Source: a virus
Virus record (IMG/VR): IMGVR_UViG_3300019854_000029
Coordinates: 1-64,000 of that record
Length of the DNA stretch: 64,000 bases
Reading direction: 5' to 3' (one strand)
Shown here: positions 1 to 64,000 of the stretch, piece by piece
Layout: each line of letters begins with the position of its first letter
How positions within the stretch are numbered: the stretch's first letter is position 1
Notes under the pieces: model-generated
The model's input: the letters and a program-made list of their open reading frames with translations, nothing else
The model's database searches: none
Told to the model about the DNA's origin: nothing
Position numbers and translations under genes: made by a program

Positions 1-429
1 ATGGTGTTTTTCATCAGTTTTCTTACATCAGTTTACATCAGTCATCAAAAAACGTCATCAACACGCCGGGATGCTAGTGTTTCCAACGAAACAGTGTTTT
101 GGGGGTAGCGTGCTGTACGCCCGTGACCGTGACCAAGAAACAAACCGTGCTATAGCGTCTCAAAACGTGGACTAGACGCTCAAAACGTGACCAACCAAAG
201 CATCATGCTATAAACCCGAAACTATATGACCAAGAAACCCATCTTCATGACCAAAGAGTGAAACTTCATGACCAAGGCGTAAAACACGCCCCAAAAACAG
301 GAGCGTGCGAAAAACAGAAACTATATGACCAAGAAAACAAACTTCATAACCAAGAACCGCGATTTCCATAACCGAGAAACACAACTATATGACCGAGGAA
401 CAAGTTCATGACCAAGGCGTTATAAACGC
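1..429. repeat. IR-L: left copy of a ~430-bp inverted repeat packed with iteron-like direct repeats (outer edge cut by window start)
   Basis: 1-429 is the reverse complement of 60799-61227. Positions 1-87 versus 61141-61227 differ at about one base by eye; the inner part is colinear but diverged. Eight phased copies of [TC]AT[GA]ACC[AG]AG start at 225,246,267 and 324,345,367,388,407 (19-22 bp period). There are also degenerate GTGACC copies at 122-195, two CTCAAAACGTG copies (159,179) and five CATCA(G) copies at 12-60. Confidence 0.9.
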
Positions 430-487
430 TGGTTTATGCCGTAATTGTGTGAGTATGGCTATGTTTGGAACGTGTCTTTGGGGGCTT

Positions 488-718
488 CTATCTTCGCCGG
501 ATGATCTCTTGCGCTCGCCACACTAAGTCGGCGGGCGTGGTGTGGAACGCTCGTGCAAGCTGCGCGATCTGGTTGATTTTGATGTCGCGTTCTGCGGAGA
601 GGATACGCATGAGAGTGCTTACGGGGATGCCGGATGCTTCGGATAGTTCGCGCACCGTCATGCCGCTAATGGCTCTTTCAGCGGAGACGGCTTTCGCGAT
701 AGCGTGGTTCATGTCCAT
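488..718 (-). CDS. XRE/Cro-type helix-turn-helix regulator
   Basis: 76-aa ORF. GMTVRELSEASGIPVSTLMRILS fits the Cro/C1 HTH pattern. It lies immediately inside IR-L. Confidence 0.8.
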   Translation of the reverse strand: MDMNHAIAKAVSAERAISGMTVRELSEASGIPVSTLMRILSAERDIKINQIAQLARAFHTTPADLVWRAQEIIRRR

Positions 719-808
719 GTCTCTAGAACACGCGGGCGGTGGGAGAGCGTGGGGATAAATGTGTCCCCGCCCCAGACGGTGCCGAGACGGGGACAGTCGG
801 AGAGATAG

Positions 809-2305
809 TTAGCGACCTGCCTTCTGGATGTCAGCAACCTGCTTGACAGTCATACCGAGGAGTAGAGCGATTGTTTCTTGCGCGTAGCCTTCCTTCGTGT
901 ACACCTGGACGCTACTAACTAGATCGCCTTCATCGAACTCGGGGACGAACACGGGGGCGGCTACGATCACCGAGTACGTGAAATAGAACCAGCCTTTCTT
1001 CGGGCCTCCCTCACGAAAGACTTCTTCCTTCCCACCGGGAATCAGAGTGAACTCGTCGGCTTGCGGGTCGTAAGCGACTAGCCTCGCCATGAGGCGCTTG
1101 CGTTCCTCAGTGTTCTTAGCGGAATCAACTCTGTGCAACGTGTCTTTAAGGAGCTTCGTGAGGCCACTGATGCGCTTCTGCCCGTATGGGGCGGTTTTCT
1201 CCATCAGGTGCCTATAGAGACTGGTTTCGACGGTGCGCAGAATCTTGCTCTCGAAAACGTGGTCAAGGTCGTTGTAGTACAGGCCCTTATACATTTCCTT
1301 TGACGGCGGGTACTTGACGAGCGAAATGACCGTCGCACACAGTCCCTCCAACAGGGACGATTTAATGCCGTCGTAAGAGTCAGCGGGGATAGAAGTGCGC
1401 CACACTTGCTTCCCGTCTTGCATGAGACGGTACACCCACGTGTCGAACCCGAACCTAGCGTCAAACGTCGCCGTGTATGTCAGGCCAGTGAACTGCCTGT
1501 CAATGTTCACGCTTGGCCCCATTGCTCGTAGGGAGTAAATGGAACCGGAAACTAGGAGGGGGGTTTCTTCTCTCATTGAGTATGTGAGCTTACCGGGGCT
1601 GTCTGTGGAAGCGAAAGTGAAAGCATCATCAGGCTCGCTATCCTTAGCGGGTTTTTCTTCCGCGTCTGCGTGGGCTGACACGATCTTGCGGTCAGGCATT
1701 CCAGACACGATTTCCAGCTCGCGTTCTTCGCCGCCCGCCTCCATCTCATCGAGACTGTAGGTCACCTCAAAACACGTTGTGAAACAATCGTTCTTAAAGT
1801 CGTAAGCCCGCAAGCATGAAGCATACTCAGCGTATTTCTTAGGGACCGGCGGCACGAACCACGTGAACAGGTTCGTGTCCAAATCCCACAGGAGCGAAAT
1901 ACCGTCCTCCGCATACGGGTGAGTCTTGACGAACTTTTCCGCCGCCTTCCGAGAGTCAAACACTCGACTGGGAGACCATTCTTCCTCCCCAGCGGGAGTG
2001 AACTGCGGGCGCTCAGCCCACAAGTAATAGTCCTCACCGGACTGGCAAACGAACCGCGCGGGGACACCTTCGGGGACGATATCGTCACCGGGGCCATCAA
2101 TCGCGATCTCGCTAATGTGCGCGGCATCGCGAATGATGGTCTCTAAGGTTTTCAAGACCTCGCTGATATCCCAACCGGCCTCAGTGTCATTGAGAATACG
2201 GTGAAGATTAGCTTCTAGGTTGAGTGCCCACTGGACGTGAGTGTGCTCAACGCGCCACTTCTTGCCTTCTTGTTTGATCGTCGCGTAAATGCCTGTTTGC
2301 GCCAT
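809..2305 (-). CDS. HTH superfamily, long form A1 (unknown function; C-terminal sigma-70 region-4-like HTH)
   Basis: 498 aa; first of three tandem paralogs. Shared motifs are G[IV]YATI near the N-terminus, LLWD[LM]D[TA]N.FTWF, RFG[FY]DT.V and C-terminal YTKEGY.Q..IAL[LI]L..[TS]VK[QE]V. Confidence 0.85.
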   Translation of the reverse strand: MAQTGIYATIKQEGKKWRVEHTHVQWALNLEANLHRILNDTEAGWDISEVLKTLETIIRDAAHISEIAIDGPGDDIVPEGVPARFVCQSGEDYYLWAERPQFTPAGEEEWSPSRVFDSRKAAEKFVKTHPYAEDGISLLWDLDTNLFTWFVPPVPKKYAEYASCLRAYDFKNDCFTTCFEVTYSLDEMEAGGEERELEIVSGMPDRKIVSAHADAEEKPAKDSEPDDAFTFASTDSPGKLTYSMREETPLLVSGSIYSLRAMGPSVNIDRQFTGLTYTATFDARFGFDTWVYRLMQDGKQVWRTSIPADSYDGIKSSLLEGLCATVISLVKYPPSKEMYKGLYYNDLDHVFESKILRTVETSLYRHLMEKTAPYGQKRISGLTKLLKDTLHRVDSAKNTEERKRLMARLVAYDPQADEFTLIPGGKEEVFREGGPKKGWFYFTYSVIVAAPVFVPEFDEGDLVSSVQVYTKEGYAQETIALLLGMTVKQVADIQKAGR

Positions 2306-2320
2306 GACGAGCCTGCTTTC

Positions 2321-3811
2321 TTACTTGTCGGCCATTGAGCGTTGAAGTGCGGCAACCTGCTTAACGGTCACGCCGAGGAGTAGTGCGATGGTGGGCTGAC
2401 TGTAGCCTTCCTTCGTGTAAAGCAGGGCTTCCATCTTCGGTTCTTGCCCGTGTTCACGCACAGGGATAGCGAGCACATCACGATACGAGCAGACAGCGAC
2501 CGCGCTTTGCATACGCGCCACAAGGTTGCGAGAGCCACTGAGAAGCATGTCGATCTTCCCGTCTCGCATGACAGCGAAACAACGGGATGCGTGACGTTCC
2601 CGGTCCTCTTGAGTTTCCGCTGTTTCAACATCCCGGTAGGTCGCGGCCAGCAGGTTCACGAACTTCGCCACGGGAGGCATGTCCGCTGCGTCGGGGTTTC
2701 GCCGGTTCAGCATGTCGATGAAGTCCATTACCTTACGGTGCCCGTAGGGGAAGTCGATCTTCTCGTCAAAGACTGCGTGCGGGTCGTTGTAGAGCAGGCC
2801 CTTCGTCATCTTCTCGGTCATGTCGTCGGGGTCGTAGGTGGCGACCGCCGTGTAGAGACCTTCGAGGAATACGTCGCCGTCTTGCCCGTCGATCTTCGGG
2901 GTGTGGCTCCACCGCCAGACTTGCTTACCGTCCTTGATGAGCTTGTACACCCACGTGTCGAACCCGAAACGAGTGTCAAGCGTTGCCGTGTAGGTCAGTC
3001 CTTGGAAATCGCGCGTGACGCGGGGCGTTGAAACAGAGTAGATGCTTCCGGTTACCGTGGTGGCCGGGCCGTCATCGTGGCGCTGCATGGTGTAGTTGAT
3101 TGTTTCGCCCGGGAGGTGGGCGGGCGTATAGGTTTCGCCCTTCTCGGGGCCTTCCTCACTGGGAGAAGAACTCTCACCAAAGAGGGGAATAATGTCCTTA
3201 CTGCTAGACCTGCCGAAAAACTCAACGTTCTCGATTTCCGGGGCCTTCATTTGCTCAAAGCTGTATGTCACGCGGCAGCAGAACCCATACTGTCCGGTCG
3301 CAAAGTTATATGCCCGAATACTGTAGTAGTCGCCTTCGGTGAACCATGTGAACGTGTTCGCGTCCAAGTCCCACAGGAGCGAAACAGCGTCCTGAACATG
3401 ATTGTGGGTGAATATGAACGTTTCTGCTGCTTTACGGGTCTTAAAAACTTTGGAGACAGAGAAGCGGTATTCCTTCGGTGTGTCCTTCGAGCGTTCTGCG
3501 CCACCTACACAGAAGCATTCTTTCTTGTCGCGCGAATAGACCAAGTATTCACTAGGAGTCTCATCGACCGATTGCTCAAAGTACTTATAGTCGTCTTGGA
3601 GATATTCAACCGCGCCGATATGTGCACAGTCGCGGATAACGTTTTTAAGGACATTCAGACACTTGTCTGCCTGCGTCCGTTCAGGGTCTTGGAGCAGATA
3701 GTTCAATACGTGGTGAAGATGTAGCGCCCATTGCACGGTGACGTGTTCTAGGACGTATTCTCCGGTTTCAGGGTTCTTCTGGATGGTTGCGTAAACGCCG
3801 CGTTGTCCCAT
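2321..3811 (-). CDS. HTH superfamily, long form A2
   Basis: The track ORF extends to 3907. I moved the start to ATG 3811 because MGQRGVYATI aligns with the A1/A3 N-termini and GGAGG lies 7 nt upstream. It carries the same motifs as A1. Confidence 0.85.
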   Translation of the reverse strand: MGQRGVYATIQKNPETGEYVLEHVTVQWALHLHHVLNYLLQDPERTQADKCLNVLKNVIRDCAHIGAVEYLQDDYKYFEQSVDETPSEYLVYSRDKKECFCVGGAERSKDTPKEYRFSVSKVFKTRKAAETFIFTHNHVQDAVSLLWDLDANTFTWFTEGDYYSIRAYNFATGQYGFCCRVTYSFEQMKAPEIENVEFFGRSSSKDIIPLFGESSSPSEEGPEKGETYTPAHLPGETINYTMQRHDDGPATTVTGSIYSVSTPRVTRDFQGLTYTATLDTRFGFDTWVYKLIKDGKQVWRWSHTPKIDGQDGDVFLEGLYTAVATYDPDDMTEKMTKGLLYNDPHAVFDEKIDFPYGHRKVMDFIDMLNRRNPDAADMPPVAKFVNLLAATYRDVETAETQEDRERHASRCFAVMRDGKIDMLLSGSRNLVARMQSAVAVCSYRDVLAIPVREHGQEPKMEALLYTKEGYSQPTIALLLGVTVKQVAALQRSMADK

Positions 3812-3888
3812 GACGGGGCCTCCAATTCTTTTGGGTGGAGCGATTGTCTTACCGCTAGGAAATGTTTCCTCTCGCCGCGTGAACATGG

Positions 3889-3937
3889 TTAAAAAATCCG
3901 GTCCCACGCGCTGTGCTCAACAGACGCATGGGACCGG
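3889..3937 (-). terminator. Rho-independent terminator after A3
   Basis: 9-bp stem CCGGTCCCA (3898-3906) / TGGGACCGG (3929-3937). On the minus strand it is followed by a U6 run (A-run 3891-3896 on plus). Confidence 0.7.
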
Positions 3938-3974
3938 GGATGAACTATTCGGATTTTCCGAACGGTTGGGCCTG

Positions 3975-5468
3975 CTACAAGCCGCGCTGGGACGCTGATA
4001 CTTCCTTAACGCTCATGGCAAGAATCAACGCGATACGTTCTTGCGTATAGCCTTCTTTCGTGTAGGCCAAGACGCTTTCTCGGAATGGCCGGTCTTGGGC
4101 TTGCGGGTGAACCAGCGGAGAGTTTGCGAGGTCTTTGTAAGCGATGACGTGCGTGCGAGGCCCAGTGGCCTGTTTCGCTTTCTTCTTGGCTTCTGTCGCG
4201 CCGATAGCCTGCGCGAACACGCCGTTTTGCCAGTCAACGATGAAGTACGTGGTTCTAAGGCGCGTTTTTTCCTGCCGGGTTTCCGCTTTCTCTATGGCTT
4301 TGAGCGTCATTGCAGCGCTGAGTGTTAGGCGTTCAGCTAGGTTCATCTCACCGGCAGACAGTCCTTCACTGCGCGGAACGCTCACGTCACGCACACCCGC
4401 GTAGATGTAGACCTTGTAGGTGTCGAGGAGAAGATGCTTAGCTTTGTCTTGGAACAAGGTCCAGTCGTCGTTGTAGCGTAGACCGTCTTTCACGCCGATC
4501 ATCAACTCATCGCGGTTATCGGCAATATGCCTTGCGGTGGCGCACAGCGACTCGAACACGGCTTCCCTCATGTTCTTATAGGTAGAGGGATTACGGCTTG
4601 TTCTAAACACGGGTTTTTTATCGCGGTAGAACGTGACAACCAAAGTGTCGTAACCGAACCGCTTGTCGAGGACGACCTTGAACGAGGTGGGTTCCCACTG
4701 TTCGTGTTCCTTACCGTGAACAAGGATTTTCTCAATAGTCCCGGTGAGACTGGTTTCCGTGTTTTCTTTGCCTTTCCGGTACTCGATAACCACTGGCAGG
4801 AGCTTGCTCTCATACTCCTCTGGGGGGCGCTGCTCTAAGGGGGTGCGGTAAAGCGGGATTTCAGGGAGCCGGTGGCGTGATTCGCCGTTGATAGCGTTGA
4901 CCACGGCCCGGCGGTCACACATCTGCTCGAACGTGTAAGTCACGGCAGAACAACTCTCAACCTTCTCTAGGCCGAAATTGAACGCGACGAAACTGTAGCG
5001 TTTCCCCGGAGCGGTGAACCACGTGAACGTGTTCGCGTCCATATCCCATAGGAGGTTCTTGCTCATTAAAACGGGAGAGTAGTGGTTGTAGATAGCGTCG
5101 AGAGCTTCCTGTCGAGAATCAAACACTCGCTCATCAAAGTCACGCTCAAACGCGGGTACGTCGCTAGAGAGCCGCATGTTTGCGACTAAAAGTTTTTGCG
5201 TCTTATCTTCCGTGAATAAAGCAGCCCAATCGTCGTGAGCTTCAGCTTCTTCTGCCGAGCACTCTGTGATTGCGTGGATGCTTTCACAGTCCTTGATGAC
5301 TTTCAGTAAGACATCGAGGACTTTATATGGGTCCCAGCCCTGTTGGGGGAGAGACATCATGTGGTGGATTGAGTCATGGCTGATGCTCGTGTTTCCCACT
5401 TCAACGATACGGACAAGTGTTTTCCCGTCTTTGCGTTGGTTAATGGTCGCGTAAATACCTTCCGACAT
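3975..5468 (-). CDS. HTH superfamily, long form A3
   Basis: 497 aa; has the MSEGIYATI, LLWDMDANTFTWF, RFGYDTLV and YTKEGYTQERIALILAMSVKEV motifs. AAGGAAAGAAG lies upstream of the ATG. Confidence 0.85.
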   Translation of the reverse strand: MSEGIYATINQRKDGKTLVRIVEVGNTSISHDSIHHMMSLPQQGWDPYKVLDVLLKVIKDCESIHAITECSAEEAEAHDDWAALFTEDKTQKLLVANMRLSSDVPAFERDFDERVFDSRQEALDAIYNHYSPVLMSKNLLWDMDANTFTWFTAPGKRYSFVAFNFGLEKVESCSAVTYTFEQMCDRRAVVNAINGESRHRLPEIPLYRTPLEQRPPEEYESKLLPVVIEYRKGKENTETSLTGTIEKILVHGKEHEQWEPTSFKVVLDKRFGYDTLVVTFYRDKKPVFRTSRNPSTYKNMREAVFESLCATARHIADNRDELMIGVKDGLRYNDDWTLFQDKAKHLLLDTYKVYIYAGVRDVSVPRSEGLSAGEMNLAERLTLSAAMTLKAIEKAETRQEKTRLRTTYFIVDWQNGVFAQAIGATEAKKKAKQATGPRTHVIAYKDLANSPLVHPQAQDRPFRESVLAYTKEGYTQERIALILAMSVKEVSASQRGL

Positions 5469-5505
5469 GCTGCTTCTTTCCTTTCCGGTAAGCGAAACAG
5501 GTTGC

Positions 5506-5522
5506 GTTCTTATTTAGAGAAC
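5506..5522. promoter_or_regulatory. Palindromic operator-like site upstream of A3
   Basis: GTTCT-tatttag-AGAAC, 38-55 nt upstream of the A3 start. It shares AGAA/TTCT half-sites with the palindrome at 46793-46807 and a TATTTAG core with the recurring upstream element. Confidence 0.3.
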
Positions 5523-5623
5523 CACCTAGACGGGCAACAAACTCCGGTTAAAACAGGGGAGTGCCCGTGCCGCACGTGAATGCGACACAGGCACCCGCAC
5601 TGTGTATTTCTGGTTCTAGCCCT

Positions 5624-6013
5624 TCACCGGGTCTTGACGGTTCTTGTCGGGCCTGATTCCAGCCCAAATAGTCGCCATCCAGACGAGTCAACCATAAGGC
5701 AATCAAGCACATGGCTAATGGTCAACGGCTCATGCAAAAAACATCTGACAGTCCTAGCCGTACCACCATCAAAAGAACGCCCCTTACAGTCGTCAAAAAT
5801 CTCAAACGTCACTCGCACCCAACGGAAGATGTCTGTTGGCTGAGGTCTCGTCTGAAAAATGCTCACCCGGTAGTTAATCGGAGAAGCGCTGGGCTTTGTT
5901 GGGTCAGGCAGGGAAAGCACGCCGCCCGTGTTGATAGCGCCGCGCGGCCTTTGCCACTCCATCACGGCAGTTCCGGCCCGCGTATCCACGACCTCACGGT
6001 TAGAAAACATCAT
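5624..6013 (-). CDS. hypothetical protein
   Basis: Track ORF 5624-6019 uses a GTG start. ATG 6013 has AGGAAG 5 nt upstream. The start region overlaps the stop of the upstream gene (GTGA). No recognisable motif. Confidence 0.55.
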   Translation of the reverse strand: MMFSNREVVDTRAGTAVMEWQRPRGAINTGGVLSLPDPTKPSASPINYRVSIFQTRPQPTDIFRWVRVTFEIFDDCKGRSFDGGTARTVRCFLHEPLTISHVLDCLMVDSSGWRLFGLESGPTRTVKTR

Positions 6014-6015
6014 GG

Positions 6016-6318
6016 TCACTTCCTAGAGCATTCTTTCGCGTGAGAGTACAAGGTGTTCATGTCTTGCAGTGATACGCCTTGGACGCTGCTAGTGTCTTGG
6101 ATTTGCCGGAGAACGTGGTCACTGATTTCCCCTTGGCTTTTCTCGACCATGCACTGTGAGACGCTGGCGCTGTAGCCGCCGAACTCTAAGACACCGCCCG
6201 GCACGTATTCTTTAGCCCACGGGTTGTATTGGACGAAAAGGTAAACGAGGGCCGCTAAGACGGCGAGCAAAATAAGTGTTTTCACTAGGCCGATAGTCTT
6301 GAAGATGAGCTTAACCAA
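6016..6318 (-). CDS. small membrane-anchored protein
   Basis: The track ORF runs to 6354 (TTG). An internal TTG at 6318 is preceded by GAAAGGA. The hydrophobic KTLILLAVLAALVYLFV indicates a single TM or signal anchor. The start is uncertain. Confidence 0.55.
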   Translation of the reverse strand: MVKLIFKTIGLVKTLILLAVLAALVYLFVQYNPWAKEYVPGGVLEFGGYSASVSQCMVEKSQGEISDHVLRQIQDTSSVQGVSLQDMNTLYSHAKECSRK

Positions 6319-6340
6319 AACACGGGTCCTTTCTAGAGAA

Positions 6341-6377
6341 AGCCTCTCTACCAACCGGGTTGACTGGTAGAGAGGCT
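6341..6377 (-). terminator. 13-bp perfect hairpin downstream of rsr
   Basis: AGCCTCTCTACCA (6341-6353) pairs with TGGTAGAGAGGCT (6365-6377) around an 11-nt loop. On the minus strand it is followed by UUCUCU. Confidence 0.6.
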
Positions 6378-6430
6378 AGTCATGTTCTTTCCTCCACGGT
6401 TAAACACTTAAAGCTATGCGCCTGTCGCGC

Positions 6431-8017
6431 TTATTCCCACGGCCACTTTTGGGTGATGCCACGTTCAAGGAGAGGAATCATGTTGAAAGCGTTATCGGTG
6501 AGGCCACCGAACGTCCATCGCAAGGGCCGTGAGGCTCCCTGTGCTACGGCGTATCCGTCGAGGTTCCACGTGAACACGGGAGTGTTCTCAGCGAAACTGT
6601 CGAGAACGTTATCGACTGAGCGGCCCCAAGAGTTCATTGAGGTCTGTTCGTCAGTCAAAATGATGACGCGATCATACGTTTCACCGTTCGCGTATGCGTA
6701 CTCGATAGCGCGGTCAGTGTAAGTTCCGCCGTAAGAGCTGGGCATGGCTTCCGTTGCGCGCAAAAGGTCGCGAGTATCTACTCGAATATCCTTTGCGTTT
6801 TCTGCGAAAGCGACGACGCGAACGTTTTCGCCTCGGATAGCGAGCGCAGCCGCAAACACGTTAGCAGCGTCCTGACGAGTCAAACTAGAGCGCTCAGACA
6901 AGGCAGCGTGCATTGAGCCGGACGTATCAAGGAGAACGAGAGTACGGCCCTTGAGTGCGGGAACCGCCGACAAAGAGGCGTTAGCTGCCCGCTGCAAAGC
7001 AGGAGCGAAATCTAACGGCGTGTTCTTGTAGGCAGAGTAGAACGCGACGGGGAGAGTACGCGAGGCGCGTGCTTCTTCACGGTCTCCAATACGCTTTGAC
7101 ACGGTGTCTAGCAAACTGTCGGGAACGTCCTCTGTTTCTGCGATACGACGCAAGCTCATGCGCAGCGCCGTGTAGCCCATAAAAGGAACAAGGGACTCCC
7201 ACACGCTCGCGGGAACCTTACGCAAAGCACTGGAAACAACTTCAATACTCAAAGCTGCTTCCTTAATGACTTTCTCACTATCGAGGCCAGTTAGGGCCTC
7301 GATCTGCTTCTCGACAGGCAGAGACAGGAACGCTCGACGCGCACGAATAGTCTCCAATCCCTCAGCAGAGTTAGCTTTTCCGTATGACTCATCGAGGACG
7401 AGGCGAACAAGGCGAGACTGTGCCTCATTACGGGGGGAGAGGTGTACGAGGTTGATAACGTCACGCAGCTTGACGGTGCCTGAGTTCATGCGCCCGTTCC
7501 ACTTCAAGTACGAGCGCTCATTCAAGAGCGCCTTGAGAGCGTCGGACACGCCTCGACGCACACACGAGGGGACGTTTCGACCGTAGTTGCTCAGCCACCC
7601 GGCAAGGAAATCGCCGGTTTCGTCCAAACGGCCAATGGAAGCCCTAACGATCTCGCGATTGTAGCCGGAAAGCCCAGCTTCAAGGCGAGCCTTAACGACA
7701 CTCATTGCGACGATCATGGGGACAGAACGTAGGCCAACATCTTTACGGAGCCAACCCACAAGCCCGAGAACCCATTCAGGAGAGTTCAATACTTCTTCTT
7801 CGCGTGCGAGGCGCTGAATACGCTCAGTGCGTTCGTTAGCGGTTTCGTAGAACGTGTCCTCATTCAGTGAGGTGACGGCAGCGAGAAACAGTTCGCTCTT
7901 AGGGGTGCGGGTATAACCCAAGGCACCTTCATGAGTGAGAGCAACGCGGTCTGTGGTAGCGACCGGCGTGGTTGCAGTGTTTTTAGGGCGAGCGGTTCGC
8001 GTATTCATGCGCGACAT
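6431..8017 (-). CDS. rsr: Ro60-related protein (Rsr): TROVE domain + von Willebrand A domain
   Basis: The N-terminal part is TROVE-like (HEGALGYTRTPKSELFLAAVTSLNEDTFYE...). The C-terminal vWA has a complete MIDAS (LLDTSGSM ... GGTYT ... LTDEQ). I set the start at ATG 8017 (GGAGG 5 nt upstream); the track start is 8029. Confidence 0.85.
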   Translation of the reverse strand: MSRMNTRTARPKNTATTPVATTDRVALTHEGALGYTRTPKSELFLAAVTSLNEDTFYETANERTERIQRLAREEEVLNSPEWVLGLVGWLRKDVGLRSVPMIVAMSVVKARLEAGLSGYNREIVRASIGRLDETGDFLAGWLSNYGRNVPSCVRRGVSDALKALLNERSYLKWNGRMNSGTVKLRDVINLVHLSPRNEAQSRLVRLVLDESYGKANSAEGLETIRARRAFLSLPVEKQIEALTGLDSEKVIKEAALSIEVVSSALRKVPASVWESLVPFMGYTALRMSLRRIAETEDVPDSLLDTVSKRIGDREEARASRTLPVAFYSAYKNTPLDFAPALQRAANASLSAVPALKGRTLVLLDTSGSMHAALSERSSLTRQDAANVFAAALAIRGENVRVVAFAENAKDIRVDTRDLLRATEAMPSSYGGTYTDRAIEYAYANGETYDRVIILTDEQTSMNSWGRSVDNVLDSFAENTPVFTWNLDGYAVAQGASRPLRWTFGGLTDNAFNMIPLLERGITQKWPWE

Positions 8018-8044
8018 AATTGCCTCCATTATTGGCGTGTTTAT

Positions 8045-8138
8045 TTAGAAAAAAAGAGGTGGCGTTAGAGGAAAGACGAACTAGGTGAAAAAACATATCC
8101 ATCATGTAGTAACCCAGTTCAGCGCTTCTAACGCCACC
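8045..8138 (-). ncRNA. Y-RNA-like two-helix stem-loop with U-tract (alternatively an oversized terminator of the tRNA gene)
   Basis: 12-bp perfect stem (8058-8069 / 8127-8138). A second 9-bp helix (8078-8086 / 8112-8120) has one non-Watson-Crick pair, which is G.U on the minus strand but A.C on the plus strand. The apical loop is 25 nt, and UCUUUUUUU follows on the minus strand. The element starts 3 nt after the tRNA 3' end and ends 28 nt before the rsr start. Confidence 0.45.
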
Positions 8139-8140
8139 AG

Positions 8141-8231
8141 CGGAGCGAGTGGGAGTCGAACCCACGGAACGAGTTGTTTCCCGTTCACTTCATTAGCAGT
8201 GAAGCCCTTTCGGCCACTCAGGCACCGCTCC
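8141..8231 (-). tRNA. tRNA-Ser (anticodon GCU), class II, CCA not encoded
   Basis: The 91-nt manual fold has acceptor GGAGCGG/TCGCTCC (one G.U) and a 3-bp D stem with a GG loop. The anticodon stem is CTTCA/TGAAG with loop CTGCTAA. A long variable arm forms a GAACGGG/CTCGTTC stem. The T arm is GTGGG-TTCGACT-CCCAC and the discriminator is G. Confidence 0.9.
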
Positions 8232-8332
8232 TTTGGGGTGCCCCCTCCCCAAGGAAAGCAGAGTCAGTATTGACAGCAGAGAGGGGGCGTATTGAGTTAT
8301 GTTGTTGTGAACTGCGCACACCTGAATGATGT

Positions 8333-8356
8333 GTACCTAAATTGTAGGAGTATGGC
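8333..8356 (-). promoter_or_regulatory. Recurring upstream element, copy 1 (upstream of tRNA-Ser)
   Basis: The minus strand reads GCCATACTCCTACAATTTAGGTAC, about 20 of 24 identical by eye to 43564-43587 and 58029-58052. It lies 102 nt upstream of the tRNA 5' end in the same orientation. Confidence 0.5.
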
Positions 8357-8394
8357 AGTTCGTTAAGCAAGCTACTTTGGTGTGAACTAGGCCA

Positions 8395-11300
8395 CTAGCG
8401 AGCGTCGTTCAGGCCACGAGCAACCGCACCCATCGCACGCTTACCCCCACCACCAAGCAACTGGCCCACACCAAACAATGCGCTCGCGGTGAACCCAAAC
8501 GCGCTACGCCACGTCTTACCGAGGAACCCGATATCGTTGCGCTTCCACGTGTCAGTCGTCCAGTCCCACGTGCGCTTACGACCACGCGACAGGTAGCGGG
8601 TAGCGGCGTACATGGCTGCTTGCGTGTCGTCATAGCGGCGCATACCGGTCGGGACACCGTGTTCTTCACTCCATGTGGAGCGGTCGAACTCTTCCCCGGC
8701 AATCGTGATGTGTTGGAGAGTGGGGAAAGCAGCGAACATTTGCCCGATGCTCTTACGGCCCTCGAACCCGAGGTCAGGGCACACATACGACATGTAGAAC
8801 TGCCATGAGTCGAACGACATTCGGCGTAGGTTGTGCATCTCGCGAATCATCCGCCAGTTCGCGATAGGAGCGATGTTGCTTGACCGTACTGCTTCACGCA
8901 GGTACTCGGGGATAGCCTCAATATCCCATTCCTCAGCGACCTTAGTCTGGTAGGCGACACCGTTGAGGATAACGAGGCCACCGGCCACGCCCAGACGCTT
9001 CACTCGGCCCCAGTCGCCAACCCACTGGCGCATATCCTGATAGATCGCGTCCTGAACACCATCAGGGGTGAGTTCTTGCGCGTGGATAGTGCGAGGCGTG
9101 CCCTTGTTGAACGAGAACCCGCCGTACTGGTTCGGTGTGACAGGGCTGGTGGAGTAGTCCCATCCGGGAGCGGGTGCCGTCACGTCGTTCATGCGAGCAT
9201 TCACCGGCACGGGAGCGTCATCGGGAATGTCAGGCATGATGGGAGCCGGAGCGCTCACAACCGGCATAGCAGGAGCGACGGCAGGCTTAGGCTCTTCACC
9301 CCACCCGCCGACGGTTTCCACCTTCCCGGCGGGCGCAGTATCAGTCAGTGACGCGAACGCCGAGTCATCCCAAGCGTCCTCTTCTTCCATGCGCAACGGG
9401 TCCGCAGCGTCCTCTTCGGGGAACTCATTGGGATACACGCGGGCAAACAGTTCGCGCTCAGCGTTCACTGGGTTTTCCGAACGGTTAAACGCCGCATAGA
9501 ACTCAGCAGACGAGTACATGTACTTCGGACGCAAGTCCACAAGCCACTCTTGCCACGTCCCCGGATAACCGGCTTCCTTCACGACGAGGTTCGCCGCGTC
9601 GGAAAGTTTCTGTAGGGTTGCAGCGGCCTCAGCGCGAGACACTCCCGCGCGTTCAAGGTAGCCAATGAACCCCAAGGCCGGGTCAAGTCGCCCATCGTCA
9701 AGGGACACGTCCTTACGGACAGAATCAACGTCCACGCCCGCGCGCTTCATGTATTCCACGGAGAACGGCCAGCAGTACCCGTCCTCTTCGGCTTCCGCAT
9801 ACAGGAGACCGGGACGGAACGGGAGAGCAGTTTTAGCTAACTGCTCATCGCCCTTCACGAGAGCGCGCTCAATGTTCGGCCCGTTGAAGTCTTGCACGTA
9901 AGCAAACGCGCGCACCGTCTCAGAGAGCTTGTCATGCATGAACCCGTTCGGGGAACCCTGATTGAGGTACTGGGGGCGTTCCTTGTTGTAGCCGATAAAC
10001 GCATCAGCAGCAGTCAGGGACGAGGCGAACGAGAACACGAAATTGTCCATGTTCCCCAGCTTCACGGTCACGCCCTGAGTACGGTTCAACGGGGGCACGA
10101 ACGTTGAAACAGGAGTAGGAGCAACCTCGTGTTGACCAATGAGGAAGATATCGCTCACAGCCTGCTCGCGGTTCTTATAGTTCGCGTTACCAATCGTCGT
10201 GATCTTGTCCGCGCTCATACGGATACACTCACTGAACATTGAGGCCCACAAGTGAACCTCAGTGATCGCATCCTTGGGTTTCTTCTTCTCATCAAACCCG
10301 GACGCTTCCCACGTGTCGTAGGAGTTCACGTAGTCAGCGGGGCGCGCATATTTAGCGAGCTGCACAAAGAACCGGCTCATCGACAAGCCGACGTTACTGA
10401 TCTCATCGAAAACGAACGACACGCCCTTCTTGCCGCCCAACTGTTCGGCAACGCCCTCACCGTTCGTGCGAGCAAGGAGAATGCCCATAGCGAGAATCAT
10501 GTACCGGATGTAAGCGACCGTACCCAGCAGACCGGGGTAGCTTTCCCCTTGGAACCCGAGGGGCCTCAAGTAGGACGGGACGTGAGCCATGCGGCCTAGT
10601 TTTTCTACCTGATCGGCACCGAAATGCCCAAACAAGTCCGTGCCCTTCTCGCTACCGAAGTCAGGGCCGTTAATGACGAACGCATTCGGGTTGATCTCTA
10701 GCAGGAGGGAAGCCATGTCGGGCTTATTGTCCGCAAGACCGAGGGCCTTACCGGCAATGAGCATTGCCGCAAGGTACGCCTGAGTCATGAGGCCCTTACC
10801 GGAGCGAGAACCAGCTAGAACAACATGCAGGCCGCTCTTAGCGAACGCGGACAGTGCTTTGGACGTGTCAACGATTGTTTCGTCTAGTCCGAGGCCGAAA
10901 ATCGCGACGGTTTCAGCCCGCAGGTTCGCGCCTTGACTCATCTTGGCTTCAAGAATCTTGTAGGCGAAAATCGGGGCGGCGTTAGCGAGAATCGTATCCA
11001 CGTCATAACGGTGTTCCCACATGAGGCTGCTACGAACCGGCGCATACGACCGGCTCTTATTACCCGCAGCCACACCGTAAGCGCGTTCCACGGACTCTTT
11101 AGCGATGTCGTCACCTAGTTCCTCGTGGCGCGTGAGGGAACGCAGTTTGAGCTTGGTGAGGGTTGCGCGACTGTTGACCTCGAATGAGGACACGAGGAAA
11201 CACGTTGTCATCGCATTGTAGATACGTTCCAACGCGCCTGAAACACTATTCTTCACGCTCTTAGACGTGTAATCCTCGCCGTCGCTCGCGGCCCGCAGGA

Positions 11301-12888
11301 GGAGTTTCTTCACGACAGCTTGAAGCATCGTCTCCAAGCTCGGCTTCACCTCTTGTTCGAGGTAGGTTTCCCACTTGGAAGCCGCAGCGAGGCGCGGATA
11401 CGACTCCGGTGACGCGGGGTCAAAACCGCGCCCGAAAGCGTATTCGAGCATCTTGTAGGGGAAGTAGAACTCGGTGTCTTTCGCATACACCTTGCCGTTA
11501 GAGTCTTTCCCGTTTACGACGATCTCAGCGATCTCGTTAATGTCCCTCGTGGGCATGGCTTCCAACTGGGGGACGAGGCCCTTGATGACCTTCCATGTTT
11601 CCATCGTCACCGAGTCCGGTAGGCGCATGAACGCGCGGTCATCGTCGTTGATCGCCAGCACGCGGCCCTTAGAGTCCTTCCCGTCCGCGCCCGTGTTTTC
11701 GGGGGCGAGAATACCGAAAGGCTTAATGACCTCGTAGCCGGAGGAGAAGATTCGCGTGTATTCTTCCGCGATCATTTCAACGTGGGAGAAAATCATGCCG
11801 TTAAAGAATGACAAGGCTTCATCGGGAACAGTCTTGTCAGGCTCACGTTCCCCGTTGAGAGCGTCAATCACTTCTTGAATCGTGATGCTCTTAGAAACCG
11901 TGTCGAACCCGAGTTTTTCACGTTGCTCTTTCGGCAGGGCATGGAGATACAACGCGGCAGACAGGGCTTCGTTTTCACAGTCACACATCACGCCGTGGAA
12001 CTGTTCTTTCGTGAGCTGCCCGAGAACACTGCTGCTTGCAACGACAGGGAACCATTCGGGCTGAGCGTCAAGGGGGGAGAGGTCCCACGTGAGCGCGGCA
12101 ATAGCGTCAAGGTACACGCCGCCACGCTGGGCAGCGGCCTTCAACAGTCGCAACAGGCTCATGCGCAGTGGGGAAGCCTCAAACTCAGCAAGACGCGCAG
12201 CCAACCCGTCATCTTCGGGCGCACGGAACGCATCGACCGTCTCAACGGCTCCCTCTTCTTCGGGCATACGCGGGCGCGTACACAACCCCGACAGGAACGT
12301 CTCTAGCGTCCCGCCGATCATGTCCGCAGAATACGTTTGAGGTGAGAGCTGGAAACTGTTCATCACCATGTCATAGGGCTTCACTTGCACGTACTGGCCC
12401 ATTTGAGACAAGTCAACAGCGAACTGCAAGGGGACAGGCGCATCCAACAGGAGCGGGCGAGCATCCACGCCACCGCCTTGAGCTTCCGCATAAGCCTCAC
12501 GCTCACGGCGCAACGCGCCCGCAAGCAGTTCAATCCCCATCATGCTCTCATCGGGAATACGGTAAATCGCGCCAATACGAGTGCCCTCAGTGAAAAACCG
12601 CGACAAATCCACGCCCTCAAACATGCTTTCCGGCGCGACAATCACTTCCAACGCGCCGAACTGCTTATACGACAACGCGCGCAGCGGAGAACGACGCGAA
12701 TCAGCATTCTTCGGGTTAGCAGGAGTCAACGCACCCTTATTCGCCCCATGCTTTTCTACATACACGCCGTCATGGGAAATAATCAGGCTCTTCACCGTGT
12801 TCGGAGTCCACGAACCGTAATCCGTGCCCTCACCGTCAGTGACCCAATGACCACCCAACGCCTTCAACACGTCATCAAACGACACCAT
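8395..12888 (-). CDS. giant (~1497 aa) protein with central P-loop NTPase-like motifs, possibly TraG/VirD4-type
   Basis: A single uninterrupted ORF. The track start is TTG 12930; I prefer ATG 12888 (MVSFDD). Motifs are VVLAGSRSGKGLMT (Walker-A-like, GKG as I recall in TraG/VirD4 coupling proteins) and VSFVFDEIS (Walker-B-like). There is a Pro/Ala-rich linker near residue 1230. Confidence 0.8.
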   Translation of the reverse strand: MVSFDDVLKALGGHWVTDGEGTDYGSWTPNTVKSLIISHDGVYVEKHGANKGALTPANPKNADSRRSPLRALSYKQFGALEVIVAPESMFEGVDLSRFFTEGTRIGAIYRIPDESMMGIELLAGALRREREAYAEAQGGGVDARPLLLDAPVPLQFAVDLSQMGQYVQVKPYDMVMNSFQLSPQTYSADMIGGTLETFLSGLCTRPRMPEEEGAVETVDAFRAPEDDGLAARLAEFEASPLRMSLLRLLKAAAQRGGVYLDAIAALTWDLSPLDAQPEWFPVVASSSVLGQLTKEQFHGVMCDCENEALSAALYLHALPKEQREKLGFDTVSKSITIQEVIDALNGEREPDKTVPDEALSFFNGMIFSHVEMIAEEYTRIFSSGYEVIKPFGILAPENTGADGKDSKGRVLAINDDDRAFMRLPDSVTMETWKVIKGLVPQLEAMPTRDINEIAEIVVNGKDSNGKVYAKDTEFYFPYKMLEYAFGRGFDPASPESYPRLAAASKWETYLEQEVKPSLETMLQAVVKKLLLRAASDGEDYTSKSVKNSVSGALERIYNAMTTCFLVSSFEVNSRATLTKLKLRSLTRHEELGDDIAKESVERAYGVAAGNKSRSYAPVRSSLMWEHRYDVDTILANAAPIFAYKILEAKMSQGANLRAETVAIFGLGLDETIVDTSKALSAFAKSGLHVVLAGSRSGKGLMTQAYLAAMLIAGKALGLADNKPDMASLLLEINPNAFVINGPDFGSEKGTDLFGHFGADQVEKLGRMAHVPSYLRPLGFQGESYPGLLGTVAYIRYMILAMGILLARTNGEGVAEQLGGKKGVSFVFDEISNVGLSMSRFFVQLAKYARPADYVNSYDTWEASGFDEKKKPKDAITEVHLWASMFSECIRMSADKITTIGNANYKNREQAVSDIFLIGQHEVAPTPVSTFVPPLNRTQGVTVKLGNMDNFVFSFASSLTAADAFIGYNKERPQYLNQGSPNGFMHDKLSETVRAFAYVQDFNGPNIERALVKGDEQLAKTALPFRPGLLYAEAEEDGYCWPFSVEYMKRAGVDVDSVRKDVSLDDGRLDPALGFIGYLERAGVSRAEAAATLQKLSDAANLVVKEAGYPGTWQEWLVDLRPKYMYSSAEFYAAFNRSENPVNAERELFARVYPNEFPEEDAADPLRMEEEDAWDDSAFASLTDTAPAGKVETVGGWGEEPKPAVAPAMPVVSAPAPIMPDIPDDAPVPVNARMNDVTAPAPGWDYSTSPVTPNQYGGFSFNKGTPRTIHAQELTPDGVQDAIYQDMRQWVGDWGRVKRLGVAGGLVILNGVAYQTKVAEEWDIEAIPEYLREAVRSSNIAPIANWRMIREMHNLRRMSFDSWQFYMSYVCPDLGFEGRKSIGQMFAAFPTLQHITIAGEEFDRSTWSEEHGVPTGMRRYDDTQAAMYAATRYLSRGRKRTWDWTTDTWKRNDIGFLGKTWRSAFGFTASALFGVGQLLGGGGKRAMGAVARGLNDAR

Positions 12889-13362
12889 GCTTAGTGTCAC
12901 CTCTCTACTCAAGCCCCACACTAGGGGCAAAGAAAGTTGCTAACCTACAACACTCGAAAACATGGGGGAGAGGGCATAAAAAAGCGTGAACCGCACGGCC
13001 CATCGAGGCTAAGACCGCGCGGCTCACGCCGTGTATTTATCACTGTGAAAAAACTGGAAGCAACACAACCGCCAGCACTCACATAACTAAGCCTACAGCC
13101 ACCACCATGTTCTGTCAGGAACACGCCTATAAAGCACGAGGCCCGCGCGGCCCACCAGAAGTGGAGGGGGCACCGCGCGAGCCTTAAAACGACACAAACA
13201 CAAGGAAAATGAGGAAACCCCGTGCCCATGTCGCCATGCGATCTCAATACAGAGGACACGAAACACGATCATCGCCACCGCGTTTCTTGTTCTCACACGT
13301 AAGCATACAAGCAACACGCCGTAACGCAAATCACTTTACTGAGTAAAGACTGTAAATAGGCG

Positions 13363-13449
13363 AAAAAAATCAGGCCCGCAACAGTAGCGACCCAAAAAGC
13401 CAACTGTCACGGACCTGAAAGCTGCTAGGATTAGCAGCACCAAGAAACT
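13363..13449 (-). ncRNA. candidate small RNA (~87 nt): 7-bp hairpin + 15-bp terminator hairpin + U7
   Basis: On the minus strand, GCUGCUA-AUCC-UAGCAGC occupies 13438->13421. A 15-bp helix follows (13417-13403 / 13385-13371) with three G.U pairs that would be A.C mismatches on the plus strand. U7 (13369-13363) comes next. The 5' end is inferred from the promoter at 13456-13484. Confidence 0.4.
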
Positions 13450-13455
13450 AGAGCC

Positions 13456-13484
13456 AATATAGCACATTCCCTTAACAGTGCGAA
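13456..13484 (-). promoter_or_regulatory. sigma-70-type promoter for the candidate sRNA
   Basis: Minus strand: -35 TTCGCA (13484-13479), 17-nt spacer, extended -10 TGcTATATT (-10 hexamer at 13461-13456). Confidence 0.35.
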
Positions 13485-13820
13485 GCCTTTGGAAGCCTGC
13501 GAAAGCTGGTTGTCTACTGGGGGGCCAGGAGTACAGGAATCTCACGACCTCCCCACCGACTGACACTCGGTGCGTCCCCGGTTGTGCGGGATTTTTTAAC
13601 GATCTGCAAAACAGCGAGCCTATCCCCGTATGGTGATGTGCGGGGGCGAAGGGGTGCCACGGCTCGATTCAACCGCTCACACAGATACAAAGCGGTTGGG
13701 TGTGTCTAACAAACCAGTGAGATTACCGGAGTTTGCAGAATATGCCGCCACCGGTTGGGAGTAATGCCCCGGCCCCTACGACGACGCTATACGTGACGAG
13801 AAAAGTTTGGGTTGATTCGT

Positions 13821-13891
13821 AGTGCCTCTAAGAGTCTTAGCTTTACAGCGAGTTTTAACCGCTGTTTTTAGCTGAGATGATTAGAGGCACT
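13821..13891 (+). ncRNA. 71-nt rod-like three-helix hairpin (structured RNA or ssDNA element)
   Basis: Helix 1 is 11 bp (13821-13831 / 13881-13891). Helix 2 is 7 bp (13836-13842 / 13870-13876) with one U.G pair that is valid only on the plus strand. Helix 3 is 6 bp (13845-13850 / 13860-13865) with a 9-nt loop. Confidence 0.35.
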
Positions 13892-13992
13892 TCTCTGCCC
13901 ACTGCCGCTCAAAGAAAAGAGATGAGTAACGCTGTAGAACAGTGAGCAGTTAACTACAGTTCACGTGTTCTTAAGTTTCTATTAAGAGTTCC

Positions 13993-14083
13993 CGCTTCCG
14001 CTGTTGGTTGCTTCCCGCTCATGGCTGCACAAACGTTCAACTCCGCGCTCAAAGTTCCAAAGCGTGAGTGCAGCGTGGAAGCG
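13993..14083 (+). other. second nested-helix structured element
   Basis: Three nested helices: CGCTTCC (13993-13999) / GGAAGCG (14077-14083), GCTGCAC (14024-14030) / GTGCAGC (14068-14074), and CGCGCT (14044-14049) / AGCGTG (14061-14066). The last has a G.U valid only on the plus strand. A 12-bp bulged hairpin follows at 14140-14174. Confidence 0.3.
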
Positions 14084-14207
14084 TAAAGAAGCGAAACGAT
14101 AACGCAGTAACTCAGCCACAGTAGAGGGAAGAGAGAAAAGCACAAGCAAAGCCACCCGGAGGGGCTTTTTGTGCCTAAAACGCTTTAACTTGAGGCGTTT
14201 AACAGTC

Positions 14208-15170
14208 ATGTACGGGACTTTATTTGTCTATGTGGGACCTATGGGCGCGGGTAAGACGCAGGATGCGGCTTCATGTTTTCTGGATTCCAGTGTTGTCTCA
14301 CTGAGTGCTATTCACCGTGAAGCGTATGGCTCCCCGGTGGTTGATCGCCAGTATAAAGACGCAGTGACGCGGCGCGCGTTTAAGAAACTATTCGCATTGT
14401 TAGAGCGCGGTTTGGACGCGGTTTTCATAGCGCCTAACTGTTCTCGCATGTCTCGCGCGCACTTATATCGGGAGGTGAAAGCACGGTTCCCGGGCGTGCG
14501 GGTGGTTGTCGTGTTGGTGCATGTACCGCTCGCAGAGGCTATCAAGCGTTCTAACAATGTGAGCGCGTCCCATGTTCGAGACGAGTATCTAGGGCTGCAA
14601 ATCCCGCGCGTAGGCGTGGACTGCGACACGTTCACGCTGCAAACACCCGACTTCTCGGCCTACCTGCCGGAAATCAACCACTCGTACCTCGCGCCTCATA
14701 ACAGCCCGTATCACGTGGAGTCCATTGCTGAGCATGTTGCCCTCACGGTACATAACGCGCATAAAGACACCACCCGGCCCGCATTAGTGGATATCGCAGC
14801 GTTCCACGACCTCGGTAAGAGCGTCGCACGCACAGCACAAGACCTATCCAGACCATCATCGGCGTATATCGCATCCATTTACGGCAGTCACGACCAGTAC
14901 GCAGGCCATGAGAACGTGAGCGCCGTCTACTGGATGATCGCCCACAAGGACTGTCTTGACGCGCACGCCTTGTTCGTTGCGGAAGCAATCTTCCACCATA
15001 TGCAAGCCCATCGTGGTTTTACCGACAAGTACATCAACCGCCACCACCTCACCGGCGATCTGTTGGAAACCGCACGCGCTTTCGCGCAAATCGACAGTAG
15101 CTCGAAAATCGTAGACAAAGACATCTTGGACACGTACATGAGGCTGCGGGCAGCGGAAAAACAAGGCTAA
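14208..15170 (+). CDS. P-loop kinase (polynucleotide-kinase/AAA_33-like) fused to an HD phosphohydrolase domain (K1)
   Basis: The track start is TTG 14169; ATG 14208 gives MYGTLFVYVGPMGAGKT (Walker A). The C-terminal half carries NSPYHVESIAEH ... AAFHDLGKS ... HHMQAH, which are HD-domain metal ligands. It is a paralog of 22838-23821. Confidence 0.8.
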   Translation: MYGTLFVYVGPMGAGKTQDAASCFLDSSVVSLSAIHREAYGSPVVDRQYKDAVTRRAFKKLFALLERGLDAVFIAPNCSRMSRAHLYREVKARFPGVRVVVVLVHVPLAEAIKRSNNVSASHVRDEYLGLQIPRVGVDCDTFTLQTPDFSAYLPEINHSYLAPHNSPYHVESIAEHVALTVHNAHKDTTRPALVDIAAFHDLGKSVARTAQDLSRPSSAYIASIYGSHDQYAGHENVSAVYWMIAHKDCLDAHALFVAEAIFHHMQAHRGFTDKYINRHHLTGDLLETARAFAQIDSSSKIVDKDILDTYMRLRAAEKQG

Positions 15171-15245
15171 TAAACCCTGTCTAGCCGTCTCAACAGAGGT
15201 TACACGTTAAGAGCTTCCAAACTATCCGCAATAGGAGAAACCGTT

Positions 15246-16013
15246 ATGAACGATCAGAAGCCTTATCCTCTGCCGCTTTGCCCCGACGTTCAAGCAGTAG
15301 CCAACTGGTCAAGTAACGAACTAACAGGGACTTTGACGTTCTCAGACCCCGCATTCAAGCCCGTCCACTTCATCACCAAACCTATTGACCGTCATGGGCT
15401 TATCCGTGAAGTGACTTACCTGACGCACGATGACATGGTTATCGGAACAAGGTTTGTTTCTCGCTTTTACCTGGCTAACCCATTGACTGCGCGAGATTTA
15501 CTTCAAGGTCTTGAAATTAAGTCCCCGACATCTGTTCGTTGCTGCCCCAAGAAAAGTTGCGACGACGACAACTATAAAAAGGGCTTCTTTTTCAAGGTCC
15601 GTAAAGCTATCGGCGTACACAAACCACACTATCCTGATACAGAAATCGAAAAGGATACCTACCGCCAGATTGCCGAACAGTGTTTCAACCTGTTTCACGC
15701 ACTAAAAGGCGGGTTTATCACGCCAGAAGAAGCGGGCAACTGCAAGTGGCTCATCGACGTAAAAATGCTCTCATTCACAGCGGAATTTAACGGTATTTTC
15801 TCCAATATCGACAAGAAGAACCTCCCGCCACACGTGCGACTTGTCGCGTACTACGACATTCTCGACACGCCCGCTTTGTACGACGAGTGCTCATTCGCGA
15901 GAAGCGTGTTCCTGTGGGCCGCACAAGGCTACACGCAAGAAATGATCGCGTTCTTCATGGGAGTCAGCGCCAGCAAAATCTCCCGCATCCTCAACCAGCC
16001 ACTCGACGAGTAG
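15246..16013 (+). CDS. HTH superfamily, E-type, N-terminal part of a split gene (E0-N)
   Basis: 255 aa; aligns with residues 1-~250 of E1-E3 (LTGTLTFSDPAFKPVHF versus RGTLVFSDSRYKPISV). It ends with the HTH WAAQGYTQEMIAFFMGVSASKISRIL. Confidence 0.8.
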   Translation: MNDQKPYPLPLCPDVQAVANWSSNELTGTLTFSDPAFKPVHFITKPIDRHGLIREVTYLTHDDMVIGTRFVSRFYLANPLTARDLLQGLEIKSPTSVRCCPKKSCDDDNYKKGFFFKVRKAIGVHKPHYPDTEIEKDTYRQIAEQCFNLFHALKGGFITPEEAGNCKWLIDVKMLSFTAEFNGIFSNIDKKNLPPHVRLVAYYDILDTPALYDECSFARSVFLWAAQGYTQEMIAFFMGVSASKISRILNQPLDE

Positions 16014-16024
16014 GAAACACGCTC

Positions 16025-16363
16025 ATGACAGCCTCAAAAGAATCCACGCTTTTCCCCGTTGGAACAATCTTCGTTGATCGCGGTAATTACCGGACAGGGG
16101 ACAGCGTTGTCTTGTTCTACCAAGTGGTGCGCTGCACGGAGCGAACCGTGTGGTACGCGCAGATCACCTCGCACGTAGTCGCCTACGACTCGGCAACACT
16201 GAGGAAAGACCTTGTTCCGATTGCGGACACCTACAACCCGCGCGTAAAGCCCCACATGGCACGCATCCTCCGAGAGAAAAGATTCCACTGCGTGAAGTCA
16301 CCAACCGGAGACATAATGCTCCCGTGGGACGGACATCCCGTCAGCCAATACTACGGATACTGA
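16025..16363 (+). CDS. stand-alone copy of the E-family C-terminal domain (E0-C)
   Basis: The ATG at 16025 lies within track ORF 15887-16363, with AGGAA 8 nt upstream. STLFPVGTIFV...FYQVVRCTERTVWYAQ matches SKLYP[IT]GTI..T...[FY]WQV[IV]R[CS]T[EK][RK]TLW[VM]Q at the C-termini of E1-E3. Confidence 0.75.
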   Translation: MTASKESTLFPVGTIFVDRGNYRTGDSVVLFYQVVRCTERTVWYAQITSHVVAYDSATLRKDLVPIADTYNPRVKPHMARILREKRFHCVKSPTGDIMLPWDGHPVSQYYGY

Positions 16364-16369
16364 CACGCA

Positions 16370-16414
16370 AAAAGCAGTGGCCCACCAAGGAAACCAAGGT
16401 GGGCCACTGCTTTT
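16370..16414. terminator. bidirectional terminator between convergent genes
   Basis: 17-bp perfect stem AAAAGCAGTGGCCCACC / GGTGGGCCACTGCTTTT with an 11-nt loop. A/T runs flank it on both sides. Confidence 0.85.
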
Positions 16415-16418
16415 ACCG

Positions 16419-17642
16419 TTAGGACTCAAAACTCCTTAGCGCGCTTCGTCCCTCTCGGGCGAGAAGCCACGCGATAGCCGCAACCTTCCGGTAGCGCCCG
16501 TCATAGTCATCATGGGCCGCGCCAAGAGAAAGGTTCTTATCCGACAAGTGCGACTCCTTGAACAAGGAAACAAAGGCGTATTCCTCATCGTTACGGGGAT
16601 ACCGGTTAGCTATCGACCTAATCGAATCATCCGCAAGAATCATGCCCTGATAGCCGGGGATACTGCCTCCGGCTACAAGACGCACAGCAACCTTCTCAAA
16701 CGCCTTCCACGGGGCAACAATGCCCGTCCGAGAGTGTTCCGCGCAGGCAGCGTCATACATCATTTCCGCGATCTCCCCGGACGTAACCGGATCGCCCTCA
16801 ATGAGGTCGAACTCTGAGCGAGTGTCATCATACGCGAACCACGAGTTAAGAACACGCCCGTTTTCACGCGAAGTCGCCGCATCCACCTCATCGGAACGAC
16901 AGAACCCAGCGGACGAGAACGCAGGCAAAGAACCTTCTTTACGCGACTGCGCTTCCACGAACCTACGGGCCTTCATGAACTCACGCAGGAAAGCCTCAGT
17001 GGGGTCGTGGACATCTTGCGACAAAACAAAAGACGAACTCGCCGCCATCTTGTATGCCCACCACGCGGTATGCACGGCAGTGCGCACTACCGCAGTGTCC
17101 CGAGAGTCACTAGGCGGCGCTTCAGGAATGCTGATACTCCCCGCATATGCACTATCTTGCTTATGCGTTGCGTACACCTGCGGTTCGCGCACATCAGCGC
17201 TCCCATACAACGACAATGAGAAACCATTCTCCACGCCAAGCGTTTCCCGAATCCTACGGATAGTGCGACGGCACCGCATCGCAATACGGTTCACATCTTC
17301 CTCAGTCAACCCCCACATGATTGTGCAGTTCAACAAAACCGCCGCATAGTACGTCATGGCCGTCGCGTTAGCAGGCTTGAACTGTTCGGGGAAAGTGAGA
17401 GAAATATCGGGCTCAATCGCCGCGAGGTCTCCCTCTATCTTCCACTTCAGCTTGTTCATGCTTGTCGCAGCCTGAACCGAGTACGTTTGCCGTCTAGGAC
17501 TACTAGAAACCTCTAGAACCCCCACAAAACGCGGCTTCTCCCAGTCCGGCTCCTTGTAGAACACATTCCAAAAACGCCGATCACCATAAGGGCGCGGCCT
17601 AGACACAGGCTTCAACGTGAGCCTTTCAGGTAATAACAGCAT
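16419..17642 (-). CDS. family B paralog, long form (B6)
   Basis: 407 aa. The N-terminus MLLLPERLTLKP and the central IAMRCRRTIRRI...LSLYG align with the ~210-236-aa B family. It has an extra ~190-aa C-terminal extension. Confidence 0.8.
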   Translation of the reverse strand: MLLLPERLTLKPVSRPRPYGDRRFWNVFYKEPDWEKPRFVGVLEVSSSPRRQTYSVQAATSMNKLKWKIEGDLAAIEPDISLTFPEQFKPANATAMTYYAAVLLNCTIMWGLTEEDVNRIAMRCRRTIRRIRETLGVENGFSLSLYGSADVREPQVYATHKQDSAYAGSISIPEAPPSDSRDTAVVRTAVHTAWWAYKMAASSSFVLSQDVHDPTEAFLREFMKARRFVEAQSRKEGSLPAFSSAGFCRSDEVDAATSRENGRVLNSWFAYDDTRSEFDLIEGDPVTSGEIAEMMYDAACAEHSRTGIVAPWKAFEKVAVRLVAGGSIPGYQGMILADDSIRSIANRYPRNDEEYAFVSLFKESHLSDKNLSLGAAHDDYDGRYRKVAAIAWLLAREGRSALRSFES

Positions 17643-17740
17643 GATTATCGTCCTCTCTGGTTGAGACTTATGCAGTTGATGTGAAATAGCTGCCGCAGCC
17701 TAATTGGATTAGATTGCGACAGCCGTCTTTCTTCTAGGGT

Positions 17741-18082
17741 TCATCGAACACGTCTCCATAAGCCAGAACGTTCAGGCTCCCTAAACGCCTGTACGATCTC
17801 TCTCGCTATCGTGTCCTCGTTCGACCAGTGATTCACGCCGCGAACCATATTTTGGCGACCTGCTTCACGCCATACGCCGCGATAAATCATTCCCGGCTTA
17901 CCGCGCTCTCTTACACAGCAAGACTCTTCCGTGTCCACCTCGATAACGAGGCCGGTAGCCGGGTCAGTGATGTAGCCGTAGCAACCGCGCGCAACGCCGT
18001 TAATACGGATGTTCTTCATGTCCACCTGTAAGGCTGGGTTAAGCCGGTGAATCTGATTACGGAACTTAACGACGAGAAGCAT
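17741..18082 (-). CDS. hypothetical protein
   Basis: 113-aa ORF with AAGGAAAGGA 7 nt upstream of ATG 18082. It is tightly spaced inside the B-family operon. Confidence 0.6.
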   Translation of the reverse strand: MLLVVKFRNQIHRLNPALQVDMKNIRINGVARGCYGYITDPATGLVIEVDTEESCCVRERGKPGMIYRGVWREAGRQNMVRGVNHWSNEDTIAREIVQAFREPERSGLWRRVR

Positions 18083-18100
18083 TGGGAAGTCCTTTCCTTG

Positions 18101-18811
18101 TCATAGCTCAAGAAGAGCCGGGTCTTTTGGTTTCTCGCCGCGATACATGGCAAGAGCGTCAGCATGTGCGCGACTGTAGCGAGTAATAAACGTTTGCCGA
18201 GGCGTTGCAGTCGGGCCTTCCATTGCGCTTTGTAGGCACGCGGTTCGGTACGCAGAACATGACGCGGCAACCAACTGCCGTAACAGAGTGCGAACTTCTT
18301 CCGGCGACCAGTCAAGCAACCTCACGTGAACCGGGATAAGCGTAAACGCATCCTCATAATCGAGGCGGGGCACCTCGCCAACACTGATCGCCTCACCAAA
18401 GAAGTCGAACAAGATAACGCCACTGTCAGGCACGCGGCCTTGCTCAACCATGCGCGCCATAGTGCGGCGAATACGAGTCGCCACACGCTTCACGTCATCA
18501 GCGTTAAAGCCCATCCAGTTCGGAACAGACGACATCATTAACGCAGCATGGCGGGCAATAGTGCGATCAACGGTCGGGAACGCGAGATCACCCTCGTCGA
18601 AATACCGCACCAATAGGGGAGACCTAGCCGCTTGTGCGCTTACACGCCCCGCACGCATAGGAAACAGTTCAACCTCAAGCTCACCCAACGGGCGAACCGG
18701 ATTACCACCGTTGCGCACGTCGAGACTACGGAAGTAGTAACTGACCTTGAAGCGGCGACCGGAACGCGAGTCCACCTCACGTAGCCGAATGTTCTCTGGG
18801 TTGTAAATCAC
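18101..18811 (-). CDS. family B paralog (B1)
   Basis: MIYNPENIRL N-terminus, VATRIRRTMARM, FDFFGE. Confidence 0.8.
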   Translation of the reverse strand: MIYNPENIRLREVDSRSGRRFKVSYYFRSLDVRNGGNPVRPLGELEVELFPMRAGRVSAQAARSPLLVRYFDEGDLAFPTVDRTIARHAALMMSSVPNWMGFNADDVKRVATRIRRTMARMVEQGRVPDSGVILFDFFGEAISVGEVPRLDYEDAFTLIPVHVRLLDWSPEEVRTLLRQLVAASCSAYRTACLQSAMEGPTATPRQTFITRYSRAHADALAMYRGEKPKDPALLEL

Positions 18812-18819
18812 TTCTACTC

Positions 18820-19329
18820 CTACGATTGCGAATCCAATGAGATGAGCTGGCTGAGGACGCTCTGTGAGCCTTCGATCTCCTGTACCTGAGCGACAAGCAC
18901 CTCTGCGAGTCTCTTTGCCGCCACGTATTGCGTTGATTCAACGCCGTAGCGGCTCGCAATGTCATCAAGGCGCGCAGGGATGGTCGTCGCGCTACCGTCC
19001 TTGGATGTCAGCATGTCCGCCAGATTGAGGACCAGAAGCTCTGGTGATTGGTAGGAGCTATTTGGCTCCCCATGATGGAAAATCTCAGCCCAGTACGCAA
19101 AACCGAGAGAACGCAGCAGGTCGCCACCAAGTTCCTCGTGCTCGGATTGTTCATGGGCGAACTGATAACCAATGTCGTGCAGGTATCCCATGACGAACAT
19201 TTCTCGACACTTCTCGTCCGACCACCCGAACAGGGCGCACCCCAGTTCGGAAGCCCTCACACCTACACCGCGACAGTGGCGCAGCCGGTTCTCGTCCATG
19301 CCAATTGCAGGCATCTCATCAGTCATCAT
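18820..19329 (-). CDS. HD-domain phosphohydrolase (small, stand-alone)
   Basis: 169 aa. HCRGVGVRASELG ... GYLHDIGY ... H..H matches the H...HD...H(D) pattern of the HD superfamily. Confidence 0.8.
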   Translation of the reverse strand: MMTDEMPAIGMDENRLRHCRGVGVRASELGCALFGWSDEKCREMFVMGYLHDIGYQFAHEQSEHEELGGDLLRSLGFAYWAEIFHHGEPNSSYQSPELLVLNLADMLTSKDGSATTIPARLDDIASRYGVESTQYVAAKRLAEVLVAQVQEIEGSQSVLSQLISLDSQS

Positions 19330-19379
19330 GCAATCCTCTGCATTTCGTCGGCCAAGGCAATCACTTTTTGCTCCTACGG

Positions 19380-20030
19380 TTACAGGTCCAAGCGAGGCTC
19401 ATCAAGGCGCTCTAGTCTCTGAATTACTGCCTCATACTTGTACTTAAAGAGAACGTCACTATCCTTTCCTTGCGGGCGACTCTGAGTGACAGTGCGACAT
19501 GCTTGCTGGAAAGCAAGCCAAGAGCGAGCGACCGTCACCATAACTGAACGGCGAATTTCCTCATCGCTACGGCCACGCCAGTTAGTCCGTAACTGCATGA
19601 AGCATGAATCAAACGGCGCACCGGTTAACTGTTCTCCAAACAGGTCAAACCTAGCCGTTGAGCTAGAGTTTTTTGCGAGGGTGAGACCGCGCCGAATACG
19701 AGTAACGATACGAGCAATATGCTCACAGTCAATCTTGTTAGCTAAGTCAACGTTCGTGACGGCACTCATCAAAGCCGCAGTGTGATAGCGCAAATGGGCG
19801 GGCGTGTCAGGGAATGTGAAATAGTCCAGATCAAAGTAGCGACTGAGGGAGTGGTCTAGATCGTAAGGCTTCACAATCATGTAGCCGGTTTCCGGGGATA
19901 ACCGTCCCACTTGCATTTCCCCAAGCAACGTAGGGGACTTACGCTCTGGTGCGTAAACGACACGATAAATCGTGTATGTATCACCGCATTCAATTGGCGC
20001 AAGTTTAATGAATCTAGGGTCGTAAATCAC
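19380..20030 (-). CDS. family B paralog (B2)
   Basis: MIYDPRFIKL, VTRIRRGLTL, FDLFGE. Confidence 0.8.
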   Translation of the reverse strand: MIYDPRFIKLAPIECGDTYTIYRVVYAPERKSPTLLGEMQVGRLSPETGYMIVKPYDLDHSLSRYFDLDYFTFPDTPAHLRYHTAALMSAVTNVDLANKIDCEHIARIVTRIRRGLTLAKNSSSTARFDLFGEQLTGAPFDSCFMQLRTNWRGRSDEEIRRSVMVTVARSWLAFQQACRTVTQSRPQGKDSDVLFKYKYEAVIQRLERLDEPRLDL

Positions 20031-20046
20031 GCTCTGTCCCCACTTT

Positions 20047-20673
20047 TCAGAGCTGGACCGACGCGGGTAGGCCGTTCGTGGTCATTGGTGCGCTCATGAG
20101 CGTCGAGCAGCGTTCGCTATAGCTATTCCTGAACGTCGTGTACAAGGTGTTACGGTCAACGCCAGCAGGAACAGCCTCTACCACCTCGGCAGCTTCCTTA
20201 AACGCCGCCCACATGCAGAACACGAGGTGACGAGTGAACATGCGAGAGCGTTCCTCGTCCATGAGCATCAAGTTCGAGTCCATCACGAAATGTCCGAACG
20301 CATACGTTTCTAGAGCCTCACGCTGAGTGATTTCCTTACCGAACAGCGTGAAAATAACCGGCCTATGAAGCCCCTCGTTTTCGATAACGACCTTCATGTG
20401 GCGACGAACATTACGAGCCGCGACAGTCGCATCCTCAACAGTGAACGTGGCGGCGGTAAGGAGCTGAGCGACAGTGAACCGCAAGGCTTCCTTATCAGCA
20501 AACAATGAGTCCGTCGTGTACTCACACAACGCAGTCCCATTGGGGAGCTTCACGCGAATACGTCCCATGTCAGCGTCGGTCTCAAACCGGGCAACCTTCT
20601 TCTTCCCCTCAGCCCGGAAGTTATAAAACACGTCTCGGCCCTTCAAGGACACGCGGTCAGGGTAGTAGAGCAT
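20047..20673 (-). CDS. family B paralog (B3)
   Basis: MLYYPDRVSL, ARNVRRHMKV, FTLFGKE. Confidence 0.8.
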   Translation of the reverse strand: MLYYPDRVSLKGRDVFYNFRAEGKKKVARFETDADMGRIRVKLPNGTALCEYTTDSLFADKEALRFTVAQLLTAATFTVEDATVAARNVRRHMKVVIENEGLHRPVIFTLFGKEITQREALETYAFGHFVMDSNLMLMDEERSRMFTRHLVFCMWAAFKEAAEVVEAVPAGVDRNTLYTTFRNSYSERCSTLMSAPMTTNGLPASVQL

Positions 20674-20744
20674 GGTTACAGTCTCTTTCTTTATAGGTTT
20701 CTGGTCTTGACTGTTAAACGCCCACTAAACGGCGCACACCACCG

Positions 20745-21440
20745 TTAAAGGTCAGCCGGAATCCGATCATTACGGTCCAAGTTGTACTGGCTGATCTGAA
20801 AATCGTAGTCCACGCTGTACATCTCGTTATAGGCGCGTGAAGCGTCTATGCCACGGAAGTTCAACGACGCGGCGCACCCGTTTTCGTGCGCCCGCCAAGC
20901 CGCATAAACCATGTTCATGAGCCGCTTACGGTTCCCCCCAGACTGGTGAATCAAGTCCGTGCGAGCCATGAACGTCCCCGGCGCGGTCTGCGCGAACACA
21001 TCCAGTTCGCCGGGCCGATAGTAGTGCAGCATCCCACCCAACAGGTCGAACACGATGTCCAAGGGCATACCGTTTTCCCTCTGGTCTGCTCGGCGCATAA
21101 AATCACGCGCCCGGCTTGCAACAAGCATCAAGTCCTCCCGCGTGTACCGCCACGGGGCGACAAGCGGGAACATGAGGCACGCGACCATACGCAAATCCGG
21201 CTTACGTTCAGCGACATAAATGTTCCACGCGAACGACGCTTGCGGGTGGAAGCCCGTAGTCTTACCCGTCGCAGTCACTTGAATCGTGGACGCACCCACT
21301 TGACGCAACGTCAAAACCCCAAGACTCAACTTAGGGTTTCCGGGCCTCTGGTAGGACACAACAATGTCCCCCTGATACGTCCCCCACACGTTATCTTTCA
21401 AGTCAGGGGACAAGATCACGTTCCGAGGATGGAAAAACAC
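20745..21440 (-). CDS. family B paralog (B4)
   Basis: MFFHPRNVIL, ASRARDFMRR, FDLLGG. Confidence 0.75.
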   Translation of the reverse strand: MFFHPRNVILSPDLKDNVWGTYQGDIVVSYQRPGNPKLSLGVLTLRQVGASTIQVTATGKTTGFHPQASFAWNIYVAERKPDLRMVACLMFPLVAPWRYTREDLMLVASRARDFMRRADQRENGMPLDIVFDLLGGMLHYYRPGELDVFAQTAPGTFMARTDLIHQSGGNRKRLMNMVYAAWRAHENGCAASLNFRGIDASRAYNEMYSVDYDFQISQYNLDRNDRIPADL

Positions 21441-21459
21441 TCTAAGCCTCCAAAGCGGC

Positions 21460-21471
21460 CAATTTAGTTAC
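21460..21471 (+). promoter_or_regulatory. Recurring upstream element, core-only copy (upstream of D1)
   Basis: CAATTTAGTTAC differs at one base from CAATTTAGGTAC (the 8.3-kb copy). It lies 90 nt upstream of ATG 21561. Confidence 0.35.
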
Positions 21472-21560
21472 CGATAACAGCTTGAAACGCGCGGAATAAC
21501 AGCGGAAACACATTAAAACAAGACGTTTTTAACCACTAGCACCTAGTGAAGGAGCAAGTC

Positions 21561-22193
21561 ATGCAGCTCTCAGACGCATTCGATCTCGGTAAGGCCACCA
21601 CGGCCACACTCAAACGCCAGAAAGTAACACTCGACCAAGTACGAGCCGACACTGGGCTGCGAGCCAAGATCACAGCAAGCGTCCTGCGCAAAGCCATTAA
21701 AGACGGCTTCCTGTGGGACGGCCTGAAAGTGCGTGTCCAAGCGTGGGGGCCAGCGGTTCTTGTTGAACTGTGGGCGCTCGCTGAGCCGGACAATCAGAAG
21801 CAGCTATGTGGCTTATTTTCAATTGTCCAAAGCGAAAGCGGCAGGGCCGTTGTCAATATCGCGCCAGAACTAGAAATCAGTAGGCAACGCGCGAACATTA
21901 TTCTCCGCAACCTCACGTCCCCCCAAGGCCAACCACCGTTGAAAACCGACCTTGGTCTCTACGTTGGCTACGGGACTCGCCCCAGTGACGGGAACGCCAC
22001 TACGCCACGCTACCCAGCGGACATGCCCGAAGCAGCCAGCGCAGCGCTCCTAGCGTTCCCGCAAGACATGTCAGAACGCCCCTTAGTGGCAGGCAGTCGC
22101 GTATTTATAGTCCGCGAGTGGGACAGTATCGTTCGCGCCAGTGTCTTGAGCCTACGTTTCCTCAATGATGGGCTTATTGTCTGTTCCCGCTAA
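21561..22193 (+). CDS. family D paralog 1 (unknown function)
   Basis: The track start is GTG 21546; ATG 21561 has GAAGGAG 6 nt upstream. It shares FLW[DE] and EISR[QH]RA..IL with 22218-22823. Confidence 0.75.
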   Translation: MQLSDAFDLGKATTATLKRQKVTLDQVRADTGLRAKITASVLRKAIKDGFLWDGLKVRVQAWGPAVLVELWALAEPDNQKQLCGLFSIVQSESGRAVVNIAPELEISRQRANIILRNLTSPQGQPPLKTDLGLYVGYGTRPSDGNATTPRYPADMPEAASAALLAFPQDMSERPLVAGSRVFIVREWDSIVRASVLSLRFLNDGLIVCSR

Positions 22194-22217
22194 GGTTCGT
22201 GAAAGACACTCGTATTT

Positions 22218-22823
22218 ATGCCACACCAGTCGAAAAGACCTTTTAAGCGCTCATTCAATCTTGGTGTCGTTCAAGCTGTCGCGCTCAATGAGCTTGGTTT
22301 AACTATCGAGCAGGCGCGACAGTCGTTGCACGCTTCTTACTACGTCGCTAACCGAGTGCTTATTGAAGCCATCAGGCAAAACTTTCTATGGGAAAAAATG
22401 ACCTCTTCGGTTTCTAAAAAGCGCGATTTTCTTGATGTGGCCTTGCGGAAAAAGAAAGGCCCTCTCTACGACTACGTGTACGTTGAACGCCAGAACGGAG
22501 CGTTTCTAACGCCGCTACCGTGCGTGGAAATTGAGATATCCCGACACCGGGCGAAAGCGATTTTGCAGGCCGTCCTCACCACGCATGAAATGACGTTCCC
22601 CATCCCTTCCGAGGTGCGTATCGCGCTAGGAGATCGAACCAAGCCCAAGCCCCGAGAAATCCGCAGCCCGTTCACCTTGCAGGAAATCATGTACGCGCGG
22701 CGACGTAAGACACTCAACGGGAACATGCTCGTCTACACGCCGCAAGACCGTTTTAACATCCTTACGGGCGCTGCCGGAGCATTAACTTACAGCCATACAA
22801 CCGGATTCTTGTACCGCCCGTAG
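22218..22823 (+). CDS. family D paralog 2
   Basis: 201 aa. IRQNFLWEKM and EISRHRAKAILQAV align with D1. Confidence 0.75.
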   Translation: MPHQSKRPFKRSFNLGVVQAVALNELGLTIEQARQSLHASYYVANRVLIEAIRQNFLWEKMTSSVSKKRDFLDVALRKKKGPLYDYVYVERQNGAFLTPLPCVEIEISRHRAKAILQAVLTTHEMTFPIPSEVRIALGDRTKPKPREIRSPFTLQEIMYARRRKTLNGNMLVYTPQDRFNILTGAAGALTYSHTTGFLYRP

Positions 22824-22837
22824 AAAGGCAGGCTCTC

Positions 22838-23821
22838 ATGCCAGCGCTTTATATCCTCATCGGCCCAGCGGGGGTCGGTAAGACAAGCCTTGTGAACAGG
22901 ATTAGCGCCGGTAATGTCGTGTCTACAGACGCTATTCGCATCGAACGATACGGTTCCCTCACGGAAGGCAACAAACATAACCCGCAAGTATTCAAGGCTG
23001 CTTACAGTTACATTCACACGCTGCTGGACATGGGACAAGACGTGTTCTTTGACGCGACGAACATTAGGCGACTCTTACGCGCCGATCTGTATCAGGACGT
23101 GAAGAAACGTCACCCTAATGTTCCCGTCATCGCGCTCATCATTCATAAGCCTCTCGCTCAGATTCTTGCCCAGAACGCTTTACGTATGGGGGACGCTCGG
23201 GTACCTGAAGAAGCTATCCGCTACATGTACCTGCACTTGGATATTCCGCGCCTCGGAGTAGACGCAGACGCAGTAGAACTGCAATGCCCCGCGTTCGACG
23301 AGTACATTCCCGAAATGACGCTCAACATTGACGCACCCCACCGCAACCCCTACCACGTGGAAACAATCGCGAAACACCGCGAGCGCGCCATACAGATCGC
23401 AGCGAGCGGCCCATACGCAGACAACCCCGCGTTAGCTCACGCAGCCGCCTACATTGACCTCGGTAAACCCGTCGCACGCACCCCACAAGACACGTCCACG
23501 CCATCAGGCGCTTACGCAGCGGCCCACTGTGGCGGCTACGACATGTACGACTGCTACGAGAAAGTCAGCGCCCTCTACTTCCTCATCGCACACAAAAACG
23601 CGCTCACCCCCTACACGTGGCACGTAGCCGAAAGCATCTTCCAACACGTCCACGCGCACAGTGGCTTCACGAAACGCTACGCCGCCACACACCACCTCAC
23701 GCGCGACGTGATAGCCACAAGCAAACAACTCGCCTCCATCGACCAACAAGCCAGCCTCACCAACCCGCAGGTACTCAACACCTTCAAGCACCTGCAACTA
23801 GCCGAAAGGAAAACAGCGTAA
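22838..23821 (+). CDS. P-loop kinase / HD-like fusion (K2) with a degenerate HD dyad
   Basis: MPALYILIGPAGVGKTS (Walker A) and FFDATNIRR (PNK/AAA_33-like). The C-terminal half is colinear with K1, but FHDLGK is replaced by YIDLGK. Its stop overlaps the start of the next gene (TAATG). Confidence 0.8.
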   Translation: MPALYILIGPAGVGKTSLVNRISAGNVVSTDAIRIERYGSLTEGNKHNPQVFKAAYSYIHTLLDMGQDVFFDATNIRRLLRADLYQDVKKRHPNVPVIALIIHKPLAQILAQNALRMGDARVPEEAIRYMYLHLDIPRLGVDADAVELQCPAFDEYIPEMTLNIDAPHRNPYHVETIAKHRERAIQIAASGPYADNPALAHAAAYIDLGKPVARTPQDTSTPSGAYAAAHCGGYDMYDCYEKVSALYFLIAHKNALTPYTWHVAESIFQHVHAHSGFTKRYAATHHLTRDVIATSKQLASIDQQASLTNPQVLNTFKHLQLAERKTA

Positions 23822-24891
23822 TGGCACGCGATACTGATATCGCTCAGGTCCCGACCAACCCTAGCGTCACTGTCAGACTTGAGTGGGAAGAAAAAGACGA
23901 ACGCGGAACACTTGTTTTCAGTGACTCGCGGTATAAGCCGATCAGTGTCGAGGTGGAAGAACTTAAAGGAACTCACCAGCCGATCATTCGCATCATCTAC
24001 TACCGTGGCGGCAACGACTATGCGCGGTATGTCAGACCAAAGTCCGGCGCACCATTAAACGCGCAAAGCATCATGGCAGGCATTGAAGTAACACCGGACA
24101 GAATGCGCTCTGTTCAGCGCATGATTGGGCTGAAGAAGATTTTCTTCTACAAGACTGTATCTCTCATTAAGAACGGCCCGTTCGACGGTCACCCTGAGTT
24201 CAAGAGGCTCAGGACACTTGCAGACGAAATTGCGCGTTGGGCGTTCCAAGTCTATGAAGAATACGGTGTTAGGCACGATGAAGCGGCAATGTGTGACTAT
24301 CTCGCTGCGGAGGTAGCAAGGCTTGGCGAAATGCCGCAACAGCCGTTGGTAAGCCAACGTAATCTACGCGCATCCATCACCTACCAGCAGTTCTTAAAAA
24401 CCCCCGGCCTCATTGACGACCTAGACGCACACGACACCGTGCTCTACTGCCACGCGCGCGACATGAGCGTCAACTTCATTTCGTTCCTACTCGCACTCCC
24501 CAAGGAAGAAGTGAAAGACATCATCAAGGAGAGCCGACGGGCAGGAAAGAAGCCTCGCGCAACGGGGGAGAGTGGTGAGTCAAAGCTCTATCCCACTGGG
24601 ACAATCCTCGTGACCTCATGGAGCTATGAGAGAACAACTGTCTCTTTCTGGCAGGTTGTTCGCAGTACCGAGAAAACCCTCTGGGTTCAGCGAATCCGCG
24701 TCACAGCGACAGTCAACACTCCGACATACAAGGAGCTAATGCCCGTCATGCCCCCAGAACCAGTTGACGACACCGTGTACCAGTGCCGAATTAACCTCCG
24801 GTTCGGACGAAATACCCCTATCTGCATTCAGAACGCGCGCGCATACGTCTGGGAGGGTACGCCCGCGCAAGCGTCCGGCGATTATTCTTAA
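23821..24891 (+). CDS. HTH superfamily, E-type, full length (E1)
   Basis: ATG 23821 lies inside track ORF 23617-24891. MARDTDIAQVP...VRLEWEEKDERGTLVFSD aligns with E2/E3. The HTH is FISFLLALPKEEVKDIIKE, and the C-terminal domain is SKLYPTGTILVT...FWQVVRSTEKTLWVQ. Confidence 0.8.
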   Translation: MARDTDIAQVPTNPSVTVRLEWEEKDERGTLVFSDSRYKPISVEVEELKGTHQPIIRIIYYRGGNDYARYVRPKSGAPLNAQSIMAGIEVTPDRMRSVQRMIGLKKIFFYKTVSLIKNGPFDGHPEFKRLRTLADEIARWAFQVYEEYGVRHDEAAMCDYLAAEVARLGEMPQQPLVSQRNLRASITYQQFLKTPGLIDDLDAHDTVLYCHARDMSVNFISFLLALPKEEVKDIIKESRRAGKKPRATGESGESKLYPTGTILVTSWSYERTTVSFWQVVRSTEKTLWVQRIRVTATVNTPTYKELMPVMPPEPVDDTVYQCRINLRFGRNTPICIQNARAYVWEGTPAQASGDYS

Positions 24892-24930
24892 CCAACAGCA
24901 ACCATCTAACAACCGAAAGGCAACAGGACG

Positions 24931-26004
24931 ATGAGCCAGAAGAAAGAAACTGTCCCTCTCCACGGGTATGTCGGCGTGACCGCTGATGTTGAGTGGGAGA
25001 AAGAAGGCGAGAGCGGCAGGGTAACGTTCCACGGCACAGGTAACTTCCAAGATAAGTTCCCGCCGTTGGAGTTTAAGGTCGATCACCTTAAAGGCAGCAC
25101 CGTCTCACTCACGCGATTCACTTATTTCCTTAACGGGAAAGAAAAAGCGCGCTTCGTTGAGGACATGAGAGAAGGGGAAACTGTCACTGCGAACATGGTC
25201 GAGTTCTACGCCAGTTTGTACCTTGAAGGCAGGTCACAGTTCCCGAGTTCCTACAAGCAAATGTTTTCTCACAAGGCATTCGTGTACCTCTGCAAGGGGC
25301 CATACGCGCGGTTTGTCGATTGCCGTCCAGGACTATCTACTTTGGTGCGCAAAGTCGCAGAGTGGGCAACACACATCCTAGAGACGCGCGGACCCCGATG
25401 TGAAATAACCGGAATCTACGATTACAAGAGGAAAGACGTCCTAGAGATTCAAGACGGCAACGTTACTTTCACCAAAACAATGGAAGAAATGGGCCTCCTC
25501 CCCATTCACTTCCCCTCGCTCGTGAACACGCCGGGGTGCTTCTTCCCGCACCTAAGCGTAGAGAGCAACGCTTTCGCAGCCGCCGCACTCGGAGCCGAAA
25601 CAAAAGACATCGCATGGCTACTGTCAATTTCAGAAGAACAAGCCAGAGCATTCAGCGCCCCCGCGCGCAGAATATGGCTAGACCCACGAAACGAGTCGAA
25701 ACTTTATCCCATTGGGACAATCTTCATGACCGCGCGCCCTATGGCATCCGATCAGGTGCTTCTTAGGTACTGGCAAGTGGTCCGCTGCACGAAAAGAACC
25801 CTCTGGATGCAAGAGCTACAAGCCGCAGGAGACCGCCAGACAGGACGATATCTCCCCGTGCGCGACACTATGAAGAATGACGCTATCTACGAGTGCCGCA
25901 TCAACCTGAAAGCCGCAGTCGGGGCACCCATCCGCATCGACGGGGATATCGCAACCATCTGGGCCAGGAAAGTATTCACAGAGGACGCTCATCGCACTGT
26001 TTAG
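24931..26004 (+). CDS. HTH superfamily, E-type (E2)
   Basis: MSQKKETVPL...VEWEKEGESGRVTFHG; AAAALGAETKDIAWLLSISEEQ; SKLYPIGTIFMT...YWQVVRCTKRTLWMQ. Confidence 0.85.
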   Translation: MSQKKETVPLHGYVGVTADVEWEKEGESGRVTFHGTGNFQDKFPPLEFKVDHLKGSTVSLTRFTYFLNGKEKARFVEDMREGETVTANMVEFYASLYLEGRSQFPSSYKQMFSHKAFVYLCKGPYARFVDCRPGLSTLVRKVAEWATHILETRGPRCEITGIYDYKRKDVLEIQDGNVTFTKTMEEMGLLPIHFPSLVNTPGCFFPHLSVESNAFAAAALGAETKDIAWLLSISEEQARAFSAPARRIWLDPRNESKLYPIGTIFMTARPMASDQVLLRYWQVVRCTKRTLWMQELQAAGDRQTGRYLPVRDTMKNDAIYECRINLKAAVGAPIRIDGDIATIWARKVFTEDAHRTV

Positions 26005-26074
26005 TCGCGCGAAACTATCCGACGATTACTCCTAGCCAAACACAACCATTTAGCACGAGAAAGGCAATAGCCCA

Positions 26075-27121
26075 ATGAGTCAGAAGAAAGAAACCGTCCC
26101 CCTCAGCAGATATGCCGGGGTAATCGCTGTTGTCGAGTGGGAAGAAGAAGGGAAAAGCGGAAAACTCAATTTCCACGGCGCAAGCGACCTCCTGCCGTAT
26201 GAGTTCAAGATTGAGCACCTTAAAGGCACGCATATTCCACTCGCACGGATTTCCTATCTCCTCAATGGGAAAGAAAAAGCACGCTTTGTTGTAACCGCAC
26301 AAAACGGCGTTGACCTAGACACTCTCACGGGATACGCAGTTAACGCCAGTAGGGGAGACTCGCAGGTTCCAAAAACATTGTTCAGCAAAGTCAGCGCTTA
26401 CGTGTCTCACGTGGGGCCATACAAAGAGAGCTTCCCTAGCAACTTAGATAAGTATGAGGCGCTACGCGCAATCACAAAGTGGGCAGATCACGTACTGAAA
26501 GCACACGGCCCACACTATGAAGTCACTGGCATCTACAACTACTCGACAGGGGAAGTTGAAGAAGCGGAAGGCTTCATCGACTTCCCGGACAAAATGCTAA
26601 AAAAGGGCTTCCCCATTTACTACCGGATGCTCTTACACACGCCGGGGTATGTCATCCCCGGCCTAGATCGGAACGACAACATAATCGCGGCTATCGCGCT
26701 CGGAATGGAACCCGAACACATTGCACGCCTGCTAGTAATGAAGGAAAAAGATGTCAGGAACATCGCCACTTGCATAGTCGAGCAAGGGGAAGCTCAAAAC
26801 GACTCGAAACTTTACCCCATCGGCACAATCTTCGTAACCGAACGCCCCATGCCCCTCGACGTAAGAATAATTAGGTTCTGGCAGGTGATTCGATGCACTG
26901 AGAGAACCCTATGGGTTCAGGAAGTACATGCTGACCAAGCTGTCCCCAGCGACCGAGATCGGTTCCCTGTACGCGACATGCCCGTGAACAACACCATTCA
27001 CATGTGCCGAATCAACCTGAAAGCCCACCGCGAGACCCCCATTCACATTGACGGGCAACTTGCAACCGTATGGGCCGGAACAGTCCTCACAAAAGACAGA
27101 CTGTGGTCATATCGCTCTTAG
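26075..27121 (+). CDS. HTH superfamily, E-type (E3)
   Basis: Shares the MSQKKETVPL start and near-identical 5' DNA with E2. Motifs: AAIALGMEPEHIARLLVMKEKD and SKLYPIGTIFVT...FWQVIRCTERTLWVQ. Confidence 0.85.
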   Translation: MSQKKETVPLSRYAGVIAVVEWEEEGKSGKLNFHGASDLLPYEFKIEHLKGTHIPLARISYLLNGKEKARFVVTAQNGVDLDTLTGYAVNASRGDSQVPKTLFSKVSAYVSHVGPYKESFPSNLDKYEALRAITKWADHVLKAHGPHYEVTGIYNYSTGEVEEAEGFIDFPDKMLKKGFPIYYRMLLHTPGYVIPGLDRNDNIIAAIALGMEPEHIARLLVMKEKDVRNIATCIVEQGEAQNDSKLYPIGTIFVTERPMPLDVRIIRFWQVIRCTERTLWVQEVHADQAVPSDRDRFPVRDMPVNNTIHMCRINLKAHRETPIHIDGQLATVWAGTVLTKDRLWSYRS

Positions 27122-27148
27122 CGACGAAAAAACGCTCTTTTCTATCGA

Positions 27149-27192
27149 AAACGGGGCGCTCAGAACACGAAATTGCTCTGAGCGCCCCGTTT
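27149..27192. terminator. bidirectional terminator
   Basis: 14-bp perfect stem ACGGGGCGCTCAGA (27151-27164) / TCTGAGCGCCCCGT (27177-27190), extended by A/T pairs. It sits between convergent genes. Confidence 0.85.
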
Positions 27193-27210
27193 AGCGTTTT
27201 TAGCGGACTT

Positions 27211-27399
27211 CTAGTCGCCCCATGTGAGGTCACCGTTTTCGTCCGTCTCAGCGGAGACAGTTCCCTTGGTCTGAGTGAAGCCCATACGGCCACCCTCGTC
27301 ACGCTGCTTAGTCATGCGCACGTAGTAGAAGATGAGGAACGCGGCCAATAGGGTAAAAACAATCGCGAACACGATTGAGACAATCGAAATGATGGACAT
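27211..27399 (-). CDS. small membrane protein
   Basis: 62 aa. The N-terminal MSIISIVSIVFAIVFTLLAAFLIFYY forms one TM helix. Confidence 0.6.
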   Translation of the reverse strand: MSIISIVSIVFAIVFTLLAAFLIFYYVRMTKQRDEGGRMGFTQTKGTVSAETDENGDLTWGD

Positions 27400-27426
27400 G
27401 TTGAGTGTTCTTTCTGTGAGAGTGTT

Positions 27427-27672
27427 TTAGTTGATGGAAGCGAGTTCTTTGATCTTGTCGGGCCTATAACCGCCCCAAGAATCAATCGTTCGAGTCCCGT
27501 CAGTCACGGTAACCACCGGAGCTGATGTGAACCCGAGGGCTTTCACGACCTCGATCTGGCTTGCGTCAGCGTCAAGGTCAACGGTCGTATAGGGCACGCC
27601 ACGGCGGTCAAGTAGCCGCTTGGTTGCGACGCACTGTTGGCAGTTGCTTTTAGTGTAGACAGTGAATGTCAT
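27427..27672 (-). CDS. nrdH: NrdH-type glutaredoxin-like redoxin
   Basis: 81 aa. It has the CQQC active site at the NrdH position and WGGYRPDKI, which matches the NrdH WSGFRPD motif. Confidence 0.85.
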   Translation of the reverse strand: MTFTVYTKSNCQQCVATKRLLDRRGVPYTTVDLDADASQIEVVKALGFTSAPVVTVTDGTRTIDSWGGYRPDKIKELASIN

Positions 27673-27690
27673 GGTGTTTCTTCTTTCTGG

Positions 27691-28428
27691 CTAGTTTTCA
27701 GGCTTGTTGTTTGGCTTGGAGTAGTCACGGTTCAAGATATGGGCAACGTTTACGAGAGGCCACCCACGCTCTTCTGCTTGCTCAGGGGTTCGGACGATAC
27801 GAACACCGCGCTTAGGGCCACCGATCACGCGGGCGCACAAGTTCAGCCACTCATACGCGCCCCACGCGCTGTCTGGCGGGAAGCTGTCAGCGTGGGGACA
27901 TACGACGGCGACAGTATCCCCATCGGTCGCGTAGATAGCGGCCTGTAGGTCACGCGCGGCCTTCTCATGCTTACGGGCGATTTCTTCAATCCCGTCACCC
28001 ACCCACGGGCCGGGCTTAGTCGCCCCAGTTTCCCATGCTTCCACGAGCTTCGGGCCGCGTGCTTTGAGTGCGCGAGCGAGCTGTGCTCGTCCTAAGCCGA
28101 TGTTTTCCCGGTAGGCGAGTACTTCCCACGGGAATGGGCGTTCATCGTCCTCAAGACTGACTTCAACCTTGATATCTCGGACACTGATCGTGTCATCATC
28201 GAGGACATAGGCGAGGAACCGAATGAGGTCCTTGATGCGCAGCGGGTATTCATCTGGCCCATACAGGTCAGTGGTCGCGCCGTCGAAACGCTGCCAGACC
28301 TTGCGAGCCTCATCCCACTGCCACACGGGGGTGTTTTGCTCACTGTCAGACATGCGCGAGATACGTTCCTCAATGTCGAAAACAGTGTCCCCACTGATAG
28401 AGCCGGACGGGTAACTGATAGTAATCAT
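27691..28428 (-). CDS. hypothetical protein with a central HTH-like segment
   Basis: 245-aa ORF. NIGLGRAQLARALKARGPKLVEAWETG looks like an XRE-type HTH. No other motif was recognised. Confidence 0.65.
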   Translation of the reverse strand: MITISYPSGSISGDTVFDIEERISRMSDSEQNTPVWQWDEARKVWQRFDGATTDLYGPDEYPLRIKDLIRFLAYVLDDDTISVRDIKVEVSLEDDERPFPWEVLAYRENIGLGRAQLARALKARGPKLVEAWETGATKPGPWVGDGIEEIARKHEKAARDLQAAIYATDGDTVAVVCPHADSFPPDSAWGAYEWLNLCARVIGGPKRGVRIVRTPEQAEERGWPLVNVAHILNRDYSKPNNKPEN

Positions 28429-28503
28429 TCTGTTCGTTTTTCCTATTGGTGTTTGCTGATGTTGTGGTTGGTGTTAAACAGTTCGGACTGTGTGCTTGTC
28501 TGG

Positions 28504-29388
28504 TTAAAGCTCAATCTGTCCGGCTGTGATGAGTTCTTCCAACTGTGCGAGAGCTTCGTTCGCGTGGCGGCGTTCTTCTTCTTGCTGCGCGCGTTCCGCT
28601 TCCCGTTTCGCTTCCCGAGCTTCAATGCCGCGTCGCTTAATTGACTCGACGATCTGCCGGTTAGCTTGACGGATACGTTCTTTCGCTTCGGGGGAGTCTT
28701 GGGCTTTACGCGCTCCACTGTTAGCGGTTGATGGTGTTTGCGTGCGCCCGTGAATGAGTTGCTGGATACGGTCGGGCGAGTAAGCGGCAACACTACTCGG
28801 CTCACTGTCGGTCGAGAACACGGCAGCGGTCTCAACGGGGGACAGGAACGTGCCACCGGAGATTGCCTCGCTCAGGTCTTGGAAGTGCTCATACAAGCTC
28901 TTGAGCGCGCCGCCCTCATTGAAACGCTGAACAGCGATAGTGCCCGCACGTTCGATGCCGCGCTTTGACGCACCACCGGCTGCTGCCATGTGAGCCGCAC
29001 GCCGATACAACAAGCCCGCGTACTGGTTGCTCTCTTCAAGGGCCTCGTCAGCGGTGTCGTTCATGGTGAGTTCAGCGAGTACACCCGTGTCGCTTTCTTC
29101 CAAGTCCTTAATGATCTGGCTTCGAGCTGAGGCTGCGCGCTGGCGTACCACGCGCAAAGCCTTATTGAACCGGGCAACAGTCACGTAGGAGCCGCCTGTT
29201 TCTTCTTCTTGCATGAGGTAGGAAACAGCGGCCTTCATGTTCGCGTCCGTCGCGTTCGGGATAATGCCCTCACGCCACGCTTGGGTGAGTGCTTCCAGTT
29301 TCTTAGGCGCTTCGGGGAGCGGGCGGATGAGACCGGTTTCGGACAGTTTCGTGAGGCATTCGCGCATCGTTTCAGGAGTGACATACAT
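28504..29388 (-). CDS. hypothetical protein (C-terminal charged coiled-coil)
   Basis: 294-aa ORF; its start lies 6 nt after the stop of the upstream gene. It has a KERIRQANRQIVESIKRRGIEAREAKREAERAQQEEERR tail. Confidence 0.7.
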   Translation of the reverse strand: MYVTPETMRECLTKLSETGLIRPLPEAPKKLEALTQAWREGIIPNATDANMKAAVSYLMQEEETGGSYVTVARFNKALRVVRQRAASARSQIIKDLEESDTGVLAELTMNDTADEALEESNQYAGLLYRRAAHMAAAGGASKRGIERAGTIAVQRFNEGGALKSLYEHFQDLSEAISGGTFLSPVETAAVFSTDSEPSSVAAYSPDRIQQLIHGRTQTPSTANSGARKAQDSPEAKERIRQANRQIVESIKRRGIEAREAKREAERAQQEEERRHANEALAQLEELITAGQIEL

Positions 29389-29394
29389 GTCTGG

Positions 29395-30528
29395 TCACCG
29401 GCTTTCTACAAGGAGTTTGGTTTGCTGTTGGTCGAGTTCAAGCATGTCAGGCGCGGGGCGGACTTTCGTGTAGATTTCTTTCGCGAAAACCGCTTGTTCC
29501 TGTGGGGAGTATTCCTGCTGGGGACGCAAGTAGCTCAAAGTATTGTTGATCGCCGCGTCTACGTCACTTCCCGTCTCCACGTGGGAGAGAGCTTCAGTGA
29601 GGACGCTTGCTACCGCGCTGTGATTGATTTTGCCGCTCAGGAGCTTTACGTCATCCAAGGCTGCTAATGCTGCTTGACGGCGCGCATCCTCTAGGTTCAT
29701 GCCGCCGCGCGCGGCTTGCATGATGATCGCCTTGGGGATTGCGTGAACGTTATGGAACGTCTTGTACCACCCGTAGCGGCACGCATTATGGAAGATCACG
29801 CTTGTTGTCTGCGCGCACACTGCCTGTAGGTTGTGGGAGGTGCGGGCGAGTTCTTCCATCGTCGTGGAGGCCACGTAAGCGTTGTAGGCTTCCACGAGGC
29901 TAGTCATCTTCGGGACGACTTCTTCAAGGCTGGTCTTAATCTTGTCCAGCCCGCCAATCATGTCCGCGTGCTGGGGGATATCTTCGAGCATGAACCCAAG
30001 ATCGCGTGCGGCTGAGTCAATGTCTTGCCCGGTTAGAACCGGGTAGGTTTCCAACTGGCGGCGCACGGCCTTAGCTTCTTCTTCCGCACTGTATTGGCTC
30101 ATGCTCATGCCGCGCTGACGCTGAGTGGAAGCCATGTATTCTTTTTCGCGCTCAAACTGAGCCGCGTCAACCATGCTTTTACGCGCGTCCCCGATACTGT
30201 CAGCGTCAAGCTGGTTCAAGAACGTGGTCGGGTGCTTCACGTACCGCAGATCGCGATTCTCGGCAGCTACAAGCTCCCGATAGTCAGTTGCTTCACGCAG
30301 GATATCTTCGGCCCGCAAACCGGCTTCTAGGGCCTTCTTCCATGACCGGAATGCGCCCTTCTTGTTCTCATGCCGAGGGTAGATCGTCCAGAACGCGCGA
30401 AAATCCGCGTCGTCATACAAACAGCGTTCCCGCTTCGGGGAAGCGGCCTCCATGTCGCCCTCGGTTACGTCGAGAACAACCACGTTTTGTGCGTCATCTT
30501 GTCTGGACGCTAGTTCTTTACTGCTCAT
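29395..30528 (-). CDS. hypothetical protein, possibly replication-associated
   Basis: 377 aa. The N-terminal FRAFWTIYPRHENKKGAFRSWKKAL resembles the F..FW..YP.K..K..A...W.K motif I recall at the N-termini of phage/plasmid replication-organiser proteins (not searched). Confidence 0.65.
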   Translation of the reverse strand: MSSKELASRQDDAQNVVVLDVTEGDMEAASPKRERCLYDDADFRAFWTIYPRHENKKGAFRSWKKALEAGLRAEDILREATDYRELVAAENRDLRYVKHPTTFLNQLDADSIGDARKSMVDAAQFEREKEYMASTQRQRGMSMSQYSAEEEAKAVRRQLETYPVLTGQDIDSAARDLGFMLEDIPQHADMIGGLDKIKTSLEEVVPKMTSLVEAYNAYVASTTMEELARTSHNLQAVCAQTTSVIFHNACRYGWYKTFHNVHAIPKAIIMQAARGGMNLEDARRQAALAALDDVKLLSGKINHSAVASVLTEALSHVETGSDVDAAINNTLSYLRPQQEYSPQEQAVFAKEIYTKVRPAPDMLELDQQQTKLLVESR

Positions 30529-30562
30529 GGTTTACGTTTTCTGGCTGTTGGCTTTGGTTTGG

Positions 30563-30820
30563 TTAGTTGGAGAGAGCGTTTTTGGTTTCTTGGAAGATGT
30601 CGTCGGCAGAGGAACCAATCAGGTCACACAGGCGTGCGTATTCATCGACCGTGAACGTCTCGTTGCAGGTTTGGTTGAGCTTGCGAGACATGGTGACGCG
30701 GGAAAGGCCGATAGCGTTCGCCGCATCAGCGATGCTTATTCCCTTCTCGTATAGGCGTACTTTGAGCCGGTGGCCGACTGCGCGTCGGAAGTCGCCTGAT
30801 GTGTACTCTGTGGTGTCCAT
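30563..30820 (-). CDS. XRE-type HTH regulator
   Basis: The track ORF extends to 30871; ATG 30820 gives MDTTEYTSG. GISIADAANAIGLSRVTMSRKLN is a Cro/C1 HTH. Confidence 0.8.
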   Translation of the reverse strand: MDTTEYTSGDFRRAVGHRLKVRLYEKGISIADAANAIGLSRVTMSRKLNQTCNETFTVDEYARLCDLIGSSADDIFQETKNALSN

Positions 30821-30875
30821 GCCCAAAAGAATATACGAAAACCGCACACACGTAAAGTTAAGCGCACACATGTTT

Positions 30876-30887
30876 CAATTTCGATAC
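30876..30887 (+). promoter_or_regulatory. Recurring upstream element, degenerate copy (upstream of the envelope operon)
   Basis: CAATTTCGATAC compared with CAATTTAGGTAC. It is followed by TGGTATGGT (extended -10-like) and lies 100 nt upstream of ATG 30987. Confidence 0.3.
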
Positions 30888-30986
30888 ACGTGTGGTATGG
30901 TGGAACCATTAACCAAACCGCAAACAATCGCCCATACAAATCAACGACCAGCCATTAAAAAACGGCAATCAAAAGGAAAGGGCAGC

Positions 30987-31511
30987 ATGGCAAACAGCTC
31001 CAACCCGCTTGCAAGGCGTTTCGCGTCTTTCGGCGCGCGCCTCATCAGGTTCATGTTCATCATCACCGCATACGTGATCGGCGGTAGCCTATCCGCGTCC
31101 CTCACGCGACTAAACCGGCAGATGACACGCAACGACACTCAACTCGCCCTCCACCCGCCAACAGACGCAACAACGCAAATCCCTAACCCGCTCCCAGACG
31201 GAGCTATCACCGCTCACGTGTCCTCACACGCCGGGGCACCCGCATACTCCGCTTCCGAGAACGTTCTCGTCAGCCCCGTGAGCCTCTTCCATCAGCCGTT
31301 CGTGTCTTACATTTCCCTGCTCATCATCATTTTTGCTCTCACCTATTTCGCTACCCGCAGGGGGTGGAGTCGCATCCCTAAGCTGGGGGAGTATCGGACA
31401 ATGACCGGCAGACAAATCGGAGAGAAAATCTGGGGATTCATGACGACCGTCGCATTCCTCATGGGATTCGCCCTCCTGAGCGCAATCTTGCATACGGCAC
31501 TCATCCGCTAG
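30987..31511 (+). CDS. polytopic membrane protein
   Basis: ATG 30987 (AAAGGAAAGGG upstream) lies inside track ORF 30567-31511. The 5' part of that ORF overlaps the XRE gene on the opposite strand. There are several hydrophobic helices (FMFIITAYVIGGSL, LLIIIFALTYF, TVAFLMGFALLSAIL). Confidence 0.7.
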   Translation: MANSSNPLARRFASFGARLIRFMFIITAYVIGGSLSASLTRLNRQMTRNDTQLALHPPTDATTQIPNPLPDGAITAHVSSHAGAPAYSASENVLVSPVSLFHQPFVSYISLLIIIFALTYFATRRGWSRIPKLGEYRTMTGRQIGEKIWGFMTTVAFLMGFALLSAILHTALIR

Positions 31512-31524
31512 AACCGAGGTACTT

Positions 31525-32406
31525 ATGGAAATCGAATACGACCCGTGGTCAGGGGAAGAAGAACCCCAACAGCCCCCCAAGCGCGCCACGGTACAAGCTG
31601 AAGCACGCAAGGCCGCTAAAGGTGGAAACCAGAGCCGCAAGGTCTACATCGTGTGCGCAATCCTCATCGCGCTACTCATGGGCTTCTTCATCCTCGGGAA
31701 AACCATCTACAAACCAGCAAAAACCACTCCAACACCCAGCGCCCCCACCTCAACCACCCCCGCGCCGCGCATCACCTACAACGCAAGCGACTACGAGGAA
31801 AACCCAGACACCTGTAAGCGCATGTACGAAACCGGCGACCCGCAGTTGTATTGGTCGTGCGTCCAAGGCGACCTGAAACTCGGGGCCGTCTCATGGACCG
31901 GGAAAGTCAAAGACCGGCCCGAAAACTCTCGCCCCTCACTCATCGCCCCCGGTAACGGGCTTGGCCCATACAACGACGGAGTGATCGACCCAGAAGCAAC
32001 CGCAACATGTTTCGCTGAAACCTGCCTCGTCCCCGTCACTTTCGACAACGGAAACAAGCCCGCATACGCCTTGTTCAGCATCTACGACTCGTGGGCAGGG
32101 GGAGTGTTCGTCCCCGTCGAGGACGCAGCCCAAGTTCTCACGCCCAAAGTCATCTTCTCCTACGTGCCAAACGGAGACGCTTCCCCAGACCCCGACATCG
32201 CACAAGCAACCCCTACAAGGCTCAAGATCGACGGGAAAACCTACGTTGGGTTCCTCCCATACGCAGCCACTTACTGTGGGGAAACAACCAGCGAATGTCA
32301 ACACAACCGGGAAGCAGACCGCTCTAAAGTCACCCCCACCGGCACTACGCATATCCTCTCCCCAGCGGAAGTACACGTGACCACGAAAAGCCCCACCAAC
32401 AAGTAG
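31525..32406 (+). CDS. membrane-anchored extracytoplasmic protein
   Basis: 293 aa with one TM helix (VYIVCAILIALLMGFFILG), then a Pro/Thr-rich linker and a Cys-containing domain. Confidence 0.75.
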   Translation: MEIEYDPWSGEEEPQQPPKRATVQAEARKAAKGGNQSRKVYIVCAILIALLMGFFILGKTIYKPAKTTPTPSAPTSTTPAPRITYNASDYEENPDTCKRMYETGDPQLYWSCVQGDLKLGAVSWTGKVKDRPENSRPSLIAPGNGLGPYNDGVIDPEATATCFAETCLVPVTFDNGNKPAYALFSIYDSWAGGVFVPVEDAAQVLTPKVIFSYVPNGDASPDPDIAQATPTRLKIDGKTYVGFLPYAATYCGETTSECQHNREADRSKVTPTGTTHILSPAEVHVTTKSPTNK

Positions 32407-32448
32407 CTCCAAACCAACAAGCACCAACTAGAAAAGACCAGACCCGAA

Positions 32449-33618
32449 ATGACTCCACTCATCCTGATCGACACCGATGGACACATGTTCGTCGCCCCCG
32501 GCTCACAGGCAGCTATCCCGTTCATCGCTGAAGTCATTGAACGCACCGAGGACGGGTACGACCTCGCGGACGCTCTCTTGATCGCAGAAAGCCTCTACGA
32601 CCTCCACGAGGACGGGAATATCCCGTACATCAACCCCTACGACCTTTCACCCGAGGACACTCTGGCAGTCACCCGCCACATCAGCGCGTTCCGTTTCCGC
32701 ACGCGCTTCCTCGCATACCAGCCCACATGGCAGGTCTACGTGGACGAAGCTCCCGTCCGCTTCACCCTCGAAGATGTCTTTAACGACGAGTACTCCTGTG
32801 AGCGCATCGCCCGCGTTCTCGACAATCACGGCGTACACGTCCCCGAGGGTGAAGAAACCAACTTTGACTACGAGAACAAGAAACAGCGAGCACTCCTGTG
32901 GTGCGTCGCAGCCACATGCGCGCTCCTCCTCGGAAACAACCGGTCGTTGGAAGCCCGTGACCGGCTCAACCGGGAAATGTTCGGCGGCAGTCAAGCTCTC
33001 GTCGGCCCTGTCCCGATGAAAATGTATTGCGATACGGTGAATGAGTACGCGCTCACCATGCCCCGCAGTCTCGCTGTCGCCACACGCCTCCTAGTGGACA
33101 GTTACCTGTACGAGAACACTCCTTATCGTCTCCTCGACGATACGGAACTCATGCACCTACGCATGGCCGACAAGTCCTATGAATGGCTCGCACCCCGCTA
33201 CACGCTCTCAGGGAACGTCCTCACCTACGAGTGGTACAAGGACACCAACACGTACACGTATCTCGCAGGCAGGCTCTCCATCCCCCGAAGGTTCCTAGAA
33301 GGCGGCGTAGACGAAGTACAAGAACTCACCATGATCGCCCGCGATACCCTCGCAGAACATATGCGAGACCAGCCCGAAACATTCCAGCACGGCTTCTTGT
33401 TGGGCACTCGCGGGGACGAGTGCGTTACCCAAGGACAGATCGCCTACATTGACGGCCACGAGGTCCCCGCATACACGTACCCGCCGTTCATTCCGGGATT
33501 CGACTACGACATTTGCAGACTTCTACGCACGGTGCCCGGTGGCTACTATGCAGGCACTTTTACCACCGTCATCGACGAAAACTTTGGCGTTTACTACCAG
33601 CCAAAAGAAACCGATTAA
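32449..33618 (+). CDS. hypothetical acidic protein
   Basis: 389-aa ORF. Its N-terminal LILIDTDGHMFVA module resembles two modules in the next gene. Confidence 0.75.
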   Translation: MTPLILIDTDGHMFVAPGSQAAIPFIAEVIERTEDGYDLADALLIAESLYDLHEDGNIPYINPYDLSPEDTLAVTRHISAFRFRTRFLAYQPTWQVYVDEAPVRFTLEDVFNDEYSCERIARVLDNHGVHVPEGEETNFDYENKKQRALLWCVAATCALLLGNNRSLEARDRLNREMFGGSQALVGPVPMKMYCDTVNEYALTMPRSLAVATRLLVDSYLYENTPYRLLDDTELMHLRMADKSYEWLAPRYTLSGNVLTYEWYKDTNTYTYLAGRLSIPRRFLEGGVDEVQELTMIARDTLAEHMRDQPETFQHGFLLGTRGDECVTQGQIAYIDGHEVPAYTYPPFIPGFDYDICRLLRTVPGGYYAGTFTTVIDENFGVYYQPKETD

Positions 33619-33630
33619 GGAGGCGTGCTC

Positions 33631-35055
33631 ATGGCTGCCAGCGTGTTCCCCGTCCTTGTTGTCATCAACCATGAAGGGTTCTATGTCGCAAGCCGTAAAG
33701 ACTTAGAGGACGGCGTATTTGACAACCTACAGTTCTCAGAAGAAAAGCTCGCGCGAGTAGCGGAGTTAGGCAATTATGCGCAGGAAGTCTACGGTACGGA
33801 CGAGAAGTTCTGTGACGACGAGATCAAGAAAGCTATCACGCGGGACTTTGTAGGCTGGCTCGCGGACATGATCGACTCCGGTAGTCCTAGCGACTTGGTT
33901 ACCGCCATCAAAGACCTTGATATGCCCGGCAGGTTCATCCCTCTGCTTGGACACGCTTCCTATGTTGAAACGCTGCACGCCCCGTATAAGTGGGACGAAG
34001 AAGTTGGCTACAAGACACGCAGGGGACTGCACCTTACGGGAATCAAGCTCGCAGACTTAATCAACGACCGCTTGTACGAAGATCGCCTAATTCAGAGCAT
34101 CGAGCAGTGTATTGACGAGCGAGAAATTAAGGACCCGTCCTGTCGCAGAGACTTCTGCTCCACGGTGCATTTCCTACACTTTACGGACGGGGTGAGCGCG
34201 ATTAACGCTTGTGCTGTCCTTAAAGGCAATCCAACAGCGCGTGAAAAGCTCACCGAGGAAATGAATCTTTCCATAGAGAAACTGGGCTTACTGAAGGGCA
34301 TGACCTTAGAAGGCTGCACAATCGGCTCCGATGGGCGAGTAATGGAGGACGTGCAAGAACACTGCCCTTACCCCGCTTTAGTGTCGATTGATGGAGACGC
34401 GGTTTTCCTCGCTTGTGACGAGGATATTGATGTCGCTTCTGACGTGTTCCTCTCTAATGTTGATGAGGACGAAATGGTTAGGGTTTTTGGCCCAGAATGC
34501 GAGGACCGAACATACGGACACCGCTACGACGAAGAACTTCAGGAACGCATCGGAGACTATCTAAACGACGCGCTGATCGAACTTTCTTGTGCGCTCGGGT
34601 TCGCGGGTGAAACTAAAACCGGCAAACCCAACGGTGAATACGAAACCGAGGTCGTAGACTACAAAATCAACCGCGTTCTCGGTATCTCCAAGGAATACGA
34701 CGCGGCCCTACCCATCGTGGGACTATGGCAACCCGCCGAGCTTGCGTTCACCCCTAAGACGTGGCTGTATTTCATTGACAGCAAGGGGCGCGAAATGGAA
34801 CTTCCTCTCGACGGCTTTATCGCTCACTACGTGACTGATGAAGAGATCAACAAAGTTGCCGAACGATTCCACAAAACACATGCCGACATCCCTGCGCGCA
34901 AAAAGTTCGCATCAGTGACAATGGACCTCCACAGCGGCATTGACGCATTGAACATGCTCACCCTCCTATACGGGAGCCGTGAGATCGCGACACTAGCGTT
35001 GGTAGACGCAGCCGCTAAGCGTGGAATCACGATCGCCGGAGTGGCGTTCCGTTAG
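33631..35055 (+). CDS. hypothetical acidic protein with an internally duplicated module
   Basis: ATG 33631 has GGAGG 7 nt upstream (track start GTG 33625). FPVLVVINHEGFYVASRKDLEDG and YPALVSIDGDAVFLACDEDIDV are repeated modules. Confidence 0.75.
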   Translation: MAASVFPVLVVINHEGFYVASRKDLEDGVFDNLQFSEEKLARVAELGNYAQEVYGTDEKFCDDEIKKAITRDFVGWLADMIDSGSPSDLVTAIKDLDMPGRFIPLLGHASYVETLHAPYKWDEEVGYKTRRGLHLTGIKLADLINDRLYEDRLIQSIEQCIDEREIKDPSCRRDFCSTVHFLHFTDGVSAINACAVLKGNPTAREKLTEEMNLSIEKLGLLKGMTLEGCTIGSDGRVMEDVQEHCPYPALVSIDGDAVFLACDEDIDVASDVFLSNVDEDEMVRVFGPECEDRTYGHRYDEELQERIGDYLNDALIELSCALGFAGETKTGKPNGEYETEVVDYKINRVLGISKEYDAALPIVGLWQPAELAFTPKTWLYFIDSKGREMELPLDGFIAHYVTDEEINKVAERFHKTHADIPARKKFASVTMDLHSGIDALNMLTLLYGSREIATLALVDAAAKRGITIAGVAFR

Positions 35056-35062
35056 GCAACAA

Positions 35063-36274
35063 ATGATTACAGTCAACCAAGCCCATCACGCGCTCATCGC
35101 GCGCTTGGCCCTAGTAGCTTGCCTCATCGTCATGCTGCTAGGGCTAGGCGGCGTTCGCGGCGCATACGCTCTACCCGCTAATCCCACTGTCTCTGATGAG
35201 GCTATTGAGGCGAACTGGAACAGTCTTGACGACGACCATAAGAAGATCGCGCAGGATGTCGTATCAGCCGCGCAAGCCCAAGGGTTCAGTAAGGAAGCGG
35301 CAGCAGCTATCGCAGGGAACTTCTGGCGCGAGTCAGGGTTCAGTTTGGACGCACAAAACCCCTCTAGTGGCGCGTGTGGCCTGTATCAGGCTCTCGGCTC
35401 AAGGCGCACCTCGCTACTCGCTAAGAACGGCGTGAACTCCTGTAGCGGGCTGAAAGCCGACAAGACAATGGAAGCTGCCATTGAGGACGGGCGCTTAGAG
35501 TGGGTGGGTTGGAAAACCACCGCGAGTATTTACCCGTCAATGGCCCAGTATGCGCTCACCGACGCTGACAAGTACGGCGTGAAGGGCGCGACCGTCCCGT
35601 CTGGGGAAGATAAGTTCGACAACGTAGACGCATTCAAGAAAACCGACAATTGGTATTTCGCGACGTGGATTTGGATGACGAACTGGGAAGCGCCCGGCGG
35701 CGCGGAAGCCGGGTTCATGAAGCGCGTCTCCTACACGGCGACAATCCTCAAGAAAGTCAACGGCGGCTCTGTTTCTTCATCGTCCGCGTCTGCCGGTACA
35801 GATAAGGGCGGCGGGGGAATTAAGGACGACTGGGAACTACCGGGTATGCCCAAGAAACCGAGCATCACGGAAGGACAAGCCGTCTCACTGGCTGAAGGTT
35901 CTCAGTTGTCCCAGCAGCAGAAAGACAACCTGTACGACATTCTCGCCCAACGGGAACTTGAGTCTCAGTCCGCGCTCGATAGGGCTGTCGCAGTGGGCTG
36001 TTCGGTGTTCGGTGTCTTGTTGATCGTCTGGGCGGTCATGCAGTTCGCTGGCTTAGCTGTCAGTCTTGTTTCCCCACAGTTGCACGCCTACCGGCTTGTC
36101 ATGCTTGGGAACCTTGAATACGCGCCCACCCCGGAAGAAGCAACAAGCGACAAGTACGTGACCTTGAAGGGCGCGATAGGTATTGCTGTTGCGACGCTCA
36201 TCATGGCCGCGCTCCTCCTAACAGCAGCCCTACAAGACGCAATCACCTCACTTTTAAGCTATTTCATTTCCTAA
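35063..36274 (+). CDS. secreted peptidoglycan hydrolase (phage-tail-lysozyme-like) with C-terminal membrane anchor module
   Basis: ATG 35063 begins a signal peptide (ARLALVACLIVMLLGLGGVRGAYA). IAGNFWRESGFSLDAQNPSSGACGLYQALGSRRTSLL matches the GN..ES...G..Q..G.R..L lysozyme motif. The C-terminal ELPGMP...LLIVWAVM module with TM helices is shared with 42229-43563. Confidence 0.7.
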   Translation: MITVNQAHHALIARLALVACLIVMLLGLGGVRGAYALPANPTVSDEAIEANWNSLDDDHKKIAQDVVSAAQAQGFSKEAAAAIAGNFWRESGFSLDAQNPSSGACGLYQALGSRRTSLLAKNGVNSCSGLKADKTMEAAIEDGRLEWVGWKTTASIYPSMAQYALTDADKYGVKGATVPSGEDKFDNVDAFKKTDNWYFATWIWMTNWEAPGGAEAGFMKRVSYTATILKKVNGGSVSSSSASAGTDKGGGGIKDDWELPGMPKKPSITEGQAVSLAEGSQLSQQQKDNLYDILAQRELESQSALDRAVAVGCSVFGVLLIVWAVMQFAGLAVSLVSPQLHAYRLVMLGNLEYAPTPEEATSDKYVTLKGAIGIAVATLIMAALLLTAALQDAITSLLSYFIS

Positions 36275-36292
36275 CCACGAAAGGACAAAACT

Positions 36293-37021
36293 ATGCCCAT
36301 CAAAGAGGAACTTCCTCAAGAACACGCAGAAGCAACCCGGATTATAGAAGCCTGCCAAGAAGCCTACGGGCCACTATTTACCAGTTTCGTTGCGGCCTTG
36401 TTCCCCTCTCTCAAGCTCGAAACACCCGTATGCTGCTGCTCAGAAGCGAACTATGAGAACATTTTCAGTCTTACCGGAGACGAAATCCCGCTGCCTCGTA
36501 AGGTTACCCACTACGCGCTGGTCGGAAACGATGTAAAGCCTGTATCGGAAGGCGATGCTTTATTTACATTTTTCCCGGTGAAATCTGGCCTACTCCTGAC
36601 AGTAGACAAGAAACAGTTGATGTCTAAACTCGCCCCCATTGTCCCTGAGTATGCGGCGCGGGTGATAGATGACGTGCAAGAGGACCGACTGCAAATGTTG
36701 AGCAGGTGGCGCTACTTGCTTTCTCGTAAGCTCCAATCTCTCCTGTTCGGCTACTACAGCGTCAACACAAGCGGCATTATCACAAGGAATGATGAGAGTT
36801 ACCCCGCTTTTAACCTGTCTCTACGGGAACTCATGCAGAACGTGAGCGGCGAATATGGGGACTATGTGCTCGTGTCAGGCGGGCGAGCATATACGCCAGA
36901 GGAAGCCGCACACAATGAAGCCTTAATTCTGTCTCAAGCGCAACTCGCACCCTCGGAGAATGCTCTCATTGGGGCGCTCCAAACCCGCGCCGCATACGAG
37001 GCAACCGTGAAGGGACTGTGA
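36293..37021 (+). CDS. hypothetical protein
   Basis: 242-aa ORF with AAAGGA upstream, tightly packed in the operon. Confidence 0.7.
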   Translation: MPIKEELPQEHAEATRIIEACQEAYGPLFTSFVAALFPSLKLETPVCCCSEANYENIFSLTGDEIPLPRKVTHYALVGNDVKPVSEGDALFTFFPVKSGLLLTVDKKQLMSKLAPIVPEYAARVIDDVQEDRLQMLSRWRYLLSRKLQSLLFGYYSVNTSGIITRNDESYPAFNLSLRELMQNVSGEYGDYVLVSGGRAYTPEEAAHNEALILSQAQLAPSENALIGALQTRAAYEATVKGL

Positions 37022-37025
37022 CCCC

Positions 37026-37403
37026 GTGTTCATCGAAACCACGCGCCCAGACGTGAAAGAAACCATCCTCGTCCCTAGCCGCGAGTGGGACGAGGCGTGT
37101 AAGCCGATCACTGAAGCTATCCGCGAGCGCGGCTATGTCGATGTCGTGCGCACAACCCTCGGTAGGAACCCGCAAACACAATGGGTTTCATTGGCCGGGG
37201 ACGCAGACGGAAGCATCGTGCTTGACGACGTTGAAGCCCCATATTGCGGCGAGGTCACACTTAACGTCCCGCAGGCTCCCATGCCAGTTGTTGCAGTGAA
37301 GATGGGCGATGGGCCGGTCGAGTGGCGGCAGGAAGGTGATGAGATTGTGCCTCATCAAGACGAAACCGCATACCCGATTGATATAATTGCCATACTCTCA
37401 TAA
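37026..37403 (+). CDS. hypothetical protein
   Basis: 125-aa ORF with a GTG start 4 nt after the previous stop. Confidence 0.6.
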   Translation: MFIETTRPDVKETILVPSREWDEACKPITEAIRERGYVDVVRTTLGRNPQTQWVSLAGDADGSIVLDDVEAPYCGEVTLNVPQAPMPVVAVKMGDGPVEWRQEGDEIVPHQDETAYPIDIIAILS

Positions 37404-37429
37404 TTTATGTACACCATAGGAAGCTAAAC

Positions 37430-39331
37430 ATGGACCCGGAAAACACCCCAGACTTTGTGACCACCATCTTGAATGTTGGCACTCACTTCGCAGACGATGA
37501 AGCTCTCAAGGCCCTCTATAGCGCCTATGGGAGCACAAGCATCCCCGAAGAGTTCGCTATCGTGCGCAACGAGGACGGTAGTTACGACGTTATCCGCGCA
37601 GACGAAGTAGACGACCCCTCTAGCGTCGTCACCGAGCCTCCTTTCATGGCCGACGAAGCTGACACCCCCGCACGCGCGGTAGACGGGGAAGAGGAACCAG
37701 AAGAAGGCGATGAGCCGATCATTGTCCACTGGGACGAAGATGAGGACGAGGACGAAGAAGAAGCCTCTAGCATCACCGTAAAACCGGAAGCTCTGGCCGA
37801 AGCCTCCGAAACCGTAGCTCTCACCACTGAAGCCACTCCGCGTAAGAGCGAGAACGTGACGAGCCTCCTTGAAAGCGCCTCCAATATCGCGAACATTACT
37901 CCCGGCGACTACACGATCACCTACGGGGAAACCGTCAACATTAACCAGATCGACGCGCTCCTCCCGTTACGCGAATACCGTAAGGAAACCCGCAGGGGCC
38001 TGAACAATATCGTCAAAGACCTCGGCATCCTCAACCCCATTGTCGTGACCCTCACTGAGGAATACCAGAAGTACCTCGACGCTCACGGGTTCACGACCGC
38101 AGTAGAAGCAGACGCAGCCGGATACGCGGGAGCACGCTACAAGCTCCTCGACGGCTTCCGACGCATGTCCGCAGCCCTGACCTACAACCTTGAAGATGTC
38201 CCCGCGACGATCATCCGCTTCCGCGACCCCCAGCAGTCCAGCGAACTAGCAATATTCTTCCATCTCGTCCTCAACCGCCACCAAAAGCACACGTGGCCCG
38301 AAATCTGGAAGATGCTCCAAACCGTAGACCGCTCCTACACGGTCGAAGCCACAGCCCTCGACTGGCTCCTTGGCATCGACTTGGGCGACAGTATGCGCCT
38401 ACGCGACGTAATGGAATGCGAATACCCCGAAATCATTGACGAGTTCACCAGCGGGAAGCGCTCACTCCTCAAGAGCTACAACAGCTTGCAGAAAGCACGC
38501 CGAGACGAACAAAACCCGCGCGCAATCGACGACACTCGCAGCGTCAACGACGTTGAAGAGGCAAAAGACCTCGCAAACGACGAGGAACAAGCCCCATTGC
38601 CCGATGAGGAAGTCCAAAAGCTCCTCGGCATGGGTGAAGAACTCATCAGCGTCCGCGACGAACTCAACACTGAAGCAAACCTTTTCGCCGGGCTAACCGA
38701 CGAGGACCGTGAAAACTTGGAGAACACGCTCCTCCAAGACGAACTCAGTGGCCTGAAAGACGAGGACTTTCTCGACGAAGGCGAAGTCGTCCCGATCTTC
38801 AACAAGCCTTTCAGTCAGGGCGACGACCTTGACGACCGGTTCCCCGGCCTCGGTAAAGACGTTATCCAAGACCCCAAGAACCGCCAGCCGCTCCCGCCCG
38901 AAACCCGTGCAGCTATCCTCATGCGCGACGGCGCGAAGTGTCAGGCGTGTGGGTTCGGTGAAGGCTATAAGGACAACATTCACCTCGGACTGTTGGAATG
39001 CCACCACATCACCGCCGTGTACCTTGGTGGCGCTGACACTGCCAGTAACTTTGTGACCCTATGTAACCGCTGCCACGCAGCCGTTCACATTTTCGCTGGC
39101 GTTGGTGGACGTATCTACATGGATAAGGAACAGTTCAAGACCGTTCCCGCAGCTCAGAGGCGCACCGACGCTATCTGCTTGCACTACGCGAAGATTCTCC
39201 TACGCGCCGAAGCTGAAACCGGTAAGCGCCTCCGCAAGTACAAGCCTGCCCGCAACCCGTTCTGGGTGGCTCAGGCAATTGCAGAACGCGACGTAAAAAC
39301 CGTTGAAGCACTGACAGGTAGCGCAGCATGA
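37430..39331 (+). CDS. ParB/sulfiredoxin-like domain fused to an HNH endonuclease domain
   Basis: 633 aa. An acidic N-terminal region includes a DEDEDEDEEE run. The ParB-like core contains YKLLDGFRRMSAAL. The C-terminal HNH is CQACGF...LECHHITAVYLGGADTASNFVTLCNRCHAAVH. Confidence 0.8.
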   Translation: MDPENTPDFVTTILNVGTHFADDEALKALYSAYGSTSIPEEFAIVRNEDGSYDVIRADEVDDPSSVVTEPPFMADEADTPARAVDGEEEPEEGDEPIIVHWDEDEDEDEEEASSITVKPEALAEASETVALTTEATPRKSENVTSLLESASNIANITPGDYTITYGETVNINQIDALLPLREYRKETRRGLNNIVKDLGILNPIVVTLTEEYQKYLDAHGFTTAVEADAAGYAGARYKLLDGFRRMSAALTYNLEDVPATIIRFRDPQQSSELAIFFHLVLNRHQKHTWPEIWKMLQTVDRSYTVEATALDWLLGIDLGDSMRLRDVMECEYPEIIDEFTSGKRSLLKSYNSLQKARRDEQNPRAIDDTRSVNDVEEAKDLANDEEQAPLPDEEVQKLLGMGEELISVRDELNTEANLFAGLTDEDRENLENTLLQDELSGLKDEDFLDEGEVVPIFNKPFSQGDDLDDRFPGLGKDVIQDPKNRQPLPPETRAAILMRDGAKCQACGFGEGYKDNIHLGLLECHHITAVYLGGADTASNFVTLCNRCHAAVHIFAGVGGRIYMDKEQFKTVPAAQRRTDAICLHYAKILLRAEAETGKRLRKYKPARNPFWVAQAIAERDVKTVEALTGSAA

Positions 39332-40215
39332 GATGGCATGAAGCATCATTCATGGGCGCTCGCGGCTACGGGGCAACATTCCCCGACGCTGACGGCACTC
39401 TACGCGGCCTGATCGCAGCCTACATGCCCCTTGTGGGGGAGTTCTTTTGGGTTGCCCTCCCAAAGCCTACGGTCGGTGGCCCGGCGCTCTCAGGGGCGTT
39501 CCTGCTGTCCCGCGTGAACGTGACGCGCCTCGCTCGTCTCATCATCGAGTCGAACGGGGCGCGCGCCCTGTCTGAAACTGACCTTGTGTCCATGTATGAG
39601 ACCGTGATGGAAGAAGGCGCGCCATTCAAGCCCGAGAGCGCAGACAGGCAAACTCTCATGGTGTTCCAAACACCCCGCGCACTCATCTACGCGGACGAAG
39701 AAAACGGAAGCGTCCTCGTGACACTAGGGAAACCGGGCGAGGACGAAAAGATCAACGCTCAACCCACCTTGAAAGTCCTATGCGGCCTCTACTCGCCAGA
39801 CCAGACGCGCCTCCACGAAGGACTCTGGAAATACGCGGCAGAACGCGGGGCCACGCTCCCTAAGCAGTTCGAGGCGGGCGGCTACATGTGGATGCTCAAA
39901 ACCCGTAGCGGACAGTGGGCTTCCCTCGAAAACGACTTAGGGTACATAAAGACCCCTAGTGCGGCGATCAAACTAGAAGATGACACGGAAACCAAGTTGC
40001 AGAACATCCTCGACGAGTATCCCGCGACAGGAAACAACTTCATGTTCGACCTCGGTGTTCACGCGCAGAACATGTACATCGTGCGGCGTGCAATCGGATA
40101 CATGAAAGACCAACCCGCGCTTCCCGTGTTTGAGTTCGACCGCGAGGCGGCTATTATCCGTACCGCGAAAGCCTTACAACGCATGAAAAAACGAGCCGCT
40201 AGGCTCGCGCAGTAG
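39328..40215 (+). CDS. hypothetical protein
   Basis: 295-aa ORF. Its start overlaps the previous stop (ATGA), implying translational coupling. Confidence 0.7.
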   Translation: MRWHEASFMGARGYGATFPDADGTLRGLIAAYMPLVGEFFWVALPKPTVGGPALSGAFLLSRVNVTRLARLIIESNGARALSETDLVSMYETVMEEGAPFKPESADRQTLMVFQTPRALIYADEENGSVLVTLGKPGEDEKINAQPTLKVLCGLYSPDQTRLHEGLWKYAAERGATLPKQFEAGGYMWMLKTRSGQWASLENDLGYIKTPSAAIKLEDDTETKLQNILDEYPATGNNFMFDLGVHAQNMYIVRRAIGYMKDQPALPVFEFDREAAIIRTAKALQRMKKRAARLAQ

Positions 40216-40275
40216 CGTTAAAGACAGGCAACAAACTCGCGCTTACCCCATCAACCAACAGGAGAGAAAATACTG

Positions 40276-42219
40276 ATGCGTCCGTCGCTTATCACTTCAT
40301 CGTGTGCCCTTGCGGTACTGTTCGCTGTAGGTGTCGCACCGACCGCGTTCGCTGACGTAACCAGCGGGACACCCTCACCGTCCCCGTCCGTGACCGCCAC
40401 TGAAACGACCCCTACGCCGTCACCCACGCCCTCGGCAAGCAGCACGCCCAGCGCAACAACACCTAGTGAAGCAACGCCCACAGTCTCACCAACCCCCACC
40501 GCCGCACCTACCACAGCGACACCCACTCCAACCCCCACCGCCACCACGCCTGCCGCAGCCGACTTCATCCGCCAACATTGGCAAGAAATGGGCGGCGAGA
40601 ACGGTGTCCTCGGCTCTGCTACGTCTGGGCTAGTCCCATTGCGTGACGGCGCGTTCATTCAGTTCTATCGTGGTGGTCAAATCTACTGGACCGCCCAGTA
40701 TGGTGCTCATGCTTCACGCGGTGGAATCCACGGGGCCTACGGCTCCTACAAGTGGGAGAACGGGCCTCTCGGGTTCCCCACGTCCGATGAAGTAAACCGG
40801 ACGATTGCAGGTGTCCCCGGCGCGGTACAGACCTATGAGAACGGTCAGATCAGTTGGAGTAGCAGGGGAGGCGCGCACCCTATTTGGGGCAAAATCCTTG
40901 AACGCTACCAGAGCGCAGAAGCAGAAGGCCGTTCGCTGGGTTGGCCGCTGAATGACGAGATGAAGGACGCGGCCAACGGTGGCGCATATCAGCATTTCAC
41001 TGGTGGCTCGATCTACTTCCACCCATCTACCGGCGCACACCGAGTGACCGGGGGTATCCGCAACATGTGGGAAGCTCAGGGCTGGGAACGCGGCCAGATG
41101 GGCTACCCGACGGGCGAAGAAACTGCCACGGCTAATGGTGGCGTGTATCAGACTTTCCAAGGCGGAACCGCATACTGGCACCCGCGTACAGGCACTTACT
41201 ACGTGCATGGTGCGATGCTGGGAGCATACGGGCGCGCAGGATACGAATGGGGACGTTTCGGCTACCCGACCAGTAACGAAACCCCGTCCGCTAACGGCGG
41301 CGTGTTCCAGATTTTCCAAGGCGGCACAGCCTACTGGCATCCCGGTTCGGACTCTTATTTCGTCCACGACGCGATCATGGGCACTTATCGCTATTACAAC
41401 TGGGAACGAGGGGAACTCGGATACCCGCTGAGCGACGAAACCGGCACGGCGAACGGTGGCGTGTACCAGCGTTTCCAAGGCGGCACCGCATACTGGTCGC
41501 CGCGTACCGGCTCTCACGCGGTCACAGGCGAATTGCTCGGTGAATACGGTAACCACGGTTACGAGCACGGACACTTGGGCTACCCGACTTCCGAACCCTA
41601 TTGGGACGGTAACCGTCATAAGCAGAACTTTGAGCACGGTGTCCTCGAAAAAGCCCACGATTTCAACGTCGCATGGGCCGGTCAGCCGAACAACTATTTC
41701 TGTGGCCCGACGAGCGGTTGGATGGTTCTTAACGCTATCGGCGCTCACCGCTCCGCACAAGGCGTTCCCTTGAGCATTAACGCGCTCGCAAGCCGCGATT
41801 ACATGAACACCGTCGGATACGGGTACACGAGCTTCCATGACCGTCGTTTCGAGTACGGCATGAACAAGTGGCTGGGATACGACGCTTACACGACGATTCA
41901 CACGCCCACGGTCGATCAAGTCCGTGAAGCTGTGAAGAACTCCTTCCGTAAGGGGATACCCACTGTCGTTGACGCGCAAGAACGACGCGGAGGACCGCAC
42001 TACAACGGCCACCCGAACAGCACGTTCTCTCACATCATGGTTGTCACGTCCTACGACCCGAACACTGACTCTATGCGTATCGCTGACCCCGGTGTCCACT
42101 ACCTGTGGGGCGGCGAAGAGCAGTTCTGGTATCACCTGCCCTCGTTCACTCAACGGTTCCTCCAAACTGAGGTTGAGCGTGACGGGCGTGAGCATATCGG
42201 TATTTACACGGCTCGATGA
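40276..42219 (+). CDS. secreted LGFP-repeat protein with C-terminal papain-like (C39-like) peptidase domain
   Basis: Signal peptide (ALAVLFAVGVAPTAFA), a Pro/Thr/Ser linker and 6-7 LGFP-type repeats (PLGFPTSDE, LGWPLNDE, MGYPTGEE, FGYPTSNE, LGYPLSDE, LGYPTSEP). The C-terminal NYFCGPTSGW ... FSHIMVVTSYD ... IADP forms a Cys-His-Asp set. Confidence 0.8.
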   Translation: MRPSLITSSCALAVLFAVGVAPTAFADVTSGTPSPSPSVTATETTPTPSPTPSASSTPSATTPSEATPTVSPTPTAAPTTATPTPTPTATTPAAADFIRQHWQEMGGENGVLGSATSGLVPLRDGAFIQFYRGGQIYWTAQYGAHASRGGIHGAYGSYKWENGPLGFPTSDEVNRTIAGVPGAVQTYENGQISWSSRGGAHPIWGKILERYQSAEAEGRSLGWPLNDEMKDAANGGAYQHFTGGSIYFHPSTGAHRVTGGIRNMWEAQGWERGQMGYPTGEETATANGGVYQTFQGGTAYWHPRTGTYYVHGAMLGAYGRAGYEWGRFGYPTSNETPSANGGVFQIFQGGTAYWHPGSDSYFVHDAIMGTYRYYNWERGELGYPLSDETGTANGGVYQRFQGGTAYWSPRTGSHAVTGELLGEYGNHGYEHGHLGYPTSEPYWDGNRHKQNFEHGVLEKAHDFNVAWAGQPNNYFCGPTSGWMVLNAIGAHRSAQGVPLSINALASRDYMNTVGYGYTSFHDRRFEYGMNKWLGYDAYTTIHTPTVDQVREAVKNSFRKGIPTVVDAQERRGGPHYNGHPNSTFSHIMVVTSYDPNTDSMRIADPGVHYLWGGEEQFWYHLPSFTQRFLQTEVERDGREHIGIYTAR

Positions 42220-42228
42220 GGAAGAAGG

Positions 42229-43563
42229 ATGAGTTCGCTGCAATTGTCTGCCACACGTTTTAAGGGATTGTCGAGGCGATACCTCGCAGTCGTCGTACTG
42301 CTCATGGTGTCGGTGCTTGCGCTTGCGTTCTCGGGGCCGTCATACGCTTATGACGAGTCCTCGTCTCCGCATAACCAGAAAGATAAGCCTTCCACGTGGT
42401 GTCAGTATTGCGCGGACTCTGACTTCAACTACAACCCCAAAGAAAACAAGGGAATGTCGCAGCAAGACTCATACGATCTTGGTGCGGCTGGGTGTGGTAA
42501 TTTCGCGTTCACTGCAATGGAAGTGCGCGCGGGAGTGAAAGCACGCGGATACACGGTTCTCGATATGCGTTCTGAAGCGAAGAAACTCCAAGACGCAGAC
42601 AAGGACTCGCCGTTCGACGGCCAAGGCTGGCTCTACCAGAACAACTCGCAGGGCTTTAAGCAGGGCGTGGAGAACATTACCAACGGTGAACTCACTCTCG
42701 CCGGTATTGACGGGGACACGAATGGTGCCGGGCGTGGAAGCAACCAGTTCAGTGAAGATGACGTGCGTAACGCCATGAACGAAGGGTATTTCGTGGTCAT
42801 CATGGTCCAAATGGCTGGAAGCACGTCCCGCCACTGGATTGCGGGCGACTACGTTGAAGGCAACACGGTCCACACTATCGACTCCGGCGCGAAAGTCACC
42901 ACCCTTGACCGCACGCGCTACCCCGGTGGTATTGGCCCGATCTTGAAGTTCTCCCGTAAAGACGGGAAGAAACTCCAAGACCTCCCGCACATCGACGAAG
43001 CCGCCACGAACCTTGCCTCCAACAGTGGGGACTCGAACGTCGTCAACACGGGAATGTTGTCTGATTTTGACTTGCCCGGTATGCCTCCACGCACGCAGGG
43101 TGAAACCAAGCGCATGTCCTCTCAAGACATGGAAGAACTCGCGGGCGTTCAGCTTGCTAGTGCCAGTTTCGACAAGCTCAGTCAAACCGAGCGCGACAAC
43201 ATTGTGCAGATCAAGGAACAAAAGCAGCTAGAGGACGCGGCGAGCCTCGACGGCACGTTCTCGCTGGCTATCTCTGTTGTCGGTTTGCTCCTCATCGTGT
43301 GGGATGTTCTTCTTGCAGGCGCATACGCTATCGACCTTGTTTTCTCTGGGGTAGGGGCGTTCACGTTCTTGACGTTCGGCGGGTATGCGGTTCCTCCGGG
43401 CGGTCACGCGGATGAAGCCCTCGGAAGCCCCGACCGTGCGCGTAAGTGGCTCCCTATCCCCAAGGCTATTGGGGTGATGGTGTTGATTTTGCTTGCATCC
43501 GCCCTGTTGACGACGGGTATTTTGGCCGCTGGGATTCACAATCTAGTCACTAAAGTCGTATAG
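42229..43563 (+). CDS. secreted papain-like/CHAP-like hydrolase with C-terminal membrane anchor module
   Basis: N-terminal signal/TM (AVVVLLMVSVLALAF). It has LGAAGCGNFAF (catalytic Cys candidate) and TSRHWIAGDY...IDSG (His/Asp). The C-terminal DLPGMP...LLLIVWDVLL module with TM helices is homologous to the tail of 35063-36274. Confidence 0.7.
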   Translation: MSSLQLSATRFKGLSRRYLAVVVLLMVSVLALAFSGPSYAYDESSSPHNQKDKPSTWCQYCADSDFNYNPKENKGMSQQDSYDLGAAGCGNFAFTAMEVRAGVKARGYTVLDMRSEAKKLQDADKDSPFDGQGWLYQNNSQGFKQGVENITNGELTLAGIDGDTNGAGRGSNQFSEDDVRNAMNEGYFVVIMVQMAGSTSRHWIAGDYVEGNTVHTIDSGAKVTTLDRTRYPGGIGPILKFSRKDGKKLQDLPHIDEAATNLASNSGDSNVVNTGMLSDFDLPGMPPRTQGETKRMSSQDMEELAGVQLASASFDKLSQTERDNIVQIKEQKQLEDAASLDGTFSLAISVVGLLLIVWDVLLAGAYAIDLVFSGVGAFTFLTFGGYAVPPGGHADEALGSPDRARKWLPIPKAIGVMVLILLASALLTTGILAAGIHNLVTKVV

Positions 43564-43587
43564 GCCATACTGCTACTATTTGGGTAC
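43564..43587 (+). promoter_or_regulatory. Recurring upstream element, copy 2
   Basis: GCCATACTGCTACTATTTGGGTAC is 23 of 24 identical to 58029-58052. It is followed by TATGGT and lies 39 nt upstream of ATG 43626. Confidence 0.5.
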
Positions 43588-43625
43588 CCTATGGTATTCT
43601 TTTGTGTAACAACAGAGGAGAACAC

Positions 43626-44213
43626 ATGCCGTCCGTATCGTCCCTACAAAACGCCACAATCCCACTGCCAGAGGTGAACGCAGCAGCCCGCAAGCTCCCC
43701 GCCGTCTGCCCTGAATGCGGGTGGGCTACGCAAATCAGAGTGGACTATACGCGCCTCGAATGCACCAACCCTTACTGCACGGCAAAAATCGTTGAACGAG
43801 CCTACAAGCTCACCCGATACTGCGGGGTAGAAACCCTCTCATGGGACGACGTTAATTCTCACGTGCGCTCTCTTAACGTGAAGAACCCGCTCCGGCTCCT
43901 TGACCCCATGAGCCGCCAGAAGCTCTCGGACCTCATCATCGCAAGCCCCCGGCTAGTTCTCCCAAACTACGTCACAGCCGCGTTCCTCCCGCATGTGGGA
44001 CACAGTGAAGCCCGAGCCTTATTCGCCCCCGAGCAGACGTTAGAGGAAGCCTACGAGGGTGTTCTCACGGGTGGCGTGGGATACATCAAGAACAAGCTCG
44101 CCATTCCAGACGACACATACAGCTCCCGAGCAGGGCGAATCTACGAAAGCCTCCTCGAATACAAGACCACCCTCGAAGATACGAAGCACCTCATCGAAAG
44201 CAGCCAGAAATGA
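43626..44213 (+). CDS. protein resembling only the Zn-finger + helix-hairpin-helix module of NAD-dependent DNA ligase
   Basis: ATG 43626 has GAGGAG 5 nt upstream. CPECG-x14-CTNPYCTAK matches the LigA C4 zinc finger (CPxCG...C.N..CPAQ). FLPHVGHSEARALFA resembles the LigA HhH (I.HVG...A..LA). There is no adenylation (KxDG) or OB region. Confidence 0.6.
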   Translation: MPSVSSLQNATIPLPEVNAAARKLPAVCPECGWATQIRVDYTRLECTNPYCTAKIVERAYKLTRYCGVETLSWDDVNSHVRSLNVKNPLRLLDPMSRQKLSDLIIASPRLVLPNYVTAAFLPHVGHSEARALFAPEQTLEEAYEGVLTGGVGYIKNKLAIPDDTYSSRAGRIYESLLEYKTTLEDTKHLIESSQK

Positions 44214-44716
44214 CCAGCAACGAGACTCATAAGGATTACACGGTGGTCGCATACGTCTCCCCACTGTTCGCCAGAGTGGGAGGCCGCACATGCACAATCA
44301 TGTTGAAAGCGGACAATGAAACCGTGCTTTGGGAGAAAGAAACACCCCTAGCGGAAGGCGTGAACGCGACATCAGTTATCCTCACGCTCCTCGCAGAAGC
44401 CCTCCCAGCTTTAGCGCCAAAGATCACGAACCCTGACGCTACGCTCACGTTCGAGGTGTACAAGGACACGATCTATTCAATCCTGAAAGACGGATACGTG
44501 AACCGCCGTTACCGTGAGGAAATCAAAACCCTCATGGGTAGTGCGGTAAACGTTATCCCTAACCGTAAAGTCAAGGTTGAGATGCTGAATGGGCGCTCAA
44601 AAATGCGTTCACTCAAACTGCTCGCAGAACACGAAAGCCCCGCTCCTGAAACGAAGCCCCTCGTTGACATGCTCCTTGAGGACTTTTTCGACGAACTCCA
44701 AGACCAAACCAAATGA
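44210..44716 (+). CDS. hypothetical protein
   Basis: 168-aa ORF with an ATGA overlap with the upstream gene. Confidence 0.7.
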   Translation: MTSNETHKDYTVVAYVSPLFARVGGRTCTIMLKADNETVLWEKETPLAEGVNATSVILTLLAEALPALAPKITNPDATLTFEVYKDTIYSILKDGYVNRRYREEIKTLMGSAVNVIPNRKVKVEMLNGRSKMRSLKLLAEHESPAPETKPLVDMLLEDFFDELQDQTK

Positions 44717-44883
44717 CAACCAGCCAGAAAGACCAAGCCATGTTCCACATCAAGCGGCAACGCAAACGCAAGCCCCGCCACGCGCCCTACACGCAATCCG
44801 GCAAGCCGCCGGTCGTGAAAGAGTGCGACAAACCCAAGCGTGACCAGTTCACGCCGCCCATGTGGCCGTCAACGCCCCGCTAA
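44713..44883 (+). CDS. small basic protein (56 aa), not in the ORF track
   Basis: ATG 44713 overlaps the upstream stop (ATGA). The product is MTTSQKDQAMFHIKRQRKRKPRHAPYTQSGKPPVVKECDKPKRDQFTPPMWPSTPR, with the stop at 44881-44883. It is below the track's length cutoff. Confidence 0.45.
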   Translation: MTTSQKDQAMFHIKRQRKRKPRHAPYTQSGKPPVVKECDKPKRDQFTPPMWPSTPR

Positions 44884-44905
44884 AACCGTGCGGTACTTCA
44901 GTAGA

Positions 44906-45472
44906 ATGAGGCTCGCTGACCCGGCGGGCCTGTGGCAAACGTTCGCGTCCATTAAGGAAGTCGCTCGACGCTACGACGTACCCACGTTGGAAATTATTCG
45001 AGCCGTACAAAACGACCCTGATAAGGACGCTTCACGCTATAACCTGTATGCGACGAGCGCAGCCGCAGCAGCTAACGACAAGAGACGCGAACAAACCCAC
45101 CAGTACCGGAACATCCCACTGTTAGAGGCAACGTCTAGCACCATTGAAGGCGTAAAAGACGGCTCCCTAGCTGGGACACTCGACGATGGGTTCCTCGCAT
45201 ACCGTGCCTACCAAGAAACCGTCGATATCGACAGTGACATCCCGTTCGAGGAAGCCGTTAAAGACCTCGACGCTCTCACGCTGAAATACGTTGAGGACGG
45301 CATCAACCTCAAGGCCATGATCGACGCTGCCCCCATCGTGAAGAGCGCGGCCCGTAATCTTGAAGAGTTCCTAGCCGCTCACCCCAGTGTCCGGGGGAGC
45401 GTTTTAGGGTATATCGCGTCCGCACCATCGTGGAAACAAACTAGGGACGCACTCACTCACGCAAATGAATGA
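44906..45472 (+). CDS. hypothetical protein
   Basis: ATG 44906 lies inside track ORF 44840-45472, and this choice avoids overlap with the small ORF. IKEVARRYDVPTLEIIRAV is HTH-like. Confidence 0.65.
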   Translation: MRLADPAGLWQTFASIKEVARRYDVPTLEIIRAVQNDPDKDASRYNLYATSAAAAANDKRREQTHQYRNIPLLEATSSTIEGVKDGSLAGTLDDGFLAYRAYQETVDIDSDIPFEEAVKDLDALTLKYVEDGINLKAMIDAAPIVKSAARNLEEFLAAHPSVRGSVLGYIASAPSWKQTRDALTHANE

Positions 45473-45486
45473 ATATGCGTCCCTAG
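45441..45486. terminator. hairpin between convergent genes
   Basis: 10-bp stem CTAGGGACGC (45441-45450) / GCGTCCCTAG (45477-45486). The left arm lies inside the 3' end of the upstream CDS. Confidence 0.45.
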
Positions 45487-45502
45487 CAGGGTTTTAGTGG
45501 TC

Positions 45503-46060
45503 TCAGCCCCGTGTATTTAGGGCCTTTTGTGCATAATCAACGACGCGAGTGAATGAATCTGCACCGAGAATGCGGTCAATAGCAGCCTGATCGCGAGTCA
45601 AAATCTCCCGAACAAGCGCACTCTGAGAGGCCAGTTCCTCAATCTCCTCCAACGAACGCACCTCACCGCCCTTATTGACGGCAAGCAACGCGAGTTCAGC
45701 GGCAGCAAGCGGGAGATACTGCTTACGGTCCTTACGGCCCGCGAGCGCGCGACGCATAGAGAACGACTGGTGAGCGACCTGCGAGCGGGAAATACGGAAC
45801 TGCTTGATGTACGAGTTAGCAACCTTATCGGCATTGTCGATGAACATGCGCGGGTGCATGTCGGCAAGCTGGCGAGTGAGTTCTTCTGCTGCTTGAGCGT
45901 ACTTCTCGTCCCACCCGCAGTATTCGGTGATGAGACGCGCGTAGCGTGGGGCCTTCCCAGCGGCAGTGTCGTCAATAACGGGTGCGGGGATGAAAATGCG
46001 TTGAGTCATGATTGGTTTGTCTTTCGGTTTGGTGCCTATCAGCGGTGTTTGTACGCTCAT
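45503..46060 (-). CDS. hypothetical protein
   Basis: 185-aa ORF. The alternative start at M18 (ATG 46009) is equally possible. No motif was recognised. Confidence 0.65.
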   Translation of the reverse strand: MSVQTPLIGTKPKDKPIMTQRIFIPAPVIDDTAAGKAPRYARLITEYCGWDEKYAQAAEELTRQLADMHPRMFIDNADKVANSYIKQFRISRSQVAHQSFSMRRALAGRKDRKQYLPLAAAELALLAVNKGGEVRSLEEIEELASQSALVREILTRDQAAIDRILGADSFTRVVDYAQKALNTRG

Positions 46061-46099
46061 AATCGTACTAAAACCGCCACAAAACGCAAAATCTATTTC

Positions 46100-46765
46100 C
46101 TATTTAGGTGCTTTCTGTTTCGTCACAGTCAGAATCTCCTCTAAAGACACGGGTTTCAAGCCCCACACGTCCACGCCGACATTCACTGCCACGCCCTCAT
46201 CCCCACCGAGGAACGGTGTTTTCGCGTGAGTATGCCCATACAAGTAGACGCGCCTCCACACTCCGGCGGACTTCACTAGCGGACGCGACCACCGGAACCG
46301 GGGAAGAGGCGAGGCCATTGCTTCACCGTCGCGCACGTGACAGCGCGTCCGGTTACACGCATCAACGAATTGGAGAGGCGGATAGTGACAGACATCGACC
46401 TCCACGGGGCCGAAACCGTCAACGTCAGCGAAAAAGTTCAACATCGGCGTGAGCGTTGAAAACACCGTGCAATACAAGGCGTTCTCGCGCGCCGTGTTCG
46501 CCTCATGGTTCCCGCGTACCAAGTGCATACGCCGGTATCCCACGCGGTTCTTCAACGGGGCCAACAGTTCGACGGCATGTTCAACGCTACGAGCGCCCCC
46601 ACTGGTCACGTCACCAACAATGAACACCTCGTCGCCTTGACGGACTTTCCCCAAGAGGCCACTCATGATCGCATCGTCATGCGCCGCAATATCCTTACGG
46701 AAGCCGCGCTGTTTGGTGAGCTGCGGGCTACCCAAATGCAGGTCGCTAGTGAACCAATACGTCAC
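46100..46765 (-). CDS. calcineurin-like metallophosphoesterase
   Basis: SDLHLG, GDVTSGG, GNHE and GHTH occur in the canonical order. Confidence 0.85.
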   Translation of the reverse strand: MTYWFTSDLHLGSPQLTKQRGFRKDIAAHDDAIMSGLLGKVRQGDEVFIVGDVTSGGARSVEHAVELLAPLKNRVGYRRMHLVRGNHEANTARENALYCTVFSTLTPMLNFFADVDGFGPVEVDVCHYPPLQFVDACNRTRCHVRDGEAMASPLPRFRWSRPLVKSAGVWRRVYLYGHTHAKTPFLGGDEGVAVNVGVDVWGLKPVSLEEILTVTKQKAPK

Positions 46766-46792
46766 CGAAACTTACCTTCCACGACGCTTACG

Positions 46793-46807
46793 TTAGAAAC
46801 GTTCTAA
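46793..46807. promoter_or_regulatory. palindrome upstream of B5
   Basis: TTAGAA-acg-TTCTAA, about 75 nt upstream of ATG 46880. Confidence 0.25.
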
Positions 46808-46879
46808 ACCGATATCTAAACAATCGCAGCCAACAGGCAATAGCCTCGCTTAAAACACCGGAACGGAGAAAAACAAGCC

Positions 46880-47557
46880 ATGCTGATCTATCCCGCGAAC
46901 CTTGAAATCGCACGCTTTGAGGAAACACCACAGGTCGAGCGATACGAGTTCAGGTCGAAAACAATCCGCTCATTCAGAGTGTTTCTCCAAGCCGCCACAG
47001 CCAAGAAAGAAAACGGCATCGTCTACACACAGTTCGCCCTATACGACAAGCACGGGGAAACAGCCGCGTGGAACGTTGTCGGCCCGTGGACCGGAGCCGT
47101 GCCCATCCGCCGCGTAGCAGCAAGCCTCCTCGCCACCGTAGACGAGCACGCACCAAATCGGAAAGACTACGAGAACATTGCGCGGCGCATCCGCGTAGAA
47201 ACAACGAAAGAAGGCGGATTCCCGAGGCAAGGCCGCACCTGCGACCTGTTCGGTGAACCACTAGCCGTCAACCCGCCATACAGCCGCTACGGGTTCATTC
47301 GCATCCCCCAAGAATACGAGGAAAAGACCGACGAAAACCGGCGTAAGATCAGGGAAACCGTCAACGCCTCATGGGTTGCCCACCGTGCGGCTGTGAGCGC
47401 GACGCTCACTGCGGCTGACAGTATGTTCGAGGGAGCGTACCGAGACACGTACCTGTCTGTCCTCAGACAGTGCATGTTCGCTTACTCCTACCAGACTGGT
47501 GTTATTCCGCCCGAAATTGCCGACTCCATGCAGGAAAATAGACTGTACATGTTCTAG
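46880..47557 (+). CDS. family B paralog (B5), isolated copy
   Basis: MLIYPANLEI, IARRIRVETT, CDLFGE. Confidence 0.8.
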   Translation: MLIYPANLEIARFEETPQVERYEFRSKTIRSFRVFLQAATAKKENGIVYTQFALYDKHGETAAWNVVGPWTGAVPIRRVAASLLATVDEHAPNRKDYENIARRIRVETTKEGGFPRQGRTCDLFGEPLAVNPPYSRYGFIRIPQEYEEKTDENRRKIRETVNASWVAHRAAVSATLTAADSMFEGAYRDTYLSVLRQCMFAYSYQTGVIPPEIADSMQENRLYMF

Positions 47558-47581
47558 ACCTAGCGAGGAAGGGACAAGATC

Positions 47582-47818
47582 ATGCCGTACTACGGATTCT
47601 CAATGGAAACGCGGGGGCGTTGGGTGAAACTCCCAGACGGTACTTTCGGCGTGAAAACAGACGGGGCAGCCCAGCGCGGCATGGTCATCGAAGTGCAAGC
47701 ACGCAGTGGAAACATTCAACAGCGCCGACTCACGCAACAGGTCGGCTTTAACCTCTGGAAAACTGTTCCCGCTGACGGGCCGAACCGTTACGGTGGCATG
47801 GAGTGCTGGGACTACTGA
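47582..47818 (+). CDS. hypothetical small protein
   Basis: 78-aa ORF, 24 nt after B5, followed by a terminator. Confidence 0.55.
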   Translation: MPYYGFSMETRGRWVKLPDGTFGVKTDGAAQRGMVIEVQARSGNIQQRRLTQQVGFNLWKTVPADGPNRYGGMECWDY

Positions 47819-47835
47819 TTTAGGTGCAAAAAATG

Positions 47836-47885
47836 TTTTTCCCGGCCCTGGGTGAACCTGTCAAAGCCACCAGAGCCGGGAAAAA
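47836..47885. terminator. bidirectional terminator
   Basis: TTTTTCCCGGC (47836-47846) / GCCGGGAAAAA (47875-47885) with an inner CTGG/CCAG helix. Confidence 0.7.
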
Positions 47886-47934
47886 ACCCTCCAGAAAGCC
47901 GTTAAAACCAGTGTAATAAAGGCTTTCTCTGAAA

Positions 47935-48207
47935 CTATACGTTATCGGTGTTCTGTGCGTCTACCAGTTCTCGTATTCGCACCGTGCTCACTTTCCTGCC
48001 GGTGTCAGCTAGGGAGAGGAGCGTTAGGAACTCGGGCATTGTGGGAGCGCGGTTCCCGCTGTTGATGTTCGCTAGGCGAGTGGTGCCGATGCCGAGGGCT
48101 TGAGCGATGTCCTTGTTTGTGCAGCCGCGTTGTTCTTTGACTCGCAGTAGGGTCTCGGTCCATAAGGCTAGGCTTTTGTAGGAGTTCTGTAGTGGTGTTC
48201 GGGCCAC
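47935..48207 (-). CDS. XRE-type HTH regulator
   Basis: 90 aa; CTNKDIAQALGIGTTRLANINSG is a Cro/C1 HTH. Confidence 0.8.
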   Translation of the reverse strand: MARTPLQNSYKSLALWTETLLRVKEQRGCTNKDIAQALGIGTTRLANINSGNRAPTMPEFLTLLSLADTGRKVSTVRIRELVDAQNTDNV

Positions 48208-48211
48208 GGTT

Positions 48212-48760
48212 TCACCTCGCTTCTTCTAGGTTATGTTCCCCGTTGAGGGCAATGATCTGGTAGTAGGCCGCGAACTTACGCGGGGAAAGAACCCTCAGCC
48301 CGTCTTGGGCTTTGATAATCCAATCTCCCGCGTGTGCGATTCTCACGTGTTTGACGGCTTGCCTTGTTGTTGGGTCGTTTCCACGCGCATACACGCACAG
48401 GGTGGTCCCGATCATGTATGCGTGGTCTCTTCCGAGCCACGTGAGGATACGCCCCTTGGGGACGGGACCGACCATTGCCGCGATATACAGGTTTTCTGGG
48501 TTCTGTTTTGACGACACGAGAACAGCCGCTACGGGCGTTGGCCTAGTCTCAGGCGGGCTGACGACTTTCATGCCGTCATTGAAAGGTAGGTAACAGTACG
48601 TGGGGGGAATGAGGTTTTCCCGTTCCGTGCGTTGCCTGTTTCGCCTAGCAAGTTCTTGCCGCTGTTGTTCTTTCCGGTTGATGCACATTGCGCGCCGCTC
48701 GCAGGCGGGTAGCGTGGCTGCGCTACGAGCGGCGGCAATGATCTCGCTTGCGGTAGGCAT
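48212..48760 (-). CDS. hypothetical protein
   Basis: 182-aa ORF. Its start overlaps the ssb stop region by 1 nt. Confidence 0.65.
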   Translation of the reverse strand: MPTASEIIAAARSAATLPACERRAMCINRKEQQRQELARRNRQRTERENLIPPTYCYLPFNDGMKVVSPPETRPTPVAAVLVSSKQNPENLYIAAMVGPVPKGRILTWLGRDHAYMIGTTLCVYARGNDPTTRQAVKHVRIAHAGDWIIKAQDGLRVLSPRKFAAYYQIIALNGEHNLEEAR

Positions 48761-49197
48761 TAGAACGGGGGCTGGGGGTTGTATTCGTCCGAGTAGTCTA
48801 CGGAAGCCGGGGGAGCGTCATACTGGCGCGGAGCGCCCGTTTCCGTGGCCTTGTAGGTCTTGAACAACAGGGACGGGCCAACTTCTTCAACGCGCATTTC
48901 CGTGGAGGTTCGCTTATTGCCGTCACGGTCAGTGTAGGAAGAGGCAACGAGCGTGCCGGTCGCGATCACGCGGTCACCCTTACGGAGCGTTTCAGCGACG
49001 TTTTCAGCGGCCTTGCCCCACAAGACGCAACGCATGTACAGCGTGGACTTTTCCACCCACTCGTTGCGCTCGCGGTCATAGCTGCGCTCACTGCTCGCAA
49101 TCGTGAACGTTGCCATAGCCTTACCGTTCGTGTTGAAACGAACCTCGGGGTCAGCGGTGAGGCCACCGACGATAGTGAACGTGTTCAGAGTAGCCAT
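48760..49197 (-). CDS. ssb: single-stranded DNA-binding protein
   Basis: OB-fold signature (TIVGGLTADPEVRFNTNGKAMATFTIA ... LWGKAAENVAETLRKGDRV) and an acidic tail ending DEYNPQPPF. Confidence 0.9.
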   Translation of the reverse strand: MATLNTFTIVGGLTADPEVRFNTNGKAMATFTIASSERSYDRERNEWVEKSTLYMRCVLWGKAAENVAETLRKGDRVIATGTLVASSYTDRDGNKRTSTEMRVEEVGPSLLFKTYKATETGAPRQYDAPPASVDYSDEYNPQPPF

Positions 49198-49257
49198 AGT
49201 TGGCCTGCTTTCTGTTGGTTGTTTTGGTGGTTTGTTGTAGCCAAAATGAGGTGTCTG

Positions 49258-50421
49258 TCAGCGGTGTCCGCCCTCAGTCCAACGACCGTTCGCGTTGCCG
49301 TTAGACCACTGGCCGTCCTTGTAAATCTGGTTGCCGCTATTGTCATGGCAAGTGGTAGAACCGTTGGTCTTGAGGGTGCAGTTGTAACCAAGACTGGGGT
49401 CTGATTCCTCGCTGTAAGTCCAGTAGCTCTCGCCGGTAGCGCGGCCCTGAGAACCGCCAGTAGAACCGGCTGAATGCGAGGCGGAGCCGCCACCATTGCT
49501 GTATGAGCGGCCACCAGTAGAACCTGCGGAGCGAGAGTACGAGCCGCCACCGTTGCTGTAGGAAGAACCACCAGCATTGGACGAAGAAGCGGCAGCAGCA
49601 GCCTGAGCAGCCTGCTCAGCTTCCCACTGACCATGCGAGTCACGAACCTGATTCGACTTCTCACCCAAAGCGTTCACAGCATCGGTCAGCTTCTTTTCCT
49701 CATCGACGTTCCACTTGCGGTCATCGCCCACGTGCGAACGATTCTTCACAGCCTCGCGTGCTTCATCAAGGGTCTTAGCAGTGTCGTCGATGGTGGACTG
49801 TAAGCCGTCACGGGTCGCATTGTCCTTGACCTTCCCATCGGTTTCACCCATGAGATTCTTCGCGTCATTCACGGCTTGATCTGCCTTGTTAGCGGCTTCG
49901 TCGAGCTTCTTAATGGTCAGGTCATCAAGCTCGCCCGCAATAGGAGTCATAGCAGCGTTGAGCTTGTTCGTGGAGGTCTTAGCCTGATCGAGAACCTTCT
50001 TCAAGGACTCGATCTTCTCGTTACTGGCCTTCGCGTTGTTGGGAGCCTCAGTCAGAGCGGTAACAGTCGCGTCCGAATCAGCGTAAATAGCCTTGAGAGC
50101 AGTCACGTTCTCGGAAGTAAGACCGTATTCGTCGGCCAGAGCGATAGAGGACTGTGCGGACGTGCGGGCAGTACCGAACGCGGTCTCGGCTTCAACGAGT
50201 TCAGCCTGAACCTTCTCAACGCCGGAGACTACGTGACGGTTATTGACGTAGGCGTAAGAGCCGCCAGCGATACCTGCGATAACAACGGATGCTGCGGCAA
50301 CGAGCGCTACGAGCGCCTTTGCGTTGGGCTTGGGGGGATTGGTTTCCTCAGCGGCGGTGTTAACGGTTTCAGTGTTCATGGGAAGTGTTTCTTTCTGTGT
50401 GACAGGTTTGCTTGATGACAC
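49258..50421 (-). CDS. membrane-anchored coiled-coil protein with Gly/Ser-rich repeats
   Basis: One TM helix (ALVALVAAASVVIAGIAGG), a long alpha-helical Ala/Lys/Glu/Asp region, then GGSSYSNGGGSYSRSAGSTGGRSYSNGGGSASHSAGSTGG encoded by a ~57-nt tandem duplication near 49440-49560. The start is either GTG 50421 or ATG 50379. Confidence 0.75.
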   Translation of the reverse strand: MSSSKPVTQKETLPMNTETVNTAAEETNPPKPNAKALVALVAAASVVIAGIAGGSYAYVNNRHVVSGVEKVQAELVEAETAFGTARTSAQSSIALADEYGLTSENVTALKAIYADSDATVTALTEAPNNAKASNEKIESLKKVLDQAKTSTNKLNAAMTPIAGELDDLTIKKLDEAANKADQAVNDAKNLMGETDGKVKDNATRDGLQSTIDDTAKTLDEAREAVKNRSHVGDDRKWNVDEEKKLTDAVNALGEKSNQVRDSHGQWEAEQAAQAAAAASSSNAGGSSYSNGGGSYSRSAGSTGGRSYSNGGGSASHSAGSTGGSQGRATGESYWTYSEESDPSLGYNCTLKTNGSTTCHDNSGNQIYKDGQWSNGNANGRWTEGGHR

Positions 50422-50432
50422 CCACTGTAATA

Positions 50433-50445
50433 CCTATTTAGGTAC
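50433..50445 (+). promoter_or_regulatory. Recurring upstream element, core copy
   Basis: CCTATTTAGGTAC, 146 nt upstream of ATG 50591. It forms a 10-bp inverted pair with 50497-50506. Confidence 0.4.
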
Positions 50446-50496
50446 ATTGCAAGTCTGTTTTCGTAGTGTTCGCCACACAAACACGCGAAATGATTT

Positions 50497-50506
50497 CCTA
50501 AATAGG
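50497..50506 (-). promoter_or_regulatory. inverted partner of the core element
   Basis: CCTAAATAGG is the reverse complement of CCTATTTAGG. TATGGT follows 6 nt downstream on the plus strand. Confidence 0.3.
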
Positions 50507-50590
50507 GACTCTATGGTGTAACATATACACGTATCCAAACAACAATCCCCCTTATTCCAGACCAAAACACAAACCGAAAGGCACCCCATC

Positions 50591-51883
50591 ATGCCAAACG
50601 AACAAGTAAAAGGAACCCTCCTCGCCGTAGGCGTAACAGCCGCGTCAACAGCACTCCTTGTTGGGGGAATCATCGGCATTCACAACACTTACGAAAGCGC
50701 TACAGGCGTAGACCCCTCAACGGTGATCGACTTCCGCGCAAAGCAAGCCTCTGACGCGGCAGCAGGCGGTACCGGAGAGTTCAGCGATCACTGCCTCGTC
50801 ATGCGAGAGGGCTACATGATCGCCGTTCCATCCGCGAGCTGGACGACAGACGAGCAAGGTAACCCCGTCATGGACGCTCTGCCCCAAACCCTAAACTGGC
50901 AGTGGGTTAATACGACGCGCCAAAGCCCCGGTTGGAGCACGTTCCTCGACCCACTCACAGTTGGAAACACGTATCCCAAGGTTGCGACCCCTGACGGACG
51001 CACGCAAGACAATCTGAACGAATGGTTCGATGTCATTAAGAAGCACGTCCCCGGTTCGTACCCCGTGCCCGGAATGCTTCAAGTCGGCTATAAAGCAGAT
51101 TCTCGCCCCCAGCATGTTCTCGCCGCACACTGCGAATGGGATATGACTGTCTCTAGTCATGCAGACACGAACGTTGACGGCCCAACGCTTAGCGACAATG
51201 TGACTATCGGCGCAGCAGGGCAGGAGCGAGACGAAAGCGCCTCGTGGCTCGTTGTGAATGGCGAGAAAGCTCAAGTAACGGTTCATGGCCGCGCTTACCG
51301 AACGGCAGACAAGCCCGTTAAAGGCAACGACGTTCCGGCAGACGCGCAGCTCATCGGGGAAACAACCCTTGACTTCGCCGCACCCGGAACTAAGACCGCG
51401 ACCATCAACAAGCCGTCCAATCTTGACGGAGGCTACGTCACTTGGGTTTGGACTGTTGAAAAGAACAACCAGCCTGAAGAATGGGGTAAGTACCTCATTA
51501 ACGATGCTGTTTCTGACGGGTGGGCCGCTGAAAACGAGGTCGTTGAAATCCCTGAGACCCCTAAGCCCACGCCGAGCGTAACGCCTACACCTAGTGTTGT
51601 CACGCCGTCTCCTGAACCGAGCGTAACAACACCGTCCCCCAAACCGAGCGTAACAACGCCAGCCCCATCACCGAGCGAGTCCTCAACGCTGCCACCAGCA
51701 CCCGTCGAGAACAACACTCCCACCACTCCTCCGCAGTCAACTCCTGTTACTACGCCTAAGACACCCGAAACCCAAGCGAGCCTTGCGCATACAGGTTCTA
51801 TGGCCGCGCCACTCATCGAAGCAAGCGTTGTGATACTGGCAGGTGGTTTGACCATCGCGTTCAGGAAACGCAACGCAATCTGA
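50591..51883 (+). CDS. LAHTG-anchored surface protein
   Basis: N-terminal TM/signal. GYVTWVWTVEKNNQPEEWGKY is a domain shared with 55491-57854. A Pro/Thr/Ser linker contains SVT(T)PSP repeats. The C-terminal LAHTG + hydrophobic + RKRN is a sortase signal. Confidence 0.8.
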   Translation: MPNEQVKGTLLAVGVTAASTALLVGGIIGIHNTYESATGVDPSTVIDFRAKQASDAAAGGTGEFSDHCLVMREGYMIAVPSASWTTDEQGNPVMDALPQTLNWQWVNTTRQSPGWSTFLDPLTVGNTYPKVATPDGRTQDNLNEWFDVIKKHVPGSYPVPGMLQVGYKADSRPQHVLAAHCEWDMTVSSHADTNVDGPTLSDNVTIGAAGQERDESASWLVVNGEKAQVTVHGRAYRTADKPVKGNDVPADAQLIGETTLDFAAPGTKTATINKPSNLDGGYVTWVWTVEKNNQPEEWGKYLINDAVSDGWAAENEVVEIPETPKPTPSVTPTPSVVTPSPEPSVTTPSPKPSVTTPAPSPSESSTLPPAPVENNTPTTPPQSTPVTTPKTPETQASLAHTGSMAAPLIEASVVILAGGLTIAFRKRNAI

Positions 51884-51973
51884 ATATCCCGCCCATCGCA
51901 CGGAGCGCGGCGGCTCGTAACACTGTTTTTGTGGTGCGAGCCGTCGCCTTCCCCTAAAGGACTTAAGAAGAAA

Positions 51974-52912
51974 ATGATTCGTTCACCGTTTAAGCGAGCC
52001 TCACAAGCCGTCGATAACATCGACTATTCAACCGATGAGGGCAAAGACAAGGGCGCGCGCGTAGCCGTCATTCTCACACCTATCGCTATCGTGCTCACTG
52101 TCCTAGCGATAGTGGGGATTTGGCTGTTCGCGTCGGGGCGTTTCAACCCTGAGAAAGACGCTTTCCAAGAGGCCCAGAAGCAGCTTCAAGAAAACACTGA
52201 ACGGTCAGAAAAAGGCGTAGCAAACGCGGGAGTGGCCCGGCCCGTTAACACTGGCACAACGAACTGGACACTGTTCCCCGCTCTGCCCAGTGGCGCGTCG
52301 TGGGATACGTCTAACGTCGCGTATGACGACGGGTGCTTGAACCTCACCCAGCCCATTAAGAGCGATCTAGCGTCCGCATATAAGACCCTCGACGGCGCGG
52401 AAATGTACGCCGTCGCCTACAGCAAAGACCTCAACACCACTCCGGGCGGCTGCACAACCTCGACGCTAGAGGCTGGCTACTACTTCCTCTCAGACGGCGC
52501 ATCAAGCGTCTTGTACGTCGCTCATGTTGGTGACGCTAAGCGCGTGGACGCGGATAACGCGATCAACATGCAAACAGCGAACGGCTCATATGCGATCTGG
52601 GAACAGTTGTTCCGCAAGAGCGACGACGCGGGAAACCCCGTTGTCCGTAATCTCCCCGACGGATGGGATAGCGCGGCTCTCGTCGTCGGCTGGCATGATA
52701 CTCCCAGTAAGCAAGCCGCAACAATGTTCTCGGTTGCGCCATCGACGCTGTACGTCGCGTCCTATTCCACTCCGGTAGACGGTGGGACGGCGTTTGCTGC
52801 CGCGTGGCAGAGCGTGTCCACCTCACCAGCCCCGAAGGTTGTCCTGTTGAAGAACAGCCAGTCGGAAGGGCTTTTAACGGGTTCTCCCATGTGGTTTGTG
52901 AGTGTTGACTAG
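51974..52912 (+). CDS. membrane-anchored extracytoplasmic protein
   Basis: ATG 51974 lies inside track ORF 51929-52912. TM helix VAVILTPIAIVLTVLAIVGIWLF. Confidence 0.7.
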   Translation: MIRSPFKRASQAVDNIDYSTDEGKDKGARVAVILTPIAIVLTVLAIVGIWLFASGRFNPEKDAFQEAQKQLQENTERSEKGVANAGVARPVNTGTTNWTLFPALPSGASWDTSNVAYDDGCLNLTQPIKSDLASAYKTLDGAEMYAVAYSKDLNTTPGGCTTSTLEAGYYFLSDGASSVLYVAHVGDAKRVDADNAINMQTANGSYAIWEQLFRKSDDAGNPVVRNLPDGWDSAALVVGWHDTPSKQAATMFSVAPSTLYVASYSTPVDGGTAFAAAWQSVSTSPAPKVVLLKNSQSEGLLTGSPMWFVSVD

Positions 52913-52942
52913 CAACAACATGTCGGTGTTTTAAGGACCACA

Positions 52943-53536
52943 ATGAGTATTGGTATTTCTATAGGCGATCTGCAAGCAACAGCAGCTTCTATCCCGCACC
53001 AGATTCCCGCAACCCCCATGCACTTGTATAACGGGGTGACGATGCACAGTTATTGCGCGAGCGAACTAGCGCCCATTCTTCTCGCTAACAAGTACGGGGA
53101 CCCGTCGGTTAGTGACGACATGGTTCTCCAAGGTGGGGGCAGCGGTATTGCAAGCGTGAGGCTCCGTAACGGACTCGTGTCCATGCTGTGCAATCGCGGG
53201 CTGAACGTCGAAGCGGGTAGTGGCCGGTATCCGATGGTGAAGTACGGGGATTTTTATTTCACGCTCATCATCGAGTCCAGCAAGCCCATGTTCCGTCCAT
53301 ACATTGACAGCAAACTCCTGCTCCTGCGTTCGGGGAATAGTGTTTTACGTAAGCAAGTGCGCTCACTACTACGTGAGGCGGGGCGCTCAGGCGGTAAGAC
53401 ACGTTCGGACACTATGCGTCTCCTCGCGTCGATCTGTCGCGACGGGGTTCTCGCCCCACTTGAAGTCCAGTCCCTTGCTTCCCCTGAATTATGGGAACGT
53501 GCAAATATTCGCAGCGGTTTAACCGTAGACGCATAA
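52943..53536 (+). CDS. hypothetical protein
   Basis: 197-aa ORF; no motif recognised. Confidence 0.65.
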   Translation: MSIGISIGDLQATAASIPHQIPATPMHLYNGVTMHSYCASELAPILLANKYGDPSVSDDMVLQGGGSGIASVRLRNGLVSMLCNRGLNVEAGSGRYPMVKYGDFYFTLIIESSKPMFRPYIDSKLLLLRSGNSVLRKQVRSLLREAGRSGGKTRSDTMRLLASICRDGVLAPLEVQSLASPELWERANIRSGLTVDA

Positions 53537-53564
53537 GCAGCGTTGTAACGAAAGGAAAACGATC

Positions 53565-53789
53565 ATGGCATACAACCGCCCCATAGACGATTCTGGTTTT
53601 AGGAACTGGTGGGCTGAGCCTAATGTCGCGTTCGAGCAGGCAGACCCCCAGAAAGCATGGTTGTGGTACTGCCGTAACCGGCACACGTTCAAGACGACCG
53701 GCGTTGCCGCGTATGAAACGTACATGACTTACGGTTACCTGATCTGCGCTGAATGCGAAGATGGTGGCGCAGCAATCCGCCGCTACTGA
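53565..53789 (+). CDS. small Cys-containing (zinc-ribbon-like) protein
   Basis: 74 aa with CRNRH ... CAEC pairs. Confidence 0.55.
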   Translation: MAYNRPIDDSGFRNWWAEPNVAFEQADPQKAWLWYCRNRHTFKTTGVAAYETYMTYGYLICAECEDGGAAIRRY

Positions 53790-53803
53790 ACGAAGGAACC
53801 GTG

Positions 53804-54394
53804 ATGCGCGGGAGAGGATACCTGTCCAACCGGTCGATGAGTGTTAACGCGGCTATCGCTTACGAGAACGGCGAGAGGCCGATCAGTAAGTGGCGTAAAG
53901 ACGACATCTTGAACGGCTTAGGTCGTGAGCTTGTCGCCGCGTTAAACCTCGACCGGTATCCCGCTGCATTCTTGAAAGAAATGTACCTACAGCCTGTCGC
54001 TTGGCATCACACGAGCCGCCACTACAACGTGACGGACTTCTATGCGCTCAGGCAGACAGGTTCCATTCCTCAAGAACAAGCCTTACTTGCTTCCAGATAC
54101 CCAGAATGGGCGGAAGAGCAAGCTCGCATGAAGGCCGCGAAAGCGGTTAGGGAAGAGCCTGTTAAGGCCCTTGTCCGCTATCTCGTATGGCCTAAGACCG
54201 GCGGGAGTAAGAAGAAGCGCCCCTTGGTTCGTGAGGAGTACGCGATTTTGTTTCCGCCGTTCGCCTACCTTGCTTCCGGTACTCGCAAGAGGCTGGACGG
54301 TTCTCATTTCGAGGTGGTCCAGCGGTTTGAGGCTGCTCCTAGTGGGGCGGGTGAGGTTTTTGCGTTCATCGAGTCCCGACTCCCAAGAAAGTGA
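53804..54394 (+). CDS. hypothetical protein
   Basis: ATG 53804 (GAAGGA upstream) lies inside track ORF 53753-54394. Confidence 0.65.
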   Translation: MRGRGYLSNRSMSVNAAIAYENGERPISKWRKDDILNGLGRELVAALNLDRYPAAFLKEMYLQPVAWHHTSRHYNVTDFYALRQTGSIPQEQALLASRYPEWAEEQARMKAAKAVREEPVKALVRYLVWPKTGGSKKKRPLVREEYAILFPPFAYLASGTRKRLDGSHFEVVQRFEAAPSGAGEVFAFIESRLPRK

Positions 54395-54506
54395 CACACA
54401 CCATGCCATAGTGCGACTATTTGTGTACAGCATGTGTTATTGTTGCCTTGTACAAAACAGGAGCACCCACACGGGTGCGTACAACCGTAAAGGGAGGCAT
54501 AGACAA

Positions 54507-54815
54507 ATGCCCGCAACAATCAAACGCGCATGGACGCACGTCAAGAACTTCATCGAACGCCACGAACTCGCTTTCCTCACCCCATTCTTGGTCTTGTCGT
54601 TCCTCATGTACAAAGCCGAAGCAGGATACCCGGCAGACGGATACTCGTTTGGTGTCACAATCTTCTTCTTCGTAATGGTCTGCCTATACGCGGGTGCCAT
54701 CGCTGACCGCCTTGGGGTTTTCCCCGAAGAAGAAGAGGAAAAGGAAGAAGAATCGGCCAGCGACAAACCTGTTGAAAAAATCACTACACGAGGCCACTAC
54801 ACGTGGCGCGCGTAA
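54507..54815 (+). CDS. small membrane protein with acidic tail
   Basis: ATG 54507 (AAGGGAGG 9 nt upstream) lies inside track ORF 54171-54815. It has two hydrophobic helices and an EEEEEKEEE tail. Confidence 0.65.
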   Translation: MPATIKRAWTHVKNFIERHELAFLTPFLVLSFLMYKAEAGYPADGYSFGVTIFFFVMVCLYAGAIADRLGVFPEEEEEKEEESASDKPVEKITTRGHYTWRA

Positions 54816-54877
54816 ACTTACCTAAAGAAACCAAACATTAGACGCACACAGCTCTGAAACCAGAAAGAAACCCAATC

Positions 54878-55537
54878 ATGTTCACCGCAGTAAAGCATTC
54901 GACCAACAAGCCCTATGGGCCTGTTGTAGGTTTCGTATGCGCACTTACTGTGGCGTTCGGTTTGCTTTTAGGTTCAGGGAGCCAGTCGGTAGCCGCCCAA
55001 GCGACCCCCAATGGGGATGAAAACGCATCCCTTAAAGGAACTGTCTCAGGTCTTTATAGTCTCGACGAAGCTGGACATGCGGTTGCCGGTGTTCCGATTC
55101 ATGTTGAACTCACGGGAAACGCTGTATTCACTGAGACTGCAACTAATGTTTGGGAAGGGGAGACGACGCTTGAGCCGCTTTCTCTTCAATGGGAAAGTGA
55201 CGGAACACAGCCTGTCTCCTATAAGGTCTATTTCGATTCGGCTAAGGAGATTCGCAGCCCGCTTTCCCGTTCAGAAGGGGTAGTTGCTCGTGAGGCTCAG
55301 AAAGTCTCGCAGTCGGTTCCTGTAGCTACAGCAGCGCAGTCTTACCCCGAGCATGATTATGCGACAGTGAAAACTGTTTCTCACACGCTCTTGATTATGC
55401 CGACGATTATGCTGCTGTTAGTTATTTCCATCTTGGGAGTAGCCCTAAGCTATTCCCGCACCAAGCCCCCGGTAGGGCAAAACGGTTTACATGCCTTACC
55501 GGTTTGTTTGCAAACAAGTACAACACGAAAGGAATGA
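54878..55537 (+). CDS. secreted protein with C-terminal TM, sharing a domain with the downstream adhesin
   Basis: Signal peptide. VPIHVELTGNAVFTETATNVWEGETTLEPLSLQW aligns with IPLRVELTGPAVFDETGSKTWTGVSTTAPETLHW of 55491-57854. Confidence 0.75.
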   Translation: MFTAVKHSTNKPYGPVVGFVCALTVAFGLLLGSGSQSVAAQATPNGDENASLKGTVSGLYSLDEAGHAVAGVPIHVELTGNAVFTETATNVWEGETTLEPLSLQWESDGTQPVSYKVYFDSAKEIRSPLSRSEGVVAREAQKVSQSVPVATAAQSYPEHDYATVKTVSHTLLIMPTIMLLLVISILGVALSYSRTKPPVGQNGLHALPVCLQTSTTRKE

Positions 55538-57854
55538 TGTTTTGACTACATCACCTACCCATGCGCGGCCCGCTCAGTCGAGCCGCTTCCGCCGAGCACT
55601 TTGGTCCCTTGGTGCTTGCGCGATTGTTGCTGGCAGTGCTTTCGGTGCTGCAAGCTCCATTCCATCAGTACAGCAGGCCGCGAACGCTGCCCCCGTCGGC
55701 GGTGGCCTGTACATCAACATCGGTGACGGCCACCAGTCGTGGATGGGTGGCTATCAGGCCCCCTCGAACGCCGATCAGGAATACCCCGTTTACTGTGTGC
55801 AGATGTGGCTCCCGAACCCCACGCCCGCTGACGTGGTAACGAAGGACACCCTGCATGAGTCTCGTATGCTCGGCCCCGAAGAGCTGCACTTGAACACTCA
55901 GCAGATGGCTTTCGTGTTCAGTCAGCACGCGAAGGACCAAGAGTCCGTGAATCAGGCCGCTGTTTCGCTTCTTGTTCACACGAACTTTGAGCAGAATCAG
56001 GCCGGACGCGACATTCAGGAGTCCGTGAACCACTACGTGAATCAGGTGAAGGCTCAGCGTATGGACGTGTACAACCGTGCAGTCCAGTACGCTGCTGAGG
56101 CTCGCTCTATCGCAACCAGCGGGTACACCGAAGGTGACGTTACTGGCGATAATGATCGTCATGGTCTCATTAAGGACATCAAGGGATACAACGAGCGCGG
56201 CGAGGCCGTTGCGAACATCCCACTCCGCGTCGAACTGACTGGTCCCGCAGTCTTTGACGAAACCGGTTCTAAGACTTGGACCGGCGTGAGCACCACTGCT
56301 CCCGAGACTCTTCACTGGACCGCAACCGGCAACGGTGAAGTTCAGGCCAAGATTTACTACACCTCCGGCATTCGTCGCACGTTCACGAAGTACGTTGTCG
56401 GCTGGGGCGTGCAGGAAACACTGTCCTACGGTGACCGTAACGCTGCTGCCGACCCCGAAGAGGTTGAGAAGCCTACTCGCAAGTGGAACGTCATCTTTGA
56501 CTTCCAGCCCGAAGGCACCTCGAACGTCGGTGAATCAAAGTACACCGACGGCAAGAACATTTCCGACACCCTGACCGCTTCCGCTAAGAAGGATTACGGT
56601 GACGGTAAGTGGCTCAAGATCGACGGCAAGAACGTCCCCGTCAAGTACGAAGGCACTGCCTACTACACTGGCGAGAACGCTCCCACCGCCGCTAACGAGG
56701 TTCCCGCCGACGCTAAGGCCATTGGTACCGCAACCCTGACGTTCGACGGTGAAGGCACCCAGACCGCCACCGTCACCCCCACCGAAGAACTCAAGCCCGG
56801 TTTCGTCACTTGGGTTTGGAAGGTCACCAAGAACAATCAGGGCGACTACTCGAAGTACATCCACGAGGACTGGACTGACGGTTACGCTGCCGCCAACGAG
56901 ACGAACAGCTTCCGCCACAAGGCCAAGATCAACACTGCTGCGTCTATCCGCACCACTCAGGGCGGCACCTACATGGTGGACGACATGTGGGTTGACGGCC
57001 TGCCCACCAACCACGGTGAGTTCACCGGCAACGCCGAGTTCGATAAGGACGGCGCAACCCTGAAGCAGGACCTCTTGTTCTTCCCCAAGGGCACTGAGGT
57101 TAAGGAAGCCAACAAGGACAAGGCCGAGGTCATTTCCTCGACCACCATCCCCGCCAAGAACGGTTTCTACCCGTCGATTGGCACCAACGGCTTCAAGCTG
57201 AAGGAAGGCGCTTCCGGCACTTACGTGTTCGTCACCTCGTTCGAGGGCGACAGCCGCGTTGAGGCTTACACCTCTAGCGTTGAGGACGTGACCGAACAGT
57301 ACACGGTCGATACCCCCGAAGAGACCCCGACCATCGGAACCACCGCCACCGACACCAAGGATGGCGACAAGGAAATCAACCCCACCGGCCCCGTGTCGAT
57401 CACTGACCGCGTGTGCTACGAGAACCTGAAGCCCGGTAAGGAATACACCCTGACCGGCACTCTGATGGACAAGACCACTGGTGAGGCTTTCCGTAACGAG
57501 AAGGGTGAGGACATTTCGTCCTCGACCACTTTCACCGCTAAGGAAGCTAAGGGCTGTGAGAACGTTGTTTTCGAGACCACTGGTGAGACCCTGAAGGGCC
57601 ACGACACTGTTGTTTTCGAGAACATGTTCTCTGACAACAAGCGCATCGCTGTCCACGCTGACATCAACGACGAGGGCCAGACCGTTCACCCGAAGGTCAC
57701 CCCCTCGACCACTGCTCCTGCTGCTCCTGCCCCCAAGGGCGGTAAGCTCGCACACACTGGTGCTATCACTGGTGGCGTGCTCGCTGTTGCGGGTGCCTCC
57801 GCTATTGGTGGTGGCGTTCTGCTCATGAAGCGTCGCCGCAACGAGGAGGACTGA
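55491..57854 (+). CDS. LAHTG-anchored adhesin with candidate thioester (TQXA-type) domain and VaFE-like repeats
   Basis: YPVYCVQMW fits the [YF]C[VIL][EQDN] thioester Cys motif, and VNQAAV is a candidate Gln partner. ENVVFETTGETLKGHDTVVFENMF gives two VaFE-like motifs. The C-terminus is KLAHTG + hydrophobic + KRRRNEED. The start may instead be TTG 55542, just after the upstream stop. Confidence 0.8.
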   Translation: MPYRFVCKQVQHERNDVLTTSPTHARPAQSSRFRRALWSLGACAIVAGSAFGAASSIPSVQQAANAAPVGGGLYINIGDGHQSWMGGYQAPSNADQEYPVYCVQMWLPNPTPADVVTKDTLHESRMLGPEELHLNTQQMAFVFSQHAKDQESVNQAAVSLLVHTNFEQNQAGRDIQESVNHYVNQVKAQRMDVYNRAVQYAAEARSIATSGYTEGDVTGDNDRHGLIKDIKGYNERGEAVANIPLRVELTGPAVFDETGSKTWTGVSTTAPETLHWTATGNGEVQAKIYYTSGIRRTFTKYVVGWGVQETLSYGDRNAAADPEEVEKPTRKWNVIFDFQPEGTSNVGESKYTDGKNISDTLTASAKKDYGDGKWLKIDGKNVPVKYEGTAYYTGENAPTAANEVPADAKAIGTATLTFDGEGTQTATVTPTEELKPGFVTWVWKVTKNNQGDYSKYIHEDWTDGYAAANETNSFRHKAKINTAASIRTTQGGTYMVDDMWVDGLPTNHGEFTGNAEFDKDGATLKQDLLFFPKGTEVKEANKDKAEVISSTTIPAKNGFYPSIGTNGFKLKEGASGTYVFVTSFEGDSRVEAYTSSVEDVTEQYTVDTPEETPTIGTTATDTKDGDKEINPTGPVSITDRVCYENLKPGKEYTLTGTLMDKTTGEAFRNEKGEDISSSTTFTAKEAKGCENVVFETTGETLKGHDTVVFENMFSDNKRIAVHADINDEGQTVHPKVTPSTTAPAAPAPKGGKLAHTGAITGGVLAVAGASAIGGGVLLMKRRRNEED

Positions 57855-57889
57855 GCTGAGGTAATCTCAGTTCTGAGAATCAGTTAAAG

Positions 57890-57927
57890 GGAACGCCCCG
57901 CTTACGTCTTTGTGAGCGGGGCGTTCC
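57890..57927 (+). terminator. terminator after the adhesin gene
   Basis: 13-bp perfect stem GGAACGCCCCGCT / AGCGGGGCGTTCC. Confidence 0.7.
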
Positions 57928-58028
57928 TGTATCTTCATTAAACCACTGGTTGTTGCGCGCGCACCCATAGAGGGAACGGCCCCCGCGAGTGGCCTACTGC
58001 GCGGGCAAACCCTACGTGACACGCTCGG

Positions 58029-58052
58029 GCCATACTGCTACTATTTAGGTAC
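58029..58052 (+). promoter_or_regulatory. Recurring upstream element, copy 3
   Basis: GCCATACTGCTACTATTTAGGTAC, 104 nt upstream of ATG 58156. Confidence 0.5.
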
Positions 58053-58155
58053 AACACAAACCCGTAGGGCGCACCAACATCAACACAAACCCTTAAAACG
58101 CGCCACCAACACGCATTCCTTAAACACATCACACCCAACAGGACAGGACACGGCA

Positions 58156-59013
58156 ATGAACGTTTCGTTCCAGTTAGTACACTTCTCAGGCCACCGCGTA
58201 GACGCGGAAGCCGCAATCACCGCTAACGCGCTCAATGCAAGAGTCGATAAAGAGATCGTCCTACAAGGCACCATTGACTCGATAGCCTGCCGTAGTGACG
58301 GGGAGTTCGTAGACTCTCCCGTGCCGTTCACCGTGCAATACGTTGAGATCGCCGCCGTCATCCCCGCATACATCATCCGCGTCTATGACAACGAACACCG
58401 CATTCTCCTCAAAGACCTGCAAGACGGGCGGCTCACAACAGGCTCAGAAGAACACCTAGTGCGCCTGCTCGTAGAACGCGCGGGAGAAACGTATCTACAG
58501 TGGGCCGACGACCCGCGTAAGCATCACTACTACAGGGGACTGCCCTACAAGGACACTTACCGGGTACTTGATGGTAAGCTCGCGCAGGCGTGCCTCGTGC
58601 GCTACGGGAAGTCATTGCACCGCACTCTACGAGCCAACACGGGACTACACCATCAGGTCGTCACATGCCTGCTCACTATCCATAACCTCATGAGCGGCAC
58701 GAAGAGTGACCTAGAGAAAGAACGCTACTGCCTGAGCCTCGTGCGCATCTACCAAGGCAAAGCACAAGTCATCCCCTACGGGAGCCGCGCCTACAACAAC
58801 CCGCCAGCCGGTTCCATCGACATCGACTACGCGCTCATTCACACGCTGCCAATCCTGAAATACTCCGCGCCAGTTGACCCACACGAACGCGGAACAGTCT
58901 CGATCATCCACAAGTACAAAGCACTCGGATACTCCAAGACCGATATCGCTTTCATCCTCGGCCTAGACGAAACCAGCGTCGAAAACGCGCTCAAAGAACA
59001 ACCACGCTACTGA
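58156..59013 (+). CDS. HTH superfamily, short form C1
   Basis: 285 aa with C-terminal HKYKALGYSKTDIAFILGLDETSVENAL (HTH). The N-terminal region is unrelated to C2/C3. Confidence 0.8.
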   Translation: MNVSFQLVHFSGHRVDAEAAITANALNARVDKEIVLQGTIDSIACRSDGEFVDSPVPFTVQYVEIAAVIPAYIIRVYDNEHRILLKDLQDGRLTTGSEEHLVRLLVERAGETYLQWADDPRKHHYYRGLPYKDTYRVLDGKLAQACLVRYGKSLHRTLRANTGLHHQVVTCLLTIHNLMSGTKSDLEKERYCLSLVRIYQGKAQVIPYGSRAYNNPPAGSIDIDYALIHTLPILKYSAPVDPHERGTVSIIHKYKALGYSKTDIAFILGLDETSVENALKEQPRY

Positions 59014-59043
59014 CCAAACCCAACCACAACAACAGGAAAAACA

Positions 59044-59907
59044 ATGCAAACACAAACCACAAGCACGCCGTATGACCTCTATATGACGCTCTCCGAAATA
59101 GAGCTTTATTCAATAAGGGGGCAAATCCATTCATTCGTCAATCTCCGCACTGGCGTAAGGTCTCGACCTAAGCGCAACCTATACTTCACAGCTCGACGGG
59201 AAGATCGTTATGGGTTTACAACATGGGTTGTATCCTTGCGCACAGAAACCCCTCACTCAAAGACATTCTGGCGCATGAGCTTCAGTCCTCACCCCGGACA
59301 CATGTATGAGCCGAGTAGCTACGAATCCCTCCAAGAGGCAAAAACGGCAGTTACCAAAGCATTTTCAGCGTTCATGGACATGGGTGACCATACTGCCACC
59401 GGACACGCAAAGTGGGGCCTGTGCTACACCAACGTCCGAGTGCTCCTTAAAGCCAAGATTTTGCAGATGATTGCCCCTCAAGATGAGGTCGCAGCAAACA
59501 TCAACAGCTCGATAGTTCAGCGCCTTAGAGAAGATGCTCTCTCTGAAATTGTTGAAAAGCTCGAACAAGTAGCGCGCTACACCAGAGAACCATCAGGGCT
59601 TCCCACCCGGAAGGCTATGTACCGTGCGCTGGGAGTACGCATTACAGCCGACGGCAAAATCTCCGTCATCGGGGCCAGCCAACAGCAAACAAGAAATAAG
59701 AAACTTGGAATCGACTTCCGTTACGGCGAAGTCATGGACACGCCTATATATGCACTAGGCTGCTCTGACACCGACACAAGCATTTGGGCGTACACAAAAG
59801 AAGGGTATGCCGCGTCAGATATCTCCGCCGTACTCGGCCTCCCTACCGTGGCGGAAGTGAAGCGCATACAAAAACTTCCCGGCCTCACATGGAAGATGGG
59901 GGAGTGA
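59044..59907 (+). CDS. HTH superfamily, short form C2
   Basis: RYGFTTWVVSL corresponds to RFGFDTWVYRL of family A. The C-terminal AYTKEGYAASDISAVLGLPTVAEVKRI is the family HTH. Confidence 0.85.
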   Translation: MQTQTTSTPYDLYMTLSEIELYSIRGQIHSFVNLRTGVRSRPKRNLYFTARREDRYGFTTWVVSLRTETPHSKTFWRMSFSPHPGHMYEPSSYESLQEAKTAVTKAFSAFMDMGDHTATGHAKWGLCYTNVRVLLKAKILQMIAPQDEVAANINSSIVQRLREDALSEIVEKLEQVARYTREPSGLPTRKAMYRALGVRITADGKISVIGASQQQTRNKKLGIDFRYGEVMDTPIYALGCSDTDTSIWAYTKEGYAASDISAVLGLPTVAEVKRIQKLPGLTWKMGE

Positions 59908-59911
59908 AACC

Positions 59912-60727
59912 GTGATTCGCATTGAAGATACTCAACGCTACACGTGCCAGCTCGGCCCTATCGCGCAACGCTGCGGGCTTTACGAAGCGCCTATTGAAAG
60001 TTTCTGCGATACAGAAACCGGACTCAACGTCCGCCCCAATCAGAACAACACGCTATCGCTTGTCGCTAAGAGAAACGACCGATTCGGGTTCACAACATGG
60101 GTAATCACTATTAAGCGGAACAGAAAAATAGCGTTCCGAATGGGAGTCACCCCTCAGTTCCTAAGTGCGGTCAGCGACAAGAGACCCACCCTCGCAGAAA
60201 ACGCCGATACCCTGCACCAGTGCGTGAACTTTGTGTTCAACACATACGTTCACGTAGCAAGTCGTGGAGAACTGAAAGCGATTCTTCTTTACGAAAACCC
60301 GCAGCTCCTATGGGAAGAAAAAGTACGCGCATATAGCACTCCCCGATATGCGCACCTCTTAGACGCTCCCCTCGGTGATTCCACCCCGCTAGAACAAATC
60401 GCCACGATCATGCGCGAAACGGCTGATGCGCTCTCAAACACCCCGAGAAGCAGGAACACAAAGAAGCGCGCCACGCTACTAAGCGCCGGATGTGCTTTAG
60501 GGATAGACGGTTCACTGCTCCGTATTTTCAATCCCCTCACCCCCACAAGTAACGCACACCTTGGCATCTACCAATACGGGCATGTTGTACGTGCTCCCAT
60601 CCTTGCTGTGGGGTGCCCGAACGCTAAAGCAAGTGTCTTTGCGTTCGCAAAAGAAGGCTACGGAAGAAGAATGATCTCTACACTAACCGGTATTCCTCTT
60701 AGCACTATCAGCGATTTCCTGCGTTAG
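59912..60727 (+). CDS. HTH superfamily, short form C3
   Basis: GTG start. Motifs: RFGFTTWVITI and FAKEGYGRRMISTLTGIPLSTISDFL. Confidence 0.8.
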   Translation: MIRIEDTQRYTCQLGPIAQRCGLYEAPIESFCDTETGLNVRPNQNNTLSLVAKRNDRFGFTTWVITIKRNRKIAFRMGVTPQFLSAVSDKRPTLAENADTLHQCVNFVFNTYVHVASRGELKAILLYENPQLLWEEKVRAYSTPRYAHLLDAPLGDSTPLEQIATIMRETADALSNTPRSRNTKKRATLLSAGCALGIDGSLLRIFNPLTPTSNAHLGIYQYGHVVRAPILAVGCPNAKASVFAFAKEGYGRRMISTLTGIPLSTISDFLR

Positions 60728-60739
60728 GCTAAGCGAAAT

Positions 60740-60775
60740 GGCCCTACTGCTTTTCGTTGCAGTGGGGCCGTTTTG
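60740..60775 (+). terminator. terminator after C3
   Basis: GGCCCTACTGC (60740-60750) / GCAGTGGGGCC (60759-60769), 11 bp with one U.G, followed by GTTTTGGTTT. Confidence 0.65.
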
Positions 60776-60798
60776 GTTTATTTCGGCCTAGTTTTTCG

Positions 60799-61227
60799 GC
60801 GTTTTCAACGCCTTGGTCATGAACATTTTTCTTGGTCATATAGTTGTGTTTCTTGGTTATGGAAATCGCGTTCCTTGGTTATGGGAATTATTTCCTTGGT
60901 TATATAGTTTCCATTTTTCACGCGGTCGTGTTTTTGGGGCGTGTTTTACGGCTTGGTCATGAAGTTTCACTTCTTGGTCATGAAGATTCATTCCTTGGTC
61001 ATATAGTTTCCGGTTTGTAGCACGATGCTTCGGTTGGTCACGTTTTGAGCGTCTAGTCCACGTTTTGAGACGCTATAGCACGCTCGGCGGCTTGGTCACG
61101 GTCTCCCTTTTACAGCACGCTACCCCTAGAGACCTGTTTCGTTGGGAACACTAGCATCCCGGCGTGTTGATGACGTTTTTTGATGACTGATGTAAACTGA
61201 TGTAAGAAAACTGATGAAAAACACCAT
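60799..61227. repeat. IR-R: right copy of the iteron-bearing inverted repeat
   Basis: Reverse complement of 1-429. It carries the same phased CTTGGT[CT]AT[GA] copies, AAAACGTG copies and CTGATG copies. Whether the homology continues beyond 61227 cannot be tested, because the left copy runs off the window. Confidence 0.9.
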
Positions 61228-61364
61228 CAGAAAACCCCCGCAACGACTTCCCAAACACCGGAGGTCTCCGAAAACACGGGGGTAAGACCAAACACCCGCC
61301 CCCGGTTGATGTGTTTTGACGACGAAAACCATCAACAAAATAGGCTACGAAAGACGCAAAACCC

Positions 61365-61763
61365 ATGAGTGAAGAGCTAGAAGAAACACCTGAGTACGGT
61401 TACATCGTCGGTTCGGGGGACGCGCGGCAAGAGCTGCGCTGGCGGTTCATCGTCGCTTTGGGCGCGTCCATGTCTAAAAACCCGCGTCGAGAACTAGCTG
61501 CCTACTGTCGCACGGTCGTTAAGAACGGGGAAGAGGCATTGACTGGTTCGAGCACGTTGCGTCTCCACCTGCTTGCTAGTGGCGTGGATGTTCTGCGTGA
61601 GTGTTTAGCCGATGAGGTCGATAGCGTGGAGACGTTAACTGGGGTCCTCATGGAAGCGATGCCCGGTGGGCCGGAGTGTTGGAAGGCGTGGGATAAGACT
61701 GCGACAGGTGTTGACGGGGCGCGTAGCGTGGTCCCGTTGCTTTTGCGTGCGTTGCTTTTGTGA
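61365..61763 (+). CDS. hypothetical protein
   Basis: 132-aa ORF immediately outside IR-R; no motif recognised. Confidence 0.6.
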   Translation: MSEELEETPEYGYIVGSGDARQELRWRFIVALGASMSKNPRRELAAYCRTVVKNGEEALTGSSTLRLHLLASGVDVLRECLADEVDSVETLTGVLMEAMPGGPECWKAWDKTATGVDGARSVVPLLLRALLL

Positions 61764-61850
61764 CCGGCCTCGTTCGGCTGGCGCGTGGTGAGCGTTTAAC
61801 TTAACTGTCGTGCGCGCGCGTAGTAAATGTTTCTTATCCAGTGAGGCTAA

Positions 61851-62693
61851 GTGTCGTTAGATCATGGAAGGACTTTTACTGTGTCGAGCGCGAATGTCAT
61901 GCCGCCGTATATGCAGATGCAAGAGTGGGACCTTGATGAGCAAGACAAGGTTATTAAGCGCGCGTTTCGCGTGTGGAAGGAAACTCGTCCCTCAAGGTAC
62001 TTGCAGAGCTTGTCGATGATTGTCCCGCAAGTGACACCGGAGGTGTTGCCTCCTGATATGCGTCACCCGCGTGTGGAGATTAAAGAGACGTGGGATGAGT
62101 CCATTCACCCGGACTATAAGAAACTACTCGGTGCTCCTGCCGTGCTGTATGACGGGCCACTGCTGCGCCCTAAGTTCAATGAGTATCGGAAGTACTTGGG
62201 GGATGAGGAAGTCCGTTGCCCGTCTGGTAGCGTCGCTGTACTGTCTGTTGATATTGGGCTTTCGCCCGAACAGTTTAAGAACCCGCCCGAGGGATACATG
62301 TATGTTCGCGCGGTCGGCCCGAACGCTGAGTATCCCGGTGGCGGCTGGGTGTACTGTATTCCGAAAGTTTTCGTGAAAGAACAACCCCAGTACGCACTGT
62401 TCTTGTCTCGCCACACTCTGTCGGACACTGTTGACTCCTACAAGGTGTATATCGACGGGTATAGCGAGATGGTGTACTTGTCTATTGTCCGACAGTCCCC
62501 ATACACAACTCGTTATGCGACTAAAGCTCCTATCGCTATTGCTGGGAGCTACGATCCGAACGTTGTTCTCGCTTACGCTGAGGAAGTTCTACGCGGTTGG
62601 GAAGCGCATGGGATTATCCCCCCGCGAGCGCGATACACGCTTTCCACGCAAGAGTGCTTGTCGGTGTCTCACGCGAAACAGTTGGACGCTTGA
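61851..62693 (+). CDS. hypothetical protein
   Basis: 280-aa ORF with a GTG start (GAGG 4 nt upstream). ATG 61899 is an alternative start. Confidence 0.65.
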   Translation: MSLDHGRTFTVSSANVMPPYMQMQEWDLDEQDKVIKRAFRVWKETRPSRYLQSLSMIVPQVTPEVLPPDMRHPRVEIKETWDESIHPDYKKLLGAPAVLYDGPLLRPKFNEYRKYLGDEEVRCPSGSVAVLSVDIGLSPEQFKNPPEGYMYVRAVGPNAEYPGGGWVYCIPKVFVKEQPQYALFLSRHTLSDTVDSYKVYIDGYSEMVYLSIVRQSPYTTRYATKAPIAIAGSYDPNVVLAYAEEVLRGWEAHGIIPPRARYTLSTQECLSVSHAKQLDA

Positions 62694-62720
62694 TGCAAGA
62701 CGGCTTCTAGTTTCCTGAGA

Positions 62721-62760
62721 AAACCCGCTAGTGGTGGCATACGCGGCTGGCGGGTTTTTA
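62721..62760 (+). terminator. terminator
   Basis: AAACCCGC (62721-62728) / GCGGGTTT (62750-62757), followed by TT. Confidence 0.55.
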
Positions 62761-62937
62761 TACTAATTAACAGGCACATGGGTAATGCCCTCCTTTCTGG
62801 TTGTTGTGCTTTTGGTTTGGAGCATGTGGCGCTGTCCTCTCAAGGGATAGCGCCACAGCTGTTTATGCGGCAGTGTGGTCGCGAGGTGGCGTTCTAAGCG
62901 TGAGTGTTGTTCCAAGCCGAGGAAGGAAAAGAGAAAA

Positions 62938-64000
62938 ATGGAACTGCTGATGATGGTTGTTCACCCGACTGCCACTAAGGATTACTTGGCTGTGTGGCGA
63001 CTGTCGGGCGTTAACGCCTCGAAAGAGATCACGCCTGACAACGTGAGGGCTGCTGCGCTCAAGCACAAGGATGAGGCTTCTGGTGACGCGAAGAAAGTGA
63101 TTGACGTTGTTGCTGACATTGAGGGCGCGGAAAGTGAAGTGCTTGGTGCCGGAGTACTGTTCACGCCTCAAGCTGTTAAGGGCATTGCCGAGAGCCACTT
63201 GAAGGAGCGCCCCGACTACGAGGAGTGCGTCGTCGTTGACTACTGTTCTTCCACGCTCCTTTGGGGCAAGGACGGCGAGTGGGAGACCATGCCGCTATTC
63301 ACGGACGACGCGGGTAACGCGGACGACGCATCGGACACGCCCCTCGCTGAGCTATTGAAGCGCGTCGAGGTCTCAGACCTGACCGCGTTCACTGGCGAGA
63401 AGGCTCGTATTCGCACAGAACGATCAGTGAAGCGCCACTGGCCTTACGTGTTGAAGGTCAAGAAGGTCCGCGAGGTTCCCGATGAGGAACTTACCGGCCT
63501 GCGTAAAGACATTAAGGGCCTGCGCCTGTTGGATATTGCGCTTGAGACCGGCGTTGTTCACCTGCTTGTCCCTAACTGTAAGGACGTGCGCGGGGGAGAG
63601 GCGCAACGTTACTTGTGGCATAAGCAACTGGCGCGCGCCATCTACGCTTTCGAGCGAGATAGGGTTGCTCAAAAGAAGATGCAAGCCGGTCAGGAGAAAA
63701 TCTTGATTCGCTACGGTGAGTCAGAAAACCCGGTGTGTGTGGCGATCACAGCGGAAGCGTTGAAGCGGGAGCTTACTATCGACGGCGAACCCGAAAAGGG
63801 CGCTACGAAGCACGTCTACACGGCAGATGGCATCACGATCATTCGCTACGGTGAGCGTGGCTGGGAATGGAGTTACTTCGATATTGGGGAGGGGAAGCAC
63901 CTAGTGCAGCGCACCGGCCAGAACGGTGAAGGGATATTCGTTCTCAAACAGAGCGCATGGTGTCTGCTACGGGATGCCGTGGACTTCAAGGCCCCCGCAA
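62938..64000 (+). CDS. hypothetical protein, 3'-truncated by the window end (not in the ORF track)
   Basis: ATG 62938 follows GGAAGGAAAAGAG. The frame stays open for 354 codons to the window edge (MELLMMVVHPTATKDYLAVWRLSG ... AVDFKAPA). It is absent from the track, presumably because no stop codon is reached. Confidence 0.7.
   Translation, partial: MELLMMVVHPTATKDYLAVWRLSGVNASKEITPDNVRAAALKHKDEASGDAKKVIDVVADIEGAESEVLGAGVLFTPQAVKGIAESHLKERPDYEECVVVDYCSSTLLWGKDGEWETMPLFTDDAGNADDASDTPLAELLKRVEVSDLTAFTGEKARIRTERSVKRHWPYVLKVKKVREVPDEELTGLRKDIKGLRLLDIALETGVVHLLVPNCKDVRGGEAQRYLWHKQLARAIYAFERDRVAQKKMQAGQEKILIRYGESENPVCVAITAEALKRELTIDGEPEKGATKHVYTADGITIIRYGERGWEWSYFDIGEGKHLVQRTGQNGEGIFVLKQSAWCLLRDAVDFKAPA

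Follow-up and report, generated by a model that had tools for sequence, protein, structure and literature searches.

The tRNA repair system of T4, in which Pnkp and Rnl1 reverse the damage done by the PrrC anticodon nuclease, and the Pnkp/Hen1 system of Clostridium thermocellum both join a P-loop 5'-OH kinase to a 3'-end phosphoesterase of the DxDxT acylphosphatase or calcineurin type. The kinase carries a D-x-x-R motif whose Asp and Arg are essential in both Pnk proteins (PMC3902929). A Runella protein contains an HD 2',3'-phosphoesterase and a 5'-OH polynucleotide kinase domain, and its gene overlaps that of a ligase-like neighbour. In Tsamsa-like Bacillus phages, proteins annotated as polynucleotide kinase or HD protein are encoded beside an RNA or tRNA ligase, and in Gram-positive conjugative elements (L004, L025) such proteins are fused to Rnl1.

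Here we describe a 13-kb block of genes (the island) in a 64,000-nucleotide stretch of DNA (the window) from a ~120-kb conjugative-plasmid-like element. Like the T4 genes, the island is carried by a mobile element, and, as in T4 and C. thermocellum, a predicted P-loop 5'-OH kinase with D-x-x-R (in K2) is joined by a 3'-end phosphoesterase. Unlike in those systems, the phosphoesterase is of the HD type, the activities appear to be split between two half-decayed paralogs (K1 and K2), and the island has no ligase but a non-ligase, E, in its place. The Runella protein resembles K in its domains, and the K2 and E1 genes likewise overlap; its domain order is, however, the reverse of that in K (kinase amino-terminal, HD carboxy-terminal), and the partner of K is not a ligase. 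The proteins of Tsamsa-like phages and of L004 and L025 are direct K homologs (28-42% identical) with the same kinase-then-HD order, but, unlike K1 and K2, they keep both catalytic motif sets in one protein, plus a ligase.

Layout and gene families of the island

The island consists of the following features, with open reading frames where the preliminary description had placed them:

14208..15170, + strand: K1, P-loop (AAA_33) domain and HD phosphoesterase
15246..16013, + strand: E0a, E N-domain and C-terminal HTH as a separate gene
16025..16363, + strand: E0b, stand-alone E C-terminal domain, of the family matching phrog_37844
16365..16419: hairpin I1, inverted repeat with 22-nt arms and A and T runs at its sides
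16419..17642, - strand: B6, B N-part with a C-terminal extension of ~170 aa
17741..18082, - strand: 113-aa orphan, kept in all relatives (dN/dS 0.2)
18101..18811, - strand: B1, B family, with an AlphaFold model
18820..19329, - strand: stand-alone HD/HDIG phosphohydrolase (PF01966)
19380..20030, - strand: B2, B family
20047..20673, - strand: B3, B family
20745..21440, - strand: B4, B family by profile only, first gene of the presumed leftward operon
21441..21560: divergent B4/D1 intergenic region, 120 bp, presumed promoters
21561..22193, + strand: D1, D family
22218..22823, + strand: D2, D family
22838..23821, + strand: K2, kinase motifs intact, HD motif changed to ID
23821..24891, + strand: E1, full-length E (N-domain, HTH, C-domain)
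24931..26004, + strand: E2, full-length E
26075..27121, + strand: E3, full-length E, protein modelled by AlphaFold
27149..27192: hairpin I3, inverted repeat with 19-nt arms, after E3

The four paralog families recognised in the preliminary description (K, E, B and D) are real and statistically supported. K1 and K2 align over 323 aa with 40.6% identity (E 2.9e-79), D1 and D2 are 26% identical (E 1.7e-7), and E1, E2 and E3 share 27-44% identity with one another (E 2e-32 to 2e-93); E0a matches the N-part of E1 (E 3e-10) and E0b the C-part of E1-E3 (E 6e-10 to 8e-9). BLAST relates B1 to B2 (1.5e-9) and, weakly, to B6 and B3, with no match for B4; leave-one-out profiles recover every B member (E 1e-9 to 1e-21 for a database size of 100) without picking up any other gene of the island. 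Profile searches of Pfam, PHROGs, NCBIfam, PADLOC and PDB gave no known match for B, D or the E N-domain, and Foldseek found no known whole fold for the AlphaFold models of E3 and of B1, in which an N-terminal five-stranded sheet is followed by helices. These checks had been proposed earlier, and the view that B, D and E belong to no known family stands for B, D and the E N-domain, but not for the rest of E, as its C-domain belongs to a plasmid family (see below) and its HTH recurs in the window. Nor are the families confined to 14208-27192, as had been supposed: residues 182-250 of E0a, its HTH module, are common to six other window genes, at the ends of whose proteins the module lies, and the paralogy thus runs past the island borders.

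The inverted repeats lie where terminators had been reported; I1, between the convergent K1-E0a-E0b and B operons, is probably a bidirectional terminator, and I3 probably a terminator. The gene arrangement agrees with the two operons said to diverge from 21441-21560, an operon structure that is read from gene order only; the intergenic region has no match to the sigma-70 consensus. D1 starts at the ATG at 21561, with AGGAG ahead of it. The K2 stop and E1 start overlap by one base (TAATG), as had been noted, and the two genes are predicted to be translationally coupled. The GC content of the island (0.52-0.55) is like that of its surroundings, and its composition is not distinct.

The K1 and K2 enzymes

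Both K proteins match Pfam AAA_33 above its cut-off, and the closest solved relatives of K include, as weak matches, the C. thermocellum Pnkp kinase domain and seryl-tRNA(Sec) kinase. The HD half has the conserved columns H..H..(H/I)D..H..H..D. Judged by its motifs, K combines a polynucleotide 5'-kinase with an HD phosphoesterase in one protein. In K2 the kinase motifs (GPAGVGKT, D-A-I-R, DATN) are intact, and the HD motif reads ID (YIDLGK), the His being lost. K1 has an intact HD motif (FHDLGK) and has lost the acceptor-site motifs, with S-A-I-H for D-x-x-R and IAPN for DATN. All relatives checked (three for K1, three for K2) show the same fixed states, and the outgroups have neither the K1-type nor the K2-type losses. 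Both genes are under purifying selection (dN/dS 0.13 and 0.20). The preliminary description had seen a simple amplification of a K-E pair; the motifs instead indicate complementary decay, in which K1 is kinase-dead and the HD of K2 is altered. Of the three HD-domain enzymes counted there, K1 and the stand-alone protein (26.4 bits against PF01966, cut-off 22) hold up; K2 has ID in place of the motif.

The distant relatives of K, in phages and conjugative elements, are fused to or lie beside T4 Rnl1-type RNA ligases. L025 encodes a 730-aa protein that, like the K homolog P0019, is fused to RNA_lig_T4_1, and an RNA_lig_T4_1 gene directly follows the K homolog P0020. No RNA ligase of any Pfam family was found among the 50 window ORFs scanned, and tblastn of the window and of ~45 kb of flanking DNA from relatives found no Rnl1-type ligase, so that the repair pathway, as seen here, is incomplete. 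E occupies the position of the ligase but is not a ligase.

The E family, the relatives and the element

E is made up of an orphan N-domain, an HTH module and a C-terminal domain. For E3, Foldseek matches are limited to a local HTH of the LuxR/DosR type (local probabilities 0.84 and 0.69), and E0a has sub-threshold HTH_3 and Sigma70_r4 matches. The E0a/E0b split is not a recent frameshift, since related contigs also call genes of 255 and 110-112 aa. A ligase identity for E was considered and rejected, as hhalign against Rnl1 ligase gave nothing and Foldseek of E3 against PDB and BFVD found no ligase fold.

Profile searches with the E C-domain recovered remote small proteins, 24 of 28 of which match phrog_37844. 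This family of hypothetical proteins with no known function, which includes WP_004187354 (112 aa, from pOXA-48-size IncL/M plasmids), takes in E0b and the C-terminal ~100 aa of E1-E3; most members are stand-alone proteins of ~100 aa, unlike E1-E3, which fuse the domain to the orphan N-domain and HTH. An HMM built without any window sequence matches E1, E0b, E3 and E2 at 54-84 bits, and DNA matches occur in 2,509 annotated plasmids, of which 2,327 (93%) are typed as conjugative, and in only 16 phage records. On this evidence the E C-domain is a member of a large conjugative-plasmid family. In a 63.6-kb IncL/M (pOXA-48-size) plasmid, the sole case examined, the homolog lies upstream of mobA/traI, among DUF4942, Hha, DUF1380, an antirestriction gene and ssb, in what is presumed to be the leading region. 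The island resembles the anti-defence islands of leading regions (Samuel et al. 2024, PMC11541004) in its small, mostly uncharacterised genes on a conjugative plasmid, but has no recognisable anti-restriction, anti-CRISPR, SSB, PsiB or methyltransferase gene.

Ten close relatives (~85-99% identical) keep the island. All of them have the core B, D1 and E1 genes, four the stand-alone HD gene and six D2; B2 is unique to the window and absent from all ten. One relative lacks E3 and in another an IS605/TnpB element interrupts it, E0a has two alleles (96% versus about 50% identity), and E paralogs recombine to form chimeras. All island genes are under purifying selection (dN/dS 0.05-0.43), with no gene-wide positive selection (every gene below 0.5); D1 is strongly constrained (0.05), and E2 evolves fastest (0.43). 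K is followed by E in both copies, in the window and in all related elements. Since every relative showing this adjacency is close kin, the linkage counts as roughly one observation, and the proposed conserved K-E pair is upheld within one narrow lineage only; in the neighbourhoods of distant K homologs the partner is an Rnl1-type ligase.

In the relatives, a 758-aa ATPase that shares 31% identity with a pXO16 protein across 89% of its length is followed by an FtsK/SpoIIIE protein, the same gene order as in pXO16 of Bacillus thuringiensis israelensis, which carries the 'tip' conjugation locus (PMC9673590). A 1,511-aa window protein also has a pXO16 homolog. The relatives carry an actin-like segregation protein, an NlpC/P60-like hydrolase and large membrane proteins, and the window an LPXTG/TQ-ester adhesin gene. 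The element is best read, from its gene content, as a ~120-kb conjugative plasmid with a pXO16-like transfer apparatus, probably hosted by a human-microbiota species of the Corynebacteriales, which belong to another phylum than the host of pXO16. In pXO16 itself, K has no match beyond generic P-loop kinases found in many plasmids, and E1 and the E C-domain family have none. A Ro60/TROVE-vWA gene adjoins a tRNA gene near the island, and the window also encodes a Phage_lysozyme2 domain protein.

Readings of the island

We tentatively read the island as an RNA-repair-centred counter-defence or establishment module, a variable accessory part of the conjugative plasmid (probability roughly 0.45). 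It looks like such a module because more orphan gene families surround the K and E genes. Content variation and E recombination fit the conflict-system role put forward in the preliminary description, but which role (defence, anti-defence or exclusion) is a matter of inference: PADLOC found no defence system, and no known defence or anti-defence gene was found. Against the counter-defence reading stand the use of both strands, since the anti-defence genes of leading regions reportedly all lie on a single strand (PMC11541004), and the dN/dS values below 0.5 in every gene.

It is rather unlikely that B, D and E serve as ordinary transcription regulators of the plasmid or as DNA-binding maintenance proteins, forming a large set of HTH-bearing paralogs that controls plasmid genes, with K1 and K2 as unrelated co-transcribed neighbours. 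The LuxR/sigma-r4-like HTH of E, and its recurrence in six other window proteins, fit plain transcription regulators equally well; the strong constraint on B and D1 (dN/dS 0.05-0.13) and the presence of core genes in all relatives also speak for this reading. However, no HTH is demonstrated in B or D, no repeated operator-like motifs were found in the island intergenic regions, K precedes E twice with K2 and E1 coupled, and in the IncL/M plasmid examined the neighbours of the E C-domain homolog are presumed establishment genes. We give little credence to a phage or phage-plasmid that would use the island early, for host takeover or anti-defence, as T4 uses Pnkp/Rnl1 to counter PrrC. IMG/VR holds eight related contigs, listed as viral (the five longest 109-123 kb), large phages have K homologs and Ro60/TROVE proteins (PMC7824862), and the lysozyme-domain protein and tRNA gene would also fit; yet about 110 kb of sequence showed no gene for a capsid, portal or terminase, the 10 largest ORFs of the window that lie outside the island all lack a PHROG match, and the transfer, segregation, hydrolase, membrane and adhesin genes, together with the plasmid distribution of the E C-domain, point elsewhere.

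Equally improbable is defence or exclusion against phages or rival plasmids, in which the effector would be K, acting as an NTP-dependent HD nuclease, and the sensors would be E, B and D. The K1 HD half does weakly match Cas3 HD models (PADLOC E 1.1e-6; far below cut-off in NCBIfam), and close relatives differ in gene content, as is seen in defence islands, but PADLOC finds no system, no protein besides K1 matches, and K2 keeps the polynucleotide-kinase acceptor motif. Because the relatives of K are fused to or beside RNA ligases, K would act in repair rather than attack. Those ligase partners also count against toxin-antitoxin-like K-E pairs, a very improbable reading in which a zeta-like P-loop kinase, K, is the toxin and the HTH-bearing E its antitoxin. 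AAA_33 and zeta toxins belong to the same P-loop kinase group, each pair is of two adjacent genes, with a one-base overlap in K2/E1, and E carries an HTH; but K1 is conserved despite its degenerate kinase site, E is ~350 aa and downstream of K, not upstream, and there is no zeta, HipA or Fic family match.

In the RNA-repair reading, 5'-OH ends would be phosphorylated by K2, and 2',3'-cyclic or 3'-phosphates taken off by K1 and, where present, by the stand-alone HD protein. The combined result would be ligatable ends on RNA, most likely tRNA, that ribotoxins or anticodon nucleases of a recipient cell or a competing element had cut. An ancestral bifunctional enzyme would have been duplicated, and, with one activity lost per copy, K1 and K2 may now divide the work. 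As E, a non-ligase, fills the slot of the relatives' Rnl1 ligase, sealing would come from a ligase outside the island. Among the island genes a function can be assigned to the repair enzymes only. We infer that E may be a three-part binding protein (orphan alpha/beta N-domain, LuxR/sigma-r4-like HTH and small beta-rich domain) and that E, together with the equally non-enzymatic B and D, may provide nucleic-acid- or protein-binding factors for establishment or counter-defence.

Gene families and layout of the island

The open reading frames of the island at 14208-27192 were all found where the preliminary description had placed them, and by gene order they form two divergent operons and a third unit convergent with one of these:

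14208..15170 (+), K1, P-loop kinase + HD protein
15246..16013 (+), E0a, and 16025..16363 (+), E0b, split copy of the E family
within 16419-21440 (-), B6, B1, B2, B3 and B4, B family
18820..19329 (-), HD169, stand-alone HD gene
21561..22193 (+), D1, and 22218..22823 (+), D2, D family
22838..23821 (+), K2, P-loop kinase + HD protein
23821..24891 (+), E1; 24931..26004 (+), E2; 26075..27121 (+), E3, E family

The proposed grouping of these genes into four families also holds. K1 and K2 share 40.6% identity over 323 aa (E-value 2.9e-79); E1, E2 and E3 are 27-44% identical to one another (E-values 2e-32 to 2e-93); E0a resembles the amino-terminal part of E1, and E0b the carboxy-terminal part of E1-E3; and D1 and D2 are 26% identical (E-value 1.7e-7). 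BLAST links within the B family are weak; leave-one-out profiles retrieve each of B1, B2, B3, B4 and B6 with E-values of 1e-9 to 1e-21, and match no island gene outside the family. The HD assignment of HD169 is above the Pfam cut-off (PF01966, 26.4 bits vs a cut-off of 22), and the protein carries the motif LHDIG. The reported signals are likewise present, namely the long hairpins at the two probable terminator sites (16365-16419 and 27149-27192), the TAATG in which the stop of K2 and the start of E1 overlap, and the AGGAG preceding the D1 start at 21561. The GC content of the island (0.52-0.55) is the same as that of the rest of the window, and the island is not compositionally distinct.

Upstream of K1, about 950 bp (13260-14207) lack a convincing open reading frame and are 94% conserved in a relative. 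This stretch contains an imperfect hairpin with 22-nt arms (13821-13891) and has no Rfam match; it could hold a promoter region, an origin or an unknown RNA.

Searches of ENA, Logan and IMG/VR yielded related elements as contigs of up to ~124 kb; the five longest from IMG/VR span 109-123 kb. Against their orthologs, all comparable island genes (that is, all except the window-only B2) have dN/dS values of 0.05-0.43, which indicates that the genes are real. Gene content varies across the ten close relatives compared: B2 is unique to the window (0/10), HD169 occurs in four and D2 in six, and one relative lacks E3, which in another is broken by an IS605/TnpB element. E0a occurs as two alleles among the relatives (96% vs ~50% identity), with flanking genes that are 91-99% identical, and four database E proteins (P0005, P0006, P0008 and P0013) are chimeras of an E1-like amino-terminal part and an E3-like carboxy-terminal domain, which shows that the E paralogs have recombined at the domain boundary. 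No positive selection was detected on E or B from these dN/dS values, which are gene-wide. Thus, the island changes as genes are gained or lost, alleles are exchanged and paralogs recombine, rather than by gene-wide positive selection. The IS605-family TnpB insertions (OrfB_IS605 + Cas12f1-like TNB), one of which leaves a 199-aa E3 fragment, lie on two related contigs:

L003 10609-12063, IS605-family TnpB insertion
L047 14486-15610, IS605-family TnpB insertion

K proteins and predicted RNA end healing

The amino-terminal halves of K1 and K2 match the Pfam AAA_33 family above cut-off, and both contain the P-loop GxxGxGK[ST] (GPMGAGKT in K1, GPAGVGKT in K2). In alignment, the carboxy-terminal half has the conserved His/Asp columns of an HD domain, with weak matches to Cas3-HD models. 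The kinase is amino-terminal (~residues 1-135) and the HD domain carboxy-terminal (~165-305), which is the reverse of the Runella-type HD-Pnk, where the HD domain comes first. K proteins are rare: only six homologs were detected among 5.8 billion proteins, and isolate genomes gave a single weak match.

Of particular interest is the association of these homologs with RNA ligases. One homolog (P0019) is fused to an RNA_lig_T4_1 domain, and its element also carries a MobL relaxase, a T4SS coupling protein and a sortase; the same fusion occurs as a single 730-aa protein on a 152-kb contig; and another homolog (P0020) is directly followed by a 352-aa RNA_lig_T4_1 gene. Tsamsa-like Bacillus phages encode K homologs that carry the annotation polynucleotide kinase or HD protein, and the genes for these homologs overlap or directly adjoin those for RNA or tRNA ligases. 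These fused and adjacent ligases place K in a family of kinase-HD end-healing proteins that are usually paired with an Rnl1-type ligase. RNA end-repair sets are known phage weapons against host RNases (PMC7824862). Complete heal-and-seal systems (Pnkp/Rnl1, HD-Pnk/ligase) encode or fuse an ATP-dependent RNA ligase; in contrast, none was found with K. Pfam scans of 50 open reading frames revealed no RNA ligase family in the window, and tblastn with three Rnl1-type queries, the only queries used on the flanks, detected no ligase of that type in the window or in ~45 kb of the relatives' flanking sequence.

RNA-repair polynucleotide kinases contain an Asp-x-x-Arg motif after the P-loop, and the enzymes of T4 and C. 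thermocellum cannot do without either the Asp or the Arg (PMC3902929). The two K paralogs have lost complementary motifs:

Motif states of the K paralogs and of ligase-linked outgroups
K2: kinase motifs intact (D-A-I-R and DATN); HD motif with I-D instead of H-D (YIDLGK)
K1: kinase motifs degenerate (S-A-I-H and IAPN); HD motif intact (FHDLGK)
Ligase-linked outgroups: kinase motifs intact; HD motif intact

In K2 the histidine of the HD motif is gone and the remaining conserved His/Asp columns are kept. The motif states of both genes are identical in every relative checked (three per gene), and both genes are under purifying selection. From these motifs we read the pair as a probable case of subfunctionalization, in which K2 would serve as the kinase and K1 as the phosphoesterase. 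K is, in terms of predicted function, a kinase-HD healing enzyme that is here duplicated, complementarily decayed and ligase-less.

E proteins and the orphan families

Full-length E has only 15 matches among 5.8 billion proteins, all of them metagenomic, and no relatives were found among isolate genomes; it is restricted to this plasmid lineage. The split E0a/E0b gene pair is also called in related contigs, which rules out a fresh frameshift. In the AlphaFold model of E3 (mean pLDDT 74), prediction is good for residues 1-230 and poor for the carboxy-terminal domain. Neither PDB nor BFVD contains a match to the fold as a whole, and only residues ~199-236 resemble, locally, a LuxR/DosR-type helix-turn-helix (HTH); Foldseek matches to the HTH domains of DesR and DosR have probabilities of 0.84 and 0.69, with E-values of about 1. 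In E0a, Pfam matches to HTH_3 and Sigma70_r4 are both below cut-off. The idea that E is a divergent RNA ligase was rejected: hhalign against an Rnl1 ligase gave a probability of 0.3%, the PDB and BFVD matches include no ligase fold, and E0a does not retain the sole Lys-Gly pair (LKG).

Residues 182-250 of E0a, a strand and a putative HTH with the motif GYTQExIA, match the carboxy termini of six other window proteins, and a profile of those six matches E0a with an E-value of 3e-10:

809-5468 (-) and 58156-60727 (+), three ~500-aa paralogs (27-35% identical) and three ~280-aa proteins, mutually related and ending in the HTH motif GY.QE.IA

The E-type HTH family therefore reaches well beyond the island. 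One of the ~500-aa paralogs (2321-3907) was compared with annotated plasmids and has no match there.

When 1.8 billion representative proteins were searched by profile, wider kin were detected only for the last ~100 residues of E. These kin are small proteins or carboxy-terminal domains with the motif GTI..SWGYDQTNVDFYQVVR.T.KTVW...WDGKP; no Pfam family covers them, and 24 of the 28 match phrog_37844, a family without assigned function. An HMM built without window sequences scores E1 at 84 bits, E0b at 63, E3 at 59 and E2 at 54; over the whole ~100-aa domain, the carboxy-terminal domains of E1-E3, and E0b, are thus assigned by profile to the phrog_37844/WP_004187354-like small plasmid proteins. 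For a typical member, 2,509 annotated plasmids gave a match, of which 2,327 are typed conjugative, as did only 16 phage records. On a 63.6-kb IncL/M plasmid, the size of pOXA-48, the homolog shares its neighborhood with DUF4942, Hha, DUF1380, an antirestriction gene and ssb, and mobA and traI follow shortly downstream, a gene order that we take to mark the leading region. The family also occurs on IncX4-size and Xanthomonas plasmids. Taken together, the domain matches show that E is modular, combining an orphan amino-terminal domain, a putative HTH that recurs within the plasmid and a domain widespread among conjugative plasmids.

The B and D families, which the preliminary description could not place, remain without a match in Pfam, PHROGs, NCBIfam and PADLOC for the members scanned (Pfam only for B3 and B4), and profile searches of PDB with both families found nothing. 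The AlphaFold model of B1 (pLDDT 68) matches no known fold. Secondary-structure elements come in the same order in the B1 and E3 models; a single superfamily of B, D and E is not supported, with hhalign probabilities of at most 1.3%. B, D and the amino-terminal domain of E are orphan families. B proteins have a near-invariant amino terminus, M-[ILF]-[YFL]-x-P-x-x-[IVL]-x-L, and B1-B4, though not B6, end in P-[AR]-x-L-[ED]-L or a similar tail; these shared termini could be a recognition or export signal.

The carrier plasmid and a proposed role of the island

IMG/VR files the relatives as viral. None of the 10 largest window open reading frames outside the island has a PHROG match, and megablast found no close DNA relatives among annotated phages and plasmids. 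Other genes in the window and on the relatives' contigs (L-numbers) include:

6431-8029 (-), Ro60/TROVE + vWA protein (Pfam vWA_Ro60, E-value 4e-11)
8140-8231 (-), tRNA-Ser(GCU), with the Ro60/TROVE-vWA gene directly downstream on the same strand
8395-12930, 1,511-aa protein with a pXO16 homolog
35021-36274, Phage_lysozyme2 hydrolase
37430-39331, ParB_N + HNH protein
40276-42219, six LGFP repeats + C39-like peptidase
46100-46765, calcineurin-like phosphoesterase
55491-57854, TQ-ester-domain adhesin with LPXTG anchor
L048 1-11746, L062 1-11500 and L047 19030-20775, pXO16-like module beyond the window's right end
L037 15634-16809 (+), actin-like (MreB/ParM-type) segregation protein, just outside the window
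L047 16614-17360 (-), GmrSD_C (DUF1524-type HNH) nuclease domain protein, just outside the window
L069 554-4058, FHA-like protein, PP2C-type phosphatase and Ser/Thr kinase in a row, then a 1,354-aa surface protein (motifs by eye), ~35 kb past the window's right end

The pXO16-like module encodes large membrane proteins (one of 1,591 aa), an NlpC/P60-like hydrolase, a 758-aa P-loop ATPase and an FtsK/SpoIIIE protein. Aligned over 89% of its length, the ATPase shares 31% identity with a protein encoded by the B. thuringiensis plasmid pBTHD789-1 (349.6 kb, which we take to be pXO16), and the order of the ATPase followed by the FtsK/SpoIIIE protein is the same; a PDB sequence search with the ATPase gave only spurious repeat matches. 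We conclude that the element is a pXO16-type conjugative plasmid despite its viral listing. The novel machinery by which pXO16 is transferred includes two ATPases and a hydrolase, and no relaxase or oriT has been identified for it (PMC9673590); neither was identified in the present element. From the LGFP repeats, the LPXTG/TQ-ester adhesin and a GC content of ~55%, we infer a Corynebacteriales host. The FHA/PP2C/kinase cluster has, by eye, the motifs of an actinobacterial-style signaling cassette on a plasmid, and the sample numbers 7000000436 and 7000000653 look to us like Human Microbiome Project identifiers. To our knowledge, descriptions of the pXO16-type transfer system are so far limited to Bacillus, and the element suggests that it also occurs in human-associated actinobacteria, filed as viral in databases.

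Bacterial Ro60 usually partners a Y RNA with a tRNA-like part. Except for the tRNA, no Y RNA or other Rfam family was detected in the vicinity of the Ro60 gene or in the stretch preceding K1; the tRNA gene may therefore be the Ro60 partner, or an ordinary tRNA.

Our analysis supports a core picture of a conjugative plasmid with putative polynucleotide end-healing enzymes whose family elsewhere works with an RNA ligase, and this supported picture includes the Ro60/TROVE-vWA gene beside the tRNA gene. Most likely, the K enzymes would repair RNA that has been cleaved by nucleases from a recipient cell or a rival element, and the remaining island genes might encode binding proteins for establishment or counter-defense. 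The main rival explanation is that the HTH-bearing families are plain regulators. The putative HTH of E0a and its six window relatives fits that explanation equally well; the ligase-linked homologs of K and the plasmid distribution of the E carboxy-terminal domain speak for the RNA-repair reading, which is weakened by the ligase not being found, the genes lying on both strands, the lack of a known anti-defense gene and the single lineage of the K-E pair. Leading-region anti-defense islands sit beside oriT, in the DNA that enters a recipient first. Their genes are on one strand, the T-strand (PMC11541004), whereas this island uses both. Its link to such islands is through the E carboxy-terminal domain family only, which is associated with such regions elsewhere. 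No Ard, Acr, SSB, PsiB or methyltransferase was found by Pfam and NCBIfam among the island proteins scanned, and PADLOC-DB detected no defense system among ten island proteins, giving weak Cas3-HD matches to K1 only.

The suggestion that K and E form a conserved pair was borne out in so far as K is followed by E in this lineage, and needs narrowing in that the linkage was seen there only. We consider it distinctly unlikely that K-E is a new two-component module for nucleic-acid repair or counter-defense, in which an orphan binding protein would replace the RNA ligase as obligate partner of the healing enzyme. In such a module, E might guide K to particular damaged RNAs, block the nuclease that attacks them or bring in a sealing activity from the host, and the phrog_37844-like domain family would then be an establishment or anti-defense domain. 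Nothing here shows a categorically new mechanism.

By its predicted homology, the E carboxy-terminal domain connects the island to a domain that is very frequent on conjugative plasmids and has no assigned function. This domain occurs in ~2,500 sequenced plasmids, mostly conjugative and including carbapenemase-plasmid backbones of clinical concern, and the fusion partners in E offer a first experimental handle on it. If the RNA-repair reading is right, the island would be a plasmid RNA-repair counter-measure in which two paralogs each keep one healing half and no ligase is present, and hence a natural test case for the two healing steps; it would also strengthen the argument that RNA-cutting defenses are important to conjugative plasmids and not only to phages.
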